DNA of 64,000 nt, taken from NCBI GenBank assembly GCA_022901335.1, contig GCA_022901335.1_3641.1, one strand, 5' to 3'. This stretch comes from a phage. How positions within the stretch are numbered: position 1 is the first letter of the stretch; each line of letters starts with the position of its first letter. Both the position numbers and the translations under genes were made by a program. The notes beneath the pieces were generated by a model that ran no database searches, was not told where the DNA came from, and was given only the letters and a program-made list of their open reading frames with translations. This document shows, piece after piece, positions 1 to 64,000 of this stretch.

Positions 1-1
1 G

Positions 2-553
2 CCAATAGCTGAAACTACGTTTGATGACGGAGATGTGGAGAGATACCCTCTTATCTATGACGTTCCAATTCAGGTGATGTCTGCAAACAGCGGAAAGGCA
101 AGGTTAACACTTCCTATTAAGGCTGGAGATGTTGTAGGATTACAGTTTTCAGAGAGAAATGAAAACAATAACGACGATCAACAAACTCACGGCCTGTTTC
201 CAGGGTGGGCAATCACCTCTGTCCATTCAGACTCAAACGCTTTACAGATCGATCCTGATAACGTAGAGTTATGGAATGATAGGGTTTATTTTAAACTGAC
301 ACCTTCTGGCGATTTTGAGCTTCAAACACCTGGTGGGACATTACGGTGCGACAGCAGCGGGGAGTTTTCTTTCACTAACGGGGCTGCCAATTTGCGAGCT
401 GCTGTGGATGGGAATATCAGAATGAATGGTGCCACAATAGACCCATCTGGTAGAATTATAACTGCTGCTGGTGTGGATTTGGATTCATTCTATGCAGAAT
501 ATAAAGGTCATACCCACTCTTGCCCTGATGGCGAGACAAGTGGACCGCACTAA
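2..553 (+). CDS. baseplate central spike protein, P2 gpV-like (5' partial; frame is open to window start)
   Basis: C-terminal HTHSCPDGETSGP resembles the P2 gpV / Mu gp45 HTHxHPGD-SGGT terminus; position at head of a baseplate cluster. Confidence 0.45.
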   Translation, partial: PIAETTFDDGDVERYPLIYDVPIQVMSANSGKARLTLPIKAGDVVGLQFSERNENNNDDQQTHGLFPGWAITSVHSDSNALQIDPDNVELWNDRVYFKLTPSGDFELQTPGGTLRCDSSGEFSFTNGAANLRAAVDGNIRMNGATIDPSGRIITAAGVDLDSFYAEYKGHTHSCPDGETSGPH

Positions 554-565
554 TAGAGGGCTTTC

Positions 566-1282
566 ATGGCTACGCTTTATAGTGATATATTGATGGACCC
601 ACAAACAGGCGATTTGGCGATAGACAAAGGTCTTGAGTTGATAGATTCAAACCAAGTCAGTCTGCGCCAGCGCTTGTGGATGAGGTTTAATACGTGGAAA
701 GGGAGCTGGTACTTCGACGAGTTGTTTGGCTTCCCTTATATGGACTTTCTCAGTAAGAAGGTCATGAAGACTGTTCTTGATAACAAGATTATGGAAGTGG
801 CAAGACAAGAGCCGGATGTGCTAAACATCATAAACTTCCAGTCTACCATGGATCGAAGATCGAGAACATACCAAGCGTTCTTTGAGGTTGTTACCAAAGA
901 GAACGAGATTGTAAGGCTGGCTTTCGTAGGTCTTGATCAGTTCACCTACCCACAGCCTGATTCTGGGACAACCTCTCTCTGTGATGATGAGGGTTGGATT
1001 AAGTGGGCTAATAAACTGTACTATCTGATCAACTTCAGGTTGCCTAGAACCGGAGATGCCACATGGTGGAACCAGTATGCTGGTCCTGAGATGGAAAACC
1101 CGATCCCTGTAGGCTCTCTGTTGACTCAGGATAAAGATCTGCTGATGACTGAGGCAGAACAAACCATTAACCGCAATACCTGGATGCTTGCTCCAGATGA
1201 GCGCGAATACTCTGGTGTTATTGCTACCTCCAATGATGAGGCTATTGCCAACCAGTCTGGTCGTGCTATTGATGTTAACTAA
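566..1282 (+). CDS. baseplate wedge protein with gp25/GPW-like N-terminal domain
   Basis: RBS GAGGG; N-terminal LYSD...WKGSWYFDELFGFPY...QEPDVLNI matches the T4 gp25 / P2 gpW fold signature; extra C-terminal domain. Confidence 0.5.
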   Translation: MATLYSDILMDPQTGDLAIDKGLELIDSNQVSLRQRLWMRFNTWKGSWYFDELFGFPYMDFLSKKVMKTVLDNKIMEVARQEPDVLNIINFQSTMDRRSRTYQAFFEVVTKENEIVRLAFVGLDQFTYPQPDSGTTSLCDDEGWIKWANKLYYLINFRLPRTGDATWWNQYAGPEMENPIPVGSLLTQDKDLLMTEAEQTINRNTWMLAPDEREYSGVIATSNDEAIANQSGRAIDVN

Positions 1283-1291
1283 GGAGAAATC

Positions 1292-1960
1292 ATGGCTGTA
1301 GCTTATCCTACAATACCAATTCCAGATCTTGAAGATGCAGAAACAGTCCTGAGTGATGACTTCTTGGTTGTCAACCAGACTGATGGGACAAGAAAGGCTA
1401 AGATTGATGATGTTGTCAACGATCTTAGCATTACCAAGATAGTCTATTTCACAGAGGGTGGTTATCTTAAGAGCAAGAAGGACTTTGCTTATGACCCAGA
1501 AACTAAGCGCTACTACACGTGGAACGGGGATTATCCTAAAATAATCCTCCCAGACTCCACTGTAGAGGGTGCTGGAGGTGTGTCTGCAAATGCCTGGTCT
1601 GTTTTTGGTGAGCTTGCTGCAACTTCTTCTGGCAGAATAGTTGATTACGGATCTATCGGTGGTCAGCTTGATATGGATCTTGAAGTTGCGGATACCTTTA
1701 AGGTTCGACTAACTTCAAATACCACAATCTCTTTTGAAAATCAAACAGAAGGTCTTGAAGGGGTGGCGAGAACTATAACTGTATGCATTACTCAGACCTC
1801 TGGCGGCAACAAAGTCTATTGGCCTGGTAATGTTAAATGGTCCTACGGAAGAGATCCTATCCTAACATTTACAGCTGGTGCAACAGACATTTTCAAGTTG
1901 GAAACCTACGACAACGGGTTAACTTGGTACGGGGCACTGATTATCGCAGGAGCTATCTAA
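1292..1960 (+). CDS. tail fibre-related protein sharing N-terminal domain with the 1266-aa fibre
   Basis: RBS AGGAG; first ~110 aa (DDFLVVNQTDGTRKAKIDDVV...FTEGGYL...DFAYD) paralogous to N-terminus of ORF 4595..8395. Confidence 0.5.
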   Translation: MAVAYPTIPIPDLEDAETVLSDDFLVVNQTDGTRKAKIDDVVNDLSITKIVYFTEGGYLKSKKDFAYDPETKRYYTWNGDYPKIILPDSTVEGAGGVSANAWSVFGELAATSSGRIVDYGSIGGQLDMDLEVADTFKVRLTSNTTISFENQTEGLEGVARTITVCITQTSGGNKVYWPGNVKWSYGRDPILTFTAGATDIFKLETYDNGLTWYGALIIAGAI

Positions 1961-1961
1961 G

Positions 1962-4559
1962 ATGCGTATTCAACACAACATTGATAACGTATTTCAGATG
2001 ATTGAGGGGCACAGGAAGTGCCTCGATAACAACACAGGTATTACCAACACACCTACACAAAATAAGCTAGTAAACCCTGATGGTCTTATAGCTGCAGGGT
2101 GGGCAGGTAATAAGATAAATAACGATTGGGCAATGCATGAGTCCCAAGCTGTGTTGATTCTGGGATACATTGAAGCATACAGGGCATCGAAAAGCGATTT
2201 CTATCTGGATAGGGCAAAAGATGCTTGGGAAGCTTACAATAGTCATCTTCTGGGTGCATATGCAGTAGAAAGTAAAATGCAAAGATTGTCCCACTACCCT
2301 CTATCCACAGATGGGGTTCCATCACATGGTGGGTTTAAAGATGTGGTGGTGTCTTTTACCAATGGTAGAGGAAAAATCCCAGCTGGATCTCCGACATGGG
2401 GGGAATACCTGGACAAGGCATTCCAAGCGTATAACGGCGTGTTAGGAAGAAACACTGTAGACTCTGATGTTTACGGTGGCACAGATGCTAACCCAGATTG
2501 GACAACATCCGGATTAAGTTGGTGGGTTGAGTGGTATATAGCATGGGATGGTAACCGCTATTGGGCTAACGGTAGCATAGCCGACAGTGGTCATACGTCT
2601 GTAGAGTTCGGCACAATCCAATTACAAGATAAGGGTGTTACAGGAAGCCACAAGGTAACCTATTGTGTTAGATTACCTCAAGAGCAGGGTGGATCGGTGA
2701 TACCTGTAGGATCCCCTGTAATTGTAAATCCCATAAACGTGGTTGCAGATAATCAGGCCCCAGAGTTGGACGGGGAAGAAATGTGGTGTGACGCTTGTTA
2801 TCAACTCTACACCTTGACAGGTGAGGAAAAGTATTACACCGCGTTTGAACAGTCTTACAACAAGTTGCTTAATTTCAGTGATATAAACGCCTACGACAAA
2901 CTGTTTAGAAAGACCACGTTGATTAAGGCACCGTTTACAGATGGTACTTGTCTTGTTGCAGGAACAGTTCCTGCCATGAGCAGGGACAGTGACGGGTATA
3001 TCAATTTTAGAATGAACGCACACCTGCCTTGCGAAATAATTCAAAAAGGGACTACATACAAAATAGGCAGAGATGCTGAAATTGTTATGAATTTCGGAGG
3101 AGAAGGGGTTCTGTTCCAGCCACATTTCATCCTTAATGATGGCAACAATAACAAAAAACAGTACAGGATAGGGGTTCCTTTTGGAGGGGCAGAGGTAACA
3201 GAAATAGCTGCCAAGGTTACTGATTTCGTAGAGGTAGTTGGTAAAGACGGTAATCCGTATCTCTTACCTAAAGAGGAAAACATTGTCGTAAGCGGTGGCG
3301 CTAGTGTTAGTATGCAGTATGATACCGACATTTACAACCACTCTGACAACTTCACCCGTTGTAATATAGCAAGAGGTAAAGTAACTTTCAATTTTGGGAG
3401 AGAGATTTCTTTAAACTCAGTAACTTATCGATCAGATGATGAGATGGTAAGGGTCAAATTTCTTGACAAAGATAGGTGGTTATGGTATGCTGATCTATAT
3501 GCCACTAATGGACAATGGATAACAGAAACTCTTACTCTAGGAGATTTCAAACTAGATCCGACACAACCTCATCACACCGAAGAAGAGATTAAACCTTTCT
3601 TTGCTAATCCTAAGGGGCTCACCTCTGTAGATTTCAGCCTAAGCGACAGGCAGATAGGTAATGGCTTGTTTGATCTGTACTGCGTAAACACGCTGCCGCA
3701 GTTCTATATTGCAGATAGGGATGCTTATCTAATATGGTTTAGCGTATGGATGGCAAGCAAGACAGAATCAACCGCTAAGGTTGGTGATTGCTATGTCAGA
3801 AACTACAAGCAAGGTGCATACAGGCACACACCGGGTGTGTTCCCTGCCGGAAAGGTGATAGATAAGGAAAACTATCTCTTAGAGGAAAAGCCAAATTGGC
3901 CCTACCCTGGCATGCAATACCCAGCAATCTACTGCATGGGTGCAGAAAACATAGATCGCCATAGATTGTCAAATACAATAGGCTTTCTGTATGACGCTCA
4001 AGTCTGGTATAATAATACATTTAAGACAGAGGGTCCAGTTGCCTCACGTTATGTATGGCAGAGAGGTAATGAAGGGTTGACTGGTTGGTGGGAGATGGTA
4101 GATAACTCTAAGCTCCAGTCAAGATCTTTTGTTGCTGCGTGCCGCACAATATATGAGCTCAAGAAACATAAAGAACCTGTTGATGAAAGGCTGTTCCTGT
4201 TCTGCCAGAAATGGGCATGGTTCCTCAACAGATTCCAGTCATCTCATTCAGGAAATCTACCTACAGACTTTAACACCTCGGGGGGATATTCTTATCAGGA
4301 CAGAGGAGACAGGATGTGGGTGGTAGGTGAATGGCTTGCAGGTTGCTGCTGGCTAGGTCTGTGCGGGTATTCAGAGACAATACCTCAAATAGATATTGTT
4401 GTAGAGGCCTGTGTGAAGCTACTGCAAAAGCACCACTTCATTAATGGGGATAATGTTTTAAACGGCTGCTGGGCAGTTTCTGATCCGGTTGGCTATCACT
4501 CTGGCGAAATCCTTCGCGGTCTGGGCCTTTATGCTCAATACCGTGGATTGTACCTTTAA
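1962..4559 (+). CDS. large virion structural protein (baseplate/fibre-associated), function unknown
   Basis: 865-aa ORF in structural operon, tightly packed with neighbours; no diagnostic motif recognised. Confidence 0.45.
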   Translation: MRIQHNIDNVFQMIEGHRKCLDNNTGITNTPTQNKLVNPDGLIAAGWAGNKINNDWAMHESQAVLILGYIEAYRASKSDFYLDRAKDAWEAYNSHLLGAYAVESKMQRLSHYPLSTDGVPSHGGFKDVVVSFTNGRGKIPAGSPTWGEYLDKAFQAYNGVLGRNTVDSDVYGGTDANPDWTTSGLSWWVEWYIAWDGNRYWANGSIADSGHTSVEFGTIQLQDKGVTGSHKVTYCVRLPQEQGGSVIPVGSPVIVNPINVVADNQAPELDGEEMWCDACYQLYTLTGEEKYYTAFEQSYNKLLNFSDINAYDKLFRKTTLIKAPFTDGTCLVAGTVPAMSRDSDGYINFRMNAHLPCEIIQKGTTYKIGRDAEIVMNFGGEGVLFQPHFILNDGNNNKKQYRIGVPFGGAEVTEIAAKVTDFVEVVGKDGNPYLLPKEENIVVSGGASVSMQYDTDIYNHSDNFTRCNIARGKVTFNFGREISLNSVTYRSDDEMVRVKFLDKDRWLWYADLYATNGQWITETLTLGDFKLDPTQPHHTEEEIKPFFANPKGLTSVDFSLSDRQIGNGLFDLYCVNTLPQFYIADRDAYLIWFSVWMASKTESTAKVGDCYVRNYKQGAYRHTPGVFPAGKVIDKENYLLEEKPNWPYPGMQYPAIYCMGAENIDRHRLSNTIGFLYDAQVWYNNTFKTEGPVASRYVWQRGNEGLTGWWEMVDNSKLQSRSFVAACRTIYELKKHKEPVDERLFLFCQKWAWFLNRFQSSHSGNLPTDFNTSGGYSYQDRGDRMWVVGEWLAGCCWLGLCGYSETIPQIDIVVEACVKLLQKHHFINGDNVLNGCWAVSDPVGYHSGEILRGLGLYAQYRGLYL

Positions 4560-4594
4560 CATAGGGGGCTGTTTGCCCCCTTTCAGGAGAAAGA

Positions 4595-7500
4595 ATGGCT
4601 GATATTAAAGTTGTCAGAATCGAATCTCTTCCTGCCACTACCGCAGTGACAGAGGATGATTACCTGGTTGTTCAACAACCAGACCTGACCCGTCGTGTAA
4701 AAATTGGCGATGTTGTCCATGTGGATGGGACTGTTTCTCATGTAATCTCCTTTAAGGAAGGTGGTAAGTTAAACGGCCCAATGGATTTTGCCTACTTCGA
4801 AGAGGAAGACCTCTACCTGCGTTGGAAAGGCGAATTTCCCCACACTGTTCCTGCACTATCTTCACCGTACTCCGATGGTGGGATTACTGACGCTGCATGG
4901 ATGGTATATACAGATCCGTCCTTAAGGGAGGAGCTGGAATCTACCATTGGAGCATCTATGATCATGACAGCCGAAGGGCAGTCTGTCCAGGATGTAATGG
5001 ATGTTACTGTTCAAACAGCTAACGATGCTAAAGCACTTGCACAGCGTGTGGATTTTGGTACAGTGCACACTGTAGGTGATGTTATTCACCTTGATAACTT
5101 TGTGGGTCCTGCAGTTATTGAAGAGGGAAGAACCACCAACTACCCTTCTGTAGCAGCTGGTGAAAAATTTCTGAACGGTGTGGTATCTCGTCGTGATACT
5201 ACAACTGTTGATGGTATTTTCCGTGGCGCTACCTCCGGATCCATGTATACCATTGCAGTAACCAATGGTGTAGCAACAACAAAAAGAATAGCACTTCGTG
5301 ATGAATTTAAACGCCTAGAGGCAAACAGCCCAACAAGAACAGTTATCCGTGCTGGAGATGATTTAAACACGGCAGGGTACTTGCAGCTTGATGCAACAGG
5401 CCGCTGGGGTATGTGGAACCAACAAACAGCCTCGTGGCAACCTCTTGCTATAGAGCAAGGCGGTACAGGAGCCAGGGATGCCGCAGGTGCACGTATTAAC
5501 TTAGGGGCTTTCTATAAGCAACGTGCAGCCCTTGAGCCAAATTTCAATATCAATAACTTGACTGGTAATCAGGATGGTGTATACTACCAGCCGATGACTG
5601 CTTATGCAACCGAGGCAAATGGTTACCCTGCAGGTTCTGGTGCTGGTCACTTGATTGTTTGGCAGAACAATGCTAACGGCGGTACAGGTTGTCGTCAGGA
5701 ATACTATCCGTTCTCTAACGTAGATGTTTGGTATTTGAGAACCTATCAGGCCAACACAAACCAGTGGACTGCATGGCAGCCTATGGTCAGACCTCGTAAC
5801 GATGATACCTTTAGATCGCACATCGGTCTCGGGTCCAGAAATGCCCCTACTTTTGGGCACCTTTATCTGTCTCAAAGCACTGCTGAGGTTAAGTCGCCAT
5901 CAGGTATTCTCCATGGGGATAAATACGGCGCTGACGGTGTCCTTGAGCATGGATATCGTATCTACTCTGAAGTAAGAAATGATAATAAAGCTTGGTTAAC
6001 AATCCACCTGCATAAAGGTGCAAAAGGATCTGAAACTCACAGATATTTAGGTTTCTGCGAAGACGGAGTATTAGACTGCCCTAAATACATGCAGGTTGGG
6101 GATCTCACTGGTCAGCTGACAAACTGGGGACTTGGAGAGTGGATCCGTAGTTCAGGGGCAGAAAGAGGCTTCTGGGGGTCCAAGAAAGCCGCCAAGATGG
6201 TTGTCTGGGATGGTGGGATGGACGAATCCGGTAACGGCACTCTGGAATGGGGTGTTTATAACAACCGGAAGGCCAAGTGGGAACCTTTACCTCAAGCCGC
6301 AGGTGGCACTGGAGCTACAACTTTAGCAGATGCTCAGAATCTGTTCAAAGTTCCTATAGCAGCAGGTGTAAAAGACTTCTTAACACTGCCAAGAACCGCA
6401 GGGATGGAAGATGGGAAATACTACCCAATTATCGTTAGAACAGATCCGTACTATGCCCCAGCAACTGGCACTGATATTACCATAGTTACCAGATCGTCAT
6501 CCGGCGGTGACCCTATGAACTGTGCTACCTTACAGTGTCACTATAGAACTGGTGGGTGGACAGACAGAGGAGACTCTTTCTACGGGGTAGTAAATTTCTA
6601 CCAGAATGAAAAAGCACTTCTTGGGATGGTTGCTCCAACAAGGGGTAAACAAGAGTATGTTGCTTTCTATGTAGAGGCTCGTGCTTTCCCTGTCAGCATA
6701 TACGCAAGTAGAAATGTTGTCGAAGTGTTTACCAGAGAGCAAGATTACCAGGTCGGGGCTGTAACAGACAATCAGGATGGGGTTAAGTTCGTTGCACCTC
6801 TTCAATCAGCAGACTTGAATCTAGCTGTTCTTGGAGATAACAACACCAATACCAGACCTATTGTTGACTTCAAAGGTACTTCAGGGTTCTACACTGGCGG
6901 CGGCACACAGTGGCACTATATAGGCACTGCTGAACGCTATGCTGTGATGAGCAAAATGAATATGCCAAAAGTCGAGCTATGGGCAGACGGTATTGACTAT
7001 TTGTGCTACGGCAGTCCTAGAAAGGCGTTATTCTCTAATGCAGGATTCCAGTGTGCATCCGATGGGACAGAGGATCTTACTAACGGTACGTTTACCTCTA
7101 AATGCGGTAATGGTGCTGGTCTCAAAGGTCAGGCAGAGTTTAGATCTACTCCGGAAGCGGGTCAAGTTATTGTTCGCGATGTTGTAGGCACAGCTCATAG
7201 ATTCTACAACTTCAACAAAGATGGCACTTTCTCAGCTCCTGGTGGTTTTGTATGCCACACAGGTGCAGACTGGAACAACCAGTTCGGGAATAACAACCCT
7301 TCTAAAATAATGGCTGGTAACGTCAACGGACCTGAAGGTTCCATGGTTGTAGCAGGGTTGTCGGTTGGTTTTTCTGGAAACTACGCTTTCCAGATGGCAG
7401 GTCGTTTAGACCAGCTGTATACTCGTTCCATAGAGCAGGGAAACCACAGAGCGTGGAACAAAGTTATTCAGCACCGTGGTCAAGGGTTGGGAACTAATGA

Positions 7501-8395
7501 CCTTAACGACTACAAAGGAGATAGAGAGGGTTTTTATCATCAGGAGGCCAATGCTCAAGCCGCACTTGATAGAAACTACCCATGCTCTCAGGCAGGTACT
7601 CTCCTTGTCTATAGAAACTATGCCAACGTTCCAGAGAGTTGCGTACAGGAATATACAACATATCTTGGAGAAAAATTCCTGCGTTATGGGACAACGATAG
7701 GTGGTGTTTTCACATGGGGCCATTGGCAGCAGCTTGGCGGTAAGGGTATCACTTTAAAAACTCAAGGGTCCAATCTTGAACCTGAGTTCACAATACACAC
7801 AGGTGGTGGGACGGATGTTACCAACACTTCCAACATGCCTTCTAATACAGGCAGGTTGTACTATTGGGGTAATGGCGCTGATAGGAAGAATGTGCTTGAG
7901 TTTCAGATAAGTGATAACTCAACAGCCTCCAGCTGGGTATTCCACTGCGGAGCTAAGGCAGATGAGGCTAAATCAAGATATTTTGCTGTCAACGGCACGG
8001 TAGAATGTACCACTGTTAGCCAAAGTTCCGATAGAGACCTGAAGGATAATATAGAGGTCATACCTAACGCTCTGGAAGCAATTAGAAAGATGAAAGGCTA
8101 TACCTACACCTTGAAAGAGAATGGTATGCCTTATGCAGGCGTGATTGCTCAAGAGGTTATGGAAGCATTGCCAGAGGCAGTAGGATCTTTCGTGAAAAGG
8201 AAGGAAATAGAAGGTCCTACTCAAGACGGTATTCCTCTGATGACCGAGGAAAGGTTCTATAACGTTGACTACGCAGCTGTAACAGGCTTGCTTGTCCAGG
8301 TTTGCAGGGAACAGGACGATAAAATAACCGCCCTTGAGGAGCAGGTTAAAAAATTGACAGAGGTTGTTACTGGATTGCAAGAGAAACTGAAGTAA
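4595..8395 (+). CDS. long tail fibre protein with C-terminal peptidase-S74 intramolecular chaperone domain
   Basis: RBS AGGAGA; C-terminus SSDRDLKDNIEVIP...YTYTLKENG...GVIAQEV...VDYAAVTGLLVQ is the endosialidase/T5-pb1-type autoproteolytic chaperone signature (from ~8024). Confidence 0.8.
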   Translation: MADIKVVRIESLPATTAVTEDDYLVVQQPDLTRRVKIGDVVHVDGTVSHVISFKEGGKLNGPMDFAYFEEEDLYLRWKGEFPHTVPALSSPYSDGGITDAAWMVYTDPSLREELESTIGASMIMTAEGQSVQDVMDVTVQTANDAKALAQRVDFGTVHTVGDVIHLDNFVGPAVIEEGRTTNYPSVAAGEKFLNGVVSRRDTTTVDGIFRGATSGSMYTIAVTNGVATTKRIALRDEFKRLEANSPTRTVIRAGDDLNTAGYLQLDATGRWGMWNQQTASWQPLAIEQGGTGARDAAGARINLGAFYKQRAALEPNFNINNLTGNQDGVYYQPMTAYATEANGYPAGSGAGHLIVWQNNANGGTGCRQEYYPFSNVDVWYLRTYQANTNQWTAWQPMVRPRNDDTFRSHIGLGSRNAPTFGHLYLSQSTAEVKSPSGILHGDKYGADGVLEHGYRIYSEVRNDNKAWLTIHLHKGAKGSETHRYLGFCEDGVLDCPKYMQVGDLTGQLTNWGLGEWIRSSGAERGFWGSKKAAKMVVWDGGMDESGNGTLEWGVYNNRKAKWEPLPQAAGGTGATTLADAQNLFKVPIAAGVKDFLTLPRTAGMEDGKYYPIIVRTDPYYAPATGTDITIVTRSSSGGDPMNCATLQCHYRTGGWTDRGDSFYGVVNFYQNEKALLGMVAPTRGKQEYVAFYVEARAFPVSIYASRNVVEVFTREQDYQVGAVTDNQDGVKFVAPLQSADLNLAVLGDNNTNTRPIVDFKGTSGFYTGGGTQWHYIGTAERYAVMSKMNMPKVELWADGIDYLCYGSPRKALFSNAGFQCASDGTEDLTNGTFTSKCGNGAGLKGQAEFRSTPEAGQVIVRDVVGTAHRFYNFNKDGTFSAPGGFVCHTGADWNNQFGNNNPSKIMAGNVNGPEGSMVVAGLSVGFSGNYAFQMAGRLDQLYTRSIEQGNHRAWNKVIQHRGQGLGTNDLNDYKGDREGFYHQEANAQAALDRNYPCSQAGTLLVYRNYANVPESCVQEYTTYLGEKFLRYGTTIGGVFTWGHWQQLGGKGITLKTQGSNLEPEFTIHTGGGTDVTNTSNMPSNTGRLYYWGNGADRKNVLEFQISDNSTASSWVFHCGAKADEAKSRYFAVNGTVECTTVSQSSDRDLKDNIEVIPNALEAIRKMKGYTYTLKENGMPYAGVIAQEVMEALPEAVGSFVKRKEIEGPTQDGIPLMTEERFYNVDYAAVTGLLVQVCREQDDKITALEEQVKKLTEVVTGLQEKLK

Positions 8396-8402
8396 CTGTT
8401 CT

Positions 8403-8432
8403 GCCCTCGCTTCGGCGGGGGCTTTTTGTTTG
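8403..8432 (+). terminator. rho-independent terminator (GCCCTCGC-TTCG-GCGGGGGC + T-run)
   Basis: GC stem with TTCG tetraloop followed by TTTTTGTTTG immediately after the fibre stop. Confidence 0.6.
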
Positions 8433-8434
8433 TA

Positions 8435-8463
8435 TTGCGTATTAACTCAAAATCTGGTAAAAT
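8435..8463 (+). promoter_or_regulatory. sigma70-like promoter TTGCGT-N17-TAAAAT
   Basis: hexamers with 17-bp spacer; shares CAAAATNTGGTAAAATA with promoter at 13706. Confidence 0.45.
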
Positions 8464-8494
8464 AGCTATCATGATTGTTTAACCTGGAGGCACA

Positions 8495-9085
8495 ATGTTT
8501 TTATGGGAAAGGCCTAGATACCTTCCAGATATTAGATTGGAGCTGCTGGCAGATATTGTTACGTTTAAAAGTCCGTTTACAGGTAAAACGCAAAAAGTAA
8601 CCTATGCCACACCTAACTGGAAAGGCACTTTGACGGTTTCCAATATCAGCGAGTCACAGTTGCTAGAGCTTAAGAGCTTTGTTGATCAGGTGTATAAAGA
8701 TGGAAACATCTTTCTTATTAAAACTTACGGTCACTCAGTTACAGCTAATGAGCCAATCGCCCTTGGGCCTACTGGTAACGACGATTTTTTGAAGACGGTT
8801 GGGTGGGAGCCAAACAGAGACATAGCCAGAGCTGGGGATAAAATATCTGTCAATGATGAATTGAAAGTGGTAACAGCTCCAGTGCGTAGCGATGGTGTTG
8901 GGTCTGCTGTTATAAGCATATCTCCAAGACTTAGAAAACCTATTGCCGCAGGGGATACTATGAAGATAATAACTCAATCCCCAAAGGGTAGGTTTCATAT
9001 CAGAGATATTTATAAAATTAAGCAAAAAGTCGATGCTATGCAAAAAGGTGATAATATAGTTATCACCTTCTTTGAGGATTTCTAA
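8495..9085 (+). CDS. minor tail protein (lambda gpL-like position)
   Basis: RBS GGAGG; first gene of a four-gene set ending in a J-like fibre; no motif recognised. Confidence 0.45.
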   Translation: MFLWERPRYLPDIRLELLADIVTFKSPFTGKTQKVTYATPNWKGTLTVSNISESQLLELKSFVDQVYKDGNIFLIKTYGHSVTANEPIALGPTGNDDFLKTVGWEPNRDIARAGDKISVNDELKVVTAPVRSDGVGSAVISISPRLRKPIAAGDTMKIITQSPKGRFHIRDIYKIKQKVDAMQKGDNIVITFFEDF

Positions 9086-9086
9086 G

Positions 9087-9638
9087 ATGATCAGAGCGCC
9101 ATTAGATAATTTATTTCTTGAAAAGCTGGAGCTTGATGGTGTTGAGATCTTAATTGCTGCAAAGCTGGAGCTACCGACAGGAACTGTCAGGGTGTGCTCA
9201 GGCACTGGTGTTGTAGTAATTGAGGGGCAACATTTTATAGGGATAGGGGGATCAGCAACATTAACTGCTGTGTCTGAGAAAGATGCCACCAACTTCGGAT
9301 CTGTGGTAGCAACATTGAACGGGTTTGATCCTAAGTATGTGGGTGATCTGCTGAAGACGGAGTATTCTGGTTGTCGTGCCACGTTGTACATTACCGCTAT
9401 GGAGAATGGTCTACCTGTCACAACTAATGGCTTGTTTGACGGCCTTATAACAGATATGGCTATTCAGACAGGTGAGAATAGTGCTTTGTCCATATCCATC
9501 TCTTCCATCTTCAACAGTTGGTTAAGAGGTTTTCCTTATCGGTACACGGAGGAAAGCCACAGCTCAAGAAACGATAATGACAGATTTTTTAAATATGTGG
9601 ATCAGGTGGCGAGCCGCCCGATCATTTGGGAGGTTTAA
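9087..9638 (+). CDS. tail assembly/minor tail protein
   Basis: ATG at 9087 after RBS GAGG (track start 9072 is TTG); stop overlaps next start (TAATG). Confidence 0.45.
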   Translation: MIRAPLDNLFLEKLELDGVEILIAAKLELPTGTVRVCSGTGVVVIEGQHFIGIGGSATLTAVSEKDATNFGSVVATLNGFDPKYVGDLLKTEYSGCRATLYITAMENGLPVTTNGLFDGLITDMAIQTGENSALSISISSIFNSWLRGFPYRYTEESHSSRNDNDRFFKYVDQVASRPIIWEV

Positions 9639-10063
9639 TGAGCACACACCCTCGTTTAGTGGATTGGCAAGAAAGATTGTGGAAAGTGTTTGACGAAGAG
9701 GCCACCATACCTTTTGAATGGGGATTCCACGATTGTTGCACCTTTGCGGCTAAGTGTGTTGATGCCCAATACGGAACAGATTTTCTTTCCAACTTCGAAG
9801 GAACGTATAAAACAGAGTTGGAAAGCAAAAGATGGTGCATGCTTCGTTTCAAAACTACACACCTGCCTACTATTTTTGATCTCTTTATGACTCGGCTGGA
9901 TACTCCTAAACAGGTTCAGCGTGGAGATATTGTCATTTTCGAAGGTCTGAACGGCCTCACCGCTGGTGTGTTCTGGAACAACCAGATTTTGGCGAAAGGT
10001 GATAAAGGGGTCTTTATGTTCGATATGAAAGATTCTATCGTTGTTGATGTCTGGAGGTATTAA
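9638..10063 (+). CDS. tail-associated protein, possible Cys-His (NlpC/P60-like) peptidase
   Basis: ATG 9638 overlaps upstream stop; FEWGFHDCCTF Cys motif; sits where gpK/gpI-like genes precede gpJ. Confidence 0.4.
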   Translation: MSTHPRLVDWQERLWKVFDEEATIPFEWGFHDCCTFAAKCVDAQYGTDFLSNFEGTYKTELESKRWCMLRFKTTHLPTIFDLFMTRLDTPKQVQRGDIVIFEGLNGLTAGVFWNNQILAKGDKGVFMFDMKDSIVVDVWRY

Positions 10064-13000
10064 TGCCAATTGCAATGATTGATAACATCGTTGCTTCTGC
10101 AAGATCTTCAAGTTATGACTGGAACGCATCCAAGGCAGCTCTGGCTGACAGCCTGAACACTGTTACCACCAGAACTCTGGATAAGATTTTTGAGGGCAAC
10201 AAATCTTACAGAAGTCAGCAAGATAGACAAAAGCTTCTCAGATCTTCTGCTGCACCCTGCTCTGTAGTGTATGGGAAGACACGTACGTCTGGACTGCTTG
10301 CGTTTTTGGAGCAGGATAGCGACAGAACCCTCCATTGTGCTATTGTTCTTGCCAATCACCCTCTGGAGGGTATAGAAGATATACTTATCGACGGTAATCC
10401 TATTTCCTCGTATGGAGATCTGGTATCGTGGGAGCTACATAACGACAGAAAAACATCTGATCCTTTCATGGGTACACACTGCCCATCATGGTCACCTGAC
10501 ATGATAGGTAGAGGGATTAGTTGGCTACGTGCCAGTTTCAAGTTTGACCCTAACAAGTTTCCTTTTGGGTTGCCAAACGTTACACTCGTTAAGGTTGGTA
10601 AAAAATGCTATGATCCTCGTATCAGTAAAGAGGTGTACACCAATAACGCAGCCTTGGTGATCCTAGACTATTTAAGAACGTACCTTAAATGTCCTGACGA
10701 AACCATCAACTGGGAGTCCTTTAAGGAGGCCGCCAACATATGCGACGAGGCGGTAAAAAACGCTGACGGAACCAGTGAGCGACGTTACACCATTAACGGT
10801 GAGTTTGACATGGATGAGGCCCCAGCAAGCATTATGGCAGAAATGCTGAAAGCTTGTGGTGCAGATCTCAGCTATGTAGCTGGTAAGTATGGTTTGCTGG
10901 TTGGTGCATACTATGGCCCGGCAACAATGACACTGAGTGAGGATTGTGTCTGCGGTGAGGTCAAGATCTATCCGGAAGCCTCATTTGACAAAAGATCCAA
11001 CACAATAACTGGCAGATTCACCAGTCCTACCAAAGGGTATTCTGAAACAGATTTTCCATCAGTGTTTGTCCCAGAGTGGGTAGAGAAGGATGGAGAAAGA
11101 AAGATAATCGATATAGACTATCGCTTTGTTACCAGTCCTTATCAAGCTCAGCGTGTTTCTGCAATCTTCCTAAGACGTGCCAGAGCTGGCAGGATTATTG
11201 AAGTCACCTGCAATATGCGAGGTTTCAAATTTAAACCTGGTCGTTACGTTACAATGGACCTCCCAAGTATTGGTATAGTGGGCCAAGAAATGAGAGTTCT
11301 TGAATGGGAGTTTACCAAAAAGGGTGGTGTCAAGGTAAAACTTCGTCAAGATGCTAAAGAGTGGAATGATGCCACAGGACAACTTCCGGATTCTGGCGAT
11401 GTAGATATTCCAATATCTCCATCTGGTGTAGCTCAACCGCAAAACTTCAGATATTCCGTTCTCCAAGCTGGAGAAGTAACTCACGGTGTTTTGGCTTGGG
11501 ACAACGTTGGGACCTACGCTCAAAATATTGTGCAGGTAAGAAAGAACGGAGAGATTGTTTGGACAGCACAAACAGTTGAGCAGTTTGTCCGAGTAGAAGG
11601 CTTGACCAAAGGGTCATACACAGCAACCGTGGTTGCAACATCTTATAAGGGTGGCGTATCTCCGGAAGCATATTGTGAGTTCAACATTCAGGCACCTGAA
11701 GCTCCGGTTTCTGTGGAGGTTAAACAGGGATACTTTGCTATTACCCTGATCCCGCACAGCAGAGACTTGGCTAGTGTAAGCACCCAGTACGACTTTTGGA
11801 CATCTGGGATGACAAGATTGCCAGATACCAGTGATGCAACCGTTACTTCAAAAGCCACTCGTATGGGTGTTGGTTCAACTTGGACATCTGAAGGTCTGCA
11901 GAACGATAAGATTTATTACTGGTATATCAGGACAACAAATGCTTTTGGTTCATCTGCTTTTGTGGAGTGTGCAGCCCACTGTTACACATCCATAGAAGAT
12001 CTTATGCCACAGATTGATGCTGAGTTCAAAAAGACAGAGACTTATAAAGAGCTTACCGCCAATCTTGATAATGCAGTCAAGGAAATGGATAAAAATGTTG
12101 GTGCAGTCAATGACCGTGTTACTAGCATTTTTGAAGAGCTTGGGGATACAATAGAGGGTGTTGTCAGAGAGACGACAGAAAAATTTACAGGGGTTAATGG
12201 AGAAATTTCTGCCCTTAACAGTAAGCTGGTAGCAGCTCAGCAATCCTTTGACGATAAACTTGCAGCAGAGTCTGGTAGGCTTGGGTCACTAATCGAGACA
12301 ACAAATAGATCAACCGTTGATCTTGTTAATCGTAAAACTCAAGCATTGAGTGAGCAAATAACTGCAACTCAAGGTACTCTGCGGGAAGAGTTGAAGAACA
12401 CTGAGAGCAAACTTAACTCCTCTATTCAAGAAACCAACAAGGCAACAACCGATCTGCTAAATAAGACAACGGAAGCTATTAAGCAGGATCTGGTGGCAGC
12501 TACAGGGAAGATCACCAAGCTGGAAGATGATGTGCAGAAAGAGGTTGCCAATCTGCAAGCATCTATTCAAGAAACTAATAGTACAACAGTTGATCTTGTT
12601 AATAATACAGCCACAGCGATCCGTCAAGAACTTACCTCTGCAAAACAAGAAATTGTTGACGAAATGGGTAATATTGATGAGCTCAGGGCTACAGTATCTA
12701 ATACCTCTAAAGCTGTAACAACACTTGAGGGTAAAATAGATGCTCAGTGGGGAGCTAAGATTCAGGTAGACTCCGCAGGGAATAAATATGTTGCAGGTAT
12801 CCAGCTGGGGATGGAAGGGTCTGGAGGCCAAGTTCAATCCTACTTCATGGTTAGTGCAAACAATTTTGCGGTATACAACCCTGGAAATGGAACAGCAACC
12901 CTTGCTTTCGCAATCAAGAACAACCAAGCGTTCTTGAAAGACGCTTTTATAGAGAATGGCACGATCTCCTCTGCCAAGATCGCACAAGAAATTTCGTCAA

Positions 13001-13662
13001 ACAACTACGATGGTAACGGGTACCATCAATACGGTTGGTATATTAACAAGAACGGGCACGCCCAATTTATGGATGTGTGGGTGAAAGGCAACATCAACGC
13101 CAGTTCTGGTAACTTCACAGGGGCAGTTAACGCCACTAGTGGTACCTTCCGTGGGGATGTTTATGCCAATAATGGTAGCTTTAGAGGCACCATAGATGCA
13201 ACCGGAGGTACATTCCGTGGTCGTGTAGAAGCTTCTGTTATCCGTGCTAACCAGTTCGAAGGTGCAATAGTTGCACACAGGACTTACGGGGATTGTGCTC
13301 CAGTATATAACTCCCAGCAAAGGGTTTGCCGTTGGAGGTGGAGATACGTAGATAACGTTTCAGGTCAGGGTAAGAACGTAACATTCTTCTTTAAACTGAA
13401 TGGTACTCTTGCCAGCTCCCAACTGAATGCATGGATAGCTGGTCATCAGATCCTTGCTGGCAAGAAGTATTTTAACGACAACAACGGCATGTGTGCGGTA
13501 GGGATAACAGGTCTTGGTGAACAAACTATAGACATTGTTATCGAGATTTACACACCGTGGTCAACGTCGAGCGTGACAGGTGTCACAATTTCCTGTCCTA
13601 CTGTGATAGTAAGTCGTTCAAACTCTAGCTTCCAGGGACCTTGGAACGAGTCTCACGACTAA
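10063..13662 (+). CDS. central tail fibre / host specificity protein (lambda gpJ-like) with fibronectin-III-like domain
   Basis: 1199 aa; N-terminal gpJ-like region (…CYDPR…), FN3-like segment (YTATVVATSYKGGVSPEA), coiled-coil stretch, C-terminal GTF/GSF repeats. Confidence 0.55.
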   Translation: MPIAMIDNIVASARSSSYDWNASKAALADSLNTVTTRTLDKIFEGNKSYRSQQDRQKLLRSSAAPCSVVYGKTRTSGLLAFLEQDSDRTLHCAIVLANHPLEGIEDILIDGNPISSYGDLVSWELHNDRKTSDPFMGTHCPSWSPDMIGRGISWLRASFKFDPNKFPFGLPNVTLVKVGKKCYDPRISKEVYTNNAALVILDYLRTYLKCPDETINWESFKEAANICDEAVKNADGTSERRYTINGEFDMDEAPASIMAEMLKACGADLSYVAGKYGLLVGAYYGPATMTLSEDCVCGEVKIYPEASFDKRSNTITGRFTSPTKGYSETDFPSVFVPEWVEKDGERKIIDIDYRFVTSPYQAQRVSAIFLRRARAGRIIEVTCNMRGFKFKPGRYVTMDLPSIGIVGQEMRVLEWEFTKKGGVKVKLRQDAKEWNDATGQLPDSGDVDIPISPSGVAQPQNFRYSVLQAGEVTHGVLAWDNVGTYAQNIVQVRKNGEIVWTAQTVEQFVRVEGLTKGSYTATVVATSYKGGVSPEAYCEFNIQAPEAPVSVEVKQGYFAITLIPHSRDLASVSTQYDFWTSGMTRLPDTSDATVTSKATRMGVGSTWTSEGLQNDKIYYWYIRTTNAFGSSAFVECAAHCYTSIEDLMPQIDAEFKKTETYKELTANLDNAVKEMDKNVGAVNDRVTSIFEELGDTIEGVVRETTEKFTGVNGEISALNSKLVAAQQSFDDKLAAESGRLGSLIETTNRSTVDLVNRKTQALSEQITATQGTLREELKNTESKLNSSIQETNKATTDLLNKTTEAIKQDLVAATGKITKLEDDVQKEVANLQASIQETNSTTVDLVNNTATAIRQELTSAKQEIVDEMGNIDELRATVSNTSKAVTTLEGKIDAQWGAKIQVDSAGNKYVAGIQLGMEGSGGQVQSYFMVSANNFAVYNPGNGTATLAFAIKNNQAFLKDAFIENGTISSAKIAQEISSNNYDGNGYHQYGWYINKNGHAQFMDVWVKGNINASSGNFTGAVNATSGTFRGDVYANNGSFRGTIDATGGTFRGRVEASVIRANQFEGAIVAHRTYGDCAPVYNSQQRVCRWRWRYVDNVSGQGKNVTFFFKLNGTLASSQLNAWIAGHQILAGKKYFNDNNGMCAVGITGLGEQTIDIVIEIYTPWSTSSVTGVTISCPTVIVSRSNSSFQGPWNESHD

Positions 13663-13671
13663 CCTTTAAAG

Positions 13672-13698
13672 CCCCGCTTCGGCGGGGTTTATTTTTAT
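13672..13698 (+). terminator. rho-independent terminator (CCCCGC-TTCG-GCGGGG + T-run)
   Basis: perfect 6-bp GC stem, TTCG loop, TTTATTTTTAT. Confidence 0.6.
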
Positions 13699-13705
13699 GC
13701 TCAGA

Positions 13706-13734
13706 TTGACTATTGTTACAAAATTTGGTAAAAT
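13706..13734 (+). promoter_or_regulatory. sigma70-like promoter TTGACT-N17-TAAAAT
   Basis: hexamers with 17-bp spacer upstream of GTG-initiated baseplate gene. Confidence 0.5.
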
Positions 13735-13767
13735 ACCTTGTAGAGATTTTCATACCGGAGGAGTGAC

Positions 13768-15258
13768 GTGGCTAAGTATGGATTGACAGAGGCTGGTTTC
13801 GTTATACCAACCCTAAATGACCTAATCGTTGAAACTAAGCAAAGCCTGATCCGTGCTTTTGGCGAAAACTTCAACGTACAGAGTAACTCCGTTGCAGATA
13901 AGCTGACCACTATCTTCAACGAGCGAGAGTATCAACTTATTCTTATGGCAGCATCTGTATACGCATCACAGACGCTGTATGGGGCAGAAGGTATTTACCT
14001 GGATGAGCTTCTTGGAAGACAGGGTATTTACCGAAGAGGCCGTTCTAAATCATCAGGTACCTGCCAGTTGACAATCAACACAACTGTGCCGTACAATATG
14101 ATTTATGATTCCAAAACTTATACGCTGGACAGTGGCAACTTTGTTCTTAGCAATGATGTGCAGGTGGCAGGGAATCTTATTGCCCACAGAATAAATGCTC
14201 CAGACCTAAGGATTGGTAAATACAACTTTCAAATTACCAACCAGACAGATGGAAGTATCAAAACAAAAAGTCTGGTTTTAACAGATAAGGCTCTAGACTC
14301 TTCTGATCTGCCAAGCTTTTACGGAGAGATTAAGCAATTCATTGTCGATAATACAACCCTGTTGAACGACGATTTGATTCAGATCGATATGTTGACAGGA
14401 ACGTTGTGGATAGGGTACAATTCGAATCTTGATCAAGTTGGACTTAACAGCAGAGTAGATTTCAGAGTATCCCCGATTGTAGGGGAAAGAACTATCACAC
14501 TGGATGTTATCGCTAACGAGGCTGGTGAGCTGTCAAGAGAGGCAGAAACCGTGACAACAATGTCACCTACTCCCAGTGGATTTATCAAGCTTACCAACCG
14601 AGAAAGATTCAATGAGGGCAGGGATGTTGAGAAAGACTCAGAGTATCGCTTAAGAGCTTCCAGCACAAAACAGTTAACATCTAAGGCTACCCGTCCTGCA
14701 ATCCTTAGCGCTGTAAGCGAGGTGAAAGGTGTTGAGAAAGTGAGAGTGTTCTCCAACAACACCGATAAAACTGATGCTAAAGGTATACCTCCTTACAAGT
14801 TCCAAGTGGTTGTGTTTGGTGGTGCAACGGAAGACATTTGCCAAGCACTTTACCAAACTATAGCCTGTACGAACAGGACTTATGGTAATATTTTCTACGA
14901 TGTCACTACATCTGACGGTCAAACTGAAAGAATTTATTACTCCAAGGCAAACACCTACCGCCTGGATATGAGAATTACCTACTCCGGTGCTGCGCTTTCT
15001 ACAACCGAAAAAGATGCCATTATAGAGGCTCTTTTGCAGGTTGTTAACGGACTGGATGTTGCAGATACGTTGTATAATATCCAATTGGTAGGTGCTGCAT
15101 CTGCTGCTGTGTCAATAGGCAGATTTAATAGACTGGTAATTCAAGTTAAATCCGTAGGAGCTTCTGATGAAGCTTACACTACAAACGATATTGTTGCGAA
15201 CATGACCGAGGTGTTTGACCTCGACGAAAGTAATATAACTTTCCAACAAACTATTTAA
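13768..15258 (+). CDS. baseplate J-like protein (P2 gpJ / T4 gp6 family)
   Basis: GTG start with RBS GGAGGA; N-terminal MAKYGLTEAGFVIPTL...FGENFNV...S pattern typical of Baseplate_J. Confidence 0.55.
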   Translation: MAKYGLTEAGFVIPTLNDLIVETKQSLIRAFGENFNVQSNSVADKLTTIFNEREYQLILMAASVYASQTLYGAEGIYLDELLGRQGIYRRGRSKSSGTCQLTINTTVPYNMIYDSKTYTLDSGNFVLSNDVQVAGNLIAHRINAPDLRIGKYNFQITNQTDGSIKTKSLVLTDKALDSSDLPSFYGEIKQFIVDNTTLLNDDLIQIDMLTGTLWIGYNSNLDQVGLNSRVDFRVSPIVGERTITLDVIANEAGELSREAETVTTMSPTPSGFIKLTNRERFNEGRDVEKDSEYRLRASSTKQLTSKATRPAILSAVSEVKGVEKVRVFSNNTDKTDAKGIPPYKFQVVVFGGATEDICQALYQTIACTNRTYGNIFYDVTTSDGQTERIYYSKANTYRLDMRITYSGAALSTTEKDAIIEALLQVVNGLDVADTLYNIQLVGAASAAVSIGRFNRLVIQVKSVGASDEAYTTNDIVANMTEVFDLDESNITFQQTI

Positions 15259-15269
15259 GGCGGCGAGAT

Positions 15270-15956
15270 ATGGCAGAGATTAAGTCGGATGTTAACCACA
15301 TCCACGCTCTGCCAGATTTTGTTCAGGGAGGTCTTGACTACCTACCTGGAGATTTTCTGGCTGAGAAGGTTAATTTAGTCACATTCTTAACCGTATACCT
15401 TAAAAGGTTGGAGGATGTTGATAAGATGCTGGTAGGTTTGGCTGAAGGAAGATTGCTTAACAATGCCAGCGGAAGATACCTTGACGAAGTTGGTAATCAA
15501 CTTGGTATTCTTAGGAATGGACTTTCAGATGCTGATTTTCGTGCCACACTAATTATTCAGCAGGCCGCAGCATCAAGGGGCGGGACTCGCGAAGATGTCA
15601 TCTCCACCTTGCGACAATTGTTCGGAAGAGACAATTTCGATACGTGGAAAGGAGACAACTTCAGGTTTGACATAAATATTAGAAAAACTTGCTTTGACAT
15701 ATTGCAGTCTATCGATCAGATCTTAGATATGCTACCATTACCTTGTCATTTGCGTCTTACAGAATCGCAAGGGCAAGCTTTTGGTTTTGAAGGGGACTCT
15801 ACAGCTCTTGGCTTCGGATCAGTGTGGGAAGAAAGCCAATTCGGAGTTGGTGGGCTGGCTACTTTGCTATATGTTCCTGACGTAAGACCTGATTGGGACA
15901 CCACAACCATTTATTGTGAAAGTATTACAGTAAACGCAACTAGACAGGAGGGTTAA
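15270..15956 (+). CDS. baseplate protein (P2 gpI / DUF2612-like)
   Basis: follows J-like gene; LDEVGNQLGILRNGLSDADFR motif resembles gpI-type baseplate proteins. Confidence 0.4.
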   Translation: MAEIKSDVNHIHALPDFVQGGLDYLPGDFLAEKVNLVTFLTVYLKRLEDVDKMLVGLAEGRLLNNASGRYLDEVGNQLGILRNGLSDADFRATLIIQQAAASRGGTREDVISTLRQLFGRDNFDTWKGDNFRFDINIRKTCFDILQSIDQILDMLPLPCHLRLTESQGQAFGFEGDSTALGFGSVWEESQFGVGGLATLLYVPDVRPDWDTTTIYCESITVNATRQEG

Positions 15957-18028
15957 TGGCAACAGCTGTTTTTAAACCTTACCGTGATTACTCTACAATG
16001 GCTGCACAGTTTCATTACCGAACAGTTCAGGATACTGCCGTTCCTGGTAGGGATTATAATCATGTTGAGGGCGATGTAACTATCCCAATTGGGGCAACCA
16101 GTATTGAGATCCCCGTGGAAATTGTTGACAAATTACCCAACAGGTTGCCAAGAAGCTTCTTTATGGAGTTTTCATCAAAATCTCAAGGGGTGATGATTGG
16201 AACACAAAGGGCGAAATGTACAATAGTTTCAGATGAGAATCTTGACAGGATATCTTGGGATACTGTTGAGGAGAGAATGTTTCACCCAAGGTATTGGGTT
16301 ACAACTACTCAGCAGACTGAAAGTACCTGTATTGTTGCAGATAACAACTGTTGTATTAACCGTTTAGTGTCAAGAACATATGGAGGTATGGCTGGGTGCA
16401 TTTGGGAAACAGTTGACAAGTATGACCATTTCGGTATTGGGTTTGATGATCACTATGAGATGAGAAACACCAAGCTTTGGTTCAGAATGTCAATAACCAA
16501 TGCCAGCAACTTCTCCACCCCTGAAAAGATGATTATGACTGTAGACCTTGTTGATGGCACAATCATCTATGTTCCTTTAGCTCAATATGCTGTCAGCATC
16601 TCAGAGGATAAGAATGTTGCAGAGATTCATATTGATTTCGAGGACTGCGTCGGGATGGATCAGAACAACAACATGATGGGTGTTGATCCTCGACAGGTGA
16701 GAAGGATTTTAATACCGCTTATGCCTAAAGACTGGGTAAGTAATAGCACAGACCCGAGAACGGAAAATGTAGAGTGTGAGTTGCGCCTAGATCTGCTCCA
16801 GCCAGACACAGGCTGGAAAATGATGCAACTTAACAATATTCAGGTTAAAGAGCACGACGTTGGGATCTGCACCGCATATGACGATATGTGGAACGTATCT
16901 CCTTTAAGGGTGTTGAACAATATCAAGCGTCTGGGCTATACCGGAACCATAAACCATTATGTTGGTATGAGTCATTATTATGACTACACATGGTCAGGAA
17001 CCCAATGGTCTATAAACAGAACAGGGGCGCTAAACGCTGCAGCTTATAAATGGCATGATGATTTTATGTACAATGCCAAACGACATAACTTCGACGTTAT
17101 GCAATCTGTAAGTTTTGAGCTTTTCAGCGATGCCTGCCCGTTGGAATGGACCCAAAGAGACTGGAACGATAACTACGCTAAAACAGGGTATACACCTTGT
17201 AGCTACCTCCTGTCTCCAACCATTGAAGAGGGTATGAATTTCCTTACTGCAGTATTTAAGAATTTTGCATCAGCCGCTATGAGAAACAACCTGCCAGTGA
17301 TTATGCAGGTTGGTGAACCGTGGTGGTGGTACAATACCGATACTCGTAGACCTTGTATTTATGATTACCCTACAAAGCAGGCGTTTTATGATGAGACAGG
17401 TGAGTATGCATTAGATATTGGGACTATTGACGATCCTAAAACTGGCGGTGTTTACGACAAGTATGTAGCATTTTGTCGTGGTAAGCTTGGCGCTCGTATT
17501 GCGGCTATTTCAAAGGCAATAAAGGCACACGCTGCATCAGCTCAGATGACAGCTTTGCTGTTTTTCCCAACCATCATGGAAACCGAGCTTACGCAAAAGC
17601 TGAACCTTGCTGACCAATATAAAAAGGAAGCAGGTGCTCTTGATTTCTTCTGCACCGAGTGCTACGATTGGGTGATGCAGGGGGGTATTGAAAAGGCAAA
17701 AGAGTCTGTAAACATACCTATCGTTAAGTTAGGTTGGCAACCGTCTGAAATACAATACCTTGCAGGGTTCGTTCCTAGTAAAGAGCTTGCTCCGGTATAT
17801 GGATACGACCCAACTAGGAATTACCAAGAATTTTTATGGAGATGTATTTGCGGAAACATGGCAACTATAGAGTATAGATACCCTGAGGTAAAACAGTATG
17901 TGTGGGCATACCCGCAAGTAATGTCTGACAGCATCACTGTTACCGCTAGAGATTCTACCGTGCTTCATATGGGGCAGGTTGCTCTGAAAGGGTATGTAGA
18001 AGATGTTGTCCCGCCAGACTTCTCATAA
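15956..18028 (+). CDS. structural protein with Calx-beta-like N-terminal domain, possible glycanase
   Basis: AVPGRDYNHVEGDVTIPIGATSIEIPVEIVD resembles a Calx-beta motif; rest unassigned. Confidence 0.4.
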   Translation: MATAVFKPYRDYSTMAAQFHYRTVQDTAVPGRDYNHVEGDVTIPIGATSIEIPVEIVDKLPNRLPRSFFMEFSSKSQGVMIGTQRAKCTIVSDENLDRISWDTVEERMFHPRYWVTTTQQTESTCIVADNNCCINRLVSRTYGGMAGCIWETVDKYDHFGIGFDDHYEMRNTKLWFRMSITNASNFSTPEKMIMTVDLVDGTIIYVPLAQYAVSISEDKNVAEIHIDFEDCVGMDQNNNMMGVDPRQVRRILIPLMPKDWVSNSTDPRTENVECELRLDLLQPDTGWKMMQLNNIQVKEHDVGICTAYDDMWNVSPLRVLNNIKRLGYTGTINHYVGMSHYYDYTWSGTQWSINRTGALNAAAYKWHDDFMYNAKRHNFDVMQSVSFELFSDACPLEWTQRDWNDNYAKTGYTPCSYLLSPTIEEGMNFLTAVFKNFASAAMRNNLPVIMQVGEPWWWYNTDTRRPCIYDYPTKQAFYDETGEYALDIGTIDDPKTGGVYDKYVAFCRGKLGARIAAISKAIKAHAASAQMTALLFFPTIMETELTQKLNLADQYKKEAGALDFFCTECYDWVMQGGIEKAKESVNIPIVKLGWQPSEIQYLAGFVPSKELAPVYGYDPTRNYQEFLWRCICGNMATIEYRYPEVKQYVWAYPQVMSDSITVTARDSTVLHMGQVALKGYVEDVVPPDFS

Positions 18029-18040
18029 TCAGGAGATAAA

Positions 18041-19081
18041 ATGTCAAAACCTAGTTTTCCATTAGAGATTTGGGCAGAGGAGGATCAGGTTCTGCCTAAC
18101 ACCCACAGACAGAACAGGCTACGCCCGATTGATGATTTGTGGAGAAAAGGTTGGGATCTTGGTCAAAAGCCCTCATGTGAAGAACTTAACTATATTTTCA
18201 ATATGCTTGGAACTTGGGCAAAATATATTGCTGACGAGCAGATCCCCGCTCAAGAAGGCCGTTATCTGGTACGTGATAATAACCTGAGTGATCTTTTGAA
18301 CATTCCTGTTGCCCGTAGAAACCTTGGGATTATTACTAAGGAAGAGGCAGATGCCAGGTATGTAAAAGTTACAGGTGATACAATGACAGGCCCATTGGGT
18401 TTGCAACGTATCAACTTTAAAGCTGCCGAGACAGATAAGGCTTGGATAGAGACAACTATTGGCCCAGATAAGACAACTCTCGACTTCGGGTTAAGTGATA
18501 ATATTGGGTCGTTTGATGATGGTAGTACATCTACAGTAGATGCGTTTCGTTGGAGATTCCAGCCAACTCAGCCGGATATTAATCCAGAGTTCACTTTGAT
18601 GTACCTTAACGCGATCACGGCTAACCGTGCGCTGTTGAAAGTGGTCGGCAATGTTGAAGTTGTCGATAACATGAGGTGCAATAACCTTACTATCAGCAAT
18701 ACAGCAACATTCACCAACTGCAATGTAGCTAGTCAGTTGACGGCTGGGTCAGTATATGTCAATGGCGGTGCAAGTTGTGACAGTATGGTTGTAAGAAGTC
18801 AGCACTGTGTTGTCGGTAACAGAAATGTGGTGCGATCTGTGAATGGAGTGACGGCTAACGGTAACGGTGATGTAACAATCACTATCCCGCAGACAGGTGT
18901 GCAAGACATCAGAATCGGTGCAAGACTTGTTGACGGCGTTTCTGAATCTCCAATTCGCAACGGCTACGTTGTCACAGGCTGGCATTTCGGTGACAAAAAA
19001 GAGATGCGTGGTTCAACCTACTGGGCAGGACCTTTACAAAAACTTGTAAACGGTCAATGGATCACTGTTAATTATGCATAG
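18041..19081 (+). CDS. tail fibre protein (paralog A)
   Basis: RBS AGGAG; paralogous to 20096..21139 (shared N-terminus and C-terminal QKLVNGQWIT motif). Confidence 0.55.
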   Translation: MSKPSFPLEIWAEEDQVLPNTHRQNRLRPIDDLWRKGWDLGQKPSCEELNYIFNMLGTWAKYIADEQIPAQEGRYLVRDNNLSDLLNIPVARRNLGIITKEEADARYVKVTGDTMTGPLGLQRINFKAAETDKAWIETTIGPDKTTLDFGLSDNIGSFDDGSTSTVDAFRWRFQPTQPDINPEFTLMYLNAITANRALLKVVGNVEVVDNMRCNNLTISNTATFTNCNVASQLTAGSVYVNGGASCDSMVVRSQHCVVGNRNVVRSVNGVTANGNGDVTITIPQTGVQDIRIGARLVDGVSESPIRNGYVVTGWHFGDKKEMRGSTYWAGPLQKLVNGQWITVNYA

Positions 19082-19095
19082 ATCGGAGGACTAGC

Positions 19096-19680
19096 ATGAA
19101 AATACTTCAAGAGTTTAAACTTTACCAACCGGGATCTGGCGAATACCACGCCAACAAGGGTACCAAGGAGCTGACCCCTCAAGAGGTTGAGGATTACACC
19201 GCATACACTGGGTATTTTTTACGTAATGATGATGGCGATTGGTATGTGCAGTCACGAACATTGCGACAAGAAAATCCGGGTTGTATCTTCCTACTTGTTG
19301 ACGAGAAGGGAATTCTTAAGACATCTACAGAAGAACCTGATGCCTTATGGCCTGCTCCAGGTCTTCGTGTGGTTATCGCCAAAAAAGAAGAGGTACCAGA
19401 AAACATTATGCTTCACCACGACGCTTTGCGTTTAGTTGGTGATGAATTTGTCACAGATAATGAATTCTTTGTTCAACAGGCAGAGGGTGTCATCGAGACA
19501 GAACTTGCTTGGGCTACTGCTAGAATTGGTGCCTATCAAGACATGATTGACCTTGAATATGATCTTACTGATGACCAGAAACGTAACATCAGAGATTTGA
19601 AAATGTACAGGGTAAAACTTCTTGAAATAGATACATCTAAAGCCCCTGACATTTTCTTCCCGGAGCGACCTACCCTCTAA
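19096..19680 (+). CDS. tail fibre assembly chaperone (Tfa / Caudo_TAP family)
   Basis: C-terminal YRVKLLEIDTSKAPDIFFPERP matches the tail assembly chaperone signature. Confidence 0.7.
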   Translation: MKILQEFKLYQPGSGEYHANKGTKELTPQEVEDYTAYTGYFLRNDDGDWYVQSRTLRQENPGCIFLLVDEKGILKTSTEEPDALWPAPGLRVVIAKKEEVPENIMLHHDALRLVGDEFVTDNEFFVQQAEGVIETELAWATARIGAYQDMIDLEYDLTDDQKRNIRDLKMYRVKLLEIDTSKAPDIFFPERPTL

Positions 19681-19691
19681 GAGGAGGTGTT

Positions 19692-20006
19692 GTGGAGTTG
19701 GATTTGGCGGCATTGTACGGTATCTGTATGGGTACCGTTGTCCCGATCTGTGTATGGGCTTTCAACCAGTGGCACACCAAATGGAAAGGCATTTCCCAGA
19801 GGTTGGATGAACTGGAGAAAGACCTCATCTTAGTGAAAAACAGTATGGTTACAAAAGATAGACTTGATTCCGTTATCGAGACCCGGTTAAGCAAGCTAGA
19901 GGCAGATATTAACGACCTTAAGCAGGATGTTAGGACAGATGTTTCCGGTATCCGAGCTGATGTACAAAAGATCTTGCACATGCTTGTAGAGCATAGTAAA
20001 AGGTAA
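19692..20006 (+). CDS. small membrane protein with coiled-coil, possible holin-like
   Basis: GTG start with RBS GAGGAGG; one hydrophobic helix then coiled-coil; directly after Tfa as holin t follows gene 38 in T4. Confidence 0.35.
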   Translation: MELDLAALYGICMGTVVPICVWAFNQWHTKWKGISQRLDELEKDLILVKNSMVTKDRLDSVIETRLSKLEADINDLKQDVRTDVSGIRADVQKILHMLVEHSKR

Positions 20007-20014
20007 ACAAAGGT

Positions 20015-20048
20015 CAGAACGGAAAGGACTCCGTTCTTGCATTTTGTT
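20015..20048 (+). terminator. rho-independent terminator (AGAACGG/CCGTTCT hairpin + T-run)
   Basis: 7-bp stem, 8-nt loop, TTTTGTT; overlaps the -35 of the next promoter. Confidence 0.5.
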
Positions 20049-20065
20049 CTCTAAAGTGTTAAAAT
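20037..20065 (+). promoter_or_regulatory. sigma70-like promoter TTGCAT-N17-TAAAAT
   Basis: hexamers with 17-bp spacer upstream of fibre paralog B. Confidence 0.45.
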
Positions 20066-20095
20066 AGTCCTAAGGAATTTTCTCAGGAGAACGTG

Positions 20096-21139
20096 ATGAC
20101 TAAACCAGTTATCCCTCTTGATATTTGGGCCAATCAGGATGTTGTGCTTGAAAATACGGGAGAGTTGAATAAGTCTCAACCAAAAAAAGAAGAGAGATTG
20201 AAAGGTTGGGATATGACACAAAGAATGGCATGTGAAGTTGTTAACTTTGAACTTCACATGCTTTCTGCGTGGTTAAAGCATTTAACAGAAGATGTTGTCC
20301 CAGGATGGGATAATAGATTCTTAAGGGTCACTAATAATCTGGCAGACGTTCCAGACAAAGCTGCTGCACGTCAAGTTCTCAATGTATACTCGCCTGAAGA
20401 AATGGACGATCTATATGTTGACAAGTCTGGAGACATAATGACTCAGACTCAAACTTTAGGTCTTCAAAGAATCGAGTTTGCATCTGCGTCAACAGACAAT
20501 GCGGCAATATATACCACCATAACTCCAGACAAGACGACAATGGATTTCTGGATTATGGACAACATCGGTGGTGCTGACGGCACAGATCTTGATGATCCTT
20601 CTCACCAAATAGACGGGTTCCGTTGGAGATTTCAACCTTCTGGTGGGCAGCCTGTGTTTTCGGCTATGAAGCTCAATGCTATAACTGCCAACCGTGCAAG
20701 ACTGGCTATCCAAGGAAATCTTGAATGCAATGATGCAAAAAGCTCCTCTGCAAATGCTAATGCGGTAACGATACCTAGAGCCACTGTTAATGGACAACAA
20801 TCCTGCGGAAGCGCTCAAATAGGTGGAAGAGTTGATTGTAACGATGAAACAGTCAGGGGTCAATATGCAACAGTTGGTGGAAGAAACGTGGTCCGCAGGG
20901 TAAATGGTAGTAGCGCAGACAGTAGTGGTAACCTTACTATTCCTATGCCTAGTAGGGGTGTTGAAGATGTAAGGATAGCAAACCGTTTCAGAACCACCTA
21001 CAGAGAATCAAGAGTGTACCCTGGGCATGTAATGTGCTCCGGCAATTACGCCTATAAACACCCGTATCAGGGCGACTATTGGACTGGAGCTATTCAAAAA
21101 TTTGTAAACGGTCAATGGATCACCATATCTTATGCTTAA
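20096..21139 (+). CDS. tail fibre protein (paralog B)
   Basis: ATG 20096 after RBS AGGAGA; paralog of 18041..19081. Confidence 0.55.
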   Translation: MTKPVIPLDIWANQDVVLENTGELNKSQPKKEERLKGWDMTQRMACEVVNFELHMLSAWLKHLTEDVVPGWDNRFLRVTNNLADVPDKAAARQVLNVYSPEEMDDLYVDKSGDIMTQTQTLGLQRIEFASASTDNAAIYTTITPDKTTMDFWIMDNIGGADGTDLDDPSHQIDGFRWRFQPSGGQPVFSAMKLNAITANRARLAIQGNLECNDAKSSSANANAVTIPRATVNGQQSCGSAQIGGRVDCNDETVRGQYATVGGRNVVRRVNGSSADSSGNLTIPMPSRGVEDVRIANRFRTTYRESRVYPGHVMCSGNYAYKHPYQGDYWTGAIQKFVNGQWITISYA

Positions 21140-21148
21140 AGAGGGTAA

Positions 21149-21415
21149 ATGAAATTAACTCAGTTTTTATGGGGACTGGTTGCAGCATCTGATGACCCTA
21201 CAAAAGTGTCCCAATCTAAGCTATGGTCAAACATAGGCATGGCAGTGATGACTGGGGTTTTTATTCATATGGGGTACAATGATACGCTTCCTGAATGGTA
21301 TGCGTGGATATACGCACCTTCAGTAGCCTGCCCCCAGCTTATTAGCAAATTCATCTCGCTCCGGTGGGGTTGCCAGCACCCTGACCACGTTAAAAACGAA
21401 GAGCAAAAAGCTTAA
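21149..21415 (+). CDS. small membrane protein
   Basis: RBS AGAGGG; hydrophobic helix SNIGMAVMTGVFIHMGY. Confidence 0.4.
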   Translation: MKLTQFLWGLVAASDDPTKVSQSKLWSNIGMAVMTGVFIHMGYNDTLPEWYAWIYAPSVACPQLISKFISLRWGCQHPDHVKNEEQKA

Positions 21416-21424
21416 GGAGAAATC

Positions 21425-23170
21425 ATGGCGCAAGACATGACAAGCTTCGAGCAGGCGGTAGATCAAGTAATTGTTGATTCTGAACGTTTGCACTTGATTG
21501 TCAACGGTAACGCTGTGGATGAAGTTGTCGTAGAGGATGGGACCACCATCCCTACGGTACGAAAAGCCATGCTTGACACCCTTTATTTTAAAACGCCACC
21601 AATCCCTTGGGCGTATGGTGCATCCACAACAGTTTTTAACCAGTTGTATGAGTTTAAAGGGGATACAGGCCCTCAGTGGTGGTACGCCCCAGCAGCATCA
21701 AAATCTAACCCGGTTAGGATGCCAGCAGATCCTTCACAATCTCCGAACTGGAGATTATATACCGATTCTGCAGTAATGGCAAAATACTACGCAAAACTTA
21801 ACAGCCCAAGATTCGAAGGTGACCCGCGAGTACCTACACCTCCAATGGATGATAAGTCCGAGTCTATAGCAAACACAGAGTTTGTTGTTGACTATGTGGA
21901 TAGCATATTTAAAGCCATGGAGGGGATGAAAGTTACTGTAGGGTCTTTGGTGGTAAAAGGTCTTACAGAACTTGCTAACACTATAGTTGGTGGCACCCTT
22001 ACCTTACACGGGCCTGTTAATGGAGCGGATTCTACTGCACGCTTCAGGAACCTAATCCTTACTGCAAATACTTCTACACTAACTTTTGCGTGGAGCGATC
22101 CTAAGCATGCAGACTGGAGAAGCACAGAGCTGCAACCTCATGAAGTGGTCACCCACAGAGTTATAGCTGACACTATAACTTCTGGGAAACCAGTGGCTAA
22201 TAACAACGATGTGCATTTTGATGGTCTAGGTAATAACTTTTTTGACTACGTGTACATTCGTGGTAACTCCATGAAGGCAGCAACCGAACCGACATTGCAG
22301 GTTGATGGGACCACCAGGGTTAAGAACCTTGAGGTGACAGGCACCGTTACAGGGATAACCTACTCTGTAGATGGCACCATGATCTACCCTAGCTATATTG
22401 AAAGCACGGGAGATGCACTGATCAATGGAGATTTAGAGGTTGGCGGATCTATAGTCATTCGTGGCACAGCATCTGTCCAGAACATATCTTTAAATACTCT
22501 GAGGGTGAATGAGCGTGCCACTTTTGAAGGGGAAGGGCTTACCGCCAACAAAGGTACGATTACCGAGCTGACAACCACTACTCTAACTGCAACAACTGCA
22601 AACTCTGAAAACTGCAACGTTACCCGCAACTTGCAGGTAAATGGAGATGTTAGTTTAAACGCAGCAGGTACGGGAACCACTTATCTTCACAACCTTGAAA
22701 TATCCGGCACGGTGACTGGGTGGCTGCCAGACTTCTCTAATGTCAACTTTGTCTGCAATGGCATTAACTCCAGTGGTAAGATAACCACCTCTCAAGAAAT
22801 TGAGGCTGGTAAAACTATTACTGCCCCTACTTTCCACGCAGGGAAGGTAGATTTTGATTTAGAGGAGGTTGACGCATCCAGTGGGACATGGACACCTAAC
22901 GGGCAGGCCAGCATGTATGTTGTCCACGCGAAAGGGGATTTTACAATAGGACAGTGGCCTGGGACATCAGCGGAAGATAAACCTTATCCATTCACTGCAG
23001 TTATCTATGTCATTCAGGATGCTGTAGGTCACAACGTGACTTTGCACGATAAGTATGCTATCCTGTCGGCAACACCTGTTATTAACAACAAGGCTAACAG
23101 TGTTACCTTGCTGCAATTAACGTATTGTGGTGTTGGTGATATTGTAGACGTAGTAATTGCACAACGTTAA
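21425..23170 (+). CDS. side tail fibre protein (P2 gpH / lambda Stf-like)
   Basis: RBS AGGAG; SPRFEGDPRVPTPPMDDKSESIANTEFV matches the conserved fibre N-terminal motif; repetitive beta-rich C-terminus. Confidence 0.6.
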   Translation: MAQDMTSFEQAVDQVIVDSERLHLIVNGNAVDEVVVEDGTTIPTVRKAMLDTLYFKTPPIPWAYGASTTVFNQLYEFKGDTGPQWWYAPAASKSNPVRMPADPSQSPNWRLYTDSAVMAKYYAKLNSPRFEGDPRVPTPPMDDKSESIANTEFVVDYVDSIFKAMEGMKVTVGSLVVKGLTELANTIVGGTLTLHGPVNGADSTARFRNLILTANTSTLTFAWSDPKHADWRSTELQPHEVVTHRVIADTITSGKPVANNNDVHFDGLGNNFFDYVYIRGNSMKAATEPTLQVDGTTRVKNLEVTGTVTGITYSVDGTMIYPSYIESTGDALINGDLEVGGSIVIRGTASVQNISLNTLRVNERATFEGEGLTANKGTITELTTTTLTATTANSENCNVTRNLQVNGDVSLNAAGTGTTYLHNLEISGTVTGWLPDFSNVNFVCNGINSSGKITTSQEIEAGKTITAPTFHAGKVDFDLEEVDASSGTWTPNGQASMYVVHAKGDFTIGQWPGTSAEDKPYPFTAVIYVIQDAVGHNVTLHDKYAILSATPVINNKANSVTLLQLTYCGVGDIVDVVIAQR

Positions 23171-23179
23171 TATATCTAA

Positions 23180-23204
23180 CCGCTCCTGACGGGGCGGTTT
23201 TCTT
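23180..23204 (+). terminator. rho-independent terminator (CCGCTCC-TGAC-GGGGCGG + T-run)
   Basis: 7-bp stem with one G-U pair followed by TTTTCTT. Confidence 0.45.
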
Positions 23205-23218
23205 ATCTGGAGAACACA

Positions 23219-26200
23219 ATGCTTCCAATCCCTTTGCTAAAACTTGGTCGTCATTTCCTCGATAAGAGGGGTGGAATTAAGGAACTTGCTGTTCTGTCAT
23301 ACCCAATAGACAACAGTGATGGTACAAGCAACACAGTATCCTATGTAAATAGCTTAGCTATACTTTTTGATGATGGTCAGCTTAATATTACTGGCTATAA
23401 TAGGTTCGGAGAGTGTCGGACTGGAGATCTTGATACAATAAACTATCCTAATGAGGCAGCTTGGAACGTAGACCATGTTTGGAGAGCTGACCGTGCATTT
23501 GTAATCCGCACATTCGATAATAAATTTTTCTATATTGGTTGCACAGCTGGTCTTATCGGATCGGAGGCAGCAGGTGGAAACGATGTTTGTGTCAGAGAGT
23601 GGACACCTTTGCCGGAACAGATCGTAACAGGGTTGCATTTGGACACCCATCCTGAGAGACTTGTTGAAGTAATGGGTGGCGTAAACAATACAGTGTGGGT
23701 AATTGCTGCACCAGAGGCTGATGGTATGCTTCACCTGTACGGCTCTGGCAATAATACTTACGGCTCTCTTCATGTTGACAAAAGTCAACACGCTACTCCA
23801 GTTAAGATCGGTGAAACATCTGAAAGTCCAGAGACAGGTCCTTGGAAAAATCCAAGAATTAATTGTGAAGTTCATGACAACTCGGTTATTTTTGGTGGTC
23901 CTAACGGATTCTGGATTGCAGGTTATGATTTCTTAAGAAATAACAGCAAAAACACACTAGTTTATCCAGCCGAGCATGTGACTCTTGACCAGTTTAAAGG
24001 CATCCCGGTGGGCGAGACATGGAAAGGGTTCATGTGTGGGCCTAATGGTGCAATTATAGCCACAGAAAGGATGCACAAACCTGATGACCAACAGCTTGTT
24101 AATGTGTTTTATGGTCAGGATGTTTGGGGTGACGACACGTGGAGAAGCCTTAACATCACCTATACCCATGAAGTAATTATGGCTCGCGGGTACGGGACTA
24201 GTGGAATTTTCTTCAATAATGGTACAAAACAGTACCGTGGTTTCTCCAGAAACCTGTGTAACGATATTGGTGCTCAATCTGCTAATAATAATCCTAGGGC
24301 CAATTTTATTCATTACAGAGCGCTGGCAACAGCTAAGTTTGTTGAACAGACAGAGCCAGTAAGCTGGACAGAAAGCGTTTATTTTCAAGGGATCCACAGG
24401 GAAGGTTTCTTAGGCACACTCTGTGTGGTAAATGGAAAGCTTTGGTGGTCAGGAATACCACGTGGTAGTTTTTCAGGATCTAATAACCTCTTTGGTGGCA
24501 GACTTAACAGCCAAGGGTTCACAGAGATTCCGGAGAATTGGTATAAAAATGTCCCGGTAGACAGTTGGGGTGTTGAGGATATTTTCGACGTTAACGGTGT
24601 TAGCAGCGTTAGCAATATTTACATTGGTGACACGGTCAAGATGAAGTTGAAGCCTCAGCCAGAGGGGGCTACGTTCATTATTGACAAGATTGAACTGGTA
24701 AATGCTGCAGGTACGGTTGTTACAGATGCAAATTACCAATTCTCCACCAACTGGAACCACGGCGGGGCCAACGAAGTTGTTGTTACCCAGTATAACAGAA
24801 ATGTTAACAGACGTGGCCTGTACTCTGTAAAAATAACCTATCATGACAAGCATGGCACAGGCAGAACCCATACGACAAGGACTTTGAACTGGAACACCAT
24901 AGTTCCTGCGTATCCGTCCAACGGCAAGTGGCATACTGTCGGTAGAAACAAACAGTTCCATGTCAACGATACTGTATACTTCGGGCTTAACGCAGCTCAA
25001 CCTGCTGTAGAAGGCGATACATCGTATATAGTACGACTCCATAGAATGGATGCCGGGTCTGTAACCTACGATGTGACTCAGGAGATCTACGATCAGAGAC
25101 GTACCACGTATGACAATGTTGTGAAAACACAAGCCTTGTGGGAGTTCAACCCTAACGGCAGAGGCGGTAAAATGTTGCAGGTCAACGAGCAAAACGGGAC
25201 ATCGTTGACTGTCCATGAACATCCAGATCCTTGGCCTGATCCTGGAAAACCTAACTCTGGTGCTCGTACACTGAAAATTGTTAGCCATGATGCAGGATAT
25301 TTCGGAATACGCTGGGAAGCCACAGTAAGATATGCCGACGGGACAACAAACAACATAGGGATCACCCTTGGTGGCACTAGTGAGGATAACTCCCTGAAAA
25401 TTGCCTACACCCCTAGGGGCATCTCTATTGACAACATAGATGTTGTTCGCAACGGTTACGGCGATGTGAATGTCAAAGTTACTCTTGGCGAACATCTTGG
25501 TGGGGAAAGGATCATCATGTATGCCTTTGATCATGATCCGCGCACCAATGGGACTTATGCAAATCAGGCATGGAGTTATCTGATAAATGCACCTGAGCCG
25601 AATACTAAAGAGTTCTACTACGGTATGAAGCGAGATGTGTGCAAGAAAACAGGAACACATGACTGGATTGCTATCTGCGTTAAAGATGAGCGCACAGCTT
25701 GGGATGAGCCTGTTAACAGATGGTTCATAGGTATTCCTACCAGAAGTGATAAGTATGTCGCAGAATATATTGTATGCATGGGCGGTACCAACCTAAACAT
25801 GTGTTGGAACGAAGATGTAAACAAATACTCTGATTATGACTATATGAGGGATTACTCTTGTAATTTGTGGTTTAACCAAACTACAGGTTACCCTCCGCGT
25901 CAGGCAAGGGTAAATCCTGCAATCTTTACAGATACGCAGGTTTTCTTGACAAAACAGGCCAACGAGGTCCAGACCTTCAAGAACAAATACGACCCTAATA
26001 AGTGGTTCTATAACTGCTATGGGGCATTTTTCTGGGGACCTGGAGAATTACCTGGTGGTGGCTCTTGTTTTGAGGCTGCAACTTACGCCAGTGACAGATT
26101 TATGGGCCAGGTCAAGAAATACAAGATAATTCCAGGGCCTGAAACTTTAGGCAACGCTGTCGACCCCTATATCATCATGAGTGATCTAAGATCGAACATG

Positions 26201-28855
26201 GATGGAACATCCATATCTATGCAAGTTCCGGTAACAAACGGATACAAGCGTGTTGTGATGATCATTAAGTGCGATCTGATAGGTAAGCAAGTTCTTGCAG
26301 AGAACGGAACTTCCACCCACCTATTTGAGACTGCTCTGCACTATCAGTTTTCTGATTCACCTTTTGCAGGGGATAAGAGAATATCTGACACAGACGCTGT
26401 GCGATGCAAGAAATTTATGCTAGGTGGTGGGTGGTGGTGGTATGAATTTGACTTAACAGACAAATTCACCGACACGTCTAAAGTAGTGACGGGGCTTCGT
26501 CTAGACCTTGGCGAAAACATGCACAAAAGTGTTTGTGATGGCACCTACGGTGACCCAACAATCTACTTAAAGTATGTCTCTTTTGAGCACCCAGAGGATG
26601 TTGTTTATGGTCCAAAACTGAGACTGTTTGGCAATTGGATTGCTAAAGACAGGGTAGGTATGGGCAAGAAGGTAAGAGGCTTCTTAATGGATGCCGGTAC
26701 AGAGGACATGCTAGTCAATGCAGTGTGGCCTGAATTACCTGGGACTCAGTGGAACAACTCAGCCAAATCTATAAACTGGTTCAATATCCACAGGGCTATG
26801 TGGACAACCAACTGTTACCTGTGGAAAGAGCTGAATGACGGCGCTTTCGGGTTCACAGGCGGCAGAAGAATGGCAATCATTTGCTGGACAACGTTGCAAA
26901 GATGTTATGACCATGACTACGAGATTGGAGGTAGGGCATGGAAAAATATTAGGGATAGAATCATAACCAACTTTGCAGATCCTAACGGTGGTGGAGCGTA
27001 TGGCTTCGACTGCAGCAGGCTCATCCATTTGAACGGATCCTCTGCCTACAAGAAAGAAGGTTACTCTGGGTCTATGATAGAATGGGGCCTGGTGAAAGAT
27101 GCTCGCGTGCTGATGGGTCAACAACTTGCTGCTGCAATAGGTCCTAATGCAGTGCAATCTGTTAAACCTGCGTGGTTTGATATCCCATTGTGGTCATCCG
27201 GTACACCAGGAACTGCTGCAATCAACCCTACCACGGGGGATCTGGAAATCTCTTGGGAGGACTTGAAGCAGGTTGGAGGCTGGGATAAAACAGGGTATCA
27301 GGTCCAGTGGTGGAGGGCTGATGGATCTTTAGCCGCTGATGAGTTTGTTAAGGACAATTTCTACACCATGTCCTCTGCAAAAGCACAGCAATTATTTGGT
27401 CAGGCCACTCCGTCAACGATCACCATGTCTATGTGCTGTAAAGACAACAGGACTGGAGCTTTGGGGCCAAGGGTTGCTAAGGTTTTCTCAGGTATTAAAT
27501 GGAATCTCCCTGTTCAAAGTGTTTCATGGAAGCAAATAGGTGATAACAAGCTGCTGGTTACCCCTGCCTGTCAGTTCAACGCAACTCTTAACGTTGATCC
27601 TGCTGTTGCGGCAAACTCAGCTAAAGCTTCTGACTTCTCTGTGTCTAACACTGCTATGGCAGATGTGAGGAAGATTGACACGCTGAACGCCAGAATTACC
27701 TGTAAAAACACTTATGGCACATTCCAGATCATCAACAACTTCACAGATGCTGATTCTAAGGTAGTGAGGACAGCAAGCCAGACTTTGAGTTTAGGAACTC
27801 TGGCCTATGCGGCCCTGATCACTGAACAGTCGGCAACACTCCAAGGAGGTGGTGTAGGCAAGTCCATTACAACACCTGTGTGGAAGCCAAATGAGTGGGT
27901 TGTGTTCGATTTGACTGTGGACTTCTCCAGTGATAATAACTGGACATGGGTAAGGAATTGTTTGTCACAGTTGATGGGCGGTCCAAGCTCCATTAGCGAT
28001 AGTCACGACTCTACTGACCCGAGCGTGTTCCAGGTGGGTAAAACTCACCCAGAGACTGGAGAAACGTTGCCTGACAGGAAGTATGCTTTGGTTTGCATCT
28101 CTTACGGGAAGGCAGATGTCACCTTCTCAGGGACACACACTTATAACGGAACCTACAACTTCTCAAGGAAGTATAGTCTCAAAGCAGGGAACATTGTAGA
28201 CGAGGTTGGTGTGCTGTATAATCCAGGTAACGGCATAGGGATTGTGGGTGGTAAACTGCAGATGCAGGAACCTTCTATTACCCCTTCCAACGTATCCGGT
28301 ATTAGAAAGACTTGGGAAAGTAATAATACCAACATTGCAACAGTGGATGCTGCCACAGGGCTGGTAACATTTAAAGCTACTGGGAATGTCACCATAAAGT
28401 TTGTAGTTACTGATGATGCAGGGCGCAAAACGTCTTCAACATCTTTTACTGTCAAACAGATGGCACCACAGTGGAGAATGTGGATAGGTACAGCAACAAA
28501 CGGGGCATACCCTAATCCGGCAGGTACTTCTGGTATGAAGACTTTCTCTACAAGCAAACCGATGGAGTACGGCAGCGGTCCTAAGGTAGGGCAGATGGTG
28601 TACTTTGGTGCGTATATTCCTGAAATTATAGGGCTTCCGAGAAGTCAGCTTCAGTTGCTGTTTGGGGCTGGTGTTGACGATCTTGCCACTTTCGGGTATA
28701 GCGACAACATCGAGGCTGCAAGGAGTTCAGGATGGGTAGGGTTCAGAATGGAGTCTGGAAAGGAAGGCAGGGTTCTAGGGACAGCCTCTATAGGTGTTAT
28801 GTTCCCTGGTGACCAGCAGTATCGTCTAGAAGCCTACGCAACCTTTTCTCGTTAG
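23219..28855 (+). CDS. giant virion-associated protein with C-terminal Ig-like (Big_2-type) domain
   Basis: 1878-aa ORF with RBS GGAGAA; Big_2-like segment (...IATVDAATGLVTFKATGNVTIKFVVTDDAGRK...). Confidence 0.55.
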   Translation: MLPIPLLKLGRHFLDKRGGIKELAVLSYPIDNSDGTSNTVSYVNSLAILFDDGQLNITGYNRFGECRTGDLDTINYPNEAAWNVDHVWRADRAFVIRTFDNKFFYIGCTAGLIGSEAAGGNDVCVREWTPLPEQIVTGLHLDTHPERLVEVMGGVNNTVWVIAAPEADGMLHLYGSGNNTYGSLHVDKSQHATPVKIGETSESPETGPWKNPRINCEVHDNSVIFGGPNGFWIAGYDFLRNNSKNTLVYPAEHVTLDQFKGIPVGETWKGFMCGPNGAIIATERMHKPDDQQLVNVFYGQDVWGDDTWRSLNITYTHEVIMARGYGTSGIFFNNGTKQYRGFSRNLCNDIGAQSANNNPRANFIHYRALATAKFVEQTEPVSWTESVYFQGIHREGFLGTLCVVNGKLWWSGIPRGSFSGSNNLFGGRLNSQGFTEIPENWYKNVPVDSWGVEDIFDVNGVSSVSNIYIGDTVKMKLKPQPEGATFIIDKIELVNAAGTVVTDANYQFSTNWNHGGANEVVVTQYNRNVNRRGLYSVKITYHDKHGTGRTHTTRTLNWNTIVPAYPSNGKWHTVGRNKQFHVNDTVYFGLNAAQPAVEGDTSYIVRLHRMDAGSVTYDVTQEIYDQRRTTYDNVVKTQALWEFNPNGRGGKMLQVNEQNGTSLTVHEHPDPWPDPGKPNSGARTLKIVSHDAGYFGIRWEATVRYADGTTNNIGITLGGTSEDNSLKIAYTPRGISIDNIDVVRNGYGDVNVKVTLGEHLGGERIIMYAFDHDPRTNGTYANQAWSYLINAPEPNTKEFYYGMKRDVCKKTGTHDWIAICVKDERTAWDEPVNRWFIGIPTRSDKYVAEYIVCMGGTNLNMCWNEDVNKYSDYDYMRDYSCNLWFNQTTGYPPRQARVNPAIFTDTQVFLTKQANEVQTFKNKYDPNKWFYNCYGAFFWGPGELPGGGSCFEAATYASDRFMGQVKKYKIIPGPETLGNAVDPYIIMSDLRSNMDGTSISMQVPVTNGYKRVVMIIKCDLIGKQVLAENGTSTHLFETALHYQFSDSPFAGDKRISDTDAVRCKKFMLGGGWWWYEFDLTDKFTDTSKVVTGLRLDLGENMHKSVCDGTYGDPTIYLKYVSFEHPEDVVYGPKLRLFGNWIAKDRVGMGKKVRGFLMDAGTEDMLVNAVWPELPGTQWNNSAKSINWFNIHRAMWTTNCYLWKELNDGAFGFTGGRRMAIICWTTLQRCYDHDYEIGGRAWKNIRDRIITNFADPNGGGAYGFDCSRLIHLNGSSAYKKEGYSGSMIEWGLVKDARVLMGQQLAAAIGPNAVQSVKPAWFDIPLWSSGTPGTAAINPTTGDLEISWEDLKQVGGWDKTGYQVQWWRADGSLAADEFVKDNFYTMSSAKAQQLFGQATPSTITMSMCCKDNRTGALGPRVAKVFSGIKWNLPVQSVSWKQIGDNKLLVTPACQFNATLNVDPAVAANSAKASDFSVSNTAMADVRKIDTLNARITCKNTYGTFQIINNFTDADSKVVRTASQTLSLGTLAYAALITEQSATLQGGGVGKSITTPVWKPNEWVVFDLTVDFSSDNNWTWVRNCLSQLMGGPSSISDSHDSTDPSVFQVGKTHPETGETLPDRKYALVCISYGKADVTFSGTHTYNGTYNFSRKYSLKAGNIVDEVGVLYNPGNGIGIVGGKLQMQEPSITPSNVSGIRKTWESNNTNIATVDAATGLVTFKATGNVTIKFVVTDDAGRKTSSTSFTVKQMAPQWRMWIGTATNGAYPNPAGTSGMKTFSTSKPMEYGSGPKVGQMVYFGAYIPEIIGLPRSQLQLLFGAGVDDLATFGYSDNIEAARSSGWVGFRMESGKEGRVLGTASIGVMFPGDQQYRLEAYATFSR

Positions 28856-28863
28856 CAAGGGGT

Positions 28864-28898
28864 AAATAAAAAGGGGCCAAACGGCCCCTTTCTTTTTA
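28864..28898. terminator. bidirectional rho-independent terminator between convergent blocks
   Basis: 8-bp stem AAGGGGCC/GGCCCCTT, loop AAAC, A-run on one side and T-run on the other. Confidence 0.65.
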
Positions 28899-28901
28899 TA
28901 A

Positions 28902-29102
28902 TTAGTAATACTCCCAACATGCTCCATCTTCAGACGGCTTGACGCGCTTACCTTTATGGTCAACATAGGTATAGCCACAACCTTCACAAATAACAGGTGC
29001 TGCATAGCCTTCCTTCCACTGATCCTCAGTGATCAGACCTTCCAAATCTTTGCAGTCAAAGCCAAACAACTCTTCAGAGCAATCTTTACAAAAATCAGCC
29101 AT
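28902..29102 (-). CDS. small zinc-ribbon protein
   Basis: 66 aa with CxxC...CxxC Cys pairs. Confidence 0.45.
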   Translation of the reverse strand: MADFCKDCSEELFGFDCKDLEGLITEDQWKEGYAAPVICEGCGYTYVDHKGKRVKPSEDGACWEYY

Positions 29103-29105
29103 TTC

Positions 29106-29588
29106 TCAGTCCTCGCATTTAACAAATTTTTCTACAGATCCACCAAGCACAGCTTGTTGCTTGATGGCACTCTCTTCATCATAGTGGATAGACTTATGTT
29201 CCGTACCTCCAAACTTGCCTGTGTGGAAGGTGTGCACCCAAATCTCTTTAGGAAGGGATTTATTCTCTTCTTCCACCAGCTCCCATATACCCCACAGGTG
29301 GTCTGTAATATCTTTGATGAAATATCCCTCGCCAAGATTTGTATTCACACTATAGGCTGATTCGTGGTCTCCACAAATATAACGGAAGGCGGTGTACTCT
29401 TTCCCAGGTGTGAAGTGGGTATCCATCAGTATAGCTGTTAAAGAATTCGGGTCTCGAAAGCCCAAGAACTTTAGTTTAACAATTTCGACGTTCACACTTG
29501 CAAGATTATCCATGACAATCTCCTCTGCTTGGTTGATGAGATAATCATATATAAATCTGGTGTTGATGTCAAGCTTAATTTTAAGCAA
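29106..29588 (-). CDS. hypothetical protein
   Basis: 160-aa ORF packed in the minus-strand operon. Confidence 0.5.
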   Translation of the reverse strand: MLKIKLDINTRFIYDYLINQAEEIVMDNLASVNVEIVKLKFLGFRDPNSLTAILMDTHFTPGKEYTAFRYICGDHESAYSVNTNLGEGYFIKDITDHLWGIWELVEEENKSLPKEIWVHTFHTGKFGGTEHKSIHYDEESAIKQQAVLGGSVEKFVKCED

Positions 29589-29676
29589 TTTGAGAGGGTA
29601 TTTTATTCAGGAGGGTAATCTCACAGGGTAGGGCAATTTATGAAGGCACAGGCCTCGTTTGAGGCCTTAAAATAGG

Positions 29677-30057
29677 TTATGACACTTTGACGTAGCGCTC
29701 TGACAAAGCTGGGAAGCCAAAAGCAGTACCTATACTACCGTATGCTACCCACCATTGAAGTTCATCGTGACACCATTTTCCGATCAGAAAGGTGCTGGGG
29801 TAGCGAGTCAGTATTTTGGCATAAGCTTTAGGGTCTGCATCCTCTGGGATAATGATACTTGGAACATCTTTGTTATGACCACAGCAGCAGTTTAGAGTTT
29901 TCAATCCTGCCGCCCATAGACTCATGATAGGCTTAGCCATACACTTATCAAGGCACACACGTTTTTTGCCGTCACGGAGCTTTTTAGGCACATCAACGAT
30001 AACATTTTGATGCTTGGCACCTTTCACTTTCCAATTATAGGATTTACACTTGCACAT
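29677..30057 (-). CDS. Cys-rich putative metal-binding protein
   Basis: 126 aa with CKC...CLDKC...CCCGH cluster. Confidence 0.5.
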   Translation of the reverse strand: MCKCKSYNWKVKGAKHQNVIVDVPKKLRDGKKRVCLDKCMAKPIMSLWAAGLKTLNCCCGHNKDVPSIIIPEDADPKAYAKILTRYPSTFLIGKWCHDELQWWVAYGSIGTAFGFPALSERYVKVS

Positions 30058-30087
30058 TTAATCAATCTCCATCTAGAAAGCAATACT

Positions 30088-30258
30088 TTACTTAAAATCT
30101 TTGTCACCTATTACGATTGCACGAATCCACTCATTGCGATGTTCAATGGCGGTAAGGTGTAACATAATGCAGTGATTGTCATTACCAAACACGGTGCGGT
30201 AAGCTTTAGCAGCACCATGATATAACTTCCACATCAGGTAATGATATCTTCGCCTCAT
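30088..30258 (-). CDS. small hypothetical protein (56 aa)
   Basis: below the 60-aa track cutoff; ATG overlaps upstream stop as ATGA; fills an otherwise 200-bp gap. Confidence 0.3.
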   Translation of the reverse strand: MRRRYHYLMWKLYHGAAKAYRTVFGNDNHCIMLHLTAIEHRNEWIRAIVIGDKDFK

Positions 30259-30734
30259 GGCTCTTTCTCCGGTTCAGGATCTGGGTAATCTTCAATAATA
30301 AAAGGCCATCCGTTCCGCTTAGCCTCAGACTTGTACTCAATCTCCTTCATTGCAAACTCTAACTGATTTTTAGCCGGAATACATGCCGGAGAATCATCAA
30401 TCCAGATATCTGGGTAGATATCAAACTGCGCCAGGTAGGCTGCCTTCTGAACACCGCCAGTATAAAACACACCAACATCGAGCTCCTTGCGCCAATACTC
30501 AATGTCTACGTTGTCTTGAGTGATGAATCGGAAAGTCACAAGGTAGACTGTCCACCCTTCCTTTTTCAAGTCCCTAATCAGGCGGGAGAAGATGAAAGGA
30601 CTCGCATTAAATGTTCCATCAAAGTCAATGGCAATGATGTGTGTGCCGTGGCGAGTCTCGTATGGATTGCTTGTGGTAAGATTACTGTAGTTAAAAGGAA
30701 CTTCTTCCCCGCAGTAGCTGTAGTCCATATTCAC
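30255..30734 (-). CDS. HAD-superfamily phosphatase-like protein (possible nucleotidase)
   Basis: motif I IIAIDFDGT (DxDGT) and downstream WIDDSP acidic motif. Confidence 0.5.
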   Translation of the reverse strand: MNMDYSYCGEEVPFNYSNLTTSNPYETRHGTHIIAIDFDGTFNASPFIFSRLIRDLKKEGWTVYLVTFRFITQDNVDIEYWRKELDVGVFYTGGVQKAAYLAQFDIYPDIWIDDSPACIPAKNQLEFAMKEIEYKSEAKRNGWPFIIEDYPDPEPEKEP

Positions 30735-31006
30735 ACCTTCTCGTTGATAAATTTACGGGCTGTTTGGTGAGTTGTTTCTGCTGTCTTCAGAATGATATTA
30801 ATTTTATTGTCAAGATCATTCATCTCTGCAGTTAATTCAGGAATCTCTCCAGTATGCATAGTGAAATCATACATAGACATGCCCAGAATCTCATTGATGC
30901 GACGGTTGCATTCTGCAGCACGCTGGTTCATTTTCCAAGCTAATACCAAAGCCTCCTGCGTAGCCTCTAGTGCAAAGTCTAATACGTCGGCCTCTTCTTT
31001 CGTCAT
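30731..31006 (-). CDS. hypothetical protein
   Basis: 91-aa ORF, overlap-coupled to downstream gene. Confidence 0.45.
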   Translation of the reverse strand: MTKEEADVLDFALEATQEALVLAWKMNQRAAECNRRINEILGMSMYDFTMHTGEIPELTAEMNDLDNKINIILKTAETTHQTARKFINEKV

Positions 31007-31063
31007 CTCAGTCTCTCCTGTTGTATTGTTGGTAGGTGTATGAATACCTTATAACTCACCTTT

Positions 31064-31630
31064 TTATTCAAACTGCAATAGTAAGTCCACCACCGCGCTA
31101 GGTCTGTCAACAAATTCCCCAGGTCCACATGCCCACAGAGGGTATCCGTCTACATACCGCCAAATCCAACCTGCAGTGTGTAGCTCAAGCAGGGCAGTAC
31201 CGTCCTTACTGTCAACCACCCTTTCCCACAGTGTTGGGCAGCGAAGCTTGAGAATCGGATCACCCCCCTTATACCCATCCATGTAGATACCCATTGCAAA
31301 GTTCAGCATCATCTTTTTGTGCACTGATCTCTTATTGAGAGTGCTCATCACTTCCTCTTTGTGAATGTTTGTAAGCTTCTCCCTGGCTACCCGCAGATCG
31401 TTGCAATCATTGTTCAGAAGATCTTCCAGGCACTTGATCCGAAGGTCGTGAATGTCTTTGTCGTGTACCGTTGGCACAGGGTCGTAGCGGTATAGCACTG
31501 TTGATACAAGGTTGCTCGGGTGTGGGTCTGACAGCAACCCATAACCCCAATACTCTTCTGTATCTGAAAGGACAAGACACCCAATGTCTCTGTCAAGCTT
31601 TCCTGTGTTGTAAGCCACATTGACCGCCAT
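31064..31630 (-). CDS. hypothetical protein
   Basis: 188-aa ORF in operon. Confidence 0.5.
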   Translation of the reverse strand: MAVNVAYNTGKLDRDIGCLVLSDTEEYWGYGLLSDPHPSNLVSTVLYRYDPVPTVHDKDIHDLRIKCLEDLLNNDCNDLRVAREKLTNIHKEEVMSTLNKRSVHKKMMLNFAMGIYMDGYKGGDPILKLRCPTLWERVVDSKDGTALLELHTAGWIWRYVDGYPLWACGPGEFVDRPSAVVDLLLQFE

Positions 31631-31632
31631 GA

Positions 31633-31878
31633 CTATAGCTCCACTAGCAAAGTGCTTTCAAAGTGCCGTTCATGCAGACCGTTGTAAGGGACCACTTCCA
31701 CAACGCCATCACGGACATACGGGGCCATCATGGTGGCATAATCCCCAAACGGGTTGGTATTGTCACTAACCACAACCACCTTCTGCCCTTCCTTGGCAGA
31801 GTGCCAAATAGACCTGCACTTCATCAGGTGTTCGAGAGCTCCAGGTAAAATTTTGTTACGTTCTTTACGGGTCTTCAT
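31633..31878 (-). CDS. hypothetical protein
   Basis: 81-aa ORF. Confidence 0.45.
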   Translation of the reverse strand: MKTRKERNKILPGALEHLMKCRSIWHSAKEGQKVVVVSDNTNPFGDYATMMAPYVRDGVVEVVPYNGLHERHFESTLLVEL

Positions 31879-32324
31879 AACAGGTATAGCTCCTTATGAA
31901 AGTGGTCTTTTAATTTCTCACTGAGAAACCTTTTGATACCTTCCTCTAAAGTGTTTTCGATATAGTCCAGCTTAACTGCTTCGATGGACATATCATAGAT
32001 CGCCAGCTCTAAGCTGTCAAGTCCCATCATAGCATGAACCATAAGATTTTCATCTTCAGATACATTCAGGGGACTTCCTATAACATCTGTAGGGAGGATA
32101 GTTTCCCAATTATTCTGGGGGGTAGTTCTCCCGCCATCCACTTTACGGCGCAGTTCGAAGGTGTTCTTAGTGTAGAACACTTCATAAGAAACGATACGAC
32201 TATCGCTCTCATAATAAACGAAGTTCAGGTAGGAGCCTAGCCGCAGTCGGCAAACTTCTACCCCAAACCATTGTTTCTTATAAGAATTCAGGCTAATGCT
32301 ATCGCATTCACGTTTGCTCAACAC
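31875..32324 (-). CDS. hypothetical protein
   Basis: 149-aa ORF, overlap-coupled. Confidence 0.5.
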   Translation of the reverse strand: MLSKRECDSISLNSYKKQWFGVEVCRLRLGSYLNFVYYESDSRIVSYEVFYTKNTFELRRKVDGGRTTPQNNWETILPTDVIGSPLNVSEDENLMVHAMMGLDSLELAIYDMSIEAVKLDYIENTLEEGIKRFLSEKLKDHFHKELYLL

Positions 32325-32339
32325 GGCTCTCTCCTTTTG

Positions 32340-32573
32340 TTAATCTTCGTAAATCAGGATTTCTGCTTTAGGTTTTCGTGCTTTCAGGTCCAGCTCTATC
32401 CAGTGCACCATAGCTGTTTCAAGAAAAACAGCTTGGATGCATCCGTCCTCAGCGTGCCCCACCAACATAACAAGATCTTCACCTTCGTCATCTGCATCAC
32501 GAACATACAGAATCTCTCCAGATTCAAAGTCTTTCACAACCTGATTGCTGGATAATTTACGAATTTTTGCCAT
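32340..32573 (-). CDS. small protein, divergent member of tandem paralog family
   Basis: 77 aa; weak similarity to the three 87-aa paralogs upstream. Confidence 0.4.
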   Translation of the reverse strand: MAKIRKLSSNQVVKDFESGEILYVRDADDEGEDLVMLVGHAEDGCIQAVFLETAMVHWIELDLKARKPKAEILIYED

Positions 32574-32574
32574 A

Positions 32575-32838
32575 TCAGAAACCCTCTAAAAAGCTCTTGT
32601 AGAAAATAATTTCAGTGTCCACACCTGTCACGATCTTATCGTTTCGGATCTCATCGGTAAGATAGGTGTCAAAACGCAGAACCTGTGTGGTGTTGTCACA
32701 CATCCACTCAGCTGTGACCATTGCGAAAATCTTAGCATCTTCATTATCTGGTGTGAATGTTACCACCTCACCGCACTTAAACTTTTCGATAGGCTGAGTG
32801 TTAGCTTTCGGTTCTGCGATAGTGATTTTTGTGGTCAT
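32575..32838 (-). CDS. small protein, tandem paralog family member 3
   Basis: 87 aa; shares CGxVV...VTGVDTEIIF core with neighbours. Confidence 0.5.
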   Translation of the reverse strand: MTTKITIAEPKANTQPIEKFKCGEVVTFTPDNEDAKIFAMVTAEWMCDNTTQVLRFDTYLTDEIRNDKIVTGVDTEIIFYKSFLEGF

Positions 32839-33101
32839 TATTCTCCTCCTTCTTTCGAATAGCTTGTCTCTCCAAGGATGGTAATTTTGGTATCAAGCTC
32901 TGTAACTTTCATGTTTGGCGGCAGATCGTACAACTCATTATTTTCTAAATCGAATCCCCACACACAATGTTCTCCTGTTTTGACAATCATAACTATGTTT
33001 TGAATGCCGTCTCCGTCGCAACTTACCACGGTCCCACACGGAAAACTGTCTGCACGCTTTTTGTTCTTCACCTTAGAATTGAATACAATGCTAGTAGCCA
33101 T
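32838..33101 (-). CDS. small protein, tandem paralog family member 2
   Basis: 87 aa; MATS..F.SK.K.KK..S..CGTVV...VWGFDL...VTELDTKITILGE; ATGA overlap with neighbours. Confidence 0.5.
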   Translation of the reverse strand: MATSIVFNSKVKNKKRADSFPCGTVVSCDGDGIQNIVMIVKTGEHCVWGFDLENNELYDLPPNMKVTELDTKITILGETSYSKEGGE

Positions 33102-33364
33102 TATTGTTCCTCCACCATAACTTCGCCAAGAATTTCTATGCAGGCATCCATTTCTGTAACAACCAAACTGTGAGGTAGTTCTACAAACACCTTTCTGAAC
33201 AGGTCAAATACCCCAACATATATGTTTGCAGGATGTGATTTTACAACAAGTGCTGTATTCACATCCCCAAGTTCATCAACAAACATCACCACAGTGCCTA
33301 GAGCTACTGAGGACAGATACTTCTTAGTTTTACGGTTTGATGCAAATTTTAACTCTGTTGCCAT
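33101..33364 (-). CDS. small protein, tandem paralog family member 1
   Basis: 87 aa; MATELKFASNRKTKK...GTVV...VGVFDL...VTEMDACIEILGE. Confidence 0.5.
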   Translation of the reverse strand: MATELKFASNRKTKKYLSSVALGTVVMFVDELGDVNTALVVKSHPANIYVGVFDLFRKVFVELPHSLVVTEMDACIEILGEVMVEEQ

Positions 33365-33379
33365 AAATAGCCTCCTCTC

Positions 33380-34861
33380 TTACTTAGCGTACTCGATTAA
33401 TTCCACAGTTTTCCCAAAGCTCGGGATATAATTTTTATTATACCCTTCAGTGAGAACCCATAAAGTATCGTACTTTTTCCACTTGTTGTCAACAGCCTTT
33501 TGTTCAAAGTTATGCTCAAAGTATAGGTCGGTCAGGACGATGACATCTTTTGCATTCGGTATGTTGGCATCCAGATACTCGAACACGCAAGCAGCTGTTG
33601 TGCCCCATGTTGAGTGGACCTCATAGTTGATCATTTCGTCTATGTTGCCGCGAGTATATACTTTAACCTCTCCGACTTCAGTTGACCAACAGAACATTGT
33701 AACCTTAAACTCTTTATACAGATTGCACAATCCGGTGATTTCATTGAACATTTTCTTTAAAGTTCTTTGAGAGATCGAGCCAGAAACGTCTAAAGCTACC
33801 ACAATATCTATGGTGTTTTCCGGATTACGACCAGGAACAATAACGTGCTGGTTCTTGTTTATAGCCCCAACTTTTCGCATTGTGCTGGTCAAAGACCCAG
33901 ATCGGCGACCAGGTTTTCTGTAGGTCAGTTCGGCCTTTCTTTTAGACAACATGCGTTGCTTGATGATGTCTATATAATTGATTACAGGCTTACCTCTATT
34001 CTTGACAAACTCACGAACCGCCTCAGGGCAACGGCCTCCGGAAGCTTGCATTGCTGCCTCCAGCATGTCACCAGAGTCCTGCATGGCCTGATCTTTATCA
34101 GATTGGCTTATTACAGGTTGTGGCTGATCATACCCCATAGCTTTTCCAAGATCATCACTGGTGCCACCGTTACCACTCATGTGATCATCGGTTTGTCGCT
34201 TATCACCTTGAGAGTTCTCACCTTTACCGCTCTTACTTTTACCGTTATTCTGATCTCTTTGCTTATCAAGAACTGCATAGACGTTCTCAGCAATCCATCC
34301 ATGAAACTTCATGTCGCAGTAGCAGTTAGCTAAGAAGCCAAAAGGCTTGCCTTTCACGAACGTAGTGCTTTTCCCCTTCGGGAAGAAAACACAAGGAGGC
34401 TTGCTAAAGTCAACCACAAGACCTGTGTTGATAACGTGATCACAAGCAATATTAAACAGTTCCGGCTCAAAGCTCTTACCACGGACCAGGTGATCACAGA
34501 TAATATGCCCCACCTCATGTGACAGAAGAAAGGCCACCTCTTTCACAGATTTGGGGGAATAGAAAACCTCAGCCATCTCAAACTGCTTGTCAGTTAGAGA
34601 AGCCTTAAGAATAGCCTTGCGTTCATCAGCCAATCCCATAATGAACTCAGGACTGTAATAGATGCGTTTATGGTCGGTTGCCATGGTGGAGCACCATGTG
34701 TGGTTTTCTACGAACTGCAACCCTGACAGTAGTGTGCCATAGAACGGCAGCTTTTCAAGGAGATACATACGTGCAGCCTGCAACATTCTCAGGGCATCAT
34801 CTTTCTGCGAGGCAATGATTTCTGAACTTCTGCTATCCATTAAAACTCCAGAAGGGGCCAT
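33380..34861 (-). CDS. VWA-domain protein with N-terminal HExxH metallopeptidase-like domain
   Basis: HEVGH motif in N-terminal half; MIDAS-type DVSGSIS in C-terminal half. Confidence 0.6.
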   Translation of the reverse strand: MAPSGVLMDSRSSEIIASQKDDALRMLQAARMYLLEKLPFYGTLLSGLQFVENHTWCSTMATDHKRIYYSPEFIMGLADERKAILKASLTDKQFEMAEVFYSPKSVKEVAFLLSHEVGHIICDHLVRGKSFEPELFNIACDHVINTGLVVDFSKPPCVFFPKGKSTTFVKGKPFGFLANCYCDMKFHGWIAENVYAVLDKQRDQNNGKSKSGKGENSQGDKRQTDDHMSGNGGTSDDLGKAMGYDQPQPVISQSDKDQAMQDSGDMLEAAMQASGGRCPEAVREFVKNRGKPVINYIDIIKQRMLSKRKAELTYRKPGRRSGSLTSTMRKVGAINKNQHVIVPGRNPENTIDIVVALDVSGSISQRTLKKMFNEITGLCNLYKEFKVTMFCWSTEVGEVKVYTRGNIDEMINYEVHSTWGTTAACVFEYLDANIPNAKDVIVLTDLYFEHNFEQKAVDNKWKKYDTLWVLTEGYNKNYIPSFGKTVELIEYAK

Positions 34862-34873
34862 TGGCCCCTGTTA

Positions 34874-35914
34874 TTATTTAACGTGTTTGAAAATACCTGC
34901 CAACTCGGTCATTGTCATGCGGGTGGTCTTCATAAGATCTGTCATAGCTTTCTCCATAATTGGAGATACTACCATAAAGTTTCCTTTAGTGAAACCTTTA
35001 TTCCAGTCGGTCACCAACAGAGGTTTAAGTCCAGCTCCAAGACGTTCACCAGTTAAAGCACAGCATTTGCGAATATACGAACTCTTAAATTGGCTGAACG
35101 ACAGATCAACTTTCATACCTACATCGTAGAACGTTTGACAATAGAAAGTGTAAGCTTTGGCAATCTCAACATCATCAGGTAGTGCAGGAACCTCTTCTGT
35201 AAGCTCCTCTTCGACCTCCTGAGTCTCTTTTTCCTCTTCATGCACCTGTTGCGTCATTTCTTCAATCTCTTCTGTGATAGGCTCGTTTACAATGTCGGAA
35301 ATGTGCTTCTTGGGTGCACGATAAGTAACTTTAGACATCGGTAGCATATCTTCCTCCTCTTCTTCGTCAAAGAGTGCTAGTTTATCCTCTTCCGTTCCAT
35401 ATTGCAAGATGAAATCTTCAAAAGTATAATCACCTTTCAATTTCTCCATACGCTCTTCGCTCAGGTGGAGCATCATCTGCTGGACAATTTTTCGATCAGT
35501 TTCGTCTTTAATCAAGACTGCAGTCTTTTTATCTACCAGACAGTCCTTTAGAGAGTTGCATCTCAATCCCACCACACAACAGTTATCAACCGCATAAGGA
35601 CCTTCATCATCTATCCGCTCCAGAGATGGGTAGAAAGGATTTCCCAGCCCGTTTTCATCTGTGTGCATGTCAAAAGGTATAAGGGTATAGTCGCATACTC
35701 CATCTCCTAAAAGTTTTTTACCAAATAGGAGGTATTCTTCCCATGACAGGTCGAACTCTATATCTCGTTTCCGTGCGTTATTCTGTTTGCGTCTATATTT
35801 TTTGAGCAAGCGCTCTAACTCTTCCGGTGTATAATATTTTTCAAGATTCATGAGTCGTCTCTCGTGCTCTGTAAGTGAAGAAATCGTATCAATTGTCTCA
35901 ACAGATGTCAACAT
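34874..35914 (-). CDS. protein with two HNH-like (S-x-E/D-R-I-D type) domains separated by an acidic linker
   Basis: ATG at 35914 (track start 35917 is TTG); DIEFDLSWEEY...SLERIDDEGPYAVDNCCVV and a second similar unit; poly-E linker. Confidence 0.45.
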   Translation of the reverse strand: MLTSVETIDTISSLTEHERRLMNLEKYYTPEELERLLKKYRRKQNNARKRDIEFDLSWEEYLLFGKKLLGDGVCDYTLIPFDMHTDENGLGNPFYPSLERIDDEGPYAVDNCCVVGLRCNSLKDCLVDKKTAVLIKDETDRKIVQQMMLHLSEERMEKLKGDYTFEDFILQYGTEEDKLALFDEEEEEDMLPMSKVTYRAPKKHISDIVNEPITEEIEEMTQQVHEEEKETQEVEEELTEEVPALPDDVEIAKAYTFYCQTFYDVGMKVDLSFSQFKSSYIRKCCALTGERLGAGLKPLLVTDWNKGFTKGNFMVVSPIMEKAMTDLMKTTRMTMTELAGIFKHVK

Positions 35915-35924
35915 CAAAAACGTG

Positions 35925-35953
35925 TTGACTTTACTCTAACTCCACAATATAGT
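35925..35953 (+). promoter_or_regulatory. sigma70-like promoter TTGACT-N17-TATAGT in divergent intergenic region
   Basis: near-consensus hexamers 40 bp upstream of the 35994 ATG, 10 bp from the minus-strand gene start. Confidence 0.55.
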
Positions 35954-35993
35954 GCACCCATTCGAAAGAAAACTAACATAGGAGCACTTACTT

Positions 35994-36899
35994 ATGGCAA
36001 ATCTTAACAGTTTTAGTACGCGGTGGAAACAGGACATAACAACCAATCTTTCAGCTGGAGACATCCTTTCTGCAATTTACGAGGCTTTAGATGATAAAGC
36101 TACTTCAAAAGCGGTTTGTACCAACCCACTAATTCCTGTAGTGATGAAGGTTATTGAGCGTAGATTGGTATCTGGGTCTGATAAGTGGACATATTTAGAT
36201 AATGAAGGACACACCTATTCCAATGGGTACGTCGATATAAAAGTAGAATACGCGGTATCATACCGCCGGAGCGGTTCTGTAACTTTCAACTTCTCTGGAG
36301 GTTTTCGATCTCTGGCTACCTCACCTTTTGTTTCCTCAGAGGAGAAGTATGAGCTGCCATTTCTTTGGATGATGGCTAACGCGACAGGAAAAACCCCCGT
36401 TAGCATCCGAGTAAAATACAACTACAACGGATCTAGTAAGATCTATGCCGAAAGTGTCTCAGCAAGTTTTTATTTTGTGATGGGGGATGGAATCCTCAAA
36501 CATATAAAGATGTGCGATATGCATGATGTTATAAATGAAGTGACTGATAAGAATGTTCTAGTGAAAGACCTCAACAATTTTTATACACCCGGAGACTATT
36601 ACGTCAGCCGTCCACTGTGCATCTTTAATGCCGCACACCCTCTAGGTGAGTATTTGATCGCCAATAGCGATATTGCCAATAACCGCTTCGAGGTAGCAAG
36701 AGTTCAGAATGAGGTATTGACATCTTGCAAGAGCGGTGATAAGTTTACCGAAGAAGAGATGGGTGTTTTAGAAATGATGGGATATAAGTGTAGCCTTTGG
36801 GTAGATGAGGTGTTTAATGATTGCATCTATGGACAGGATATTTACCCATTAAAGAAGTATACTGATTCCAGTTTAATTTACGCGGAGATTTTACTATGA
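35994..36899 (+). CDS. hypothetical early protein
   Basis: 301-aa ORF with RBS AGGAG. Confidence 0.55.
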   Translation: MANLNSFSTRWKQDITTNLSAGDILSAIYEALDDKATSKAVCTNPLIPVVMKVIERRLVSGSDKWTYLDNEGHTYSNGYVDIKVEYAVSYRRSGSVTFNFSGGFRSLATSPFVSSEEKYELPFLWMMANATGKTPVSIRVKYNYNGSSKIYAESVSASFYFVMGDGILKHIKMCDMHDVINEVTDKNVLVKDLNNFYTPGDYYVSRPLCIFNAAHPLGEYLIANSDIANNRFEVARVQNEVLTSCKSGDKFTEEEMGVLEMMGYKCSLWVDEVFNDCIYGQDIYPLKKYTDSSLIYAEILL

Positions 36900-37168
36900 T
36901 GAAGGCATGTGGTAGTGTATACTATGTGGGTGAAAATGTTCAGGCAGACAATGTGTGGAAATCCATTAAGTCCACCACCGATGATGCCTTCTTGAGCGGG
37001 TTATGTTTCCCCAATCCAGGGGACATCCTTCCTCACCCTGGAGATTTTGTTGTTAACAAGATGGACGGTTATACCGTGTGCCTGATGGTTGAAAAAATCT
37101 TTTTAGACACTAGACACAATCACCGTCTTGTGTTAAAATTTCAAGAATGTAAAATGACAATTGCCTAA
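36896..37168 (+). CDS. hypothetical protein
   Basis: 90-aa ORF, overlap-coupled. Confidence 0.45.
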   Translation: MMKACGSVYYVGENVQADNVWKSIKSTTDDAFLSGLCFPNPGDILPHPGDFVVNKMDGYTVCLMVEKIFLDTRHNHRLVLKFQECKMTIA

Positions 37169-37181
37169 GGAGGCCTTACCG

Positions 37182-37538
37182 ATGTCTAAAGCTACTTATC
37201 GTGCAGCTATTTACTGCAATGAACACCCCATCAATAATGATGGTCACTGCCTTTTTAAAGAAAATCAGTTGGGCTGTATTGTCCTACCTGATGAAGGGAA
37301 AGGTTATCTGATTGCATTGACAGGGTTCGAGCCTGAAGCTTTGGAAGCCAATCTGGACTATCTGGTAGAAGAGGGTGCTGCAGACCTGGTTTCCAATGGA
37401 CTCGCCATAAGCCTTGACGAGGTGGAGCGCTTCATGGGCAATTACCGTGTAGTGCGTGAGTTTACTATCGAGGTGGAAACTCCAGAGTGGGGTAGCACTG
37501 AAACTAACGCCGAAGAAAAAGAAGAGGAGGTAGAATAA
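37182..37538 (+). CDS. hypothetical acidic protein
   Basis: ATG 37182 after RBS AGGAGG (track start 37161 is TTG). Confidence 0.45.
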   Translation: MSKATYRAAIYCNEHPINNDGHCLFKENQLGCIVLPDEGKGYLIALTGFEPEALEANLDYLVEEGAADLVSNGLAISLDEVERFMGNYRVVREFTIEVETPEWGSTETNAEEKEEEVE

Positions 37539-37795
37539 TGAAAGTGCAGATCTTGACTAATGCCGAGAAGATGTTTATTGAAGATACACCTTTTGAAGCT
37601 GGTGAGCTACAGTTCGTTTATTTTGTTGACTTAGATAAGGTGTTCCCTGCACTGAATCTGGGTCTGGATGAAGTTCCTCATAAAGTTTTGTGCCAAGTTG
37701 TTCGTGCCTTAGCGGCAGATGGGGATTTCCACACCCTTGAAGATATCCAGACCTACGGGTATCTTGAACTGCAACGAGAAGAAGAGGTGGACTGA
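37538..37795 (+). CDS. hypothetical protein
   Basis: 85 aa, RBS GAGGAGG. Confidence 0.45.
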   Translation: MKVQILTNAEKMFIEDTPFEAGELQFVYFVDLDKVFPALNLGLDEVPHKVLCQVVRALAADGDFHTLEDIQTYGYLELQREEEVD

Positions 37796-37797
37796 TA

Positions 37798-38178
37798 ATG
37801 GCCCGGTGGAAGACAACAGTTGACCTTCATGATCAGTGGTTAGGACGCATCGCTGAAGACGGGAAACTAGTAGAGTGGGACAATAAGCATGTTAGCGAGT
37901 TGGCAAGCATTGTGGCTGGCAAGTTACGCTCCAAGTTCCCTGAACAACTGGATCCTGATAGTTCAAAGTTCGATCCTGAGTTGGAGGATGTTGTATACTA
38001 CTTCGATACCGTGGATGACTACGATGCGTGGTTTGCAGCACGGGAGCTTTACCCACAAGGCTCTGCTATGCGCCAGATGGAAGAAGATTATCCTCCGTGT
38101 GAGCAATTCAATAGTGCAATGACTTGCCTCTATGATTGGGCAGATAAGAACCTTGTCTGGATTCGGACTGCATTTTAG
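37798..38178 (+). CDS. hypothetical protein
   Basis: 126-aa ORF. Confidence 0.45.
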   Translation: MARWKTTVDLHDQWLGRIAEDGKLVEWDNKHVSELASIVAGKLRSKFPEQLDPDSSKFDPELEDVVYYFDTVDDYDAWFAARELYPQGSAMRQMEEDYPPCEQFNSAMTCLYDWADKNLVWIRTAF

Positions 38179-38222
38179 TGGGCAGGAATGGCGGCAAGGA
38201 TGCTGCTTAAGGAGTAGTAGAA

Positions 38223-38492
38223 ATGTTATACCAGCAATATGAACTTCGTGCAGAAAAAGAGTTAAATTTTGACAAAGATATTCACAGATATTATTATGGG
38301 AAAGTTAGAGGGCAAGCAAGAAAGTGTACTCCAACACTCTTTTATGCCAGCAGACGACTAGCGCCAGAAGAGGCAACAGCAGAAAGGGTTGCGTACAACT
38401 GGAGAGTCACGTATGATATTGACAGATTCGATGTGATATCTGTTTTGGAAAACTTTGAAAACACTTACACACAAGTAGAGGACTTTTACTAA
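38223..38492 (+). CDS. hypothetical protein, coupled to AAA+ gene
   Basis: RBS AAGGAG; stop overlaps next start (TAATG). Confidence 0.45.
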   Translation: MLYQQYELRAEKELNFDKDIHRYYYGKVRGQARKCTPTLFYASRRLAPEEATAERVAYNWRVTYDIDRFDVISVLENFENTYTQVEDFY

Positions 38493-39676
38493 TGTCAAGA
38501 AACGTATTCGAAAGTGGTCAAATCACTGTCCGTGAGTTGCCAGCTATTATTCAGTTTGCCCAACGTCATAGCCGATCTGTCCTAATTTTGGGACCAATGG
38601 GTGTGGGTAAAAGCCAGGTGATGAAGCAGATCGCTGATAATATGTTCGGTGAGCGAGATGACAACCTTGTTGACGTGCGACTGTCAGATAAAGATCCTGC
38701 CGACTTATCTGGGCTACCTATCCCTGTAGAAGCGGATGGAACTACACGTACAGTGTTTGCAATTCCAGAATTTTGGCCTGCGGATCCTGACTGGAGCGGA
38801 ATTATCTTTCTGGATGAGCTCACTCATGCAGATAACTACCTGCAAAAGGTTGCAATGCAAATTATGCTTGACCACAAGTGCGGCACCTATGCATTCCCTA
38901 AGGGTTCTGTTTTTGTGGCTGCGGGTAACCGTTCTACAGATGGTGCGGTTCTTTCGGCGCTCGAAGCCCCTCTGGCTAACCGTTTTATCATTGTAGAGGT
39001 TACAAGCAATGCAGAGGTGTTTATTGAGGACTACGCATTCCTTAATGGGGTGCACTCCTCTGTAATTGGATATCTGAAAAGAGTTCCATCAGCTATCGAT
39101 AATTATGAGGCCATGGCTGAGATTAATTGTCCATCTTTTGCCACACCGCGATCTTGGGTTGCTGCATCTGATATCTTGCACGATTTTGACAGCGGTATTA
39201 TTTCTGACGCTATGGCCCGTGTTCTTCTGCAAGGTGCTATTGGTCACACTGCAGCGGTAGAGATCTGGACATACCACACCAAGAAACGCAATTTACCGGA
39301 AATCGGTCGGATTATGGCAGGTGGCTGCAAAGAATACGTAGGCCCTAAGCAGCCAGACATTTTGTGGATTCTTGGATCTGAAGGTTGTATCGCTATTCGT
39401 AATATGATGGAAAATGCAAGTATCTCAGACGAAGATCTTGTCAGCTGCGTGGCAAACTTCCTCGATTTCCTTTGGGAAAACTTCAAGGACGAGAACCGAG
39501 ATTTTGTATTCTCAGTCTTTATGGCGATGATGAAACCTAATGCCTTAGGAAATGCCTTGCTTATCGGTAAAGGTCGTGACAAGATTGTTGCTCAGCTGAT
39601 CAAAGCATACCCAAACCTGATGAAGATTGTAAAAGAGTTTGGTGAAGAGTTTAGCGCCATTTTGGCTAAAGCTTAA
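38492..39676 (+). CDS. MoxR-like AAA+ ATPase (AAA_5-type)
   Basis: Walker A GPMGVGKS, Walker B IIFLDEL, sensor motif LANRF. Confidence 0.65.
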   Translation: MSRNVFESGQITVRELPAIIQFAQRHSRSVLILGPMGVGKSQVMKQIADNMFGERDDNLVDVRLSDKDPADLSGLPIPVEADGTTRTVFAIPEFWPADPDWSGIIFLDELTHADNYLQKVAMQIMLDHKCGTYAFPKGSVFVAAGNRSTDGAVLSALEAPLANRFIIVEVTSNAEVFIEDYAFLNGVHSSVIGYLKRVPSAIDNYEAMAEINCPSFATPRSWVAASDILHDFDSGIISDAMARVLLQGAIGHTAAVEIWTYHTKKRNLPEIGRIMAGGCKEYVGPKQPDILWILGSEGCIAIRNMMENASISDEDLVSCVANFLDFLWENFKDENRDFVFSVFMAMMKPNALGNALLIGKGRDKIVAQLIKAYPNLMKIVKEFGEEFSAILAKA

Positions 39677-39685
39677 GGAGGTTGT

Positions 39686-40066
39686 ATGGCTAAAGTAGGT
39701 AAGCGGGGAAACTACCTGGTGGTATTGACCGAGGAGCCGGAGAAGGAGTACGAATGCAGCTCCACTTGCGTGATCGATATCCGAGAAAAAGATGTAGATG
39801 AAATCTGGTTTAAAATATTGGACGCTTGCGATAGCAGTGATTATTTCTTCATCTATGTCAACGATAAGGCTGGGTTCTTCCATGACGACGGAGAGTTGCC
39901 GTATGAAATCTATGAACTTGTAGAGGCTTGCCATCGTGGAGATGCGGAGTTGTTTGGCTTACGGCTGAAAAGCGGTAAATTCTTCTATCAAGATGAGTGC
40001 ATGAATCTTCATAACTTTGTAGAGGGAACTTGCAACGATGGAGAGATTTTGGCACACTACGATTAA
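39686..40066 (+). CDS. hypothetical protein
   Basis: 126 aa, RBS AAGGAGG. Confidence 0.5.
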   Translation: MAKVGKRGNYLVVLTEEPEKEYECSSTCVIDIREKDVDEIWFKILDACDSSDYFFIYVNDKAGFFHDDGELPYEIYELVEACHRGDAELFGLRLKSGKFFYQDECMNLHNFVEGTCNDGEILAHYD

Positions 40067-40078
40067 TTTCTAATACCA

Positions 40079-40105
40079 CCCCGCTTCGGCGGGGATTTTC
40101 TATTT
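40079..40105 (+). terminator. rho-independent terminator (CCCCGC-TTCG-GCGGGG + T-rich)
   Basis: same hairpin as at 13672, followed by ATTTTCTATTT. Confidence 0.55.
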
Positions 40106-40114
40106 GGAGTTATT

Positions 40115-40615
40115 GTGAAAATTAAGATCTTTGCTATTATTTTGAGCGCATTTTTATCGCTGCCTGTTGTTGCAGCACCAAAACAAAAAGTATATCATAC
40201 TTGCAAGCCCTCAGATACTAAGGAAAACATTTTGGCATGTAATATCTACAGGGAAGCTAGAGGGGATGGCACGATGGGTATGCTGGCATCTGGGTTTGCC
40301 ACATTAAACAGGAAATCTCACCCTAAATACCCAGACACTATAAGAAAGATTGTCTACCAACCTAACCAGTTTTCGTGGACAAACCACGGCAAAACTTTTA
40401 AGGTGACAGAAAAAGATTCATGGGATCACGCTAAAAGTCTTGCAAAGATGCTTCTAAAGGTCTATAATAACAACCATGTTGCATACATGGCTATGGATAT
40501 AACAGGTGGAGCAACACACTACCATACAACCAAAGTACGACCGAAATGGGCAAAAAAGATGCAGAGGACAGCTCAATTCGGGAGCCATATCTACTACAAG
40601 GAGCGCAATAAATGA
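40115..40615 (+). CDS. secreted cell-wall hydrolase, SleB/CwlJ-like (Hydrolase_2 family)
   Basis: GTG start with RBS GGAG; signal peptide MKIKIFAIILSAFLSLPVVAAP; ILACNIYREARGDG...ATLNRKS...VYQPNQFSW. Confidence 0.6.
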   Translation: MKIKIFAIILSAFLSLPVVAAPKQKVYHTCKPSDTKENILACNIYREARGDGTMGMLASGFATLNRKSHPKYPDTIRKIVYQPNQFSWTNHGKTFKVTEKDSWDHAKSLAKMLLKVYNNNHVAYMAMDITGGATHYHTTKVRPKWAKKMQRTAQFGSHIYYKERNK

Positions 40616-42594
40616 TTGTAAACAGTAATGAAACTAAAGCAGTGCTAACCGGAAATATGGAGGTCACCAGGGGCTCAATTTCTCTTAACAAAGAGACTTT
40701 TGGGCTAATCATTAAAGGGATTTACGAAGATAAGGTGCTGGCAAGCTGCCGTGAACCAATCTTCAATGCTGTGGACTCTCATGTTGAGTCTGGACGGGGT
40801 GATGTGCCGATCATTATTCACTCTCCTACAGACCTTGAACCATACTTCTTTGTGCAGGACGTTGGATTGGGCATGTCAGAAGAGATGGTCCGCAACACTT
40901 TCATGAACCTCGGTGAGTCAACCAAGCGCAACAGCAACGCTCTGGTTGGCAATAAAGGTGTTGGTTCAAAGGCTCCGTTCAGCATGGTGGACACTTTCGA
41001 TGTTATCAGTGTGCACAATGGTATTGAAAGCACATATCTATTGTTCTTGGATCAGGGTATCCCAAACGTTACCAAGATCCGCGAGCGGAAGACTGAAGAG
41101 CACAACGGGGTAAAAGTTCAGTTCCATGTTAAGAAAGAGCATGTCCTGAAATATCGCACTGCTATTGCATCGTGCTTACGCTATGCGAAGTTTCCGTTCA
41201 TCGTCACCGATCCCATGACCAGTAAGATGTTAGAAGGTGACAAGGTTGAGGCACAGTATCATTACGAGAAGGATGGCTGGAAAATGACCATCCTGAAAGG
41301 TTATACCAGTTCTGATGAGAGCCGTGTTGTGATGGGTCACCAACCTTACCGCTCCAAGTTCCTGGAGACATTGACCGATTACCCTGCAATCTGCGTGGAA
41401 ATTCCTATTGGGGATTGCAATATTAACCCTGGGCGTGAATGGACCATAGAGGGCCATGACGACGGTGGATTCCAGGATCGCCTGGAGGCATTTGTCAAAG
41501 AAGGTATACGTCTTCGCGGGGCAGAAGTTGTTGCAGAACTGGAGACGGCAAAAACCTCCGCAGAAGCACGTGAAATGATGAAGAATAGTGGAGTGTTCGG
41601 ACACATCTTCGGCAAGAACTTTATGTGGAACCGTTGGGAAGAAACAGGGCTTGGCGACTTAGGCGATTGTGAAATTTTCGCTGGCGGCTTAAATAAAGGC
41701 CGCATAGACTATGCTCGTTACGGAAAGTCGGAGTTCTTACGAGGTGTATACCTTGTATTTAACGACGGAGACGGCAAATATAACCGGAATAAGTGTAACT
41801 ACTTAAGCGAGATCACCGGACGCAACGTTTTCTATTGCCGGAACACGGATCTGGTGAAAGAGTTTAAAGAGGCGGCACACCATCCTTTCTTTGCAGATAC
41901 GGTCAAATTGTTATCGGAGCTTCCACGCCGACCTGCGAAGAAAGGTGAAACCAAAACTCGTTACAAGCCAGGCTACTGGGTTAAGAAGCTTAGAGAGGAT
42001 GGCTACTTCCATCGTGAGCGCCTCACGAAGGCAGAGTTCAAGAAGATTAAGCATTGCATCCCTTATGAGGGGGATATCCAACGGGGAAGCTGCTGGCTGG
42101 GCCAGATGAGTAACATCTACCAGCAAAATTATGACCGTGTGCGTGCTGCACTCCAGATTCCTGAAGGTGAAGATCTGTACCTGGTATCAGAATCTCGTCT
42201 GCTTTGGACTGATCCTGATTGCCAGTATGTTACAGAGAAGAATGTGGAACATTTGTTGAAAGAGGATGCTTGGAAATTCTTACTGACTCGCGCAGCAAAT
42301 GAAACTTCATATGACAGCCTGTATAGACAATTAGGGAAAATTATCCCCATGCAGGATTTTGGAAATTATCGGCCACATTTCCACAAGTGGGAAGGTAACA
42401 CCGCGTGGAAGCACAGTGAGCTAAATCATCGTGCCAAAATCTTAATCGCCAACCGGGTTAAGTGCGGGAAGGCCTATATTGCAAGATTGGAAAAGAAATA
42501 TCCACTTTTGAAGCATGTGGGCTTGAAATATTGGGACACTCCTGCTATGATTGAATACCGTGAACTGATCGATACAAAGAATAACATCAAATAA
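40612..42594 (+). CDS. rIIA: rIIA-like protein (GHKL ATPase fold)
   Basis: N box REPIFNAVDS, G1 VQDVGLGMS, G2 VGNKGVGSKAPFSMVDTFDVISVHNG align with T4 rIIA N-terminus. Confidence 0.75.
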   Translation: MIVNSNETKAVLTGNMEVTRGSISLNKETFGLIIKGIYEDKVLASCREPIFNAVDSHVESGRGDVPIIIHSPTDLEPYFFVQDVGLGMSEEMVRNTFMNLGESTKRNSNALVGNKGVGSKAPFSMVDTFDVISVHNGIESTYLLFLDQGIPNVTKIRERKTEEHNGVKVQFHVKKEHVLKYRTAIASCLRYAKFPFIVTDPMTSKMLEGDKVEAQYHYEKDGWKMTILKGYTSSDESRVVMGHQPYRSKFLETLTDYPAICVEIPIGDCNINPGREWTIEGHDDGGFQDRLEAFVKEGIRLRGAEVVAELETAKTSAEAREMMKNSGVFGHIFGKNFMWNRWEETGLGDLGDCEIFAGGLNKGRIDYARYGKSEFLRGVYLVFNDGDGKYNRNKCNYLSEITGRNVFYCRNTDLVKEFKEAAHHPFFADTVKLLSELPRRPAKKGETKTRYKPGYWVKKLREDGYFHRERLTKAEFKKIKHCIPYEGDIQRGSCWLGQMSNIYQQNYDRVRAALQIPEGEDLYLVSESRLLWTDPDCQYVTEKNVEHLLKEDAWKFLLTRAANETSYDSLYRQLGKIIPMQDFGNYRPHFHKWEGNTAWKHSELNHRAKILIANRVKCGKAYIARLEKKYPLLKHVGLKYWDTPAMIEYRELIDTKNNIK

Positions 42595-42604
42595 GGAGAC
42601 CAAG

Positions 42605-43810
42605 ATGATTTTCATCTACGAACATTTCAAAACCCGTAAAGAAGCACGAGACCGCCGTGCAGAACTTGAGAAGAAGGGTTTCACATGTGCCATTGAGAAA
42701 GGCGACACAACCTGGACACTGGCAGTTGGTGCCCCAGAGTTGTTCGATCCTGACCGTGACAGCGTCTGCTACACCCGTGAGGATTTTGAAACCCGCGAAG
42801 AGGCCCGTTTATTTCGATACGGTCTGGAAGATAACGGTAAGTACGCTATGATCTTAGATTTAGGCGAAGGTTCCGTTAAACGTTGGGGCGTGGTATACCC
42901 ACTGTGTGTTGTTCACGGTGTGGGGTTCACTGGGGTAGCAATCAAGTCAGAAGAACCTTTAGTAGAAGTCAAAGATCCGGTGCTGGAGGTGGTGAGCAGT
43001 GTGTCTCAGCAACAGACTCGAAGCATCGAGCCTTTGGTAGTTATTTGTGGTGAACTCCTCCAGATCACCTGCAACGAAGGCATTTTTGAAATTCGCCGCA
43101 GCGAAAGTGAGGAAGTTTACCAGAAAGTCTTCGACCATATCTCTGTTCAGGAATATGATGAGGCAATTGGTGAAATCCTTGTCTGGCTGGAACGCAAGAA
43201 TGAGTTCACCACACTTGCAGACAACCTGATCATGAAAGATGGTAAGCTCTACTACTACGGTGTAGAGATGCGATCCACCATTGCAAAGAAAATTGAGAAA
43301 GATTATGCAGACGGAACGCTGGATGACCGCTATGTGAAATTCCTCGTTCGCCTGCTACGCAATCCTTCTGCAAAATCTGTAAACATGCTCTACGATTTTA
43401 TGCAGGCCAACGATATCCAGATTGCAGAAGATGGTCGAATCATTTGCTACAAAGGGGTTCAGTTTAACGGCAGCAAGTGGGTGGATTGGCACAGTGGTAA
43501 AGTTCCACAATACCAGGGTGCTTTTGTATCCATGCCTCGTAACTTTGTAGAGGATGATCCGGAAGCTGCGTGCTCCTATGGCTTACACTGCGCCAGCAAA
43601 GAGTATGCAAAGAGCTACGGCACTGTAATGACTGTTATGGTTGATCCTGCAGATGTGGTTAGTGTGCCATACCAACACAATAGCGCTAAGTGCCGTGCAT
43701 GCCGCTATGAGATTGTGGTAGCTCCGGAAGCACGCAAAGATGGAGACCCTATTGAATATGTAGTTGATCGTGACGGTAACACTATCGACATTCTTTACGA
43801 GGAGGCGTAA
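42605..43810 (+). CDS. rIIB: rIIB-like protein
   Basis: C-terminal LYDFMQANDIQIAEDG...SYGLHCASKEY...VMVDPADVVSVPY...CRACRYEIV parallels T4 rIIB; adjacent to rIIA. Confidence 0.7.
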   Translation: MIFIYEHFKTRKEARDRRAELEKKGFTCAIEKGDTTWTLAVGAPELFDPDRDSVCYTREDFETREEARLFRYGLEDNGKYAMILDLGEGSVKRWGVVYPLCVVHGVGFTGVAIKSEEPLVEVKDPVLEVVSSVSQQQTRSIEPLVVICGELLQITCNEGIFEIRRSESEEVYQKVFDHISVQEYDEAIGEILVWLERKNEFTTLADNLIMKDGKLYYYGVEMRSTIAKKIEKDYADGTLDDRYVKFLVRLLRNPSAKSVNMLYDFMQANDIQIAEDGRIICYKGVQFNGSKWVDWHSGKVPQYQGAFVSMPRNFVEDDPEAACSYGLHCASKEYAKSYGTVMTVMVDPADVVSVPYQHNSAKCRACRYEIVVAPEARKDGDPIEYVVDRDGNTIDILYEEA

Positions 43811-45180
43811 TGGAAAAAGGGCAGTATGATGTAGGCACAGATGCTGCCCTCGTTGCAATCATGAGCGGTGAGAATGTCTTCGTTTCAGGACCCGCAGGTT
43901 GTGGGAAGACGTACCTCATCAACATGATCCAGTCAATGTATGGAGACTCTTGCATAACGGTTGCCCCGACAGGGGTAGCCGCTTTAAACGTTAATGGAGC
44001 AACAGCACACCGAACCTTCGATCTTGCAGCAGGTGTGAGCATGGAGTCAGACTGGACCGCAATAAGGGCAAAAACAGCAAAGCCTTTGAAAAGCAAGGCA
44101 TTTACCATCCTAATTATCGATGAAATCTCTATGATCCGTGCTGATAAGTTTATAGAGATGGATAGGAAACTCCGCTTCCTTCGAAAAAATGACAAACCTT
44201 TCGGAGGCATACAGGTCATATTGTTTGGCGATTTTTACCAGGCACCTCCTGTTGTCTCTTCTATGGAGAAGGAAGCCTACTTCAACTTCTACCATACGGA
44301 CCTGTGTTGCTACACCGAATCTTGGAAAGAACTTGACCTCCACAACATAGCTCTAATAGATCAGTTCCGACAGGAGTCTATTCGATTTGCCACAATGCTC
44401 AACTGTGTTCGTGAGGGTCGTCGCATAAAAGAGGTTGTAGCAGAACTTAATGCTCGCTGTTACAAAGGCGGTGTACCAACAGACGCTCTCACAATTTGCG
44501 CCACCAACAAACAAGCGGAGGAAGTGAACAGAAGGTTCTATGATGCCATCAACGCCCCAGAGAAGGTATACACTGGTGAAATGAAAGGTAAGTTTCCCTC
44601 CACCCTGCCAGTTGAGCAGGAGATGAAGTTGAAAATTGGCATGAAGGTTATGATAACCGCCAACGATGTTGACCCGACGCACAAAGTACCTTATTATGTT
44701 AACGGAACACGTGCCACGATTGTTAAATTTAAGAACAAGGCGGTGGTGGTGGAGCTTGAAGATGGAACACAGGTTGACATAGAGCAAAGGTTGTGGGAGA
44801 ATAACGAGTATAAGCCATCTCAAAGATACAACATTGCAGAAAGGAAGATGGAGAAGTTTATAGAGAGGGTAGTGATTGGATCATACAGGCAACTTCCTCT
44901 GAAATCTGGGTACGCCGTAACATCTCATAAAAGTCAAGGACTTACGCTAGATTGTTACAACCTGGACCTTGGAAAGAACGGAGCTTTCTCTCCTGGGATG
45001 ACGTATGTTGCTTTGAGTCGAGTTAAGACAATACAAGGAATAAACTTGTTGCGTCCACTAAGAGAAGTTGACATTATTGTTGACCCGCGAGTCGTAGAGT
45101 TTTACAATACAACATTCCCTGACTTAGACAAAATTGTCAGGAAAGATTTTGAAACCAGAGCAGAAGAGGGGGACGTATGA
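43810..45180 (+). CDS. Dda/Pif1-like SF1 DNA helicase
   Basis: Walker A SGPAGCGKTY, motif Ia TVAPTGVAA, motif II LIIDEISM, GDFYQAPPV, motif VI TSHKSQGLTLD. Confidence 0.75.
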   Translation: MEKGQYDVGTDAALVAIMSGENVFVSGPAGCGKTYLINMIQSMYGDSCITVAPTGVAALNVNGATAHRTFDLAAGVSMESDWTAIRAKTAKPLKSKAFTILIIDEISMIRADKFIEMDRKLRFLRKNDKPFGGIQVILFGDFYQAPPVVSSMEKEAYFNFYHTDLCCYTESWKELDLHNIALIDQFRQESIRFATMLNCVREGRRIKEVVAELNARCYKGGVPTDALTICATNKQAEEVNRRFYDAINAPEKVYTGEMKGKFPSTLPVEQEMKLKIGMKVMITANDVDPTHKVPYYVNGTRATIVKFKNKAVVVELEDGTQVDIEQRLWENNEYKPSQRYNIAERKMEKFIERVVIGSYRQLPLKSGYAVTSHKSQGLTLDCYNLDLGKNGAFSPGMTYVALSRVKTIQGINLLRPLREVDIIVDPRVVEFYNTTFPDLDKIVRKDFETRAEEGDV

Positions 45181-45518
45181 GTTTGTGGAGAAATATAGTT
45201 AACTACGTGTGTGGCAATCCAACTCCTGAAGAGAAGGATGTTGTGATTCACGATTTTACTAAAAGATCTCGTGAAAAAGACCTGCTGCTAACAAAGGTGG
45301 TTGATAAAGATCCTGCAGTCGGGGACTGGGCAGGTTTTGCGTTTACATCGGACAAATACACCTTTAACAAAGGTGACTATCTTGTTGTAGATTTTAACGA
45401 AGACATTGAGGGTGCTGAACCTTACTATCAGACCCTTATTATTGCAGGGTGCGTTGATCTCTCTGCAGGAATGCACAGTTTGATTCTTTTTGAGCTTGAC
45501 TCTGAAGACCTTCAGTAG
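45177..45518 (+). CDS. hypothetical protein
   Basis: 113 aa, overlap-coupled. Confidence 0.5.
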   Translation: MSLWRNIVNYVCGNPTPEEKDVVIHDFTKRSREKDLLLTKVVDKDPAVGDWAGFAFTSDKYTFNKGDYLVVDFNEDIEGAEPYYQTLIIAGCVDLSAGMHSLILFELDSEDLQ

Positions 45519-45578
45519 TAAGATGTTAGTCTAAAGGGGAGGCACTCCTCCCCACAAAAACTAAGGAAGCACTAAACG

Positions 45579-45881
45579 ATGAAACGTTATAAACCATACA
45601 CTTTTGAAATCGATTTCGAACTTGACGATATGTTTACTGTGGAAGCTCAAGCAGTTGTCCAGTTGCCAGACTCGGAGTGCCGTGACTCTGATGTTGACTA
45701 TTACGGATTTAGACAAATTACCGATGTGCGTGTTTACCACAACGGTGAAGAGGTGGACTTCCACCAACTACCAAACGATATGCGCCACTTAATTTACAAA
45801 CGTGCAGCCCGTGAACTAGAGTCCTATCTGGATGCAGCGACGACAGCAGCTGCATTTGCTGAAGAAGTTGGAGGTTTCTGA
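45579..45881 (+). CDS. hypothetical protein
   Basis: 100-aa ORF. Confidence 0.5.
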   Translation: MKRYKPYTFEIDFELDDMFTVEAQAVVQLPDSECRDSDVDYYGFRQITDVRVYHNGEEVDFHQLPNDMRHLIYKRAARELESYLDAATTAAAFAEEVGGF

Positions 45882-46276
45882 TGATTACAGGTGTGAAGAT
45901 TATCCAATACCACTTAACCAAATTGGAAGATGCTGAAAAAGAGCTTGCAGAAGTTCTGAATAGTGGATATACTTTGCTATCATGCGCCTGCTCAGATACC
46001 TACGCTGTGTGGACACTTACCCGGAAGGAAGAGCCTGCATGGGTCTTGGTGCCAAACCCTAAGATTATTAGTGAGGTGGATGACTACCCTCAGGACGGTC
46101 TGCCAGAAGACTGGGTAGTATGGGAAGGTGGTGAAAACCCTGCACCAGGTAAGTGGGTAAAATATAAACTACGTAGTGGTGCACAGTACGCTGACTACTC
46201 TGATAACCTAGACTGGAGTCATTCTTCACTAGGATCGTCTGCAAGTTCATATGATATCGTTGCTTTTCAGGAATAA
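45881..46276 (+). CDS. hypothetical protein
   Basis: 131 aa, ATGA overlap. Confidence 0.5.
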   Translation: MITGVKIIQYHLTKLEDAEKELAEVLNSGYTLLSCACSDTYAVWTLTRKEEPAWVLVPNPKIISEVDDYPQDGLPEDWVVWEGGENPAPGKWVKYKLRSGAQYADYSDNLDWSHSSLGSSASSYDIVAFQE

Positions 46277-46288
46277 GGAGAAGGTGGT

Positions 46289-46771
46289 ATGTCAGATTTT
46301 ATGTGGAAAGTTGGTTATTCCTCCCCTGAAATGTGTAAAGCCTGTTTTGTGAAAATAGGTCGCGAAGATATCGACAAAGTGATCCTTAAGTTTCGTGATG
46401 TGGCTGTGATCGGCAACCGAGTGCTTAAGCACTTAAAGAATCTGAAGCTCACCAAAAAGAAATTCTTCGGACTTTTCGAAGAGAAAGTTGATGCTTGGAC
46501 CCATTGCATTCAGGAAGCTAAATCTCACTACAGTGCCATCATTACCCCAGAACGGGTAGCCAAGATGGAAGGATTCATCAACAGCACAGAGTTTGAGTGC
46601 CTGAAAGCTGCACTTGATAGTTATCCGAAATGCCTCAAGCACTTGGACAAGTATGTAGAAAAGGATGGGGAAATGTATCTAACCCTGGACGCATATTATG
46701 AGATGCAAGAAATTTTAAATTTAGATTTGACATTGGTATCCACCGAGTATACAATAGGTATCCGGGTTTAA
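46289..46771 (+). CDS. hypothetical protein
   Basis: 160 aa, RBS AAGGAGAAGG. Confidence 0.5.
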   Translation: MSDFMWKVGYSSPEMCKACFVKIGREDIDKVILKFRDVAVIGNRVLKHLKNLKLTKKKFFGLFEEKVDAWTHCIQEAKSHYSAIITPERVAKMEGFINSTEFECLKAALDSYPKCLKHLDKYVEKDGEMYLTLDAYYEMQEILNLDLTLVSTEYTIGIRV

Positions 46772-46777
46772 CACTAG

Positions 46778-46806
46778 GCCCTGCCCGAAAGGGTGGGGCT
46801 TTTTGC
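46778..46806 (+). terminator. rho-independent terminator (GCCCTGCCC-GAAA-GGGTGGGGC + T-run), copy 1
   Basis: 9-bp stem with 2 G-U pairs, GAAA loop, TTTTT; identical hairpin at 58545. Confidence 0.55.
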
Positions 46807-46822
46807 ATTAGGAGACAGCAAA

Positions 46823-47587
46823 TTGAAATTTATCTACAAAGAACACTACCACAAAGGTGTTGTGTGGAGTCTGTTTGACGGGTCTGGTGGTGCAGTCATT
46901 GACTGGGCAAAAGCTGGGTACCTGTGCCTGTGCTTTAATGCAGAAGGTGCTGATCACGGCAGTTATGCAGAGGTGATAACCGATCATCCCAACATTCACT
47001 ATGTGGATTATTGGATTGACCCATGGTTCCCTCAGGAAACTTTTTGCATGTACCCAGCTCCAGACTTTATTCTTGCATTTCCTCCGTGCACGCATTTAGC
47101 GGTATCAGGTGCTGCACATTTTAAGAAAAAGCTGGCTAAGGATCCTTTGATCCAAATTAATGCTGTAAAGGATGCTCGGGTTGCGGAAGAACTGGGAGAG
47201 ATTTACGATTGCCCGTGGCATGTAGAGAATCCTGTTGGTGTTATGTCCACACTGTGGCGCAAACCTGATTACCGTTTTCATCCTTCTGACTATGGCGGGT
47301 ATTTACCGGAGGATGATGTAAACCCCTGGTTTCCTGAATTTATAGCTCCACGTGATGCCTATCCAAAAATAACTTGCGGCTGGATAGGTAATGGATTTAT
47401 AATCCCGGCCACAAAACCTGTCCCGCAAATAGTTGACGCGGTTAGCGGGTATTCCATGCAACACGCCAAGCTGGGCGGAAAGAGTGCAAGAACGAAGATG
47501 ATCCGAAGCCTCACACCACGTGGCTGGGCAAAAGCCGTATTCTTAGCAAACGAGCCTGCAGTAAGGAGAAGGGCAAATGGTTGTTGA
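46823..47587 (+). CDS. short C5-cytosine-methyltransferase-like protein
   Basis: TTG start after RBS AGGAGA; motif I-like LFDGSGG, PC motif FPPC, ENV-like ENPVG; lacks a recognisable target-recognition domain. Confidence 0.4.
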   Translation: MKFIYKEHYHKGVVWSLFDGSGGAVIDWAKAGYLCLCFNAEGADHGSYAEVITDHPNIHYVDYWIDPWFPQETFCMYPAPDFILAFPPCTHLAVSGAAHFKKKLAKDPLIQINAVKDARVAEELGEIYDCPWHVENPVGVMSTLWRKPDYRFHPSDYGGYLPEDDVNPWFPEFIAPRDAYPKITCGWIGNGFIIPATKPVPQIVDAVSGYSMQHAKLGGKSARTKMIRSLTPRGWAKAVFLANEPAVRRRANGC

Positions 47588-48251
47588 CTGGAGCAAGTAT
47601 TTCACCTATAGCGACGGCAAACTGTTCTGGGCGTATACCGCAAAAGCCGGAAGGGGTAGGATCATACATTACGCAGGTGAGGAGGCCACAGGCACAGATA
47701 AAGATGGCTATAGAGTAATAAATGTGTCAGGTGTTGGAAGTGTTCGTAGGCACAGAATAATTTGGGAGATGCATTACGGAGAGATACCTGAAGGTCTTGT
47801 TGTTCGGCACAAGAACGACATAGCAGGGGACGACAGGATAGAGAACCTAATCCTGGGGACACAAGGTGATAATGCACGAGACATGATCTACAGTGACAAG
47901 CTAAACATTAACAATACCTCAGGGTATCGTGGCGTGCGCTATCATAGAGGTATAAAAAGATGGACTGCATCTGCTGGAGACATATACTTAGGGTGTTTTA
48001 AGACAAAAGAGGATGCAATTGCATGCAGAAAGTTATGGGAGAAAGGAAAATTCGTCCCGCAAGAATTAGATGTTAGAAACACTAGCGGTGTAACAGGGGT
48101 GTTCTATGTGCCGAGCTCTGGAAGGTGGAGAGTCCGAGTGCAAAGCGGCAAAAAGAGAAAGAGCTATGGCACTTACAACACTTTAGAAGAAGCAAAAGCT
48201 GTAAGGGATAAGGTGATGAAAGAGATTGAGGAGTTTAAAGATGGGGAATAA
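47577..48251 (+). CDS. HNH homing endonuclease with two AP2 DNA-binding domains
   Basis: HNH_3 motif HRIIWEMHYGEIPEGLVVRHKNDIAGDDRIENLILGTQGDN; AP2-like SGYRGVRYH...W and SGVTGVFY...GRWRVRV...YGTYNTLEEA. Confidence 0.7.
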   Translation: MVVDWSKYFTYSDGKLFWAYTAKAGRGRIIHYAGEEATGTDKDGYRVINVSGVGSVRRHRIIWEMHYGEIPEGLVVRHKNDIAGDDRIENLILGTQGDNARDMIYSDKLNINNTSGYRGVRYHRGIKRWTASAGDIYLGCFKTKEDAIACRKLWEKGKFVPQELDVRNTSGVTGVFYVPSSGRWRVRVQSGKKRKSYGTYNTLEEAKAVRDKVMKEIEEFKDGE

Positions 48252-50319
48252 GTTTATACCCTCTGCATATAGCCGCTATGGAGAACCTAACCCAGTTGCA
48301 ACAAGATACAAAAGCGGAGGTAGTATGAAACGAGACTATCGCGATGAAAAAGAGGTTGAAACTGTAGAGACCGTTTTAGAAAATACTAAAATTGTCCCTG
48401 TCCCACAACAAAATATCGGTCTGATGGCTGCACAATATTTTGGTGTGCGATCAGCATTGTCCCAAGAGGACGGTGTGACAGTAACTGCAACATATTTCCC
48501 ATATTACGACCGCTACGGAAATCTATCTGGCTTTAAAAAGCGTGATTGGTCTAAGCCAAAAGAGCAGAAAGGGCACTGGTCTGTAGTGGGCATCGTAAAG
48601 GCCAACTCCCAGATGTTTGGTCAAAAGCTGTGTGCATCTTCCAACAACCGTAAGCAGATTAACGTTTGTGAGGGAGAAGGTGATGTTATTGCAGCATGGC
48701 AGGCTGCATATCAGATACAAGTAAAAGGGATTCTCACCAACGCTAAAGCCCCGGCAAAGGTGAAGCAGTGGGCTAAAGAGGTCCAGGACGGGATCGACGC
48801 AGTTATCAACGGTGGTGATCTGGCAGGAAAACCCTGCCTACCTTTTGTTGGAATTAACTGTGGATGTGCAAACGCAGTAGATACTTTTGCAAACAATGAG
48901 AAGTTTATCCGTAGCTATGGAACAGTTGTGCTGGCAATGGATAACGATGCAGCTAACGAGGTAGAGAAGCAAAAACACGTCATTAAAGGTGTTGAGGCTA
49001 CGCACAATATCGCAGCATTTTTGATGGCTGATAACGTTTACCACGTAGAGTACCCTGGTGAAGTAAACGATCCTGACGGTGTAAAAGATATCCGTGACAT
49101 GCTAAAGGCTAAAAAGCTGGAAGATATTGTCAACATGTTCCGTCACCCAGTCAAATATGTGCCCGATGCTGTATCTGATTTAGAAGACTTCTCCATTGAA
49201 TCTCTTCGTAAGAAGACTTCTAATGGCGTAGATATCAGCGCGGAGTTCCCTAAATTGCAGAAGATGCTGAAAGGACTCCACAAAGGCACCTTGATGATGC
49301 TGACAGGCCCATCTGGCGGTGGTAAAACAACTGTAGCCAAGAAACTAGAACACTGCATTGCAAAATACTTGATGGATCCGACATGCCCTAAAGCCGATGA
49401 TTATGAAGAGGATGATCGCCTGTGTCTGATTCACCTTGAAGAGGACCCTGAGGAAGCAATTAACTCTCTATACGCCAACCAGTTGGGGTTTGATGTTAAA
49501 GAGTTTGTTGAAGACCCTAGTCAGTTCCTGACTGATCAGGAGCATGCTGAGATTCACCAATCTTGGGCCAAGGCTGGAAAAATCAAAGTGTTCAAGCATT
49601 TTGGGTCTATTCCTGTAGATGAGTTGATCACTAAGCTTAAACAAATGGTGTGTCTGTATCACTGCCGTTACATTGTGCTGGATCACCTGTCCATGGTAAT
49701 TTCAGGGCTTAATGTTAAGGATGAGCGCAAAGAACTTGACATGGCTATGACGCAACTAGCCGCGTTCTGCAAGCAGTTTAATGTATTTATCTTGGTGATC
49801 GCTCACCTGAAACGCATAGAGATTGTGCCTCCAAAGGACAAGGATGGGAATCCGTTACCTTTCTGGTATCCTGTACGAAAAGAGAACCTTCGGGGTAGTG
49901 CCGGATTGGAGCAACTTAGCTGGGTAGTTGTTGGGGTGGAGGCAGAAGAGATGGTGGATCGTTCCCGTGGACGTGTCCGACTGGTAGGTCTTAAAAACCG
50001 CCCAGCAAAAACGTTAGGCATTGCGGATACCTTAGTTATGGATCCCCACACAGGTAAGTTCCATGATGCCAGCAACTGGTACTGGGACAAAGAAATGCAG
50101 ATGTTCACAGACGGCGAAGGTGGGGAGGTTGTTTGGAGACCTCAAGCTATGTTTGAGGATCAAGGGCACGCAGTTGTAGAAACACCTGTAGGTAGGGTTG
50201 TGGCTGATAAGGTTGTAACTCCTACTGTTAACCCTGTTGACACACAAGAAGATCTCCCGTATGATGATCCGTCCTCTGACCATGTTCCCGGTTTTGAGGA
50301 TGATGAAACACCTTTTTAA
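48241..50319 (+). CDS. primase-helicase (Toprim primase + DnaB/T7 gp4-like helicase)
   Basis: ATG 48241 after RBS GAGG; Toprim CEGEGD and LAMDNDAANE; Walker A GPSGGGKTT; Walker B-like IVLDHL. Confidence 0.75.
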   Translation: MGNKFIPSAYSRYGEPNPVATRYKSGGSMKRDYRDEKEVETVETVLENTKIVPVPQQNIGLMAAQYFGVRSALSQEDGVTVTATYFPYYDRYGNLSGFKKRDWSKPKEQKGHWSVVGIVKANSQMFGQKLCASSNNRKQINVCEGEGDVIAAWQAAYQIQVKGILTNAKAPAKVKQWAKEVQDGIDAVINGGDLAGKPCLPFVGINCGCANAVDTFANNEKFIRSYGTVVLAMDNDAANEVEKQKHVIKGVEATHNIAAFLMADNVYHVEYPGEVNDPDGVKDIRDMLKAKKLEDIVNMFRHPVKYVPDAVSDLEDFSIESLRKKTSNGVDISAEFPKLQKMLKGLHKGTLMMLTGPSGGGKTTVAKKLEHCIAKYLMDPTCPKADDYEEDDRLCLIHLEEDPEEAINSLYANQLGFDVKEFVEDPSQFLTDQEHAEIHQSWAKAGKIKVFKHFGSIPVDELITKLKQMVCLYHCRYIVLDHLSMVISGLNVKDERKELDMAMTQLAAFCKQFNVFILVIAHLKRIEIVPPKDKDGNPLPFWYPVRKENLRGSAGLEQLSWVVVGVEAEEMVDRSRGRVRLVGLKNRPAKTLGIADTLVMDPHTGKFHDASNWYWDKEMQMFTDGEGGEVVWRPQAMFEDQGHAVVETPVGRVVADKVVTPTVNPVDTQEDLPYDDPSSDHVPGFEDDETPF

Positions 50320-50377
50320 TGTTTAACCAAGAGTGGGAGGGGTAGTACAACCGCCTCCCCTTTAAGGAGAACTGTAT

Positions 50378-53300
50378 ATGAGCATGTGGTCTTTCGATTT
50401 TGAGTCATCCGGTTTGCTGGAAGACCCAGATCTTTATTATCACTGCGGCCTGTTTAAAGAGTTGAATAAGAACCGTTTTATGCTGTTCCTTCCTCTGAAT
50501 GACCGCACACACTACTCCGAGGAGGATATAGAGAAGGCTAAGAACTTTATTCTGGCAAAGAAAACTCTTTATAAGGATTTTGAAGTTCGCATAGCAGATT
50601 TTTCAGAGTTGGAAGGTTGGCTTACAGGCAATTCTGACTGGTCACCCACAGCTTTGAACTGCCACAACTGCTACAGCTACGACTTTATGCTGATGGAGAG
50701 ATTGTCCGGTATTCATTTTGATATGTTCCGTGATCCTAAGTGCATGGGGACTATCAACGACCACCAAGTTAATCTGTTTGATACGTTGGCGATGAGCCGA
50801 ATCTTGTGGCCTGATCGCCCTTTACCAAAAGGTTGTCCGGACTCTGTATTCAACCCGGTTACTAAGAAAATGCAGCCTGTTGGTCCTCACGGCCTTATGG
50901 CATGGGGCTACGCCCTTGGTAACCAGAAAGTTCAAATTGATGACTGGCGCGATCTTCCGTTGTGGAAGTATGTGGATCGTGTATTCGAGGACGTTATCAT
51001 CCAGGAGCTGCTCTGGAAAGAGCTGGTAGCGGAATCAAAAGGTGTATTCTACGGCAAATCTGACATGCAGAACTTTATGTACGATCCAGCCAAAGAGAAG
51101 CCGAAAGGGTTCAAGAAGATCACCTGGAAGAACGCATTACGTCGAGGAATGCTGCAGCACTTCCTGATGGAGCTGCAGGCCCGTCAGGGTGTATACTTCG
51201 ACATAGATGGGGCTATTGCTTTACGTGACCGTTGCGATGCGTGGATGAAAGAAATCGCTGATCGTGTTGAACCACAACTGCCTTTAAAAGAGCTGTCAAT
51301 GTCTCAGCGGCCCAAGTTCCCTGAAAAGCCGTTTAACCAAGACGGGACAATCTCTAATAATGGTTGGAAATGGTTAAAAGATAAGCTTGGCTATCCTGTA
51401 GACATGAGTGCTTTAGAGTTCAAAGCCCCGCCTAAGCGAGCATTTACCTCTACAGGAGATGTCAGTAAGATGGGGATAAAATGGTGTGAAGAGATGGGCT
51501 GCAAAGACCCCGATAAGATGGCTGATTTCTTGAGAGGCTATATTAAGGGCACCTCCACACCACAACCTTTACCTAAAGAGCTAATGGATCAGGCAATAAG
51601 TGATCTACAGCAGAAGCGAATGCCGGACTGCAAGATACCTATGAAAATCAGCAACCAGGACGACATTAAGCGATACCTGATCAGTGCTGGTTGGCTTCCA
51701 ACAATGTGGAGAACTAAGGATGTAACTAAAGACAGCAAGAAGAAAGCTCTACCTGATGCAGATGTTGATGCACGAGTATATGCATATATGGACGAGCTTT
51801 TAGAGTCAGAGTATTGTGACCTGATTATCAACTTCTGGAACAAAACTGATGCTAAGTTCCAGACAACCGTGCACAAGTTCCGAAGCTTTCCTAACTCCGA
51901 AAGGATTAAAAAGGAAGTATTCGGGAAAATACGTAGAAAAGCTAGGGCACTTATTACTTCTCCGCAACTGAAAGATACGTTTGGACACCTATGCCCTAAT
52001 CTTGAAAAATTGAACGGAGAGATGGCTAAAGATATCGTCTTGTGGTTATCATTGCGAAACCGCAGATCGGTCCTTGATCCAATCAAGGAGGATAAGGTTG
52101 ATACTGGTCTTCTTAATCACCCACGTTTGAAGATTGACCATAAGCTTCCTGCTAAAAGTTCTGGATTAACAAACACTTCCCGACAGAAACACAGTATTTG
52201 TGCAAACATGCCTAAACCATCTCCTAAAGTGGTTATGGGTAAAGAGATGCGTAGTCTGTGGGGTGTTCCTCCAGGATACTTTGAGATCGGTATTGACGGG
52301 TCCAACTTAGAGCAGCTTATCGGGGCTTGGGGTGCCTTTGAGTTCGACAACGGCCTGTATTACGATGTTGTAAGTAATGGCGATGCACACTGTTATTCAG
52401 GAGATACACAAATTCTCACGGAGAAAGGGTGGGTGAGGTTTGAAGATCTTGATCCGGGAACACAAGTGTTCCAGTACGATCACAGCACCTCGTCAATGAA
52501 CCTTGTTACTCCATTAAATTACGTTAAGCGTAGTTATTATGGGGATATGTATCATTTCCACAACAGTAGTGTGGATTTTATGGTTACAGATCAACACCGG
52601 ATGCTGACTGTGGATCACAGAAGCAATAAATTGTTTGAAGATTTGGCAAAAGACCTGAAAGCAGGTAAAGGGTCTAATTCAGGAAGAAGGTTTATCCATG
52701 CGGCAGAGTTTTATGGGAATACAGCCTTATCTCCTGCCCAGGTTAATTTGCTTATTGCTATTCACGATGATGGGCACTTGCATACAAATAAGGACGGCAG
52801 CATCGTGTGCAGGATTCAGGTCGGAAAGGGAAGAAAAGTTGCAACGCTTTTAGATACTTTTTCTGCTCTAAGCCTTAGTTATGTAGAGCAGAGCGGGAAA
52901 ACCACAAAAGGAGGCTTACTGGCGAGAAGGTTCCAATTCCACGTTCCGTCCTGGGTATTTGAGTTTTTGGACAGCAATAAGGATTTCACCTACAACCTGA
53001 TGAACCTTGATAAAGAATCTAAAAACCTGTTTATAGCTTCTTTATCTAACTGGGACGGGTGGGTATCTTCCGAAGGTGGAAAGGTTGCTTACTACTCTCA
53101 GGCCGAGTGCAGGAAGAAATCTGTAGAGGTGGTGTCTGCGCTGGCTACTCAGTGTGGTTTACGGAATAATACGGTGGCGATTCACAAAAAAGGTCGTGCC
53201 GTGCAGCACAGAATCACAATTGGTAGCAAACAAAGAGCAGGGTTGCTGACACTATCTAAAGAGTCTGTCGAGGTGAGCGGTTCTTTGGTTTATTGCGTTA

Positions 53301-54124
53301 CCGTCCCTTCTGGAGCAATCATTGTGAGAAGGAATGGTAAAGTGGCAGTGTGCGGTAACTGTAATAACGCCAAAGCTTACTCTTCTGTAGCAGGCAAGGA
53401 GATTTCCCGTAACGACGGTAAACCTATCACGTATGGGGTTATGTACGGGGCACAAAAAGATAAAGTTGCAGATATGCTGGACATCTCTCCAGAGTTGGGA
53501 CAAAGGGTAATCGATGCGCTTTGGGATGCCAACCCTGGTCTTAAGGGCCGTAAAGAGGATCTGGAGAAATTCTGGGAAGCAACGGGTAAGAAGTTTATCT
53601 ACTCTTTTGATGGTCATGCCATCTGGACCCGATCTAAACACTCTTTACTTAATGCATACCAACAGAATGGTGGTGCATCGCTGTGTGACTTGGTTGGGAT
53701 ACTTATGCACCACCAAATGGTGAAGCGTGGGTGGTACGATGAAGGTGTTCGTCGTATTATCTATTACCATGACGAATATCAGCTTCAAGTACCTGACACA
53801 CCGAAGTATAAGACTGTGTACACCTTCGACACAATTGAAGAATTGGAAGCATTTAAGGCAGAGCAGGAGGCCAAACTTCATGTGTTCGACGGTCATAAGT
53901 ACAAAAAGGCACGCAAGGATGAAAACGGAAACGAAGTGGTTGACAGAGACGGAAACACGGTGTACGATCCTATCCTGAACGATGACGGAAAGCTTGAACT
54001 TATCTGGAGTCCTGTGGGCGAAATGGTGGTACATTGCTTCTGGCAAGCTTCTAAAATGATGGGAGTCCCGTTCCAGATCACAGGTGAATACTTGTGTGGT
54101 CGTAATTGGGGTGATTGTCACTAA
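50378..54124 (+). CDS. family A (T7-like) DNA polymerase with intein insertion
   Basis: Exo I FDFESSGL; motif A IGIDGSNLEQL; motif B RNDGKPITYGVMYG; motif C YYHDEYQLQV; about 323 aa inserted between A and B. Confidence 0.85.
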   Translation: MSMWSFDFESSGLLEDPDLYYHCGLFKELNKNRFMLFLPLNDRTHYSEEDIEKAKNFILAKKTLYKDFEVRIADFSELEGWLTGNSDWSPTALNCHNCYSYDFMLMERLSGIHFDMFRDPKCMGTINDHQVNLFDTLAMSRILWPDRPLPKGCPDSVFNPVTKKMQPVGPHGLMAWGYALGNQKVQIDDWRDLPLWKYVDRVFEDVIIQELLWKELVAESKGVFYGKSDMQNFMYDPAKEKPKGFKKITWKNALRRGMLQHFLMELQARQGVYFDIDGAIALRDRCDAWMKEIADRVEPQLPLKELSMSQRPKFPEKPFNQDGTISNNGWKWLKDKLGYPVDMSALEFKAPPKRAFTSTGDVSKMGIKWCEEMGCKDPDKMADFLRGYIKGTSTPQPLPKELMDQAISDLQQKRMPDCKIPMKISNQDDIKRYLISAGWLPTMWRTKDVTKDSKKKALPDADVDARVYAYMDELLESEYCDLIINFWNKTDAKFQTTVHKFRSFPNSERIKKEVFGKIRRKARALITSPQLKDTFGHLCPNLEKLNGEMAKDIVLWLSLRNRRSVLDPIKEDKVDTGLLNHPRLKIDHKLPAKSSGLTNTSRQKHSICANMPKPSPKVVMGKEMRSLWGVPPGYFEIGIDGSNLEQLIGAWGAFEFDNGLYYDVVSNGDAHCYSGDTQILTEKGWVRFEDLDPGTQVFQYDHSTSSMNLVTPLNYVKRSYYGDMYHFHNSSVDFMVTDQHRMLTVDHRSNKLFEDLAKDLKAGKGSNSGRRFIHAAEFYGNTALSPAQVNLLIAIHDDGHLHTNKDGSIVCRIQVGKGRKVATLLDTFSALSLSYVEQSGKTTKGGLLARRFQFHVPSWVFEFLDSNKDFTYNLMNLDKESKNLFIASLSNWDGWVSSEGGKVAYYSQAECRKKSVEVVSALATQCGLRNNTVAIHKKGRAVQHRITIGSKQRAGLLTLSKESVEVSGSLVYCVTVPSGAIIVRRNGKVAVCGNCNNAKAYSSVAGKEISRNDGKPITYGVMYGAQKDKVADMLDISPELGQRVIDALWDANPGLKGRKEDLEKFWEATGKKFIYSFDGHAIWTRSKHSLLNAYQQNGGASLCDLVGILMHHQMVKRGWYDEGVRRIIYYHDEYQLQVPDTPKYKTVYTFDTIEELEAFKAEQEAKLHVFDGHKYKKARKDENGNEVVDRDGNTVYDPILNDDGKLELIWSPVGEMVVHCFWQASKMMGVPFQITGEYLCGRNWGDCH
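52391..53359 (+). mobile_element. intein with LAGLIDADG homing-endonuclease domain inside the DNA polymerase gene
   Basis: block A CYSGDTQILTEKGWV after extein GDAH; block B TDQH; LAGLIDADG-like LLIAIHDDGHL and FIASLSNWDGW; ends VAVCGN before +1 Cys. Confidence 0.65.
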
Positions 54125-54173
54125 TGTAAACTATCAACACATGGAAGTGTTGTTGAGCAAAGAGGAGACTTTT

Positions 54174-54458
54174 ATGGTAGTAGAACCAACAAAAACATTT
54201 ACATCTATGACTATCCCTGTTATTATGCAGGTGGAGTGTGTTCAGGTATCTCAAGTGTGGCCTGGTACCAAAATCCCAACAGGGCCTGATTTCTTTCAGG
54301 TTGGGAAAGTGTACAATGTCTGGAAGGCACCAGATTGTTACCCTTTCATCAAAGATGACCGTGGAATGTTGTGGTATCTTGGAAATGATTTGACACTTCA
54401 CCTTGGGAATGTTATTATTGCAGTATTCAGACTTAACAAGAAGGAGACCGATCAATGA
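54174..54458 (+). CDS. small protein, early paralog family 2 (member a)
   Basis: ATG 54174 after RBS AGAGGAG (track ORF 54084 overlaps the polymerase 3' end); shares F.VG..Y......KDD.G..WYL motif. Confidence 0.4.
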   Translation: MVVEPTKTFTSMTIPVIMQVECVQVSQVWPGTKIPTGPDFFQVGKVYNVWKAPDCYPFIKDDRGMLWYLGNDLTLHLGNVIIAVFRLNKKETDQ

Positions 54459-54682
54459 CAACTTTGGTTAAAGCTACTTTTGTAGAAGAAAAGATGACAG
54501 ACCTGTCATTCTTTAAAGAAGGAAATACCTACGAGGTTTATTACGATAAAGCTCGTGCAAACAAAATGATTAAAGACGAGGAAGGGGTTGCCTGGTATAT
54601 CTCTCACCTAGCAAACGGTGAGTATCATATCTACGGAACCACTTTGCTTGCCAAGTTTGTAGTTGTTGAAGAGGACCTATGA
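54455..54682 (+). CDS. small protein, early paralog family 2 (member b)
   Basis: RBS AAGGAGA; FKEGNTYEVYY...KDEEGVAWYISHLANGEYHIYG. Confidence 0.45.
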   Translation: MTTLVKATFVEEKMTDLSFFKEGNTYEVYYDKARANKMIKDEEGVAWYISHLANGEYHIYGTTLLAKFVVVEEDL

Positions 54683-54873
54683 AAGTAAAGTATCTTGCTG
54701 AAGGTATGAATAGGTATTTTACCCTTGGTGAAGAATATTGGCCCTTTACAAACAACGGCGATGTCTACGTGAAAGATAATTTCGGCACGCCGTGGTTTCT
54801 GCACTCTAATGGGCTGGGATACTCCATTTACTGCGGTGCAGTGAACAACACAACTCTTGCAGAGTTCGTTTAG
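54679..54873 (+). CDS. small protein, early paralog family 2 (member c)
   Basis: FTLGEEYWPF...KDNFGTPWFLHSNGLGYSIY. Confidence 0.45.
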   Translation: MKVKYLAEGMNRYFTLGEEYWPFTNNGDVYVKDNFGTPWFLHSNGLGYSIYCGAVNNTTLAEFV

Positions 54874-54883
54874 AGGAGGTAGG

Positions 54884-55255
54884 ATGTTAGTAAAAGGTAC
54901 CCACACAGTCAAACAACGTATTGAAGTTGAGATTGATGATTGTGAGCTGAAGCATATTTTACGGTCATGCTCCAACGTTTTGCTCCTTAGTATTCTTCAG
55001 GAGCGAGCGGAGAACGAGTTCTTAAATGCATTGGCAGGCCGTCCTGGTGACTTCTGTGTGCGTAAGCGTGGTGACAACAAGTCATGGCTGTGGGAAATCG
55101 ATGCCGACTGGGATTACCACAAAAATGAGGGTATAGATGAGCCTATTCGTGAATTGACAGACAAAGAGGTTCAGACGTACAATGAAGTTTGTCATTGGGC
55201 AACACGCCAACAAATTTACCTCGACCCTGTGTGGCTGATTGAAAATAGCCATTGA
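54884..55255 (+). CDS. hypothetical protein
   Basis: ATG 54884 after RBS AGAGGAGG. Confidence 0.45.
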   Translation: MLVKGTHTVKQRIEVEIDDCELKHILRSCSNVLLLSILQERAENEFLNALAGRPGDFCVRKRGDNKSWLWEIDADWDYHKNEGIDEPIRELTDKEVQTYNEVCHWATRQQIYLDPVWLIENSH

Positions 55256-55280
55256 CAAGAAGTAAGATTAGATATAAGAT
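55252..55280 (+). promoter_or_regulatory. sigma70-like promoter TTGACA-N17-TAAGAT
   Basis: consensus -35, 17-bp spacer; upstream of 55332 gene. Confidence 0.45.
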
Positions 55281-55331
55281 GCTTCACACAAACAGATCGG
55301 TGATTTTTAAATAACTAAGGAGACTGCCAAG

Positions 55332-55586
55332 ATGAAAATTACTTTGAAGCCAGAATGCGTTGCAAATGACCGAGCTTTTAAAGATTGCACAGTCGGTGCA
55401 ATTTATGAAGCAGAGTTTTGTGAGAACCCTCTGGTAAAAGCCCTTCTGGAAGAAGGGGCCCCTTTATCACAAGAAGAGATCGATGAGCTGGAAAACTCAG
55501 CACAGTGCCTTACCTTTAAAGATGATGAAGGAGACTCTGTCTGGTGCACTGTTAATGAAGTCGTTTTTGTAAAACCTGAACATTAA
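55332..55586 (+). CDS. small protein, early paralog family 3 (member a)
   Basis: RBS AAGGAGA; AFKDCTVGAIYEA...LTFKDDEGDSVWCTVNEV. Confidence 0.5.
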   Translation: MKITLKPECVANDRAFKDCTVGAIYEAEFCENPLVKALLEEGAPLSQEEIDELENSAQCLTFKDDEGDSVWCTVNEVVFVKPEH

Positions 55587-55589
55587 TAC

Positions 55590-55627
55590 TTGACAACAGC
55601 GATAGGACCTAATACAATGGTCCTATC
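55590..55627 (+). promoter_or_regulatory. sigma70 promoter TTGACA-N17-TACAAT with 9-bp inverted repeat bracketing the -10
   Basis: GATAGGACC (55601-55609) and GGTCCTATC (55619-55627) flank TACAAT. Confidence 0.5.
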
Positions 55628-55649
55628 AAAACGAAAGGGGACCACAACA

Positions 55650-55910
55650 ATGACCAAACAATACCAACGAATTAAAGCCAAGGTTAAGCCAGACTATCTG
55701 GAGAAGGACTCTGCTTTTCGGGACTGCACAGCTGACAAAGTTTACACAGGGGCCGTCCTGTTGAACGATGAACTTGAAGTAGATGTGCTGGGTAAAGAGG
55801 CCGTTATCGAGGATGACAACGGTGACTGTGTTTTCTGCACCACACGAGAGCTAGAAGTCTTAGAATATTTCGGTGAAATCTTCAACTCCTTAGACGACGA
55901 GGAAGCGTGA
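55650..55910 (+). CDS. small protein, early paralog family 3 (member b)
   Basis: internal ATG 55650 chosen because the track start lies upstream of the promoter; AFRDCTADKVYTG...IEDDNGDCVFCTTRELEV. Confidence 0.45.
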   Translation: MTKQYQRIKAKVKPDYLEKDSAFRDCTADKVYTGAVLLNDELEVDVLGKEAVIEDDNGDCVFCTTRELEVLEYFGEIFNSLDDEEA

Positions 55911-56299
55911 TGAAAAATATTTGGGATATCGATATCTTTGAAGCCTCTAAGCTTGACGGTGCTGATGGAGTGATTATGGTGTCTGATGGCAAGGCAACAC
56001 TAACTTCCGGAGATATCATCTATGCCTTGGACGAGCTGGCGCTTCTGAAATCTACCGGTAACACTTTGGAGGAGCGTCTTCAAGGATTCGCTTTCAAAGA
56101 AGGTACAAATACAGCCATGATGTGCACCACACGGACAGTTCAGGTTGGTAACGGTGTCTATATGATTATTGCTGTGTGTCCTAAATTCAGCAACGTCAAC
56201 AAAGATGATGCTGACGCGGTCAACGATGTGGTTGTTCTCTTCGTGGGTGACGCTATGGCAGATCTGATGAATGCAGGAGAAGCAGCAAATGAAGACTGA
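55907..56299 (+). CDS. hypothetical protein
   Basis: 130 aa, ATGA overlap. Confidence 0.5.
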   Translation: MMKNIWDIDIFEASKLDGADGVIMVSDGKATLTSGDIIYALDELALLKSTGNTLEERLQGFAFKEGTNTAMMCTTRTVQVGNGVYMIIAVCPKFSNVNKDDADAVNDVVVLFVGDAMADLMNAGEAANED

Positions 56300-56591
56300 A
56301 AACATCACCCCAGCAGGGTTCTTAAAAGTATACCGTGAACTGCTATATACTACAGAGGACAGTGTTCTAGAGTATCCAGAATATCTTTTGCTGTATAAGT
56401 ATCTGCAGGAGGCTGGTGAAAATCTGCCAGTTAGTGCAGAAGGTGGTCCAAACTGGATATACAGCGCATGGAGAAAGGTTGACATTCTCCCAGACCCAGG
56501 TAAAGATATGGTAGTTTGGCAGCTTATCAACAACATCGGGATTCCAATCTTTGATGAAGCTGTTAAAATCTATTTTGAACTTGACGATTAA
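56289..56591 (+). CDS. hypothetical protein
   Basis: ATG 56289 after RBS AGGAGAAG. Confidence 0.45.
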   Translation: MKTENITPAGFLKVYRELLYTTEDSVLEYPEYLLLYKYLQEAGENLPVSAEGGPNWIYSAWRKVDILPDPGKDMVVWQLINNIGIPIFDEAVKIYFELDD

Positions 56592-56608
56592 TATCAGGAG
56601 ACCTTAAG

Positions 56609-56854
56609 ATGACTGAAGCAGTTGCTCGCGCAGGACAGAAAGTACGTTGTGTTGAAGTAGGTTTTGGTGGCAAAGGGTGTCAAAACTTGACTCAAGGCAA
56701 GGAATATGCTGTTATCTCTGGTGGTGGCGACGAAAGTATTGTGTTCGAGGGCCACATCCTGGATGCTGAAAACTTTGAAATCTTTGACGACGATGGGGAT
56801 CCGATCACCTGCCTGCTGGACGGGAATTGGGGAACTTTCGAAGTGATTGGCTAA
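56609..56854 (+). CDS. small protein, early paralog family 3 (member c)
   Basis: RBS AGGAGA; GCQNLTQGKEYAV...FDDDGDPITCLLDG. Confidence 0.45.
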   Translation: MTEAVARAGQKVRCVEVGFGGKGCQNLTQGKEYAVISGGGDESIVFEGHILDAENFEIFDDDGDPITCLLDGNWGTFEVIG

Positions 56855-56864
56855 CAAATACCTA

Positions 56865-56906
56865 TTGTAATTTACAGAAGGGGATGCTAAAATAGTGTCT
56901 CCTTCT
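56865..56906 (+). promoter_or_regulatory. sigma70 promoter TTGTAA-N17-TAAAAT with inverted repeat bracketing the -10
   Basis: AGAAGGGGA (56876-56884) and TCTCCTTCT (56898-56906), one mismatch, flank TAAAAT. Confidence 0.45.
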
Positions 56907-56937
56907 ATGTTGTTCAAATAAAATCGGAGATTCCATA

Positions 56938-57306
56938 ATGGAACAAATGAACGATCAAGAGTCGGTTGCGATGAACGAGCAAGAACAACCTCAAGAATTT
57001 TTCTTAGGGTTAAGTAAAGATCAAGTGTCTCTTTTGCTAGTGCTTTCTTCTTTCATGGGAAGACTTCAGGAGCTCACACAACAACCGGAGGCTGAACAAT
57101 TATTTCAGGCTCTGCGTGAAGAAGAAAAATATCGTCGTTTGGACTATGCCTTAGGTTGGGTAGCTCAACAACGAGATATGTTGATGGCCCTCTCTGGGAC
57201 CACAAGTTTTGCAATGGGCCTGTTGGCTCAAGTTCAGGACAAATTAATTCAAGCAGGGTTTGCACACACGGCAAACACTAACGAAGAACAAGGAGACAAA
57301 GAATGA
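56938..57306 (+). CDS. hypothetical coiled-coil protein
   Basis: 122 aa, RBS GGAGA. Confidence 0.5.
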   Translation: MEQMNDQESVAMNEQEQPQEFFLGLSKDQVSLLLVLSSFMGRLQELTQQPEAEQLFQALREEEKYRRLDYALGWVAQQRDMLMALSGTTSFAMGLLAQVQDKLIQAGFAHTANTNEEQGDKE

Positions 57307-58529
57307 GCGTTATTCAACAATTCGCTAACCCGATGAATCCGCGTGAAACTGTTTTACTGGCTCACGGCATGATTAAACGCGTCAGCATCAAGCCTATCAA
57401 AGGTGCTGATCCTACAACAGGTATTAAAACCACTGTGTGGCAAGGTAAGAAAATTGAGTCCAGCCACACCATCTCTTTACTGATTTCTGAACTGGATTCC
57501 TCTGATAACCTACTTCAAGGTGGTGAAGAAGTTTGGATCAGTATGGGCGATAAGCTGCTTAAACCGGGTCATCAAGACTCTGTCTCTGTTAAAATTGATG
57601 ACAAGTGGGAAACCGTAACGCCAGGATGGATCGTAAATATCCCTTTGAAGGCAAACGAGCATAACGGTAAGACCTACTACAAAGGCTCACTGGCTAAGAT
57701 GGTTAAGCTGGGTGCAGGAGAGGCTCCAGCAGCGACTCAGCAGCAAAAACAGCAACAAGGTGCACAATCACAAGGCCAGAAGCAGAAACCTCAGCAGAAT
57801 GCCAATCAGGACGTTTTACGCATCTATGGTGATGTGACTCAGATTGTTGGCAACGTGGTTACTGTTAATGACCACAAGATTGGCGAAGGTGCTATGGTTG
57901 TAACTGATGAGCAGCTTAAAGACCTGGTGGTAGGTGGTCGTGTTGCAGCCATTGTTGACAAAGACACCGGAAACATTATCAGTGGTTTCAAAGCCTATCC
58001 TCCTAAGGCAGAGAACGGTACTCAAGGCTCTGGTGGCAAGCGTAAATCCTCTTACGACCCTATCGGTGTGGAAACGGGGCATAGCATCAATGCGTTGCAA
58101 ATCATCCTGGATCGCGGGTTTAAGGTAGACGACCCACTAGGAGTGGCTAAAACACTACACGTAGTCACTATTGAGCTTAAGAAAGAGTATGCTCAAGCCA
58201 CCAACCGAACTGAAGATGAAGTAGGTGCCAGTGTCGGTAATGCGGTGTTGAACGCTTGTCGCCGTATTGACAAGAAAACGAAAGTTGATGATTTTGCAGC
58301 GGCAATTACTGCAGAAGCAAAAGATGTCTTGACTAATCTGGCTGAGCCGTTGTACGATTGGATCAAGAACGGTGCTGGGTCAACTGACCATCAAGAACCT
58401 CAGGCTGCCAAACAGGAAGCAGCTCCACAGCAAAACACTGTAGACGCTCCTCCTGTAAATGATGGGGAAGATGACTCGATGGATCAGAATCCAGCACAGT
58501 ACGCCTTTGATGATGACATCCCATTCTAA
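57303..58529 (+). CDS. ssb: ssDNA-binding-like protein with E. coli SSB-type acidic C-terminal tip
   Basis: ends ...AQYAFDDDIPF (E. coli SSB ends DFDDDIPF); Gln-rich flexible linker; replication-module context. Confidence 0.55.
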   Translation: MSVIQQFANPMNPRETVLLAHGMIKRVSIKPIKGADPTTGIKTTVWQGKKIESSHTISLLISELDSSDNLLQGGEEVWISMGDKLLKPGHQDSVSVKIDDKWETVTPGWIVNIPLKANEHNGKTYYKGSLAKMVKLGAGEAPAATQQQKQQQGAQSQGQKQKPQQNANQDVLRIYGDVTQIVGNVVTVNDHKIGEGAMVVTDEQLKDLVVGGRVAAIVDKDTGNIISGFKAYPPKAENGTQGSGGKRKSSYDPIGVETGHSINALQIILDRGFKVDDPLGVAKTLHVVTIELKKEYAQATNRTEDEVGASVGNAVLNACRRIDKKTKVDDFAAAITAEAKDVLTNLAEPLYDWIKNGAGSTDHQEPQAAKQEAAPQQNTVDAPPVNDGEDDSMDQNPAQYAFDDDIPF

Positions 58530-58544
58530 CATCTAGTTAACATA

Positions 58545-58573
58545 GCCCTGCCCGAAAGGGTGGGGCATTTTTG
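58545..58573 (+). terminator. rho-independent terminator (GCCCTGCCC-GAAA-GGGTGGGGC + T-run), copy 2
   Basis: hairpin identical to 46778-46799, followed by ATTTTTG. Confidence 0.55.
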
Positions 58574-58591
58574 TATAAGGAGATCTGAAAA

Positions 58592-59008
58592 ATGACATTA
58601 GAAGATATCATTGTTAAACCTGAGAACTATGACCAATACAACCTGTCAACTCAATCTGTAGACCTTGGATGCGCCACAGTTAGTGCGTGGCTGGTTAACG
58701 GAAAAGAGCTGGACAAGTGCTTAGAAGCTCACATGTCTGTTAACAAGTTTCTGGATGAAAATACTCACTGGCTGGAAGGTGCAGGCGTATATGCTTCATG
58801 GTTGGAGAGCATGGGCTTTGACTATCAATCTGATGAAGGGTGGTGGAGCTATCTAGCTATCTGTCCAGAAACACTGCAATGCTTCATGAAATACTCTGAA
58901 GATCTTGAGTACCGAGCGGTGGTTGATAGTGCTATTGCCCGTTATAGCCGTAAACCTTTTTCCCATGACATTAAAACTGTGGAAGAATTTGTTGAAGTTT
59001 TCTGTTGA
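58592..59008 (+). CDS. hypothetical protein
   Basis: 138 aa, RBS AAGGAGA. Confidence 0.5.
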   Translation: MTLEDIIVKPENYDQYNLSTQSVDLGCATVSAWLVNGKELDKCLEAHMSVNKFLDENTHWLEGAGVYASWLESMGFDYQSDEGWWSYLAICPETLQCFMKYSEDLEYRAVVDSAIARYSRKPFSHDIKTVEEFVEVFC

Positions 59009-59104
59009 CACAGGTTGAAAGGTGTGCAATTATAACTTCATAAAACGGGAGGACGCGATGAACGAAGAAAACTGGGATGTATAACTAACAGGAGACCACT
59101 GCCC

Positions 59105-59302
59105 ATGATTTATCGAATCCGTGTAAGAGAAGATGCACCAGGCTGTTACTTTGACTGGCGTGGGTGGTGGTTTCTCCACCCAATGGATGGACTCACAGAT
59201 AGAATGCTGGATGCTGCCCTTTATACAGATACCGACATAGGATATAATCTCTATCTGAAGGACGGTATAGATAACGGTCTATTTGAAGCAATTCCTGTGT
59301 AA
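59105..59302 (+). CDS. small hypothetical protein
   Basis: 65 aa, RBS AGGAGA. Confidence 0.4.
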   Translation: MIYRIRVREDAPGCYFDWRGWWFLHPMDGLTDRMLDAALYTDTDIGYNLYLKDGIDNGLFEAIPV

Positions 59303-59367
59303 GAGACTGTGATAGCCATGTTTTATGATCTTCCTGTAGCACCACCTGTTGAACCTGGAGAACTAAG

Positions 59368-59787
59368 ATGATCTATGAAATGCCAAAATTGATCCGTGAC
59401 GATGCCCAAAACCACACCATTATTATGGGTAAACGCATGAATATCCTTTGCCGTAACGATTTCTGTGGTGTAGAATACGTTGCAGACTACTTCGGTGAGA
59501 ATGGTAAACACCCTGTTCAGTTCTTCCTTGACCATGAGGATAACATTATCTGGGAGTTTGAAACTGAAGATATCCGCAACCTCTTCATCTTCCTCGGTGT
59601 CAAGGTTAAGGCCAATTTCGCGGAAGGTGAGTGCGACGATTGTGGATTTTATGAGGTGACAGACTTCTATCTCCCGAGTGGCAAGAACCTTTACTGTGAG
59701 AGTCACTTCGGAAACACCAACATGCCTCAAAGCTGGGAAGAATTTTTCAGTATCGTAGAAGAGGAGCTGGCATACCGTGATTATTGA
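59368..59787 (+). CDS. hypothetical Cys-containing protein coupled to macro-domain gene
   Basis: 139 aa; 3' end overlaps next gene by 11 nt. Confidence 0.5.
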   Translation: MIYEMPKLIRDDAQNHTIIMGKRMNILCRNDFCGVEYVADYFGENGKHPVQFFLDHEDNIIWEFETEDIRNLFIFLGVKVKANFAEGECDDCGFYEVTDFYLPSGKNLYCESHFGNTNMPQSWEEFFSIVEEELAYRDY

Positions 59788-60235
59788 TACTGTAAAGGGA
59801 GATTTAATCTCCCTTTTTAAGAGCGGTGCTGGTCACCTAATCCACGGTTGTAACTGCTTCCACACAATGGGTAAGGGCATAGCAAAACAGATTGCCCGTG
59901 AGTTTCCTCAAGCATTGTCAGCCGACAAAGAGACCAGACACGGTTGCCTAAGTAAACTGGGTGCGTTCTCCCGATGGGAGCACTTATCTCCGAGAGGTAT
60001 TGTCTACGGAATCAATCTGTATACTCAGTTCTACCCAGGGCCTAATGCTGAATATTTCTCAATCCTGAAAGGCTTTGAGCTAGTCAATGAGGTATTCGAG
60101 GGATCGACTTTACCATTCTACATCCCTAAGATAGGGTGCGGCATAGGCGGTTTGAAGTGGGAGCACGTAGAGGACGTTATTAACCTCGCCACTTTTGATA
60201 TAGATATTATCGTGGTGGAGTACAAAGAGTGTTGA
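59777..60235 (+). CDS. macro-domain protein (ADP-ribose binding/processing fold)
   Basis: GTG start; GDL...LIHGCNCFHTMGKGIAKQI and IPKIGCGIGGL align with macro-domain motifs. Confidence 0.6.
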   Translation: MIIDTVKGDLISLFKSGAGHLIHGCNCFHTMGKGIAKQIAREFPQALSADKETRHGCLSKLGAFSRWEHLSPRGIVYGINLYTQFYPGPNAEYFSILKGFELVNEVFEGSTLPFYIPKIGCGIGGLKWEHVEDVINLATFDIDIIVVEYKEC

Positions 60236-60260
60236 CAGCTGACTTTTGAGATGGTATAGT
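60232..60260 (+). promoter_or_regulatory. sigma70-like promoter TTGACA-N17-TATAGT
   Basis: consensus -35 and near-consensus -10 upstream of 60292. Confidence 0.55.
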
Positions 60261-60291
60261 CACCACAACGATTGAGAGAGGGAGCACCACT

Positions 60292-60492
60292 ATGGAGACT
60301 AAAATCTTAATTCTGGCTGTGATAGATACGACCGAAGGGGCCGTGTTCGAATCTGCAGGAGGGTATTTCTACCTGCCCTACGGAAAAATAACTTCCGAAC
60401 CGAGTAAAGATTCAATCCTTAAAGTGTTCCCTTGTGCTTTCTGGCTGGAGATTCTGGTAGAAGATTGCAGAGGATTGGGGAGAGAATTATGA
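60292..60492 (+). CDS. small hypothetical protein
   Basis: 66 aa, RBS GAGAGGGAG. Confidence 0.4.
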   Translation: METKILILAVIDTTEGAVFESAGGYFYLPYGKITSEPSKDSILKVFPCAFWLEILVEDCRGLGREL

Positions 60493-60683
60493 GAAACAAG
60501 AAAGAGCTTTACTCTGGCGAGTGGATCAACGATCAACAGGTCGGAGAGGTAACCTGCTTCAGGTGTTTTACTCGGTACAATCTTAAAACTGCACCAAAAA
60601 GTGTTCCAAAGACTGACGGTTATTACATAAAAGAACCTCATTGCCCAAAATGTAAATGCCGATTGTACTGGAGCAATCTATAA
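60489..60683 (+). CDS. small zinc-ribbon protein
   Basis: ATGA overlap start; CFRC...CPKC Cys pairs. Confidence 0.4.
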   Translation: MRNKKELYSGEWINDQQVGEVTCFRCFTRYNLKTAPKSVPKTDGYYIKEPHCPKCKCRLYWSNL

Positions 60684-60687
60684 GAGG

Positions 60688-60715
60688 TTGACATCTGAAA
60701 ACTGCAGTGTATAGT
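60688..60715 (+). promoter_or_regulatory. sigma70-like promoter TTGACA-N16-TATAGT
   Basis: consensus -35, 16-bp spacer, upstream of 60747. Confidence 0.5.
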
Positions 60716-60746
60716 ATACGCATAAACTAACAGAGAGCGATGTATT

Positions 60747-60938
60747 ATGGTAATTTTTAACCGGGATGGTATCATAGTTAGACAGCACCCGTTCCTTGAA
60801 TACTATCAAATTGAGCAATGGTGCTACGGGGATTGCAGTCACTCCTATGGGCAAAGTTGGGGATATCGTACAGTTTTTGAATCAACAGACCTTGACAAAG
60901 TAAGACAGAAAGTTTTAGAACTTATTAACAACAAGTGA
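60747..60938 (+). CDS. small hypothetical protein
   Basis: 63-aa ORF. Confidence 0.4.
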   Translation: MVIFNRDGIIVRQHPFLEYYQIEQWCYGDCSHSYGQSWGYRTVFESTDLDKVRQKVLELINNK

Positions 60939-60947
60939 GTATGATAT

Positions 60948-61280
60948 ATGGTAACATTAGAAAGACGTAAAGCTATCGCCGTCACACTGGCAGACATCTT
61001 TTGGGATTGCAACTTAAAAGATACCAGAAATTGTGGCGCATCTGTAGATGTATTATTCCCACGGCCCACCATTGTTGCAATGGGAAACCTGTTAAACGTA
61101 ATGTACGGAGCATGGGACAAAGAAGGTGGATTCTATATCTGGCAACCTGACTACAGAGCCTGGAAAGAGGTAAGGGGTGCGGTTGACTTTGGGCCTGCAA
61201 GTGCTAAGATGGATGGCTGGGAAATTTATGTTGGAAACGACATGAAGCTGAAAGGCGAGATTGTTTACTGGTTGCCTTAA
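60948..61280 (+). CDS. hypothetical protein
   Basis: 110-aa ORF. Confidence 0.45.
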   Translation: MVTLERRKAIAVTLADIFWDCNLKDTRNCGASVDVLFPRPTIVAMGNLLNVMYGAWDKEGGFYIWQPDYRAWKEVRGAVDFGPASAKMDGWEIYVGNDMKLKGEIVYWLP

Positions 61281-61300
61281 GAACGTGCAGGAGATAAAGT

Positions 61301-61546
61301 ATGAACAAAGGGTGGACATTCGTAGACGGCGTTAAAAACATGCCTCTTGGAAAGTATATTGTAGCCATGGCAGATGAGAATGGCAAGGTGGATTTCGGAG
61401 TTTGCGAGGTTGTTCTTGCAGGATCTGGCGACTATGTGCACAAAACTGGGATAATTAACGGTCATTTCTACTTTGATTACAACCCTGTTGTGGCGTATAT
61501 GGCTATGCCAGAGTTAGAGCTCCCAAAGGAGGGTGCAGATGTTTAA
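61301..61546 (+). CDS. hypothetical protein
   Basis: 81 aa, RBS AGGAGA. Confidence 0.45.
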   Translation: MNKGWTFVDGVKNMPLGKYIVAMADENGKVDFGVCEVVLAGSGDYVHKTGIINGHFYFDYNPVVAYMAMPELELPKEGADV

Positions 61547-61736
61547 GCTTAAATCTGCATGGAACATCGCTGTGGGGGACGAGATCCGCATCCCAGGTGG
61601 AAAGACCATTATGAAGATATCACGTATCGAGTATGAAGGTGATCGTGTATTTCATATCTTTGCAGAAGATGGTCGAGAAATTTATATACAGGCAGGCTCT
61701 CACATCTATATCCATAAGAAAGGGGACGACAAATGA
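61533..61736 (+). CDS. small hypothetical protein
   Basis: 67 aa, RBS GGAGGG. Confidence 0.4.
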   Translation: MQMFKLKSAWNIAVGDEIRIPGGKTIMKISRIEYEGDRVFHIFAEDGREIYIQAGSHIYIHKKGDDK

Positions 61737-62065
61737 CAGAGATCATCGTTTCAACTGCAGGGTATGTATTCCTGACAATCATTGCGTTGGCTATTCTGGT
61801 GGCGGTGTATGGATTTGTTATCCTGCCTATTCTTGAGACATTTAGCTTGTGTCGGTGTTGGAGAAAAGCTTACGGACCACAACCGTGGAAAGACTGGTTT
61901 CATTTGGTGCGTATAGCGTTCTCTTATGCCTATGATCACTCCAGCAGTGCATGCGTAACCGGGTACCATGCCTACAACTGGAACTGGGAAGGGCTGGGGA
62001 GATGGACTGTTACAAAAACTATACCCTTACGGTTGTATAAAGGAAAGAACACACTGGGAGCCTGA
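61733..62065 (+). CDS. small membrane protein
   Basis: hydrophobic N-terminal helix YVFLTIIALAILVAVYGFVILPIL. Confidence 0.45.
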   Translation: MTEIIVSTAGYVFLTIIALAILVAVYGFVILPILETFSLCRCWRKAYGPQPWKDWFHLVRIAFSYAYDHSSSACVTGYHAYNWNWEGLGRWTVTKTIPLRLYKGKNTLGA

Positions 62066-62109
62066 TATTTTAAGTTATCAGGTTGCCAGAGATCAGGAGG
62101 ATTTCTAAA

Positions 62110-62322
62110 ATGGATTTCCTCCTTTTGATATTTTACCTACCAGGATATTTTAAAATCCTTAGAAAATCAGAAAATGGATCGAAAACTAAAATGGATTTTT
62201 CAGAGCAGGCACGACGAGATGAACCACTCATCCTATCGTCTGCACCATATTCCAGACCACCATTACAGATTTCCCGCACATGCTCACACCCTTCTACTAG
62301 AACTTCCCCCACTTACCTTTGA
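62110..62322 (+). CDS. possible small protein (70 aa) in repeat-rich region
   Basis: ATG 62110 nine nt after AGGAGG; hydrophobic N-terminus; overlaps AAAATGGAT repeats, so weak. Confidence 0.25.
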   Translation: MDFLLLIFYLPGYFKILRKSENGSKTKMDFSEQARRDEPLILSSAPYSRPPLQISRTCSHPSTRTSPTYL

Positions 62323-62375
62323 CCTTTTATAGTAATAATCCAACCACTACCTTGAAGTTGTGGCGCAGCTTTCCA

Positions 62376-62560
62376 AGTACTCGATCTGTTTTTCGTTTCA
62401 AAGATTGAATTTTCTGAAAATTTTTCTCGATAAATTTCTCAGTACTCGATCTGTTTTTCGTTTTCTGAATCGGATTTTCTGGAAATCGTTCCGGCTCTCG
62501 ACCTGAAATTTTTGGGGACGAAATCGATTTTTCGTTTTCAGAAATGGATTTTTAAAATTT
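62376..62560. repeat. three iteron-like direct repeats (core CGATCTGTTTTTCGTTTTC + GATTTTCTG)
   Basis: copies start near 62376, 62441 and 62515; AT-rich non-coding context. Confidence 0.5.
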
Positions 62561-62666
62561 CTATATGGGAATATTTTAGTGGATACTATTTTATAGGAAA
62601 TTGTTACGGAGGGTAATTAGCGTGCTAATTAAATTTATTAAATGCGAGGAGTTCTCATTTAGAATT

Positions 62667-62685
62667 TTGAATGATAATCATTCTC
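62667..62685. promoter_or_regulatory. Fur-box-like palindrome A
   Basis: 15/19 matches to GATAATGATAATCATTATC with ATGATAATCATT core intact. Confidence 0.4.
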
Positions 62686-62784
62686 GTTTGCAGAATAACG
62701 GGCAGGCCTGGTGATTGTCTCCCGGCCCCTACTGCCCCGGCTTGTTATTATAGTAACACACAGGACAAAGAAAGCAAGAAGTTT

Positions 62785-62814
62785 TTGCATAAATTTTTAG
62801 ACGATAATGATAAT
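62785..62814 (+). promoter_or_regulatory. sigma70-like promoter TTGCAT-N18-GATAAT overlapped by Fur-box B
   Basis: -10 hexamer lies inside the Fur-box-like palindrome. Confidence 0.4.
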
Positions 62815-62821
62815 CGTTCTC
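62803..62821. promoter_or_regulatory. Fur-box-like palindrome B
   Basis: GATAATGATAATCGTTCTC is 17/19 to the E. coli Fur consensus. Confidence 0.5.
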
Positions 62822-62901
62822 ATTTCATGCAGCGCCCATCCCCGGTGGTTGTCTCCCCCGTCACCGGTGCCTGCCGTCCTTTCGATAGGTATATTTTGCC
62901 A

Positions 62902-63040
62902 CCTGGCGGGGCCACTGTCAACACTTTTCAAAAAAAAATTTCTAACCTGATGCGCTGACCGCTGCAACCTGGCGGGGCCAGCCTGGCAGGGCCTAACTGA
63001 CCAGGTAGGAGATAATGAAGGCTTGCAAACCTGGTGGGCC
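62902..63040. repeat. four copies of CCTGGYRGGGCC motif
   Basis: copies at 62902, 62968, 62982 and 63030; each contains a CCTGG (CCWGG) site. Confidence 0.4.
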
Positions 63041-63051
63041 TATGCTATAGG
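63023..63051 (+). promoter_or_regulatory. possible sigma70-like promoter TTGCAA-N17-TATAGG
   Basis: hexamers 30 bp upstream of the 63082 ATG. Confidence 0.3.
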
Positions 63052-63081
63052 ATAGGTAACAATTGAAGAGGAGGTACAAAA

Positions 63082-63264
63082 ATGGAAGGTAATATGATCC
63101 CCCTGGAAAATGTAGCTATTAATGACGCTGAGGCTATCGCCCTGGTTGAAAAGGCTATGGCGGGAGCGTTGGAACATAAAGAAGAGTACGAAAAAATGAT
63201 GGTTAACCTGGCAGGGGCGGCGGCTGGAGAATTCTACCCAAAAATAATTTTAACTAATGGTTGA
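63082..63264 (+). CDS. small hypothetical protein
   Basis: 60 aa with strong RBS GAGGAGGT. Confidence 0.5.
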   Translation: MEGNMIPLENVAINDAEAIALVEKAMAGALEHKEEYEKMMVNLAGAAAGEFYPKIILTNG

Positions 63265-63289
63265 CAGCTCGGACAGTTCTTGTTATTCT
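63261..63289 (+). promoter_or_regulatory. sigma70 promoter TGTTGACA-N17-TATTCT
   Basis: consensus -35; leader AGAGGATAAAAAATCATG shared with the next unit. Confidence 0.55.
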
Positions 63290-63342
63290 TACCCTCGCAA
63301 GGTGAACAACACCACACCAATTAACAGAGAGGATAAAAAATC

Positions 63343-63540
63343 ATGAACGCCTACGGAATTAAAGTACGTCGCAACACTCGCCAGGTGGTCACCAATCAAG
63401 TGATTTGCCGGGTGGATGTAACCATCAACAACGGGCAAGGCCTTTATAAATTTCGTCGCGGTCATAGCTATACCCTGCAACAGCTTAACCGTTGCGCCCT
63501 GACAAAAGGTCAGATCAACCACTGGTTTAATAAAAAATAA
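63343..63540 (+). CDS. small basic protein
   Basis: 65 aa, RBS AGAGGA. Confidence 0.5.
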   Translation: MNAYGIKVRRNTRQVVTNQVICRVDVTINNGQGLYKFRRGHSYTLQQLNRCALTKGQINHWFNKK

Positions 63541-63542
63541 TG

Positions 63543-63571
63543 TTGACATATGGTCTGACACAAAATATACT
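63543..63571 (+). promoter_or_regulatory. sigma70 promoter TGTTGACA-N17-TATACT
   Basis: consensus -35; leader AGAGGATAAAATCATG. Confidence 0.55.
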
Positions 63572-63603
63572 GAAATCGCAAAAGACACTAAGAGGATAAA
63601 ATC

Positions 63604-64000
63604 ATGAAAACCACTACCTTTAATTTTGATAATGCGGACTTTTCTTTTTCTGATGTCAAGAACTGCCGCCGTGATCGTGGATTTTACAAGGCTTATAATC
63701 TGGTGGGCCTAGACGATGATAATAATTTGCACGAAGTAGCGGAGATCCGGTACTATGCCGCCGCCAGCGGTAACACTAACTACTGCGTTTTTTGGATACA
63801 CGACAACAAGAATAATAAGTACGGTTATACTGGTGGCAAGGCGAGCGGTCACGGTTATGATAAGGCCAATGCAGCACTTGAAAGCGCGTTAAATGCTATG
63901 GGGATCACTGCCAACGGCTGGATCTATGAAGATGAGTTTTTGTCAGCACTTGCTGCCCACCTGGGGTATAAAAAGCACATTGTGACATGCGCCCACGAAT
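63604..64000 (+). CDS. hypothetical protein (3' partial, runs off window)
   Basis: ATG 63604 after RBS AGAGGA; open to window end; absent from the ORF track because no stop is reached. Confidence 0.5.
   Translation, partial: MKTTTFNFDNADFSFSDVKNCRRDRGFYKAYNLVGLDDDNNLHEVAEIRYYAAASGNTNYCVFWIHDNKNNKYGYTGGKASGHGYDKANAALESALNAMGITANGWIYEDEFLSALAAHLGYKKHIVTCAHE

Follow-up and report, generated by a model that had tools for sequence, protein, structure and literature searches.

A probable short-tail-fibre module of an rV5-like Vequintavirus with two paralogous fibres, a Mu-type chaperone and two small proteins

A 64,000-nucleotide stretch of phage DNA (GenBank assembly GCA_022901335.1, contig GCA_022901335.1_3641.1; hereafter the window) carries two similar fibre genes, each followed by a gene for a small protein and separated by a gene for a chaperone. 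Does this arrangement equip the phage with two different receptor-binding proteins, and are the small proteins partners of the fibres, lysis proteins or something else? The window belongs to a Vequintavirus. Its DNA is 97-98% identical to that of phages rV5 and JES2013, and 4.5 kb of it is matched by megablast at 97-98% in 116 rV5-like records whose annotation agrees. The five open reading frames listed in an earlier sequence-only reading are all present at the coordinates given there, all on the + strand and with good ribosome-binding sites (Table 1), and they are the orthologs of rV5 gp33, gp32, gp31, gp30 and gp29, by which names they are called here. For gp30, the ATG at 20096 is better spaced from the Shine-Dalgarno sequence than is the GTG at 20093. 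The region is in all probability the short-tail-fibre (STF) module of an rV5-like Vequintavirus, comprising two old paralogous baseplate fibres, a Mu-type chaperone and two small uncharacterised proteins. Such a locus has already been published for rV5 and is ordinary within the genus.

Table 1. Features of the short-tail-fibre locus and its flanks in window coordinates
Feature	Position	Strand	Evidence
Upstream: baseplate wedge (gp36), baseplate protein (gp35), gp34	13768..18028	+	Pfam Baseplate_J; phrog_4056; Pfam TIM-barrel_NCTSP
Short tail fibre 1, rV5 gp33 ortholog, 346 aa	18041..19081	+	phrog_4465 E=1e-171
Tail fibre assembly chaperone, rV5 gp32 ortholog, 194 aa	19096..19680	+	Pfam PF02413 Caudo_TAP, phrog_136
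gp31 ortholog, 104 aa, GTG start	19692..20006	+	phrog_5345 E=2e-48
Hairpin then T-rich tail, possible weak intrinsic terminator	20016..20037	+	terminator-like scan match
Late-promoter-like motif TGTTAAAATA (rV5 P030), upstream of gp30	20057..20066	+	pattern TGKTAAAATA
Short tail fibre 2, rV5 gp30 ortholog, 347 aa	20096..21139	+	phrog_4465 E=6e-166
gp29 ortholog, 88 aa	21149..21415	+	phrog_1322 E=3e-32
Downstream: gp28 fibre (581 aa) and closing terminator	21425..23199	+	phrog_4549 E=4e-250

The two fibre proteins are paralogs, as had been proposed from the sequence alone. They are 43% identical over their full length (BLASTP, E=3e-96), and both match the phrog_4465 'tail fiber protein' profile end to end (gp33 1-346/342, E=1e-171; gp30 1-347/342, E=5.8e-166). 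By this full-length profile match both qualify as the Vequintavirinae short tail fibre (phrog_4465; RBPseg class TC1). The earlier description of conserved ends and a divergent centre does not hold, the alignment being instead a mosaic in which the central shaft (residues 100-200) is the most conserved part at 50-70% identity. Residues 1-20 are about 50% identical, 40-95 about 27-37%, 205-240 about 23%, 241-275 50-57% and 281-320 27-37%, and the last 25 or so residues are conserved. Over the last 60 or so residues the two tips share 43% identity. Since the predicted receptor-binding tips differ, alternative receptor binding would still be compatible with the data. Both proteins take their place among many candidate adhesins in the window, where at least five had been predicted: a 222-aa fibre, an 865-aa tail protein, a 1266-aa S74 fibre, a J-like central fibre, gp34, gp33, gp30, gp28 and an 1878-aa Ig protein. 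Among these, gp34 is an N4-gp65-like TIM-barrel protein (Pfam TIM-barrel_NCTSP, E=4e-80, plus NCTSP_N and Calx-beta).

Structural relatives can be found for both ends of the fibres. Residues 1-108 of gp33 match residues 1-111 of the phiTE 'Short tail fiber' (PDB 9cuy, chain 9cuy_c; phmmer, E=1.4e-19), and residues 1-83 of gp30 match the same N-terminus (phmmer, E=1.9e-8); with a profile the match reaches 1.8e-22. Both fibres thus possess an N-terminal domain of about 100 residues whose homologue in phiTE is the joint between the short fibre and the baseplate wedge. At the other end, gp33 286-343 matches residues 440-501 of Mu tail fibre protein S (5yvq_A; phmmer, E=1.9e-6), and a profile built from gp33, gp30 and the Seunavirus STF matches gpS 435-502 with its positions 280-343 (E=1.6e-6). 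The match of gp30 alone to Mu gpS is not significant by phmmer, and the link runs via gp33 and the profile; by this route both fibres would carry a C-terminal domain of about 65 residues homologous to the distal tip of gpS. The probable layout of gp33 is accordingly a wedge-attachment joint (residues 1 to about 100), a shaft in the middle and a gpS-like distal tip in the last 65 or so residues. gp30, gp32 and gp33 were all found in rV5 virions by mass spectrometry (PMC3606486). In Bas49 and Bas54, RBPseg maps at 7-9.5 A show TC1 density but could not separate the paralogs.

The two copies have diverged unequally. The single STF of Seunavirus is closer to gp33 (45% identity, 295 bits) than to gp30 (39%, 220 bits), and over adaptor residues 1-75 the STF1 orthologs are 57-63% identical to Seunavirus as against 45-51% for the STF2 orthologs. 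The gp33 tip is 55-61% identical to those of phi92 gp147, PVP-SE1 gp46 and others, while for the gp30 tip no relative above 43% was found outside the genus. By both sequence and position gp33 is the ortholog of the single STF in related genera; it represents the ancestral type and carries a tip that occurs widely. gp30, by contrast, is a paralog restricted to Vequintavirus, whose N-terminal baseplate adaptor has diverged and whose tip is genus-specific, more variable and faster-evolving. In one metagenomic lineage (L006) the same tip type is present on both paralogs, at 82% identity, and a different tip is therefore not an obligatory feature of the duplication; in a second lineage (P0021) the gp30-type tip is kept as a distinct type (78% identity). 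At least one lineage has exchanged or replaced its gp30 tip.

Two STF copies occur in about 117 Vequintavirus records and nowhere else, all other relatives having one, so that the fibre duplication is genus-specific and fixed. In Seunavirus and Certrevirus, which have a single fibre, the gene order is STF, Tfa, a gp31-like gene, a gene for a 157-aa multi-pass membrane protein and a gp29-like gene; in Phapecoctavirus, too, a gp31 homolog follows Tfa (E=4e-8). The 157-aa gene is present in 108 single-STF relatives and absent from the present locus. By gene order, gp30 sits in the slot of the 157-aa gene, between the pre-existing gp31 and gp29, and STF-Tfa-gp31 is a triplet whose order is conserved across four genera (Vequintavirus, Seunavirus, Certrevirus and Phapecoctavirus). 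The notion that each fibre gene is followed by a small membrane protein thus survives as a description of the locus and fails as a repeated unit: gp31 bears no relation to gp29 (E=16), and both are present in single-fibre relatives. They are part of an older conserved cluster and were not copied when the fibre was duplicated.

The transcription signals set gp30 apart as well. The pattern TGKTAAAATA occurs three times in the window, always on the + strand, against 0.48 expected, and the copy ahead of gp30, TGTTAAAATA, is identical to the P030 late promoter of rV5 (Kropinski 2013, Table S4C, PMC3606486). The divergent locus L006 has TGCTAAAATA at the same position. The hairpin between gp31 and gp30 has an RNAfold dG of -12.8 kcal/mol and is not among the rV5 terminators in Table S4D of the same paper (PMC3606486); it is possible that it closes a gp36-gp31 late transcription unit as a weak terminator. 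Upstream of gp36 lie a terminator (13669-13690) and a late motif (13726-13735), and the terminator-like hairpin at 23178-23199, which is rV5 t028, closes the gp30-gp29-gp28 unit. gp30 is therefore preceded by a hairpin and a predicted late promoter of its own.

The two fibres have only one chaperone gene between them. Residues 122-192 of gp32 match Caudo_TAP with 45.4 bits against a cutoff of 22.1 (E=1.1e-11) and the protein matches phrog_136 at E=2e-36, bearing out the Tfa-type chaperone expected between the fibre genes; gp32 can be classed by homology as a chaperone of the Mu gpU/lambda Tfa type. The gene lies directly 3' of gp33, whereas gp30 lacks a dedicated chaperone gene, and a tblastn search of the 64-kb window with gp32 finds nothing but gp32 itself. 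The extreme C-terminus of the fibres is conserved and co-varies between the paralogs within a genome. By analogy with Mu, gp32 would nucleate fibre trimerisation at this C-terminus and stay bound.

What, then, might the two fibres do? Both would be trimers hanging from the six baseplate wedges, with tips that bind the LPS core in the last, irreversible step. gp33 would contribute the widespread tip, and the derived tip of gp30 would probably recognise a different core variant or a neighbouring structure. Kropinski et al. (2013) proposed two fibres for 'two chemotypes of LPS' (PMC3606486), and an outer-core glucose of LPS was identified as the terminal receptor of the group in the BASEL study (PMC8594841). 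According to the latter, isolates show essentially no allelic differences in these fibres, and all Vequintavirinae depend alike on waaC/waaG (PMC8594841). This lack of variation argues against a role for the fibres in host-range variation within the genus, and the BASEL pattern would fit a common sugar ligand for both fibres equally well. Furthermore, phiTE and phi92 have one STF site per wedge, and the need to place two paralogs counts against the main reading.

A less probable alternative is that the fibres are redundant or purely structural duplicates, both binding the same conserved LPS core glucose and providing valency or occupying two baseplate positions, not a second specificity. Besides the uniform fibre alleles and LPS-core dependence across Vequintavirinae (BASEL, PMC8594841), the tip type shared by the L006 paralogs, the strong conservation of the shaft and extreme C-terminus between the paralogs and the systematic difference between their N-terminal adaptors, which would fit two docking positions, all speak for redundancy. 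It is harder to reconcile with the tips of the rV5 lineage, which share only about 43% identity and differ most strongly within the Mu-S-like distal domain, with the retention of a distinct gp30-type tip in the P0021 lineage, or with the contrast between a gp30-type tip lacking close relatives outside the genus and a widespread gp33-type tip.

The small proteins differ from one another. gp31 has a strong N-terminal hydrophobic segment (maximum Kyte-Doolittle 19-residue mean 1.9, at residues 5-23), and its AF2 model (pLDDT 87) has helices at 5-50 and 55-103. This agrees with the membrane/coiled-coil protein anticipated after the chaperone, and gp31 is predicted from the model to consist of an N-terminal transmembrane helix and a long helical hairpin or coiled coil of about 80 residues. 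With no K/R before the segment and three after it, a pattern also seen in Seunavirus, the positive-inside rule predicts an N-out/C-in topology with a cytoplasmic coiled coil. The second proposed membrane protein, gp29, does follow gp30, yet its membrane status is weak: the two hydrophobic stretches reach Kyte-Doolittle values of 1.0-1.05, below the usual cutoff of 1.6, and the AF2 model is of low confidence (pLDDT 58). It comprises two moderately hydrophobic helices and a charged C-terminus, and the C-terminal tails of its relatives are variable and highly charged. No Pfam or NCBIfam match was found for gp29; an exhaustive search yielded 72 cluster representatives of its family, and all 40 members sampled fall in phrog_1322. 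Virion mass spectrometry of CB7 lacks CB7_32-35, and none of four gp31/gp29 tryptic peptides searched for is in the rV5 table (0/4); for small hydrophobic proteins, such absence is weak evidence.

It seems plausible that gp31 and gp29 are non-virion accessory proteins associated with the membrane, with gp31 functionally tied to the STF-Tfa pair. It is attractive, if speculative and on balance unlikely, to consider that gp31, as an inner-membrane protein whose very short, acidic N-terminus lies outside, is an unrecognised third component of a Mu-type short-fibre module, tethering for example the fibre/Tfa or baseplate-wedge assembly to the membrane, and that the STF paralogs occupy different baseplate positions via their diverged adaptors, giving one virion two terminal-receptor specificities simultaneously.

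That gp31 and gp29 are instead lysis proteins (holin/antiholin) in a late fibre operon is improbable. In its favour, the T4 holin gene t lies directly after fibre gene 38, both small-protein genes are in late transcription units, and gp29 is a small protein that combines two hydrophobic helices with a charged C-terminus, the latter being long and variable among its relatives. Furthermore, the rV5 holin gp129 is a prediction only, no holin having been established experimentally (PMC3606486). The holin suggestion of the sequence-only reading nevertheless gains nothing from family searches, which returned no holin family match for gp31, gp29 or 40 gp29 relatives (Pfam, NCBIfam, PHROGs). The neighbours of both genes are fibre genes, with no endolysin linkage. 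In rV5 the lysin gp89 and the candidate holin gp129 are not adjacent to each other and lie outside the gp27-gp37 fibre block, and a TMHMM/Phobius scan by Kropinski et al. singled out only gp129 (PMC3606486). The helices of gp29, at about 1.0, are below the transmembrane threshold, and gp31, which has one strong transmembrane segment (1.9), continues into a C-terminal coiled coil of about 80 residues that is predicted to be cytoplasmic and keeps its place after Tfa in four genera. Holin candidates are found elsewhere in the group, and the Rz/Rz1 pair of rV5, PVP-SE1 and CB7 is beside TerL. An i-spanin role was also rejected for gp31, as it needs an N-in transmembrane segment and a periplasmic coiled coil and the next gene encodes a fibre, not an o-spanin lipoprotein; no lipobox Cys was found in gp31, gp29 or the Phapecoctavirus 'lipoprotein' homolog.

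Least probable of all is a membrane system of gp31, gp29 and, in relatives, the 157-aa protein that would act by superinfection exclusion, or by masking the receptor in cell debris, and so protect infected cells or phage progeny. The model is taken from other phages in which small membrane proteins or lipoproteins are encoded beside receptor-binding genes, with T5 Llp and T4 Imm/Sp as precedents. In the present group, small membrane-associated proteins are conserved within a receptor-binding module across genera, were not detected in virions and in the case of phrog_1322 are placed by PHROGs in 'moron, auxiliary metabolic gene and host takeover', but exclusion genes are usually early whereas gp31 and gp29 lie in late structural operons tightly spaced to fibre genes, the terminal receptor is an LPS sugar, whereas masking by a small partner would call for a protein, there are no annotated relatives (PADLOC not included), and Vequintavirus has lost the 157-aa middle gene without a substitute.

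Few broad-host-range coliphages are isolated as often as the rV5-like phages, which serve in O157 typing and as components of therapy cocktails; for host-range engineering it is important to know which of their many fibres is responsible for the last, irreversible step of contact. For this genus a duplicated short fibre is textbook knowledge and adds nothing new. The modest value of the re-examination lies in distinguishing a conserved and widely shared gp33 from a derived, faster-evolving gp30 with a private tip and a diverged adaptor, and in assigning the small proteins to an older cluster instead of regarding them as fibre partners created by duplication. gp31, so far unstudied, consistently accompanies the fibre-chaperone pair. 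The published accounts of rV5 do not mention that the two adaptors and tips have diverged to unequal extents, that one lineage has a single type of tip on both paralogs, that gp30 stands in the position of the 157-aa membrane gene, or that the STF-Tfa-gp31 triplet is conserved.

Comparison with known systems begins with rV5 itself, in which gp33-gp32-gp31-gp30-gp29 correspond one by one to the present genes, with identical order and 97-98% nucleotide identity (PMC3606486; BASEL, PMC8594841, Fig S5D). The paralogy (42.3% identity), the T4-gp12-like/Mu-S-like nature, the chaperone and the P030 late promoter were already published for rV5 (PMC3606486, PMC8594841). There is no substantive difference from rV5, and the window represents another isolate of the genus.

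A functional analogue is T4 gp12, which sits on the baseplate as a trimer and attaches irreversibly to the LPS core; it uses the chaperone gp57A, not Tfa, and attaches differently, through gp10/gp11. HHpred similarity to gp12 was reported by Kropinski et al. (PMC3606486). No gp12 chain is among the PDB matches at E<=1 for gp33 or gp30 (phmmer) or for the profile (hmmsearch), and membership in the T4 gp12-type fibres was rejected for want of a sequence match, leaving gp12 as an analogue only.

The likeness to Mu gpS and gpU/TfaMu (PDB 5YVQ) is closer, as the C-terminal 65 or so residues align to gpS 435-502 and a Caudo_TAP gene follows directly. The chaperone is reported on the virion in both Mu and rV5 (PMC9608196 for North et al. 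2019; PMC3606486), and TfaMu remains on the fibre tip according to the summary of North et al. (2019) in PMC9608196. Mu differs in its 504-aa fibre, its baseplate adaptor and its invertible G segment, which supplies the tips S/U and S'/U'; the present locus has two fixed paralogs, each of them expressed, a single chaperone and an N-terminal joint of the phiTE type.

The homologous N-terminal wedge-docking domain is found in phiTE gp236 (PDB 9CUY) and phi92 fibre III, gp147. Residues 3-92 of the phiTE STF bind wedge 1 (PMC11972413), and gp147 forms six trimers on wedge gp145 (PMC13450770), giving in both phages six downward-pointing trimers per baseplate. Both differ from the present locus in having a single STF, with no second paralog under its own promoter. 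The phiTE fibre departs further in its long coiled coil and Ig-rich distal part and targets flagella, whereas phi92 gp147 shares the gp33-type tip at 59.6%.

The DNA of this fibre locus is closely related to that of known phages: over the 4.5 kb around it, identity is 97–98% to 116 rV5-like myophage records of the genus Vequintavirus, the best matches including JES2013 and rV5 itself. The ORFs which a sequence-only reading had placed here are present with credible Shine-Dalgarno sequences, and that reading of the locus is correct; the locus itself is known, annotated and published. Kropinski et al. 2013 (PMC3606486) gave an identity of 42.3% between gp30 and gp33, described a resemblance to T4 gp12 by HHpred and predicted a late promoter, P030, ahead of gp30. 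An earlier treatment of this fibre locus is also found in BASEL (Maffei et al., PMC8594841), while RBPseg (2025) assigned both fibres to structural class TC1, a short tail fibre (STF) with a Mu-like C-terminus, for which density is visible at 7–9.5 Å in two rV5-like phages. The core of the finding was therefore already known. Some 16 to 21 records tagged 'Campylobacter phage', host Campylobacter jejuni (MG0656xx), are 97–98% identical to the locus in the window; the host label of these unannotated records looks doubtful.

Features of the short tail fibre locus and its neighbours (annotations of gp33 to gp29 are those of rV5 and 'inoa')
Feature	Position	Strand	Description
gp36			Baseplate wedge; upstream neighbour
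gp35			Baseplate protein; upstream neighbour
gp34	15956-18028	+	690 aa; Calx-beta, NCTSP_N, full TIM-barrel_NCTSP (E=4e-80); upstream neighbour
gp33 (STF1)	18041-19081	+	Tail fibre
48-nt patch, gp33 copy	19018-19065		3' end of gp33
gp32	19096-19680		Tail fibre assembly protein
gp31	19692-20006		Hypothetical; 104 aa
Hairpin	20016-20037		dG -12.8 kcal/mol; before the gp30 late motif; missing from the published rV5 terminator list
Late-promoter motif	20057-20066	+	TGTTAAAATA; before gp30
gp30 (STF2)	20096-21139	+	Tail fibre
48-nt patch, gp30 copy	21076-21123		3' end of gp30
gp29	21149-21415		Membrane protein; 88 aa
gp28	21425-23170	+	Fibre; downstream neighbour; halves of the L006 ortholog are Phage_phiTE_241_N and Phage_phiTE_241_C (PF26208/PF26209; precomputed Pfam)
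gp27			Ig protein, 1878 aa; follows gp28

The two ~347-aa proteins are indeed paralogs, 43% identical from end to end (E=3e-96) and each matched along its entire length by phrog_4465. The accompanying claim of conserved ends and divergent central regions is not borne out by the alignment, in which the central shaft is the best-conserved part. Identity is highest (50–70%) at residues ~100–200, the divergent segments are residues 40–95, 205–240 and 281–320, and conservation of the ends is limited to ~20 N-terminal and ~25 C-terminal residues. A PDB search with gp33 aligned its residues 1–108 with the N-terminal part of the phiTE 'Short tail fiber' in the baseplate structure 9CUY (E=1.4e-19) and its residues 286–343 with the distal end of protein S, the Mu tail fibre (5YVQ, E=1.9e-6); the match of gp30 to 9CUY is weaker (E=1.9e-8). 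In a profile combining gp33, gp30 and the Seunavirus STF, positions 280–343 align with Mu S 435–502.

Searching with gp30 by tblastn revealed two copies per genome in ~117 Vequintavirus genomes and a single copy in all other relatives, namely Seunavirus, the Klebsiella, Cronobacter and Erwinia phages, and Certrevirus. The Phapecoctavirus STF has only its N-terminal ~76 residues in common with either paralog. Similarity to the single Seunavirus STF is greater for gp33 (45%, 295 bits) than for gp30 (39%, 220 bits), and gp33 retains the slot immediately upstream of the Tfa gene. The nucleotide sequences of the paralogs are 52% identical overall, with 42% identity at the third positions of conserved codons; the duplication is therefore old. 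With synonymous sites near saturation, recent gene conversion between the paralogs was rejected. The exception to this near-saturation, and the sole strong nucleotide match of the two genes, is a 48-nt patch at their 3' ends, 85% identical against the 52% background, within which a 22-nt exact match, TTGTAAACGGTCAATGGATCAC, encodes VNGQWIT. The patch may have anchored recombination, or it may reflect the constraint of a chaperone common to both fibres.

The paralogs have diverged unequally. Over the adaptor (residues 1–75), STF1 orthologs are 57–63% and STF2 orthologs 45–51% identical to Seunavirus STFs, and the phiTE joint motif PIDDL..KGWD.G.KP..EE.NY is kept by gp33 and not by gp30. The gp33-type tip is 55–61% identical to those of phi92 gp147, PVP-SE1 gp46, Phapecoctavirus and several ~53-kb Salmonella and E. 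coli phages, and is conserved at ≥99% in 95 records within Vequintavirus. For the gp30-type tip nothing above ~43% was found outside the genus, and within it the tip is more variable (≥99% in 16 records, 95–99% in 82 and 90–95% in 18).

L006, a 141-kb metagenomic contig (Logan SRR25011148_463) with the same gene layout as the window and its STF genes at L006:2852-5990, bears further on the tips. STF1 of L006 shares 73% identity with gp33, its STF2 only 49% with gp30 (34% in the tip). Between STF1 and STF2 of L006, identity is 43% in the body and 82% in the tip (the last ~60 residues). Two histories would account for this: an exchange of tips between the paralogs of L006 or, in the rV5 lineage, replacement or rapid divergence of the gp30 tip. 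The L006 tips carry many synonymous differences, so the exchange or replacement is not recent. A second lineage, P0021, whose STF2 is 78% identical to gp30, has a gp30-type tip. L006 shows that the tip of STF2 can be exchanged or replaced from one lineage to another. The final four residues covary per genome, reading ..YA/..YA in the window and VQTL/VQTL in L006; together with the 3' patch, this is the pattern expected of a chaperone serving both fibres, or of local gene conversion. These observations on the adaptor, the tip, L006 and the C-terminus are incremental new points on the locus.

It is plausible that gp30 differs from gp33 in receptor specificity, and perhaps in docking site too. 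That the two fibres are redundant, with no second specificity, is the less probable reading; in its favour, the same core glucose is required by all tested Vequintavirinae, and a single tip type on both paralogs suffices for L006.

The sequence-only reading had also implied a module of fibre plus membrane protein, yet gp31 and gp29 show no relationship to each other (E=16). For gp31 the membrane/coiled-coil assignment holds: its N-terminus is a strongly hydrophobic helix (Kyte-Doolittle 1.9), and a confident AlphaFold2 model (pLDDT 87) is a long helical hairpin of helices 5–50 and 55–103, for which Foldseek against PDB and BFVD returned generic helical hairpins only (E>0.3). The case of gp29 as a membrane protein is less clear; two hydrophobic stretches are present but reach only about 1.0, and its model is poor (pLDDT 58) and unfit for fold search. 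PDB sequence searches with either protein gave no meaningful match, and a word-indexed protein search with gp31, gp29 and gp30 returned close relatives alone. In family searches gp29 belongs to phrog_1322 alone. An exhaustive search gathered 72 cluster representatives, all 40 of those sampled being phrog_1322 and none having a meaningful Pfam match; these relatives share a 74-residue core with variable, highly charged tails. The 'DUF2644' label of one gp29-like metagenomic protein was rejected, hmmscan giving no match to that family even at E≤10.

Gene order in the relatives accounts for the arrangement. In Seunavirus, Certrevirus and Phapecoctavirus the gene after Tfa encodes a gp31 homolog, and thus STF-Tfa-gp31 is a conserved triplet. 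In Phapecoctavirus, L005:8989-9324 (JR319_gp045), directly after Tfa, encodes a full-length gp31 homolog (E=4e-8); it lacks a lipobox cysteine, so its 'lipoprotein' annotation is probably wrong. The gp29-like gene is mobile in order, lying just upstream of the wedge gene in Phapecoctavirus, where the adjacent 'tail protein' was rejected as a gp31 homolog (E=22). In SalP219 (Seunavirus) and phiTE (Certrevirus), the genes for wedge, baseplate, STF, Tfa and a gp31-like protein (104–112 aa) are followed by those for a 152–157-aa protein with about five hydrophobic segments, a gp29-like protein (86–89 aa) and the next fibre. The middle gene occurs in 108 records, essentially single-STF relatives, and no remnant of it was found in the window, rV5 or L006. 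Vequintavirus fills its slot with the hairpin, the late-promoter motif and gp30. The repeat of fibre and membrane protein is an accident of insertion into an older gene cluster, of which gp31 and gp29 are conserved members, not fibre-linked duplicates. In CB7 virions, mass spectrometry detected the wedge and baseplate proteins, the STF and the fibre after it, but neither Tfa nor the three small proteins; none of four gp31/gp29 tryptic peptides sought in the rV5 table was present.

The acidic N-terminus of gp31 is free of K/R, and a K/R cluster lies past the transmembrane domain; an N-out/C-in topology with a cytoplasmic coiled coil is therefore predicted, as it is for the Seunavirus homolog. 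Neither an i-spanin nor a periplasmic protein of the RI/Sp type fits this prediction well. An i-spanin role was rejected on this predicted topology, on the missing o-spanin partner and on the published position of the Rz/Rz1 pair of rV5, PVP-SE1 and CB7, which adjoins the large terminase. The suggestion that the small membrane proteins are holins, or a holin/antiholin pair, is very improbable: no family match supports it, and the genomic linkage is wrong for such a role.

The late-promoter motif occurs three times in the whole window, always on the + strand; another of these copies, at 13726, comes after the terminator that precedes gp36. From this placement of hairpin, terminator and motif, each fibre gene probably leads, or lies within, a late unit of its own: gp36-gp31 for gp33 and gp30-gp28 for gp30. 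Pairs of hairpin and late motif at 13669-13735, 20016-20066, 23178-23199 and 28870-28891 split the fibre region into gp36-gp31, gp30-gp28 and gp27. Just past the gp27 terminator, at ~29000-36000, GC and AT skew reverse sign and large ORFs, among them 33380-34861 and 34874-35917, lie on the minus strand, a divergently transcribed block equivalent to rV5 gp26 and below.

TIM-barrel_NCTSP, found in gp34, is the fold family of N4 gp65, the 'non-contractile tail sheath' receptor-binding protein. A candidate role of gp34 is to bind the N4 glycan receptor; alternatively, it may be a docking partner of the extra fibre. Its slot between the baseplate genes and STF1 is seen in Vequintavirus only; the homolog is placed elsewhere in Phapecoctavirus and is missing at this position in Seunavirus and Certrevirus. 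As its L006 ortholog carries both phiTE_241 halves, gp28 is homologous to the fibre gene phiTE_241; on gp28 of the window itself, neither family was reported by the local Pfam copy.

Sequence homology identifies both gp33 and gp30 as short fibres of the baseplate, with a docking joint of the phiTE type and a tip like that of Mu S. In phiTE, a joint of residues 3–92 fixes the trimer to wedge protein 1, one per wedge (PMC11972413), and the homologous phi92 gp147 is fibre III, six trimers of which occupy the underside of the wedge protein gp145 (PMC13450770). The paralogs would likewise be trimers on six wedges, with tips that may bind the LPS core. The presence of a Tfa-type chaperone is upheld, Pfam Caudo_TAP exceeding its curated threshold on gp32, the only such gene in the 64-kb window; a PDB sequence search with gp32 gave no meaningful match. 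Homology identifies it as a Mu-U-type chaperone. In TfaMu a variable N-domain touches the fibre, conserved C-terminal helices power trimerisation, and the chaperone remains on the distal Mu fibre after binding (PMC9608196); gp32 may similarly help at least gp33 to trimerise and then stay on the tip.

Follow-up and report, generated by a model that had tools for sequence, protein, structure and literature searches.

The 1878-aa open reading frame (ORF) at positions 23219-28855 of the 64,000-nucleotide stretch of phage DNA analysed here (the window) corresponds by profile match to gp27 of rV5-like E. coli phages (Vequintavirus), a gene that is known and already catalogued. On balance we favour the view that its product is a low-copy glycan adhesin with its domains strung like beads, anchored by the N-terminus, possibly on the head of the gp28 tail fibre. 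Non-catalytic folds of the binding type follow one another along the chain (a predicted RCC1-like propeller, Ig-like, FN3-like and Big_2 domains and a CBM-like jelly-roll), and the polarity of the protein, well conserved at the N-terminus and variable at the C-terminal tip, appears typical of fibres. The analysis shows the gene, the selection acting on it, which domains it encodes, its conserved place and the hairpin in front of it; we infer its presence and location in the virion, its copy number, its monomeric state, the binding of glycans and the docking partner.

Identity of the gene and its surroundings

Three features define the locus:
23219-28855, + strand: whole gene, orthologue of rV5 gp27 (phrog_15684); ORF with ATG start, 1878 aa, profile match
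28870-28891, both strands: bidirectional terminator-like hairpin closing the structural operon; at the equivalent site of rV5, Rho-independent terminators are annotated on both strands
24473-25660, - strand: 395-aa antisense ORF, a shadow and no gene; unstable length, sense-frame substitutions

The phrog_15684 profile matched the window protein from end to end (1-1878 of 1878, 4487 bits), and in 110 phage records (about 110 Vequintavirus) at least 80% of gp27 was covered at 91-98% amino acid identity. In these records the protein is called 'Ig-like domain-containing protein' or, in BASEL, 'lateral tail fiber protein with intimin domain'. The gene is the same as rV5 gp27 (YP_002003529, rv5_gp027) and BASEL bas53_0040 and bas58_0041, all of 1876-1878 aa, and in rV5 and the other Vequintavirus genomes it has the same place, 3′ of gp28 and 5′ of the bidirectional terminator. 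Differences between the window protein and these orthologues are allelic only: its N-terminus is 99.6% identical to the FFH2/typing-phage-5 type and is joined to a C-terminal allele of the ATFSR type.

An earlier note on this DNA had described the ORF as the largest in the window, standing at the end of the structural operon, and both statements hold. The product has a calculated mass of 208 kDa and a pI of 6.3, and the next-largest ORFs encode 1266, 1248 and 1199 aa. It is the last + strand gene of the baseplate/tail-fibre block; the genes 5′ of it match PHROGs for a baseplate wedge, tail fibres, two short tail fibres and a chaperone, and downstream of the hairpin at 28870-28891 there is a switch in both coding strand and GC skew. 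The frame is open in 11 orthologues, among which pN/pS, computed in windows, lies at 0.02-0.20 for aa 1-1740 and at 0.18-0.43 for the final 140 residues; an ORF of this kind is far beyond chance, and purifying selection acts over the whole length of gp27. The antisense ORF, which the same note took for a shadow, proved to be one. It is shortened to 189 aa in rV5, where the DNA is 95% identical, its length is unstable because it reaches 403 aa in JohannBauhin, and it is annotated in none of the genome records examined. Substitutions across the region track the sense (gp27) frame.

The family appears narrow. An exhaustive HMMER scan with aa 1-1200 against 1.84 billion representatives retrieved eight proteins, and among the same representatives aa 200-1200 had no relatives beyond the gp27 family; two segment queries against a word-indexed protein database gave three matches and one match. 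Compared with the distant clade, identity is 70-80% in the N-terminus and 15-40% in the last third. The lack of tape-measure, portal or polymerase motifs recorded earlier was borne out, and these identities were rejected, with no matches found and the gene lying within the fibre block. Paralogy of gp27 with the deacetylase fibre of the window (15956-18028) was also considered, with no significant match.

Domain organisation of gp27

The following segments were distinguished along the chain:
23219-24538, + strand: predicted RCC1-like beta-propeller, aa 1-440, starting with the conserved MLPIPL; sequence profiles
24551-24898, + strand: Ig-like beta-sandwich, aa 445-560; all-beta model, pLDDT 64-85, no Pfam match
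24899-25420, + strand: mixed beta and helix region, aa 561-734; pLDDT mostly below 50
25421-25768, + strand: second confident beta-sandwich, aa 735-850; pLDDT 65-79
25769-27208, + strand: central Trp-/Cys-rich module, aa 851-1330; invariant columns, composition
26126-26593, + strand: CBM-like jelly-roll, aa 970-1125, with two hot spots of within-genus variation
26870-27514, + strand: segment remotely homologous to the phi92 gp153/KKE7M slot protein, aa 1218-1432
27515-28261, + strand: further Ig-like beta-sandwich spacers, aa 1433-1681; strands, mixed pLDDT
28262-28417, + strand: Big_2 Ig-like domain (PF02368), aa 1682-1733
28439-28852, + strand: variable C-terminal tip, aa 1741-1878, proposed ligand-binding end; two alleles in the genus

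The domain-wise profile and structure searches proposed earlier gave Ig-, propeller- and CBM-like folds, with models of low confidence. AlphaFold (AF2) was run on two halves (aa 1-850 and 841-1878) with an alignment of 15-16 homologues, and the mean pLDDT was 47 and 54; some of the beta-sandwiches are usable, and the evidence for the propeller, for the helical part of the central module and for the domain boundaries comes mainly from sequence. A PDB profile search with the gp27 family alignment found nothing except Ig domains. The Ig-like segment had already been seen in the earlier note, which missed the identity with rV5 gp27 and the N-terminal propeller.

The first 440 residues are the part of gp27 best conserved between genera, and the profiles suggest an RCC1-like propeller, a domain unannotated in the database records examined. 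The window protein itself matches PF25390 (WD40_RLD) over aa 45-199 below threshold (E 3.8e-4, 20.3 bits, cut-off 150) and RCC1_2 at E 0.055. Its homologues of the phAPEC8 type give stronger matches to WD40_RLD (E 1e-9 to 1e-12, still below 150 bits) and match phrog_4219, 'regulator of chromosome condensation', at E 4e-34 and 1e-42. In P0021-P0026 and 4MG_038 the RCC1 repeat (PF00415) scores 22-37 bits against a cut-off of 21.7, the match sitting at LYGSGxNTxGSLG. With hhalign, gp27 aa 1-449 aligned with the phAPEC8-type N-terminus at Prob 99.9 and E 1e-33. Seven strand-turn-GxNxxG-like repeats can be discerned in the gp27 N-terminus by eye only; self-comparison gave one weak off-diagonal match that is not significant (E 0.13), and the pLDDT over aa 1-440 is mostly below 50.

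For aa 561-734 there was no match in Pfam, and none in PHROGs save the own family. The central module is low in pLDDT except for the jelly-roll; it has no Pfam match, and its PHROG matches outside the family are sub-threshold (phrog_32204, E 0.0024; phrog_19096, E 0.25). Further along, aa 1218-1432, which include an FN3-like domain at about aa 1330-1420, are related to the phi92-like slot protein (phrog_32204; 939 aa in KKE7M, split into gp152 and gp153 in phi92) and through it, indirectly, to N4 gp65, a monomeric 10-domain receptor-binding protein (PMC13434306). The gp27 step of this link is weak (E 6e-7 pairwise, 0.002 by profile). The central module may be an esterase-derived fold into which the jelly-roll is inserted.

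Whether such a fold would still be an enzyme has to be weighed at this point. In this alternative, gp27 would be an enzyme-bearing fibre with an active SASA/SGNH-type carbohydrate esterase/deacetylase at aa about 851-1330, as suggested for N4-gp65-like proteins, and would strip acetyl groups from the surface polysaccharide so that the phage moves towards the cell surface. The module is indeed rich in invariant residues, among them Glu, Asp, His and Trp, glycan-modifying domains occur on other fibres of these phages (PMC8594841), and an ALITA record names an orthologue in the phi92 gp153/KKE7M context 'tail carbohydrate esterase'. The phi92 gp153/KKE7M relatives of gp27 match N4 gp65 and, weakly, Pfam SASA (E 0.008-0.02), but these SASA matches are also under the curated cut-off, and gp27 itself matches neither SASA nor SGNH in Pfam at E<=10. 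Motif blocks can be paired between gp27 'EYIVCMGGTNLNM' and KKE7M 'EVIVFAGQDNVNA' and between gp27 'GFLMDAGTEDM' and gp153 'IIWGQGENDA', in an alignment of the three proteins made by eye. A SASA (PF03629) enzyme is defined by a profile match together with block I GxSN (Ser), block III QGExD and block V DxxH. The gp27 candidate for block I is 855-GGTNLNM, which lacks the Ser, that for block III is AGTED, and a DxxH could not be assigned; at the nucleophile position gp27 has Thr857, invariant in the family, as compared with Asp in KKE7M (AGQDNVN) and Ser in SASA esterases. We consider an active esterase improbable. The 'multi-domain depolymerase' of the earlier note fared no better, its catalytic-motif search yielding no catalytic fold and only this candidate esterase motif without a Ser nucleophile; a depolymerase or tailspike identity was rejected, as no parallel beta-helix and no glycosidase or lyase catalytic domain was found.

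Towards the C-terminus, the spacers at aa 1433-1681 gave Foldseek matches to Ig arrays (Nup210, cadherins, the Sap S-layer protein, phage SU10), and in the distant clade unrelated sequence stands in their place (15-40% identity). The Big_2-like segment reported earlier near the C-terminus matches PF02368 above its gathering cut-off (E 3.6e-8, 33.7 bits vs 22.8) and is modelled with pLDDT 85-93. Ig-like decoration domains on phage structural proteins, such as those of lambda gpV, T5 pb6 and T4 Hoc, are reportedly weak glycan binders. The tip beyond it has the lowest identity in gp27 (79-87%) and the highest pN/pS (0.18-0.43), and its two alleles end in ATFSR and TNFPS. A database query with the last 189 aa (1690-1878), which takes in most of Big_2 too, retrieved Vequintavirus-type records only, 72 at 95-99% and 38 at about 71% identity.

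The gp28 fibre and the gene slot behind it

Two features lie directly upstream:
22853-23167, + strand: head at the C-terminus (aa 477-581) of the gp28-type tail fibre encoded at 21425-23170; gp27 is proposed to dock on it
23178-23212, + strand: intergenic GC-rich hairpin (23178-23199) and T-rich run, then a GGAG ribosome-binding site (23209-23212), directly 5′ of the gp27 start codon

The hairpin has a 9-bp stem with six GC pairs (-16.7 kcal/mol, z -4.1) and is near-invariant across 11 Vequintavirus genomes, FV3 having one stem-flanking substitution. Hairpins of unrelated sequence occupy the same site in phAPEC8, 4MG, phi92 and CR3; a terminator is annotated just 5′ in phAPEC8, and a terminator feature also lies beneath the PVP-SE1 gp40 match. 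We propose that the hairpin is a leaky terminator that cuts gp27 expression relative to gp28.

The head of gp28 shares 51% identity with the C-terminal part of phAPEC8 gp087 and 48% with that of phi92 gp151; outside the head, gp28 does not align with phAPEC8 gp087. A gene follows directly after the gp28-type fibre gene in five genera (Vequintavirus, Phapecoctavirus, Seunavirus, Justusliebigvirus and Certrevirus), and in all five these slot genes start with M-[LFY]-P-[IF]-[PA] and are preceded by a hairpin of unrelated sequence. The cargo ranges in size from none to 1878 aa. The head itself is not a dedicated dock, because it is present without a slot gene in Mydovirus and on jumbo-phage fibres, where unrelated genes follow.

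Among the slot proteins, phAPEC8 gp086 (891 aa), PVP-SE1 gp40 and 4MG_038 (567 aa; phrog_11922, 'tail protein') have a homologous N-terminal domain, predicted to be an RCC1-like propeller, with 39% identity to gp27 over aa 1-207 and an hhalign match (E 1e-33) over about 440 aa. Like gp27, they have Big_2 after the propeller, the same gene position, an MxPIP start and an upstream hairpin; unlike gp27, they are two to three times shorter and are without the counterpart of aa about 450-1680. Their C-terminal domain also differs from that of gp27, and in phAPEC8 and KKE7M it resembles a solved tail-fibre tip (9occ_C). CR3 gp034, CB7_37 and W70_106 (phrog_15692; Certrevirus, Septuagintavirus) are RCC1-like virion proteins whose propeller gene likewise follows a gp28-type (phrog_4549) fibre gene behind a hairpin, with an MYPF start, but they consist of the propeller only (422 aa). 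CR3 gp034 and W70_106 occupy the same slot as gp27, but their similarity to the gp27 propeller is not significant, and homology is not claimed.

A wider scheme, which we put forward tentatively and hold to be rather unlikely as it stands, is a plug-in accessory slot common to rV5-, PVP-SE1-, phAPEC8-, phi92- and CR3-like myophages. In it, a trimeric gp28-type fibre would have at its end a conserved head (about 105 aa); the following gene, set apart by an attenuating terminator hairpin and always beginning M-x-P-I/F-P/A, would supply a monomeric cargo that docks on this head. The cargo would have grown from none (Mydovirus) through Ig-only or propeller-only forms to the 1878-aa thread of Vequintavirus, and this thread would account both for the 70-nm 'thin fibre' seen now and then and for the unassigned cryo-EM density at the TC8 tip.

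Proposed function of gp27 and comparison with known systems

The mass-spectrometry list of rV5 (Table S5) includes gp27 with 3 peptides, 9 spectra and 3.1% coverage, and the text of the rV5 paper does not name it among the detected proteins. All three peptides are non-tryptic or semi-tryptic and two are weakly ranked; gp1 and gp228 have weak matches of equal quality in the same table. The published virion proteomics, a check named in the earlier note, thus lists gp27 on three poor peptides. The protein in the same slot of W70, W70_106 (phrog_15692), gave 115 spectra in virions (PMC11370258), its homology to gp27 not being significant. The 'proteomics' paper on O177 is in silico only. Cryo-EM of two Vequintaviruses located three of the nine annotated fibres and left an unassigned density on the head of one fibre (PMC12143355); gp27 was not found among the baseplate fibres. 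Fibre TC8 is RBP65, and its assignment as gp28 is putative. The NGR/ECA receptor-binding protein of these phages is the deacetylase-domain fibre, distinct from gp27. No relevant host-range mutations mapping to gp27 were found in the literature.

Of the options raised earlier (adhesin, decoration protein or depolymerase), an adhesin fits best with the binding-type folds and the tail-fibre locus, and a depolymerase does not. We suggest that gp27 is made in low amounts because the leaky terminator hairpin precedes its start codon. It would join the particle by its conserved N-terminus, perhaps onto the C-terminal head of gp28, and extend outwards as a slender, flexible thread, some tens of nanometres long, with the jelly-roll and the variable tip binding surface glycans reversibly. 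Adsorption would be raised on some hosts, and the essential receptor step would lie with the deacetylase-domain fibre (NGR/ECA) and the LPS core.

The BASEL annotation implies a lateral tail fibre of the canonical homotrimeric kind, joined directly to the baseplate. Its label 'lateral tail fiber protein with intimin domain', the place in the tail-fibre operon and the conserved N-terminus with variable C-terminus agree with this, as does the match of the phAPEC8/KKE7M slot-protein C-terminal domain to the solved 'tail fiber protein gp17' (9occ_C, E 1e-19). However, searches of Pfam, PHROGs beyond the own family, PDB and folds revealed no coiled coil, triple beta-helix, collagen-like repeat or peptidase S74, and the recognised domains (propeller, Ig, FN3, CBM) are all normally monomeric folds. 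The closest structural analogue, N4 gp65, is not homotrimeric, a chaperone gene is absent 3′ of gp27, and the cryo-EM did not place gp27 among the baseplate fibres. A trimeric fibre seems to us quite unlikely.

We judge as similarly doubtful a Hoc-type decoration or fibre of the head or neck, whose Ig-like domains would adhere weakly to mucus or cell-surface glycans. The absence of gp27 from the baseplate reconstructions agrees with such a location. The best PDB profile match, a weak one, is to the capsid decoration protein 9kmh (E 0.21), and the phi92 record gives a 'potential capsid binding domain' in gp151, for which a structural similarity to the head spike gp52 of phage Pa223 has been reported (PMC13450770). 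phrog_215, 'structural protein with Ig domain' (head and packaging), matches aa 1591-1877, but this is the generic Ig part only. Moreover, the gene ends the baseplate/tail-fibre block, away from the head genes, relatives of gp27 are annotated as tail proteins (phrog_11922, phrog_32204), and rV5 has a separate abundant decoration protein, gp61. A non-virion protein (secreted, cell-associated or made only during infection, the mass-spectrometry identification being a false positive) would agree with the three poor peptides, the equally weak gp1 and gp228 and the lack of gp27 in any reconstruction, but is very improbable given a gene co-oriented with and read through from the structural operon, domains of structural or adhesin type only, strong purifying selection across 5.6 kb, an abundant same-slot protein in W70 virions and relatives with modules in common with N4 gp65, a virion protein of solved structure.

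gp27 is the largest protein of the rV5-like phages, which are often considered for phage therapy and biocontrol and whose host range has been ascribed to the many-fibred adsorption apparatus. The domain map, the slot conserved between genera and a pairing between the head of gp28 and the N-terminus of gp27 lead to a testable hypothesis on the site of gp27, and the jelly-roll loops and the two-allele tip are parts that could be swapped for host-range engineering. The analysis also corrects two labels: 'intimin domain' denotes a generic Ig fold only, and 'regulator of chromosome condensation' on phage virion proteins refers to the propeller fold and carries no DNA-related function.

N4 gp65 ('non-contractile sheath', receptor-binding; PDB 9lc0, 9yf4; phrog_15324 and phrog_32204 families), to which gp27 has a weak, indirect sequence link, forms a heterodimer with gp64 around the tail of a podovirus and gates the tail plug, whereas gp27 belongs to a myovirus and has a predicted propeller at its N-terminus, and a gp64-like partner was not found. 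One Big_2-type Ig domain of gp27 aligns with an Ig domain of intimin (E 0.0075-0.016), but gp27 is without the LysM, outer-membrane beta-barrel and C-type-lectin-like Tir-binding domains (Pfam); with a single Ig domain aligned, an intimin identity was rejected, and the 'intimin domain' of the label is the generic Ig fold (Big_2) only. The Ig-like decoration domains of phages (lambda gpV C-terminal domain, T5 pb6, T4 Hoc) are single accessory modules of major structural proteins or make up a small capsid protein, whereas gp27 is a chain of its own, 208 kDa in mass and with many further domains.

Identity, constraint and variation of gp27

The source of the window is an rV5-like E. coli myophage belonging to Vequintavirus. 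The largest open reading frame in the window, which the earlier note had located and sized exactly, is the orthologue of rV5 gp27. It begins with ATG and encodes 1878 aa, for which a mass of 208 kDa was calculated. The gene is already known and annotated, since phrog_15684 covers residues 1 to 1878, more than 100 phage records match its DNA at 92-97% identity and 110 records its protein at 91-98%, and it is labeled 'Ig-like domain-containing protein' in the rV5 record and 'lateral tail fiber protein with intimin domain' in the BASEL genomes. The upstream genes gave PHROG matches to a baseplate wedge protein, tail fibres, two paralogous short tail fibres and a fibre chaperone. The gene had been placed at the end of the structural operon, and it is indeed followed by a strong hairpin, 3′ of which the coding strand and the GC skew flip.

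Features of the window
18041-19081, + strand: short-tail-fibre gene, phrog_4465
19096-19680: fibre-assembly chaperone, lying with a small ORF between the two phrog_4465 genes
20093-21139, + strand: paralogous short-tail-fibre gene, phrog_4465
21425-23170: gp28, tail-fibre gene directly upstream of gp27
23178-23212: hairpin between gp28 and gp27
23219-28855, + strand: gp27
28870-28891: strong terminator-like hairpin past the gp27 stop codon
32575-32838, 32838-33101 and 33101-33364, - strand: three ORFs arranged head to tail, every one exactly 87 aa long

The paralogous short tail fibres are described in the literature as Mu gpS/gpU-like. At the place corresponding to the three 87-aa ORFs, the syntenic relative JohannBauhin has three small hypothetical proteins (77, 87 and 88 aa), and 32575-33364 appears to hold a small early gene triplicated in tandem.

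In a codon alignment of gp27 from the window with ten orthologues, the reading frame was open in all eleven sequences, and windowed pN/pS was 0.02-0.20 over most of the length, climbing to 0.43 solely within the C-terminal 140 aa. The 395-aa antisense ORF inside the gene, previously taken for a shadow, is truncated in rV5 (189 aa), measures 403 aa in JohannBauhin and is annotated in none of the records examined, and is therefore regarded as a shadow here too. Within the genus, variation is concentrated at aa 241-300, 961-1020, 1081-1140 and 1741-1878. A query with the last 189 aa (aa 1690-1878), which also takes in most of the Big_2 domain, matched Vequintavirus-type records only and separated two alleles, one seen in 72 records (95-99% identity) and the other in 38 (about 71%). 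The first 450 aa (23219-24568) are 99.6% identical to those of FFH2, whose full-length protein is 92.5% identical, while the closest full-length relative is HeinrichReichert (98.5%); this mismatch points to a gene that is mosaic within the genus, with recombination between alleles inside it.

A word-indexed protein search returned 15 full-length relatives, two close and 13 distant. The distant clade, known from assembled sequencing runs, comprises proteins of about 1711-1976 aa with 45-58% identity to gp27 over the first 76%, and Big_2 was not recorded in it. Identity to this clade falls from 70-80% in the N-terminal propeller to 30-70% in the middle and 15-40% in the last third. Together with the variation within the genus, this gradient is typical of proteins that are anchored by the N-terminus and expose a distal end that binds the ligand. 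With aa 1-1200 as the query, HMMER was run exhaustively over 1.84 billion cluster representatives and matched eight proteins, of which one stands for the full-length family, two are small fragments and five measure 588-891 aa. Because these five resemble gp27 over about the first 200 aa only, the scan detected no relative of residues about 200-1200 beyond the immediate family.

Fifteen to twenty unannotated 'Campylobacter phage' records of 135-146 kb (e.g., MG065655, MG065654, MG065635) carry this E. coli Vequintavirus gene at 93-97% identity, and their stated host, Campylobacter jejuni, looks doubtful. In NCBI, a 955-bp contig encodes a 318-aa 'hypothetical protein, partial [Eggerthella lenta]' that shares 94% identity with part of the gp27 N-terminus; phage DNA probably contaminates that assembly.

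Domain content of gp27

The five 588-891-aa relatives, of the phAPEC8 gp086 type, match the Pfam RCC1-like model WD40_RLD (E 1e-9 to 1e-12) and have an RCC1 repeat over the curated cut-off exactly at LYGSGxNTxGSLG, a motif they have in common with gp27. The PHROG family 'regulator of chromosome condensation' (phrog_4219) is matched by phAPEC8 gp086 (E 4e-34) and 4MG_038 (E 1e-42). For the first 450 aa of gp27 itself WD40_RLD reached E 3.8e-4 at best. In a profile-profile comparison, gp27 aa 1-449 aligned with aa 1-415 of the phAPEC8-type proteins (probability 99.9, E 1e-33), confidently at the N- and C-end of the domain. Since these relatives match RCC1 models and align with gp27, we conclude that aa 1-440 probably form an RCC1-like beta-propeller, with the caveats that the AlphaFold model of this region is of low confidence and that testing for self-repeats gave no significant result. 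Eleven RCC1-like proteins have been reported in the jumbo coliphage phAPEC6 (PMC7247149).

Structure prediction was run on gp27 as two halves (mean pLDDT 47 and 54). Confidently modeled were two beta-sandwiches (aa 445-560 and aa 735-850), a larger sandwich, the CBM-like jelly-roll, at aa 970-1125, an FN3-like domain at about aa 1330-1410 and Ig domains at about aa 1590-1760; the C-terminal domain was modeled with moderate confidence. The Ig domains include Big_2 (aa 1682-1733, E 3.6e-8), the sole Pfam family over its curated cut-off in gp27, which substantiates the Ig-like segment noticed earlier near the C-terminus. Foldseek against PDB and viral models retrieved Ig-like arrays (Nup210, cadherins, the Sap S-layer protein, a phage SU10 surface protein) as well as phi92-like and PVP-SE1 slot proteins, 'slot' denoting the gene position directly after a gp28-type fibre gene.

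Several signals point from the central module towards phage N4. In phi92, the second gene past that of the gp28 homologue (gp151) encodes gp153, a 295-aa 'tail protein'. It aligns with gp27 aa 1218-1419 (E 5.7e-7), the identical positions being residues invariant across the gp27 family, and its match to gp65 (9lc0_I), the solved receptor-binding 'sheath' protein of N4, has E 1e-24. KKE7M carries gp152 and gp153 as one 939-aa protein, labeled 'non-contractile tail sheath', which aligns with gp27 aa 1219-1432 (E 2e-6). For gp27 aa 1101-1444, phrog_32204 was matched with E 0.0024, and hhalign gave E 0.002. These signals, each weak, are mutually consistent and suggest a remote link to N4 gp65. Of the phi92 proteins, gp152 matches one end of the KKE7M gene at 97% identity and gp153 the other at 91% (phi92 locus 7321-8983 vs. 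KKE7M locus 1456-4275), the gp153 record carries the remark 'no RBS identified; weak prodigal statistics', and in ALITA the same gene is split elsewhere (719 + 172 aa). The phi92 gene looks interrupted, by mutation or sequencing error.

That gp27 is an active esterase fibre would agree with the matches of its relatives to the Pfam sialate-acetylesterase family, all of them under the cut-off. Compared by eye, the GQSN motif of true SASA enzymes reads GGTN in gp27 and GQDN in KKE7M; because both phage proteins lack the serine, an esterase-derived binding domain is more likely than an active enzyme. Glycosidase, lyase, beta-helix or hydrolase catalytic folds were found neither by Foldseek against PDB and viral models, nor in Pfam scans of four gp27 segments at E<=10, nor in PDB sequence and profile searches. 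The depolymerase proposed earlier is thus not supported; among the three proposals then made (adhesin, decoration protein, depolymerase), the adhesin is the best supported.

The slot behind gp28-type fibre genes

The size of the slot gene varies by genus, and in one genus the slot is empty.

Slot contents by phage (genus)
VLCpiM5a (Mydovirus): empty, terminator directly after the fibre gene
phi92 (Justusliebigvirus): gp152 (202 aa) and gp153 (295 aa)
CR3 (Certrevirus): gp034, 422 aa, propeller only
4MG (Seunavirus): 4MG_038, 567 aa
phAPEC8 (Phapecoctavirus): gp086, 891 aa
KKE7M (Justusliebigvirus): 939 aa, intact counterpart of phi92 gp152 and gp153
This window (Vequintavirus): gp27, 1878 aa

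In every filled slot the protein starts with M-[LFY]-P-[IF]-[PA], a start retained even in phi92 gp152, where the propeller is deleted. A GC-rich tetraloop hairpin with a T-rich tail separates the fibre and slot genes in all five slot-bearing genera (23178-23212 in the window; about 8960-9000, 5960-6000 and 5283-5316 in loci L003, L004 and L015 of other genera; about 7285-7320 in the phi92 locus). The loops are TGAC, GAAA and, three times, TTCG; the sequences are unrelated and the structure is kept. The hairpin is probably an attenuating terminator; a terminator is annotated at this site in the phAPEC8 record, and a terminator feature also lies beneath the PVP-SE1 gp40 match. The C-terminal ~105 aa of the fibres are 48-56% identical among gp28, phAPEC8 gp087, 4MG_039 and phi92 gp151, and the bodies of gp28 and gp087 are not alignable. 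Together, the conserved start peptide, hairpin and fibre head suggest that the head may interact with the N-terminus of the slot protein, and that the latter, made by read-through, is the less abundant product. The head is not exclusive to the slot: it also occurs where no slot gene follows and on fibres of jumbo phages. At 36-39% identity it ends a very large 'long tail fiber proximal subunit' in SP27 (Asteriusvirus, 1-5306 of its locus) and in other jumbo coliphages of 347-386 kb.

Particle evidence and proposed role

Mass-spectrometry support for gp27 on the rV5 particle is weak. Table S5 (Additional file 5, PMC3606486) lists for it 3 peptides, covering 3.1% of the protein, and 9 spectra; the peptides are non-tryptic or semi-tryptic, two of the three rank poorly, and gp27 is not named in the text of the paper. 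In the same 19-protein list gp27, gp1, gp228 and gp37 were accepted on two or three non-tryptic peptides, so that several rV5 'virion protein' calls, reused in later comparisons, rest on weak spectra. Such data would fit a non-virion protein; on the other side, the same-slot protein of phage W70 (W70_106, phrog_15692, the family matching CR3 gp034) was detected with 115 spectra, its homology to gp27 being not significant. Thin 70-nm fibres, five to six, are occasionally visible in rV5 micrographs. Cryo-EM of two Vequintaviruses located three of nine annotated fibres and left unassigned density on the C-terminal head of the fibre TC8, in the authors' reading an adaptor to which a tip adhesin or longer fibre would attach (PMC12143355). 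The phi92 reconstruction paper mentions neither gp152 nor gp153.

On balance, we lean modestly towards gp27 being an adhesin. It would be a thread of binding domains, present in few copies and probably as a monomer, held on the particle by its N-terminus, perhaps via the gp28 fibre head; its jelly-roll and variable tip would bind surface glycans and so provide additional, reversible adsorption on certain hosts. The receptors that these phages cannot do without are assigned elsewhere (NGR/ECA via the deacetylase-domain fibre; LPS core). Docking on gp28 itself is a tentative and rather doubtful part of this proposal. Among the rival readings, a canonical trimeric fibre would suit the BASEL label, and the searches above returned Ig-like arrays and no beta-helix. 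A head or neck decoration sits poorly with a gene that follows baseplate and tail-fibre genes.

To what was known, the analysis adds the probable N-terminal propeller, the CBM-like and N4-gp65-like segments within the central module, a conserved slot preceded by a hairpin, and a testable hypothesis of docking on the gp28 fibre. The best known analogue of the gp27 architecture is N4 gp65, a ten-domain monomeric chain that acts as a receptor-binding protein (PMC13434306).

Follow-up and report, generated by a model that had tools for sequence, protein, structure and literature searches.

The 'genes 11-26' of phage rV5 were described as a transcription unit by Kropinski et al. 2013 (Virol J 10:76). 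Some of the protein types encountered below have also been studied in other phages. In T4, Srd stimulates RNase E, which leads to the degradation of host mRNA (Qi et al. 2015, as cited in PMC7430671). For the MoxR-vWA systems of jumbo phages and of the archaeal virus ATV, a role in assembly and processing has been proposed (PMC7824862).

We analysed a window, i.e., a continuous stretch of 64,000 nucleotides, from a phage of the genus Vequintavirus (GCA_022901335.1), which shares 98% identity with phage LL12 and is a member of the 'murica'-like lineage. The window contains a block of 15 genes, all carried by the minus strand at 28902-35851, between a terminator (28863-28898) and a promoter pair (35883-35953). 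As stated in the original prediction, this minus-strand block stands in a plus-strand surrounding: the long ORFs of 28902-35917 are on the minus strand throughout, the remaining window is essentially on the plus strand, and the GC skew changes sign over the block (from about +0.10 to about -0.13), coinciding exactly with its limits. The block abuts the tail-fibre operon. It is the rV5 'genes 11-26' unit, with matching terminator and promoter pair; it has thus been published already and is, in this sense, ordinary. Its features, and those of its immediate surroundings, are the following:

28863-28898, both strands, predicted bidirectional intrinsic terminator of the plus-strand late tail-fibre operon and of the minus-strand block
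28902-29102, minus strand, g15, 66 aa, last gene of the block, PHROG 2210, zinc-ribbon-like with two CxxC pairs
29106-29513, minus strand, g14, 135 aa, replaceable module
29544-29572, minus strand, P3, internal sigma70-type promoter, TTGACA-17-TATGAT, 11/12
29650-29667, minus strand, hairpin just past g13, -13.1 kcal/mol, 0/200 shuffles as good
29677-30057, minus strand, g13, 126 aa, Cys/His-rich with 8 Cys, this genus only
30088-30258, minus strand, g12, 56 aa, this genus only
30255-30734, minus strand, g11, 159 aa, cap-less HAD-fold phosphatase-like protein
30731-31006, minus strand, g10, 91 aa, this genus only
31064-31630, minus strand, g09, 188 aa, this genus only
31633-31878, minus strand, g08, 81 aa, PHROG 4868
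31875-32324, minus strand, g07, 149 aa, matches PHROG 6790, labelled 'tail protein'; in PVP-SE1, a weak homologue adjoins the VWA-peptidase gene
31992-32020, minus strand, P2, candidate internal promoter inside g07, TTGACA-17-TATGAT, 11/12
32340-32573, minus strand, g06, 77 aa, small acidic protein
32575-32838, minus strand, g05, 87 aa, small acidic protein
32838-33101, minus strand, g04, 87 aa, true paralog of g03, PHROG 10698
33101-33364, minus strand, g03, 87 aa, extra paralog copy, variably present in the genus, PHROG 10698
33380-34840, minus strand, g02, 486 aa, HExxH metallopeptidase domain (DUF2201_N) and VWA-like domain (DUF2201)
34853-34869, minus strand, GC hairpin between g01 and g02, -17.6 kcal/mol
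34874-35851, minus strand, g01, 325 aa, Srd-like, first gene of the unit, PHROGs 4592 and 1400
35883-35913, minus strand, leftward sigma70-type promoter upstream of the block, TGTTGACA-17-TG-TACGAT
35923-35953, plus strand, rightward sigma70-type promoter, back to back with the leftward one, TGTTGACT-17-TATAGT
38492-39676, plus strand, AAA+ ATPase annotated MoxR, on the opposite promoter arm, beyond the block

Both ends of the block are supported by folding, hexamers, or conservation, and its delimitation by a bidirectional terminator and a divergent promoter, already proposed from the sequence, is borne out. At the promoter end, the g01 start is the ATG at 35851, as annotated in relatives, and not the TTG at 35917; after this correction the intergenic region spans 35852-35993 (142 bp). 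It carries the hexamers TTGACA-17-(TG)TACGAT at 35911-35883 leftward and TTGACT-17-TATAGT at 35925-35953 rightward, each with a 10/12 match. The extended motif TGTTGAC is present in both promoters (9 occurrences in the window for 0.99 expected), and both are conserved in relatives and annotated in phage Gotham. The 35883-35953 segment is therefore predicted to be a divergent sigma70 promoter pair, with a 17-bp spacing, ahead of both first genes. The pair had been placed at 35918-35993; the pair is real, but its leftward member falls outside that interval. Two other promoters may act inside the block. P3 sits in the 163-bp gap ahead of g14, whose corrected start is 29513 (135 aa), and is also conserved in relatives and annotated in Gotham. 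Around P2, about 100 nt are nearly invariant among seven phages, despite a dS of about 0.4 for g07.

At the opposite end, the terminator lies between convergent genes, whose stop codons are at 28855 and 28902. Its arms (28863-28878 and 28883-28898) form a GGGGCC/GGCCCC stem with an A-run on one side and a T-run on the other, and it folds at -18.7 kcal/mol (plus strand) and -19.6 kcal/mol (minus strand), with 0/200 shuffles as good. A U-tract directly follows the hairpin on its 3' side both ways (plus strand, UUUCUUUUU; minus strand, UUUUUAUUU). In six relatives, variation affects the loop and the left flank, and the stem is invariant. With a stable stem and a U-tract on both strands, 28863-28898 is predicted to be a bidirectional Rho-independent terminator. 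The hairpin at 34853-34869 has the same stem as the terminator, again invariant with a varying loop, and could be an attenuator or an RNA-stability element. The one at 29650-29667 marks the border of the swappable g14 module and is kept even in A51.2, whose downstream sequence differs. Apart from g14 and g15, the genes (13) are closely packed, with stops that overlap starts.

The first gene product, g01, is made of two Srd-N-like modules separated by an acidic linker. Its N-terminal domain is similar to T4 Srd (BLASTP, E=3e-7; hhalign, probability 78%, E=1.8e-5) and aligns with Srd residues 4-133; the C-terminal module aligns too, and no region of g01 matches the C-terminal half of T4 Srd. By sequence homology, g01 is thus related to the T4 Srd family through the N-terminal domain only. 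The AF2 model of g01 was too poor for a fold test. This is the protein that had been read as HNH-like, a reading we do not retain. Indeed, g01 has no Pfam match at E<=10 and no similarity to the genuine HNH_3 protein encoded in the same window. Its sole link to HNH is through PHROG families labelled 'endonuclease VII' or 'HNH', a label which is unreliable because the PHROG of the VWA-peptidase bears it too.

For the second gene, g02, 34840 is the most likely start (486 aa), with a GGAG Shine-Dalgarno just upstream. Both of its domains exceed the Pfam thresholds (DUF2201_N, 3e-28, 99.5 bits for a cut-off of 23.2; DUF2201, 4e-11, 43.7 bits for a cut-off of 26.4), its HExxH motif is HEVGH, and homologues are found in 676 phage records; the prediction of a VWA-HExxH protein was correct. 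The window ATPase has 37% identity (E=1e-57) to an Aeromonas phage ATPase, which matches Pfam AAA_5 and adjoins a DUF2201 gene. The window ATPase itself matches AAA with a score under the Pfam threshold, and its putative MoxR assignment comes from the annotation and from the AAA_5 match of this homologue. A g02-type gene and an AAA+ ATPase co-occur in every relative examined: they are neighbours on the same strand in Certrevirus, W70, and Aeromonas phage 2L372D, and in PVP-SE1, LNA4, and KNP2 the ATPase arm and the Srd-like/DUF2201 arm diverge. The MoxR-like ATPase is thus likely, from this gene association, to be the partner of g02, encoded across the promoter. In published Bas54 transposon sequencing with host CFE311, the g02 orthologue was depleted (log2FC -2.2, adjusted p 0.009), as was the ATPase gene (log2FC -7.2), and the ATPase orthologue is required against the defence system DS-28. 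The peptidase phenotype is modest and is not discussed by the authors; for the g07 orthologue, the value obtained in CFE311 (log2FC -2.3) is not significant.

Among the other products, g11 is the expected HAD-like phosphatase. HAD motifs I-IV (DxDxT; S/T; K; DD) are all present and the Rossmann-like HAD fold is confirmed; among 104 homologues, D37, D39, K97, and D113 are invariant and conservation is at least 90% at T41, T67, and D114. In the predicted paralog array (g03-g06), one pair is clear. Indeed, g03 and g04 (37-39% identity, E=1e-12) are the sole significant pair among g03-g06; g05 and g06 have size and charge in common (17-21% identity in the alignment), and g06 shows no similarity to g03-g05 at BLAST level. 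A joint profile of these small acidic genes matched only its own family among 1.84 billion proteins. The block is also richer in cysteine, as proposed (2.4% vs. 1.35% and 1.94% in the flanks), yet the effect is modest and is driven by g13 and g15. As for the zinc ribbons, announced in the plural, g15 has two CxxC pairs and no other block gene does.

Such a gene content raises the question of whether the whole block is an accessory, moron-type cassette, i.e., horizontally acquired variable cargo lodged between the tail-fibre and replication modules. Several observations go in this direction: 10/15 genes are restricted to Vequintavirus at tblastn sensitivity; g15 has homologues with 60-72% identity in Felixounavirus (Felix O1-like) and T5-like phages; g03 is present in 44/118 Vequintavirus records and absent from rV5, FV3, FFH2, PMBT16, and Bas54; g14 is replaced in A51.2 and Bas54 by two other small genes and a different promoter; and g14-g15 have their own promoter (29544-29572) and terminator. 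Moreover, none of the 13 Bas54 orthologues covered by transposon sequencing (0042 and 0045-0056) is essential in K-12, a result that leaves out g03 and g14, since Bas54 lacks the former and carries a different version of the latter. This dispensability is not special to the block, because 146/227 Bas54 genes are non-essential, including the right-flank bas54_0057-0068. In these respects the accessory reading is partly supported. On the contrary, an inserted cassette unlike its surroundings is not what we observed. Gene order and content are kept in 113/122 relatives at 90-98% DNA identity, the block as a unit is largely never absent or relocated within these 122 records, and the variation among close relatives is confined to g03 and g14. 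Per-gene identity matches that of the flanks, as does dN/dS (0-0.33 over 13 measurable genes). The composition carries no foreign signature: GC content (0.435 vs. 0.444 and 0.448 in the flanks) and codon usage (RSCU correlation r=0.90 with the adjacent replication-side right arm, 0.66 with late genes) make the block indistinguishable from its replication-side neighbour. The original prediction had equated conservation in all relatives with a core region; synteny holds within the genus and not across genera, where only 3-4/15 block genes recur. Among these, g01, g02, and g11 occupy the same relative positions, and the layout placing the Srd-like and VWA-peptidase arm opposite the ATPase arm is common to Seunavirus and Mydovirus. 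Promoter-proximal genes are old and common to several genera, and distal genes turn over. The moron description fits only the distal g14-g15 piece and, for the block as a whole, we consider it unlikely; the phage being virulent, the prophage-expression criterion for morons is inapplicable.

The position of the block beside the tail-fibre operon, the 'tail protein' label of the PHROG matched by g07, and the assembly role proposed for MoxR and peptidase-vWA pairs by Iyer et al. 2021 (PMC7824862) could also suggest a middle or late morphogenesis helper, in which the block, or at least the ATPase, the VWA-peptidase, and g07, would serve virion or tail-fibre assembly. We give little credit to this possibility: none of peptidase, ATPase, and g07 is essential to form plaques on K-12, it is to counter a defence system that the ATPase is specifically needed, gp11-26 do not appear in the accessible part of the rV5 virion-proteome account, and the codon usage resembles that of replication-side genes and not that of late genes. 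Even less probable, to the point of being negligible, is a recently inverted or invertible segment, produced by rearrangement or by a site-specific inversion switch. The opposite orientation and the GC skew flip would be expected from it, but the block borders have neither direct nor inverted repeats, no recombinase gene lies beside the block, and the orientation is identical in 122/122 records and in other genera. The coding-strand skew is also the same in the block (+0.135) as in the flanks (+0.10 and +0.12), which is what long-resident genes should show.

We therefore favor, with good though not full confidence, a native leftward Vequintavirus transcription unit, equivalent to rV5 genes 11-26 and probably early-expressed. 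The early timing is suggested by promoter type, codon usage, and gene content. Promoter type alone is no proof of it, because rV5 has sigma70-like promoters across its whole genome; in Certrevirus, the same promoter motif clusters in the region presumed to be early (PMC7344957). For Vequintavirinae phages, the literature gave neither a transcriptome nor a map of transcription starts. In the native unit that we propose, host sigma70 RNA polymerase would initiate at the back-to-back promoters of 35883-35953. The rightward transcript would carry the ATPase, rIIA/B, and replication genes and the leftward one would run from g01 to g13, both with presumed ends. The leftward unit would be subdivided by the conserved hairpin after g01 and by the second promoter, ahead of g14-g15, and all leftward transcription would halt at the terminator shared with the converging tail-fibre operon. 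As cargo, the unit would carry genes for host takeover and counter-defence that the phage can do without in laboratory E. coli: the Srd-like protein, the small HAD phosphatase, around ten small genus-only proteins, and the VWA-metallopeptidase, which most likely works with the MoxR-like ATPase across the promoter.

Compared with known systems, the closest is rV5 genes 11-26, the same gene block in the same genus, although the window phage has the extra paralog g03, missing from rV5. The early non-essential host-takeover cluster of T4 (dexA-dda-srd-modA-modB) is similar in having a Srd-type protein among small dispensable sigma70-transcribed genes. However, g01 is a 325-aa protein with duplicated Srd-N-like modules around its linker, any Srd-like function of it is putative, and the remaining block genes are unrelated to those of T4. 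The distal g14-g15 piece, which has a promoter and a terminator to itself and shows both gene replacement and sharing with unrelated phages, recalls the morons of lambdoid prophages (Juhala, Hendrix and colleagues). Unlike these, it belongs to a virulent phage, with no expression from a repressed prophage, and the 13 remaining block genes keep their synteny throughout the genus and lack individual promoter-terminator units. Finally, g02 has the same metallopeptidase-VWA architecture as the vWA cochaperone associated with MoxR in jumbo phages (Iyer et al. 2021) and in many N4-like and other phages. Whereas the MoxR and vWA genes of those systems are adjacent on one strand, those of Vequintavirus, Seunavirus, and Mydovirus lie on either side of a divergent promoter, separated by 3.6 kb in the window, and, in contrast to the proposed role in virion assembly, the published genetics of the Vequintavirus pair favors counter-defence.

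The opposite-strand block is a short leftward transcription unit of rV5-like phages, probably expressed early; no Vequintavirinae transcriptome was found in the literature. A 7.2-kb query retrieved 122 phage records, all belonging to Vequintavirus (rV5-like myoviruses), with Escherichia phage LL12 as the top match (98.3%). In well-annotated relatives, the lateral and short tail fibres are encoded left of the block, and the right flank carries, in order, small ORFs, a MoxR-annotated ATPase gene, rIIA/rIIB, helicase, primase and DNA polymerase. Four transcription units were proposed for rV5, genes 11-26 among them, and its gp11 was named an Srd homologue (Kropinski et al. 2013, PMC3606486). The block noticed from the sequence is this genes 11-26 unit, and had hence already been described. 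The value of our result lies mainly in the correct annotation of a probably early gene layout in rV5-like phages of therapeutic or biocontrol use.

Some features outside the block were also noticed. Compared with the phages Aya and B9-1, the most divergent large gene encodes a lateral tail-fibre protein containing a fibronectin type III domain (10063-13662, plus strand): its identity is 83-84% and its length differs, against an identity of at least 94% in neighbouring genes. The DNA polymerase ORF (50378-54124, plus strand) encodes 1248 aa, where the polymerases of relatives have about 925 aa. It carries a 324-aa in-frame insertion (residues 672-995), not found in phage CarlMeissner, which starts with CYSGDTQIL, ends with VAVCGN followed by C and, judging from these residues, looks like an intein. 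A homing-endonuclease gene with HNH_3 and AP2 domains (224 aa, 47577-48251, plus strand), flanked by the genes for a Dcm-like methyltransferase and a primase/helicase, is missing from all three relatives compared.

The strand layout was read correctly: every long ORF between 28902 and 35917 lies on the minus strand, the rest of the window is essentially all plus, and the sign of the GC skew flips exactly across the block. The bidirectional terminator is also real. Its fold reaches -18.7 kcal/mol on the plus strand and -19.6 kcal/mol on the minus strand, beating 200 of 200 shuffles, and a U-tract follows the hairpin 3' on each strand. Comparison with six relatives shows variation in the loop and upstream flank, and none in the stem or the A/T tracts. 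As for the divergent promoter, the promoter pair was confirmed but its interval had to be moved. The start codon of the first gene, g01, is the ATG at 35851, giving 325 aa as in relatives, so that the leftward promoter is located upstream of g01 and not within it. Both promoters are kept in relatives and share an extended TGTTGAC motif, present in nine copies in the window against 0.99 expected. The elements bounding the unit are as follows.

28863-28878 and 28883-28898, both strands: arms of the bidirectional terminator
35925-35953, plus strand: rightward promoter, TTGACT-17-TATAGT
35911-35883, minus strand: leftward promoter, TTGACA-17-TG-TACGAT

Within the unit, g14 starts at 29513, and the start of g02 is most likely 34840, with a GGAG Shine-Dalgarno sequence upstream. 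Two further elements lie inside the unit.

34853-34869, between g01 and g02: hairpin with a GGGGCC/GGCCCC stem
31960-32060, minus strand: about 100 nt of coding sequence in g07, nearly invariant among seven phages

The repeat search showed that the g01/g02 hairpin and the bidirectional terminator, 6 kb apart, share one stem sequence; this hairpin is conserved, with a varying loop, and may serve in attenuation or processing. The g07 stretch is nearly invariant despite a dS of about 0.4 for the gene in the same seven phages. It holds two promoter-like sites (TTGACA-17-TATGAT and ATGAAA-16-TATGAT), the embedded promoter-like site being strong, which points to a possible regulatory element within the gene. 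Another promoter precedes g14-g15, in a 163-bp gap, and the definition of a moron fits only these two genes within the unit. An Rfam scan of 28000-37000 returned no RNA family.

The original prediction also saw here an inverted accessory cassette. A recent inversion or a mobile cassette was rejected: synteny, composition and codon usage, and a repeat search that found no inverted or direct repeats around the block all contradict it. No recombinase flanks the block. None of the 15 genes is missing from the most divergent genomes compared; their amino-acid identity there, 82-100%, is no different from that of the flanks, and dN/dS ranges from 0 to 0.33 for the 13 measurable genes. The composition is not foreign either, as the block GC content (0.435) and its coding-strand skew match the flanks, and in codon usage it resembles the replication-side right arm (correlation 0.90) more than the late genes (0.66). 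The variability expected among relatives was found only to a limited extent in gene content, 113 of the 122 records matching over at least 80% of the query length at 90-98% identity. Of 118 records, 44 carry g03, the first of the 87-aa genes, which is missing from rV5, FV3, FFH2 and PMBT16; in A51.2 and Bas54, two different small genes and a promoter for them take the place of g14, the swap starting directly after a conserved hairpin at 29650-29667. What stands of the term "accessory" is that the block is dispensable and partly genus-specific; an inserted or inverted foreign cassette it is not.

The dispensability comes from a HIDEN-SEQ preprint reporting transposon sequencing of the Vequintavirus Bas54 (10.1101/2025.11.20.689424), in which bas54_0042-0056 correspond to the block, without g03 and with the alternative g14 module. 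These genes are classed as non-essential on K-12 save 0043, which shows reduced fitness and has no counterpart in the window. Among the 227 genes of Bas54, 146 are non-essential, and bas54_0057-0068 on the right flank belong to them, so dispensability does not set the block apart (10.1101/2025.11.20.689424). For the engineering of rV5-like phages, the block is a 7-kb region probably open to deletion or replacement.

The proteins of the unit only partly matched what had been expected of them. The g01 product, thought to be HNH-like, is not demonstrably so, this reading being unsupported by profile search and sequence comparison. T4 Srd can be aligned to its N-terminal domain (BLASTP E=3e-7; hhalign 78%, E=1.8e-5), and the Srd segment concerned is also matched by its C-terminal domain (E=1e-3), with an acidic linker between the two domains. 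The T4 protein is a stimulator of RNase E (Qi et al. 2015, cited in PMC7430671). An AlphaFold2 model of g01 from a seven-sequence alignment had a pLDDT of 46, and Pfam, NCBIfam and PDB sequence searches with g01 and the small ORFs gave nothing usable. Regarding the zinc ribbons, g15 has two CxxC pairs and g13 is Cys/His-rich without classical knuckles. Within the paralog array, clear paralogy is limited to g03 and g04. A profile of the four small paralog-like proteins, searched against 1.84 billion representatives, returned only family members, confined to these phages; a 7945-aa repeat adhesin in this search was spurious, its score accumulating over 53 repeats of about 4 bits.

The VWA-HExxH protein was well recognized: in g02, DUF2201_N and DUF2201 (VWA) are accompanied by an HEVGH motif, and homologues occur in 676 phage records. 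Across the divergent promoter, the window ATPase has no Pfam match above threshold, and shares 37% identity (E=1e-57) with the ATPase of an Aeromonas phage, a protein with Pfam AAA_5 encoded beside a DUF2201 gene. Such AAA+ ATPase/VWA-metallopeptidase pairs occur in hundreds of phage genomes, N4-like and jumbo phages included, and a role in virion assembly was proposed for those of jumbo phages (Iyer et al. 2021). The Bas54 genetics fits counter-defence better. On CFE311, a clinical host, log2FC is -7.2 for the ATPase gene, amounting to its loss, and -2.2 (adjusted p 0.009) for the metallopeptidase gene, a depletion, and the g07 orthologue gives -2.3, which is not significant; the ATPase is reported to be required against the predicted defence system DS-28, and the peptidase is unmentioned by the authors (10.1101/2025.11.20.689424). 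The joint depletion of both genes appears in the supplementary Bas54 table, and the authors did not make this link. In supplementary file 9, Data S6 and S7 carry an identical K-12 vs CFE311 table and command line, one of the two sheets being labelled K-12 vs CFE303.

We propose tentatively, rating it somewhat below even chances, that the two-way promoter splits and co-regulates a counter-defence machine in which the ATPase and g02, possibly with g07, neutralise DS-28 of E. coli CFE311. If so, the promoter-proximal part of the block would be an anti-defence locus, essential under certain conditions, and not an assembly chaperone, and the widespread phage pair may likewise be a counter-defence device. 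This pairing across the divergent promoter, perhaps for counter-defence, is the only lead here with some novelty. Outside Vequintavirinae, Aeromonas phage 2L372D encodes an AAA+ ATPase, a DUF2201 peptidase-VWA and an Srd-like protein on one strand within 9 kb (1702-4387 and 10001-10846), an arrangement hinting that the three proteins may be functionally associated.

From the distribution of homologues across genera, the block is made of an old promoter-proximal core and a distal part which is genus-specific and turning over. When the 13 small proteins were joined end to end for tblastn, matches beyond the genus were obtained only for g11 (HAD-fold phosphatase-like), g15 and the g14 C-terminus, those of g15 being 60-72% identical and found in Felix O1-like and T5-like phages. 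PVP-SE1, LNA4 and KNP2 have homologues only of g01, g02 and g11, plus g07 weakly, in the same order. The arm with these genes diverges from that of the ATPase, but is much longer in those phages than in the window. In Certrevirus and W70, by contrast, only the g02 homologue is found, adjoining the ATPase gene and on the same strand.
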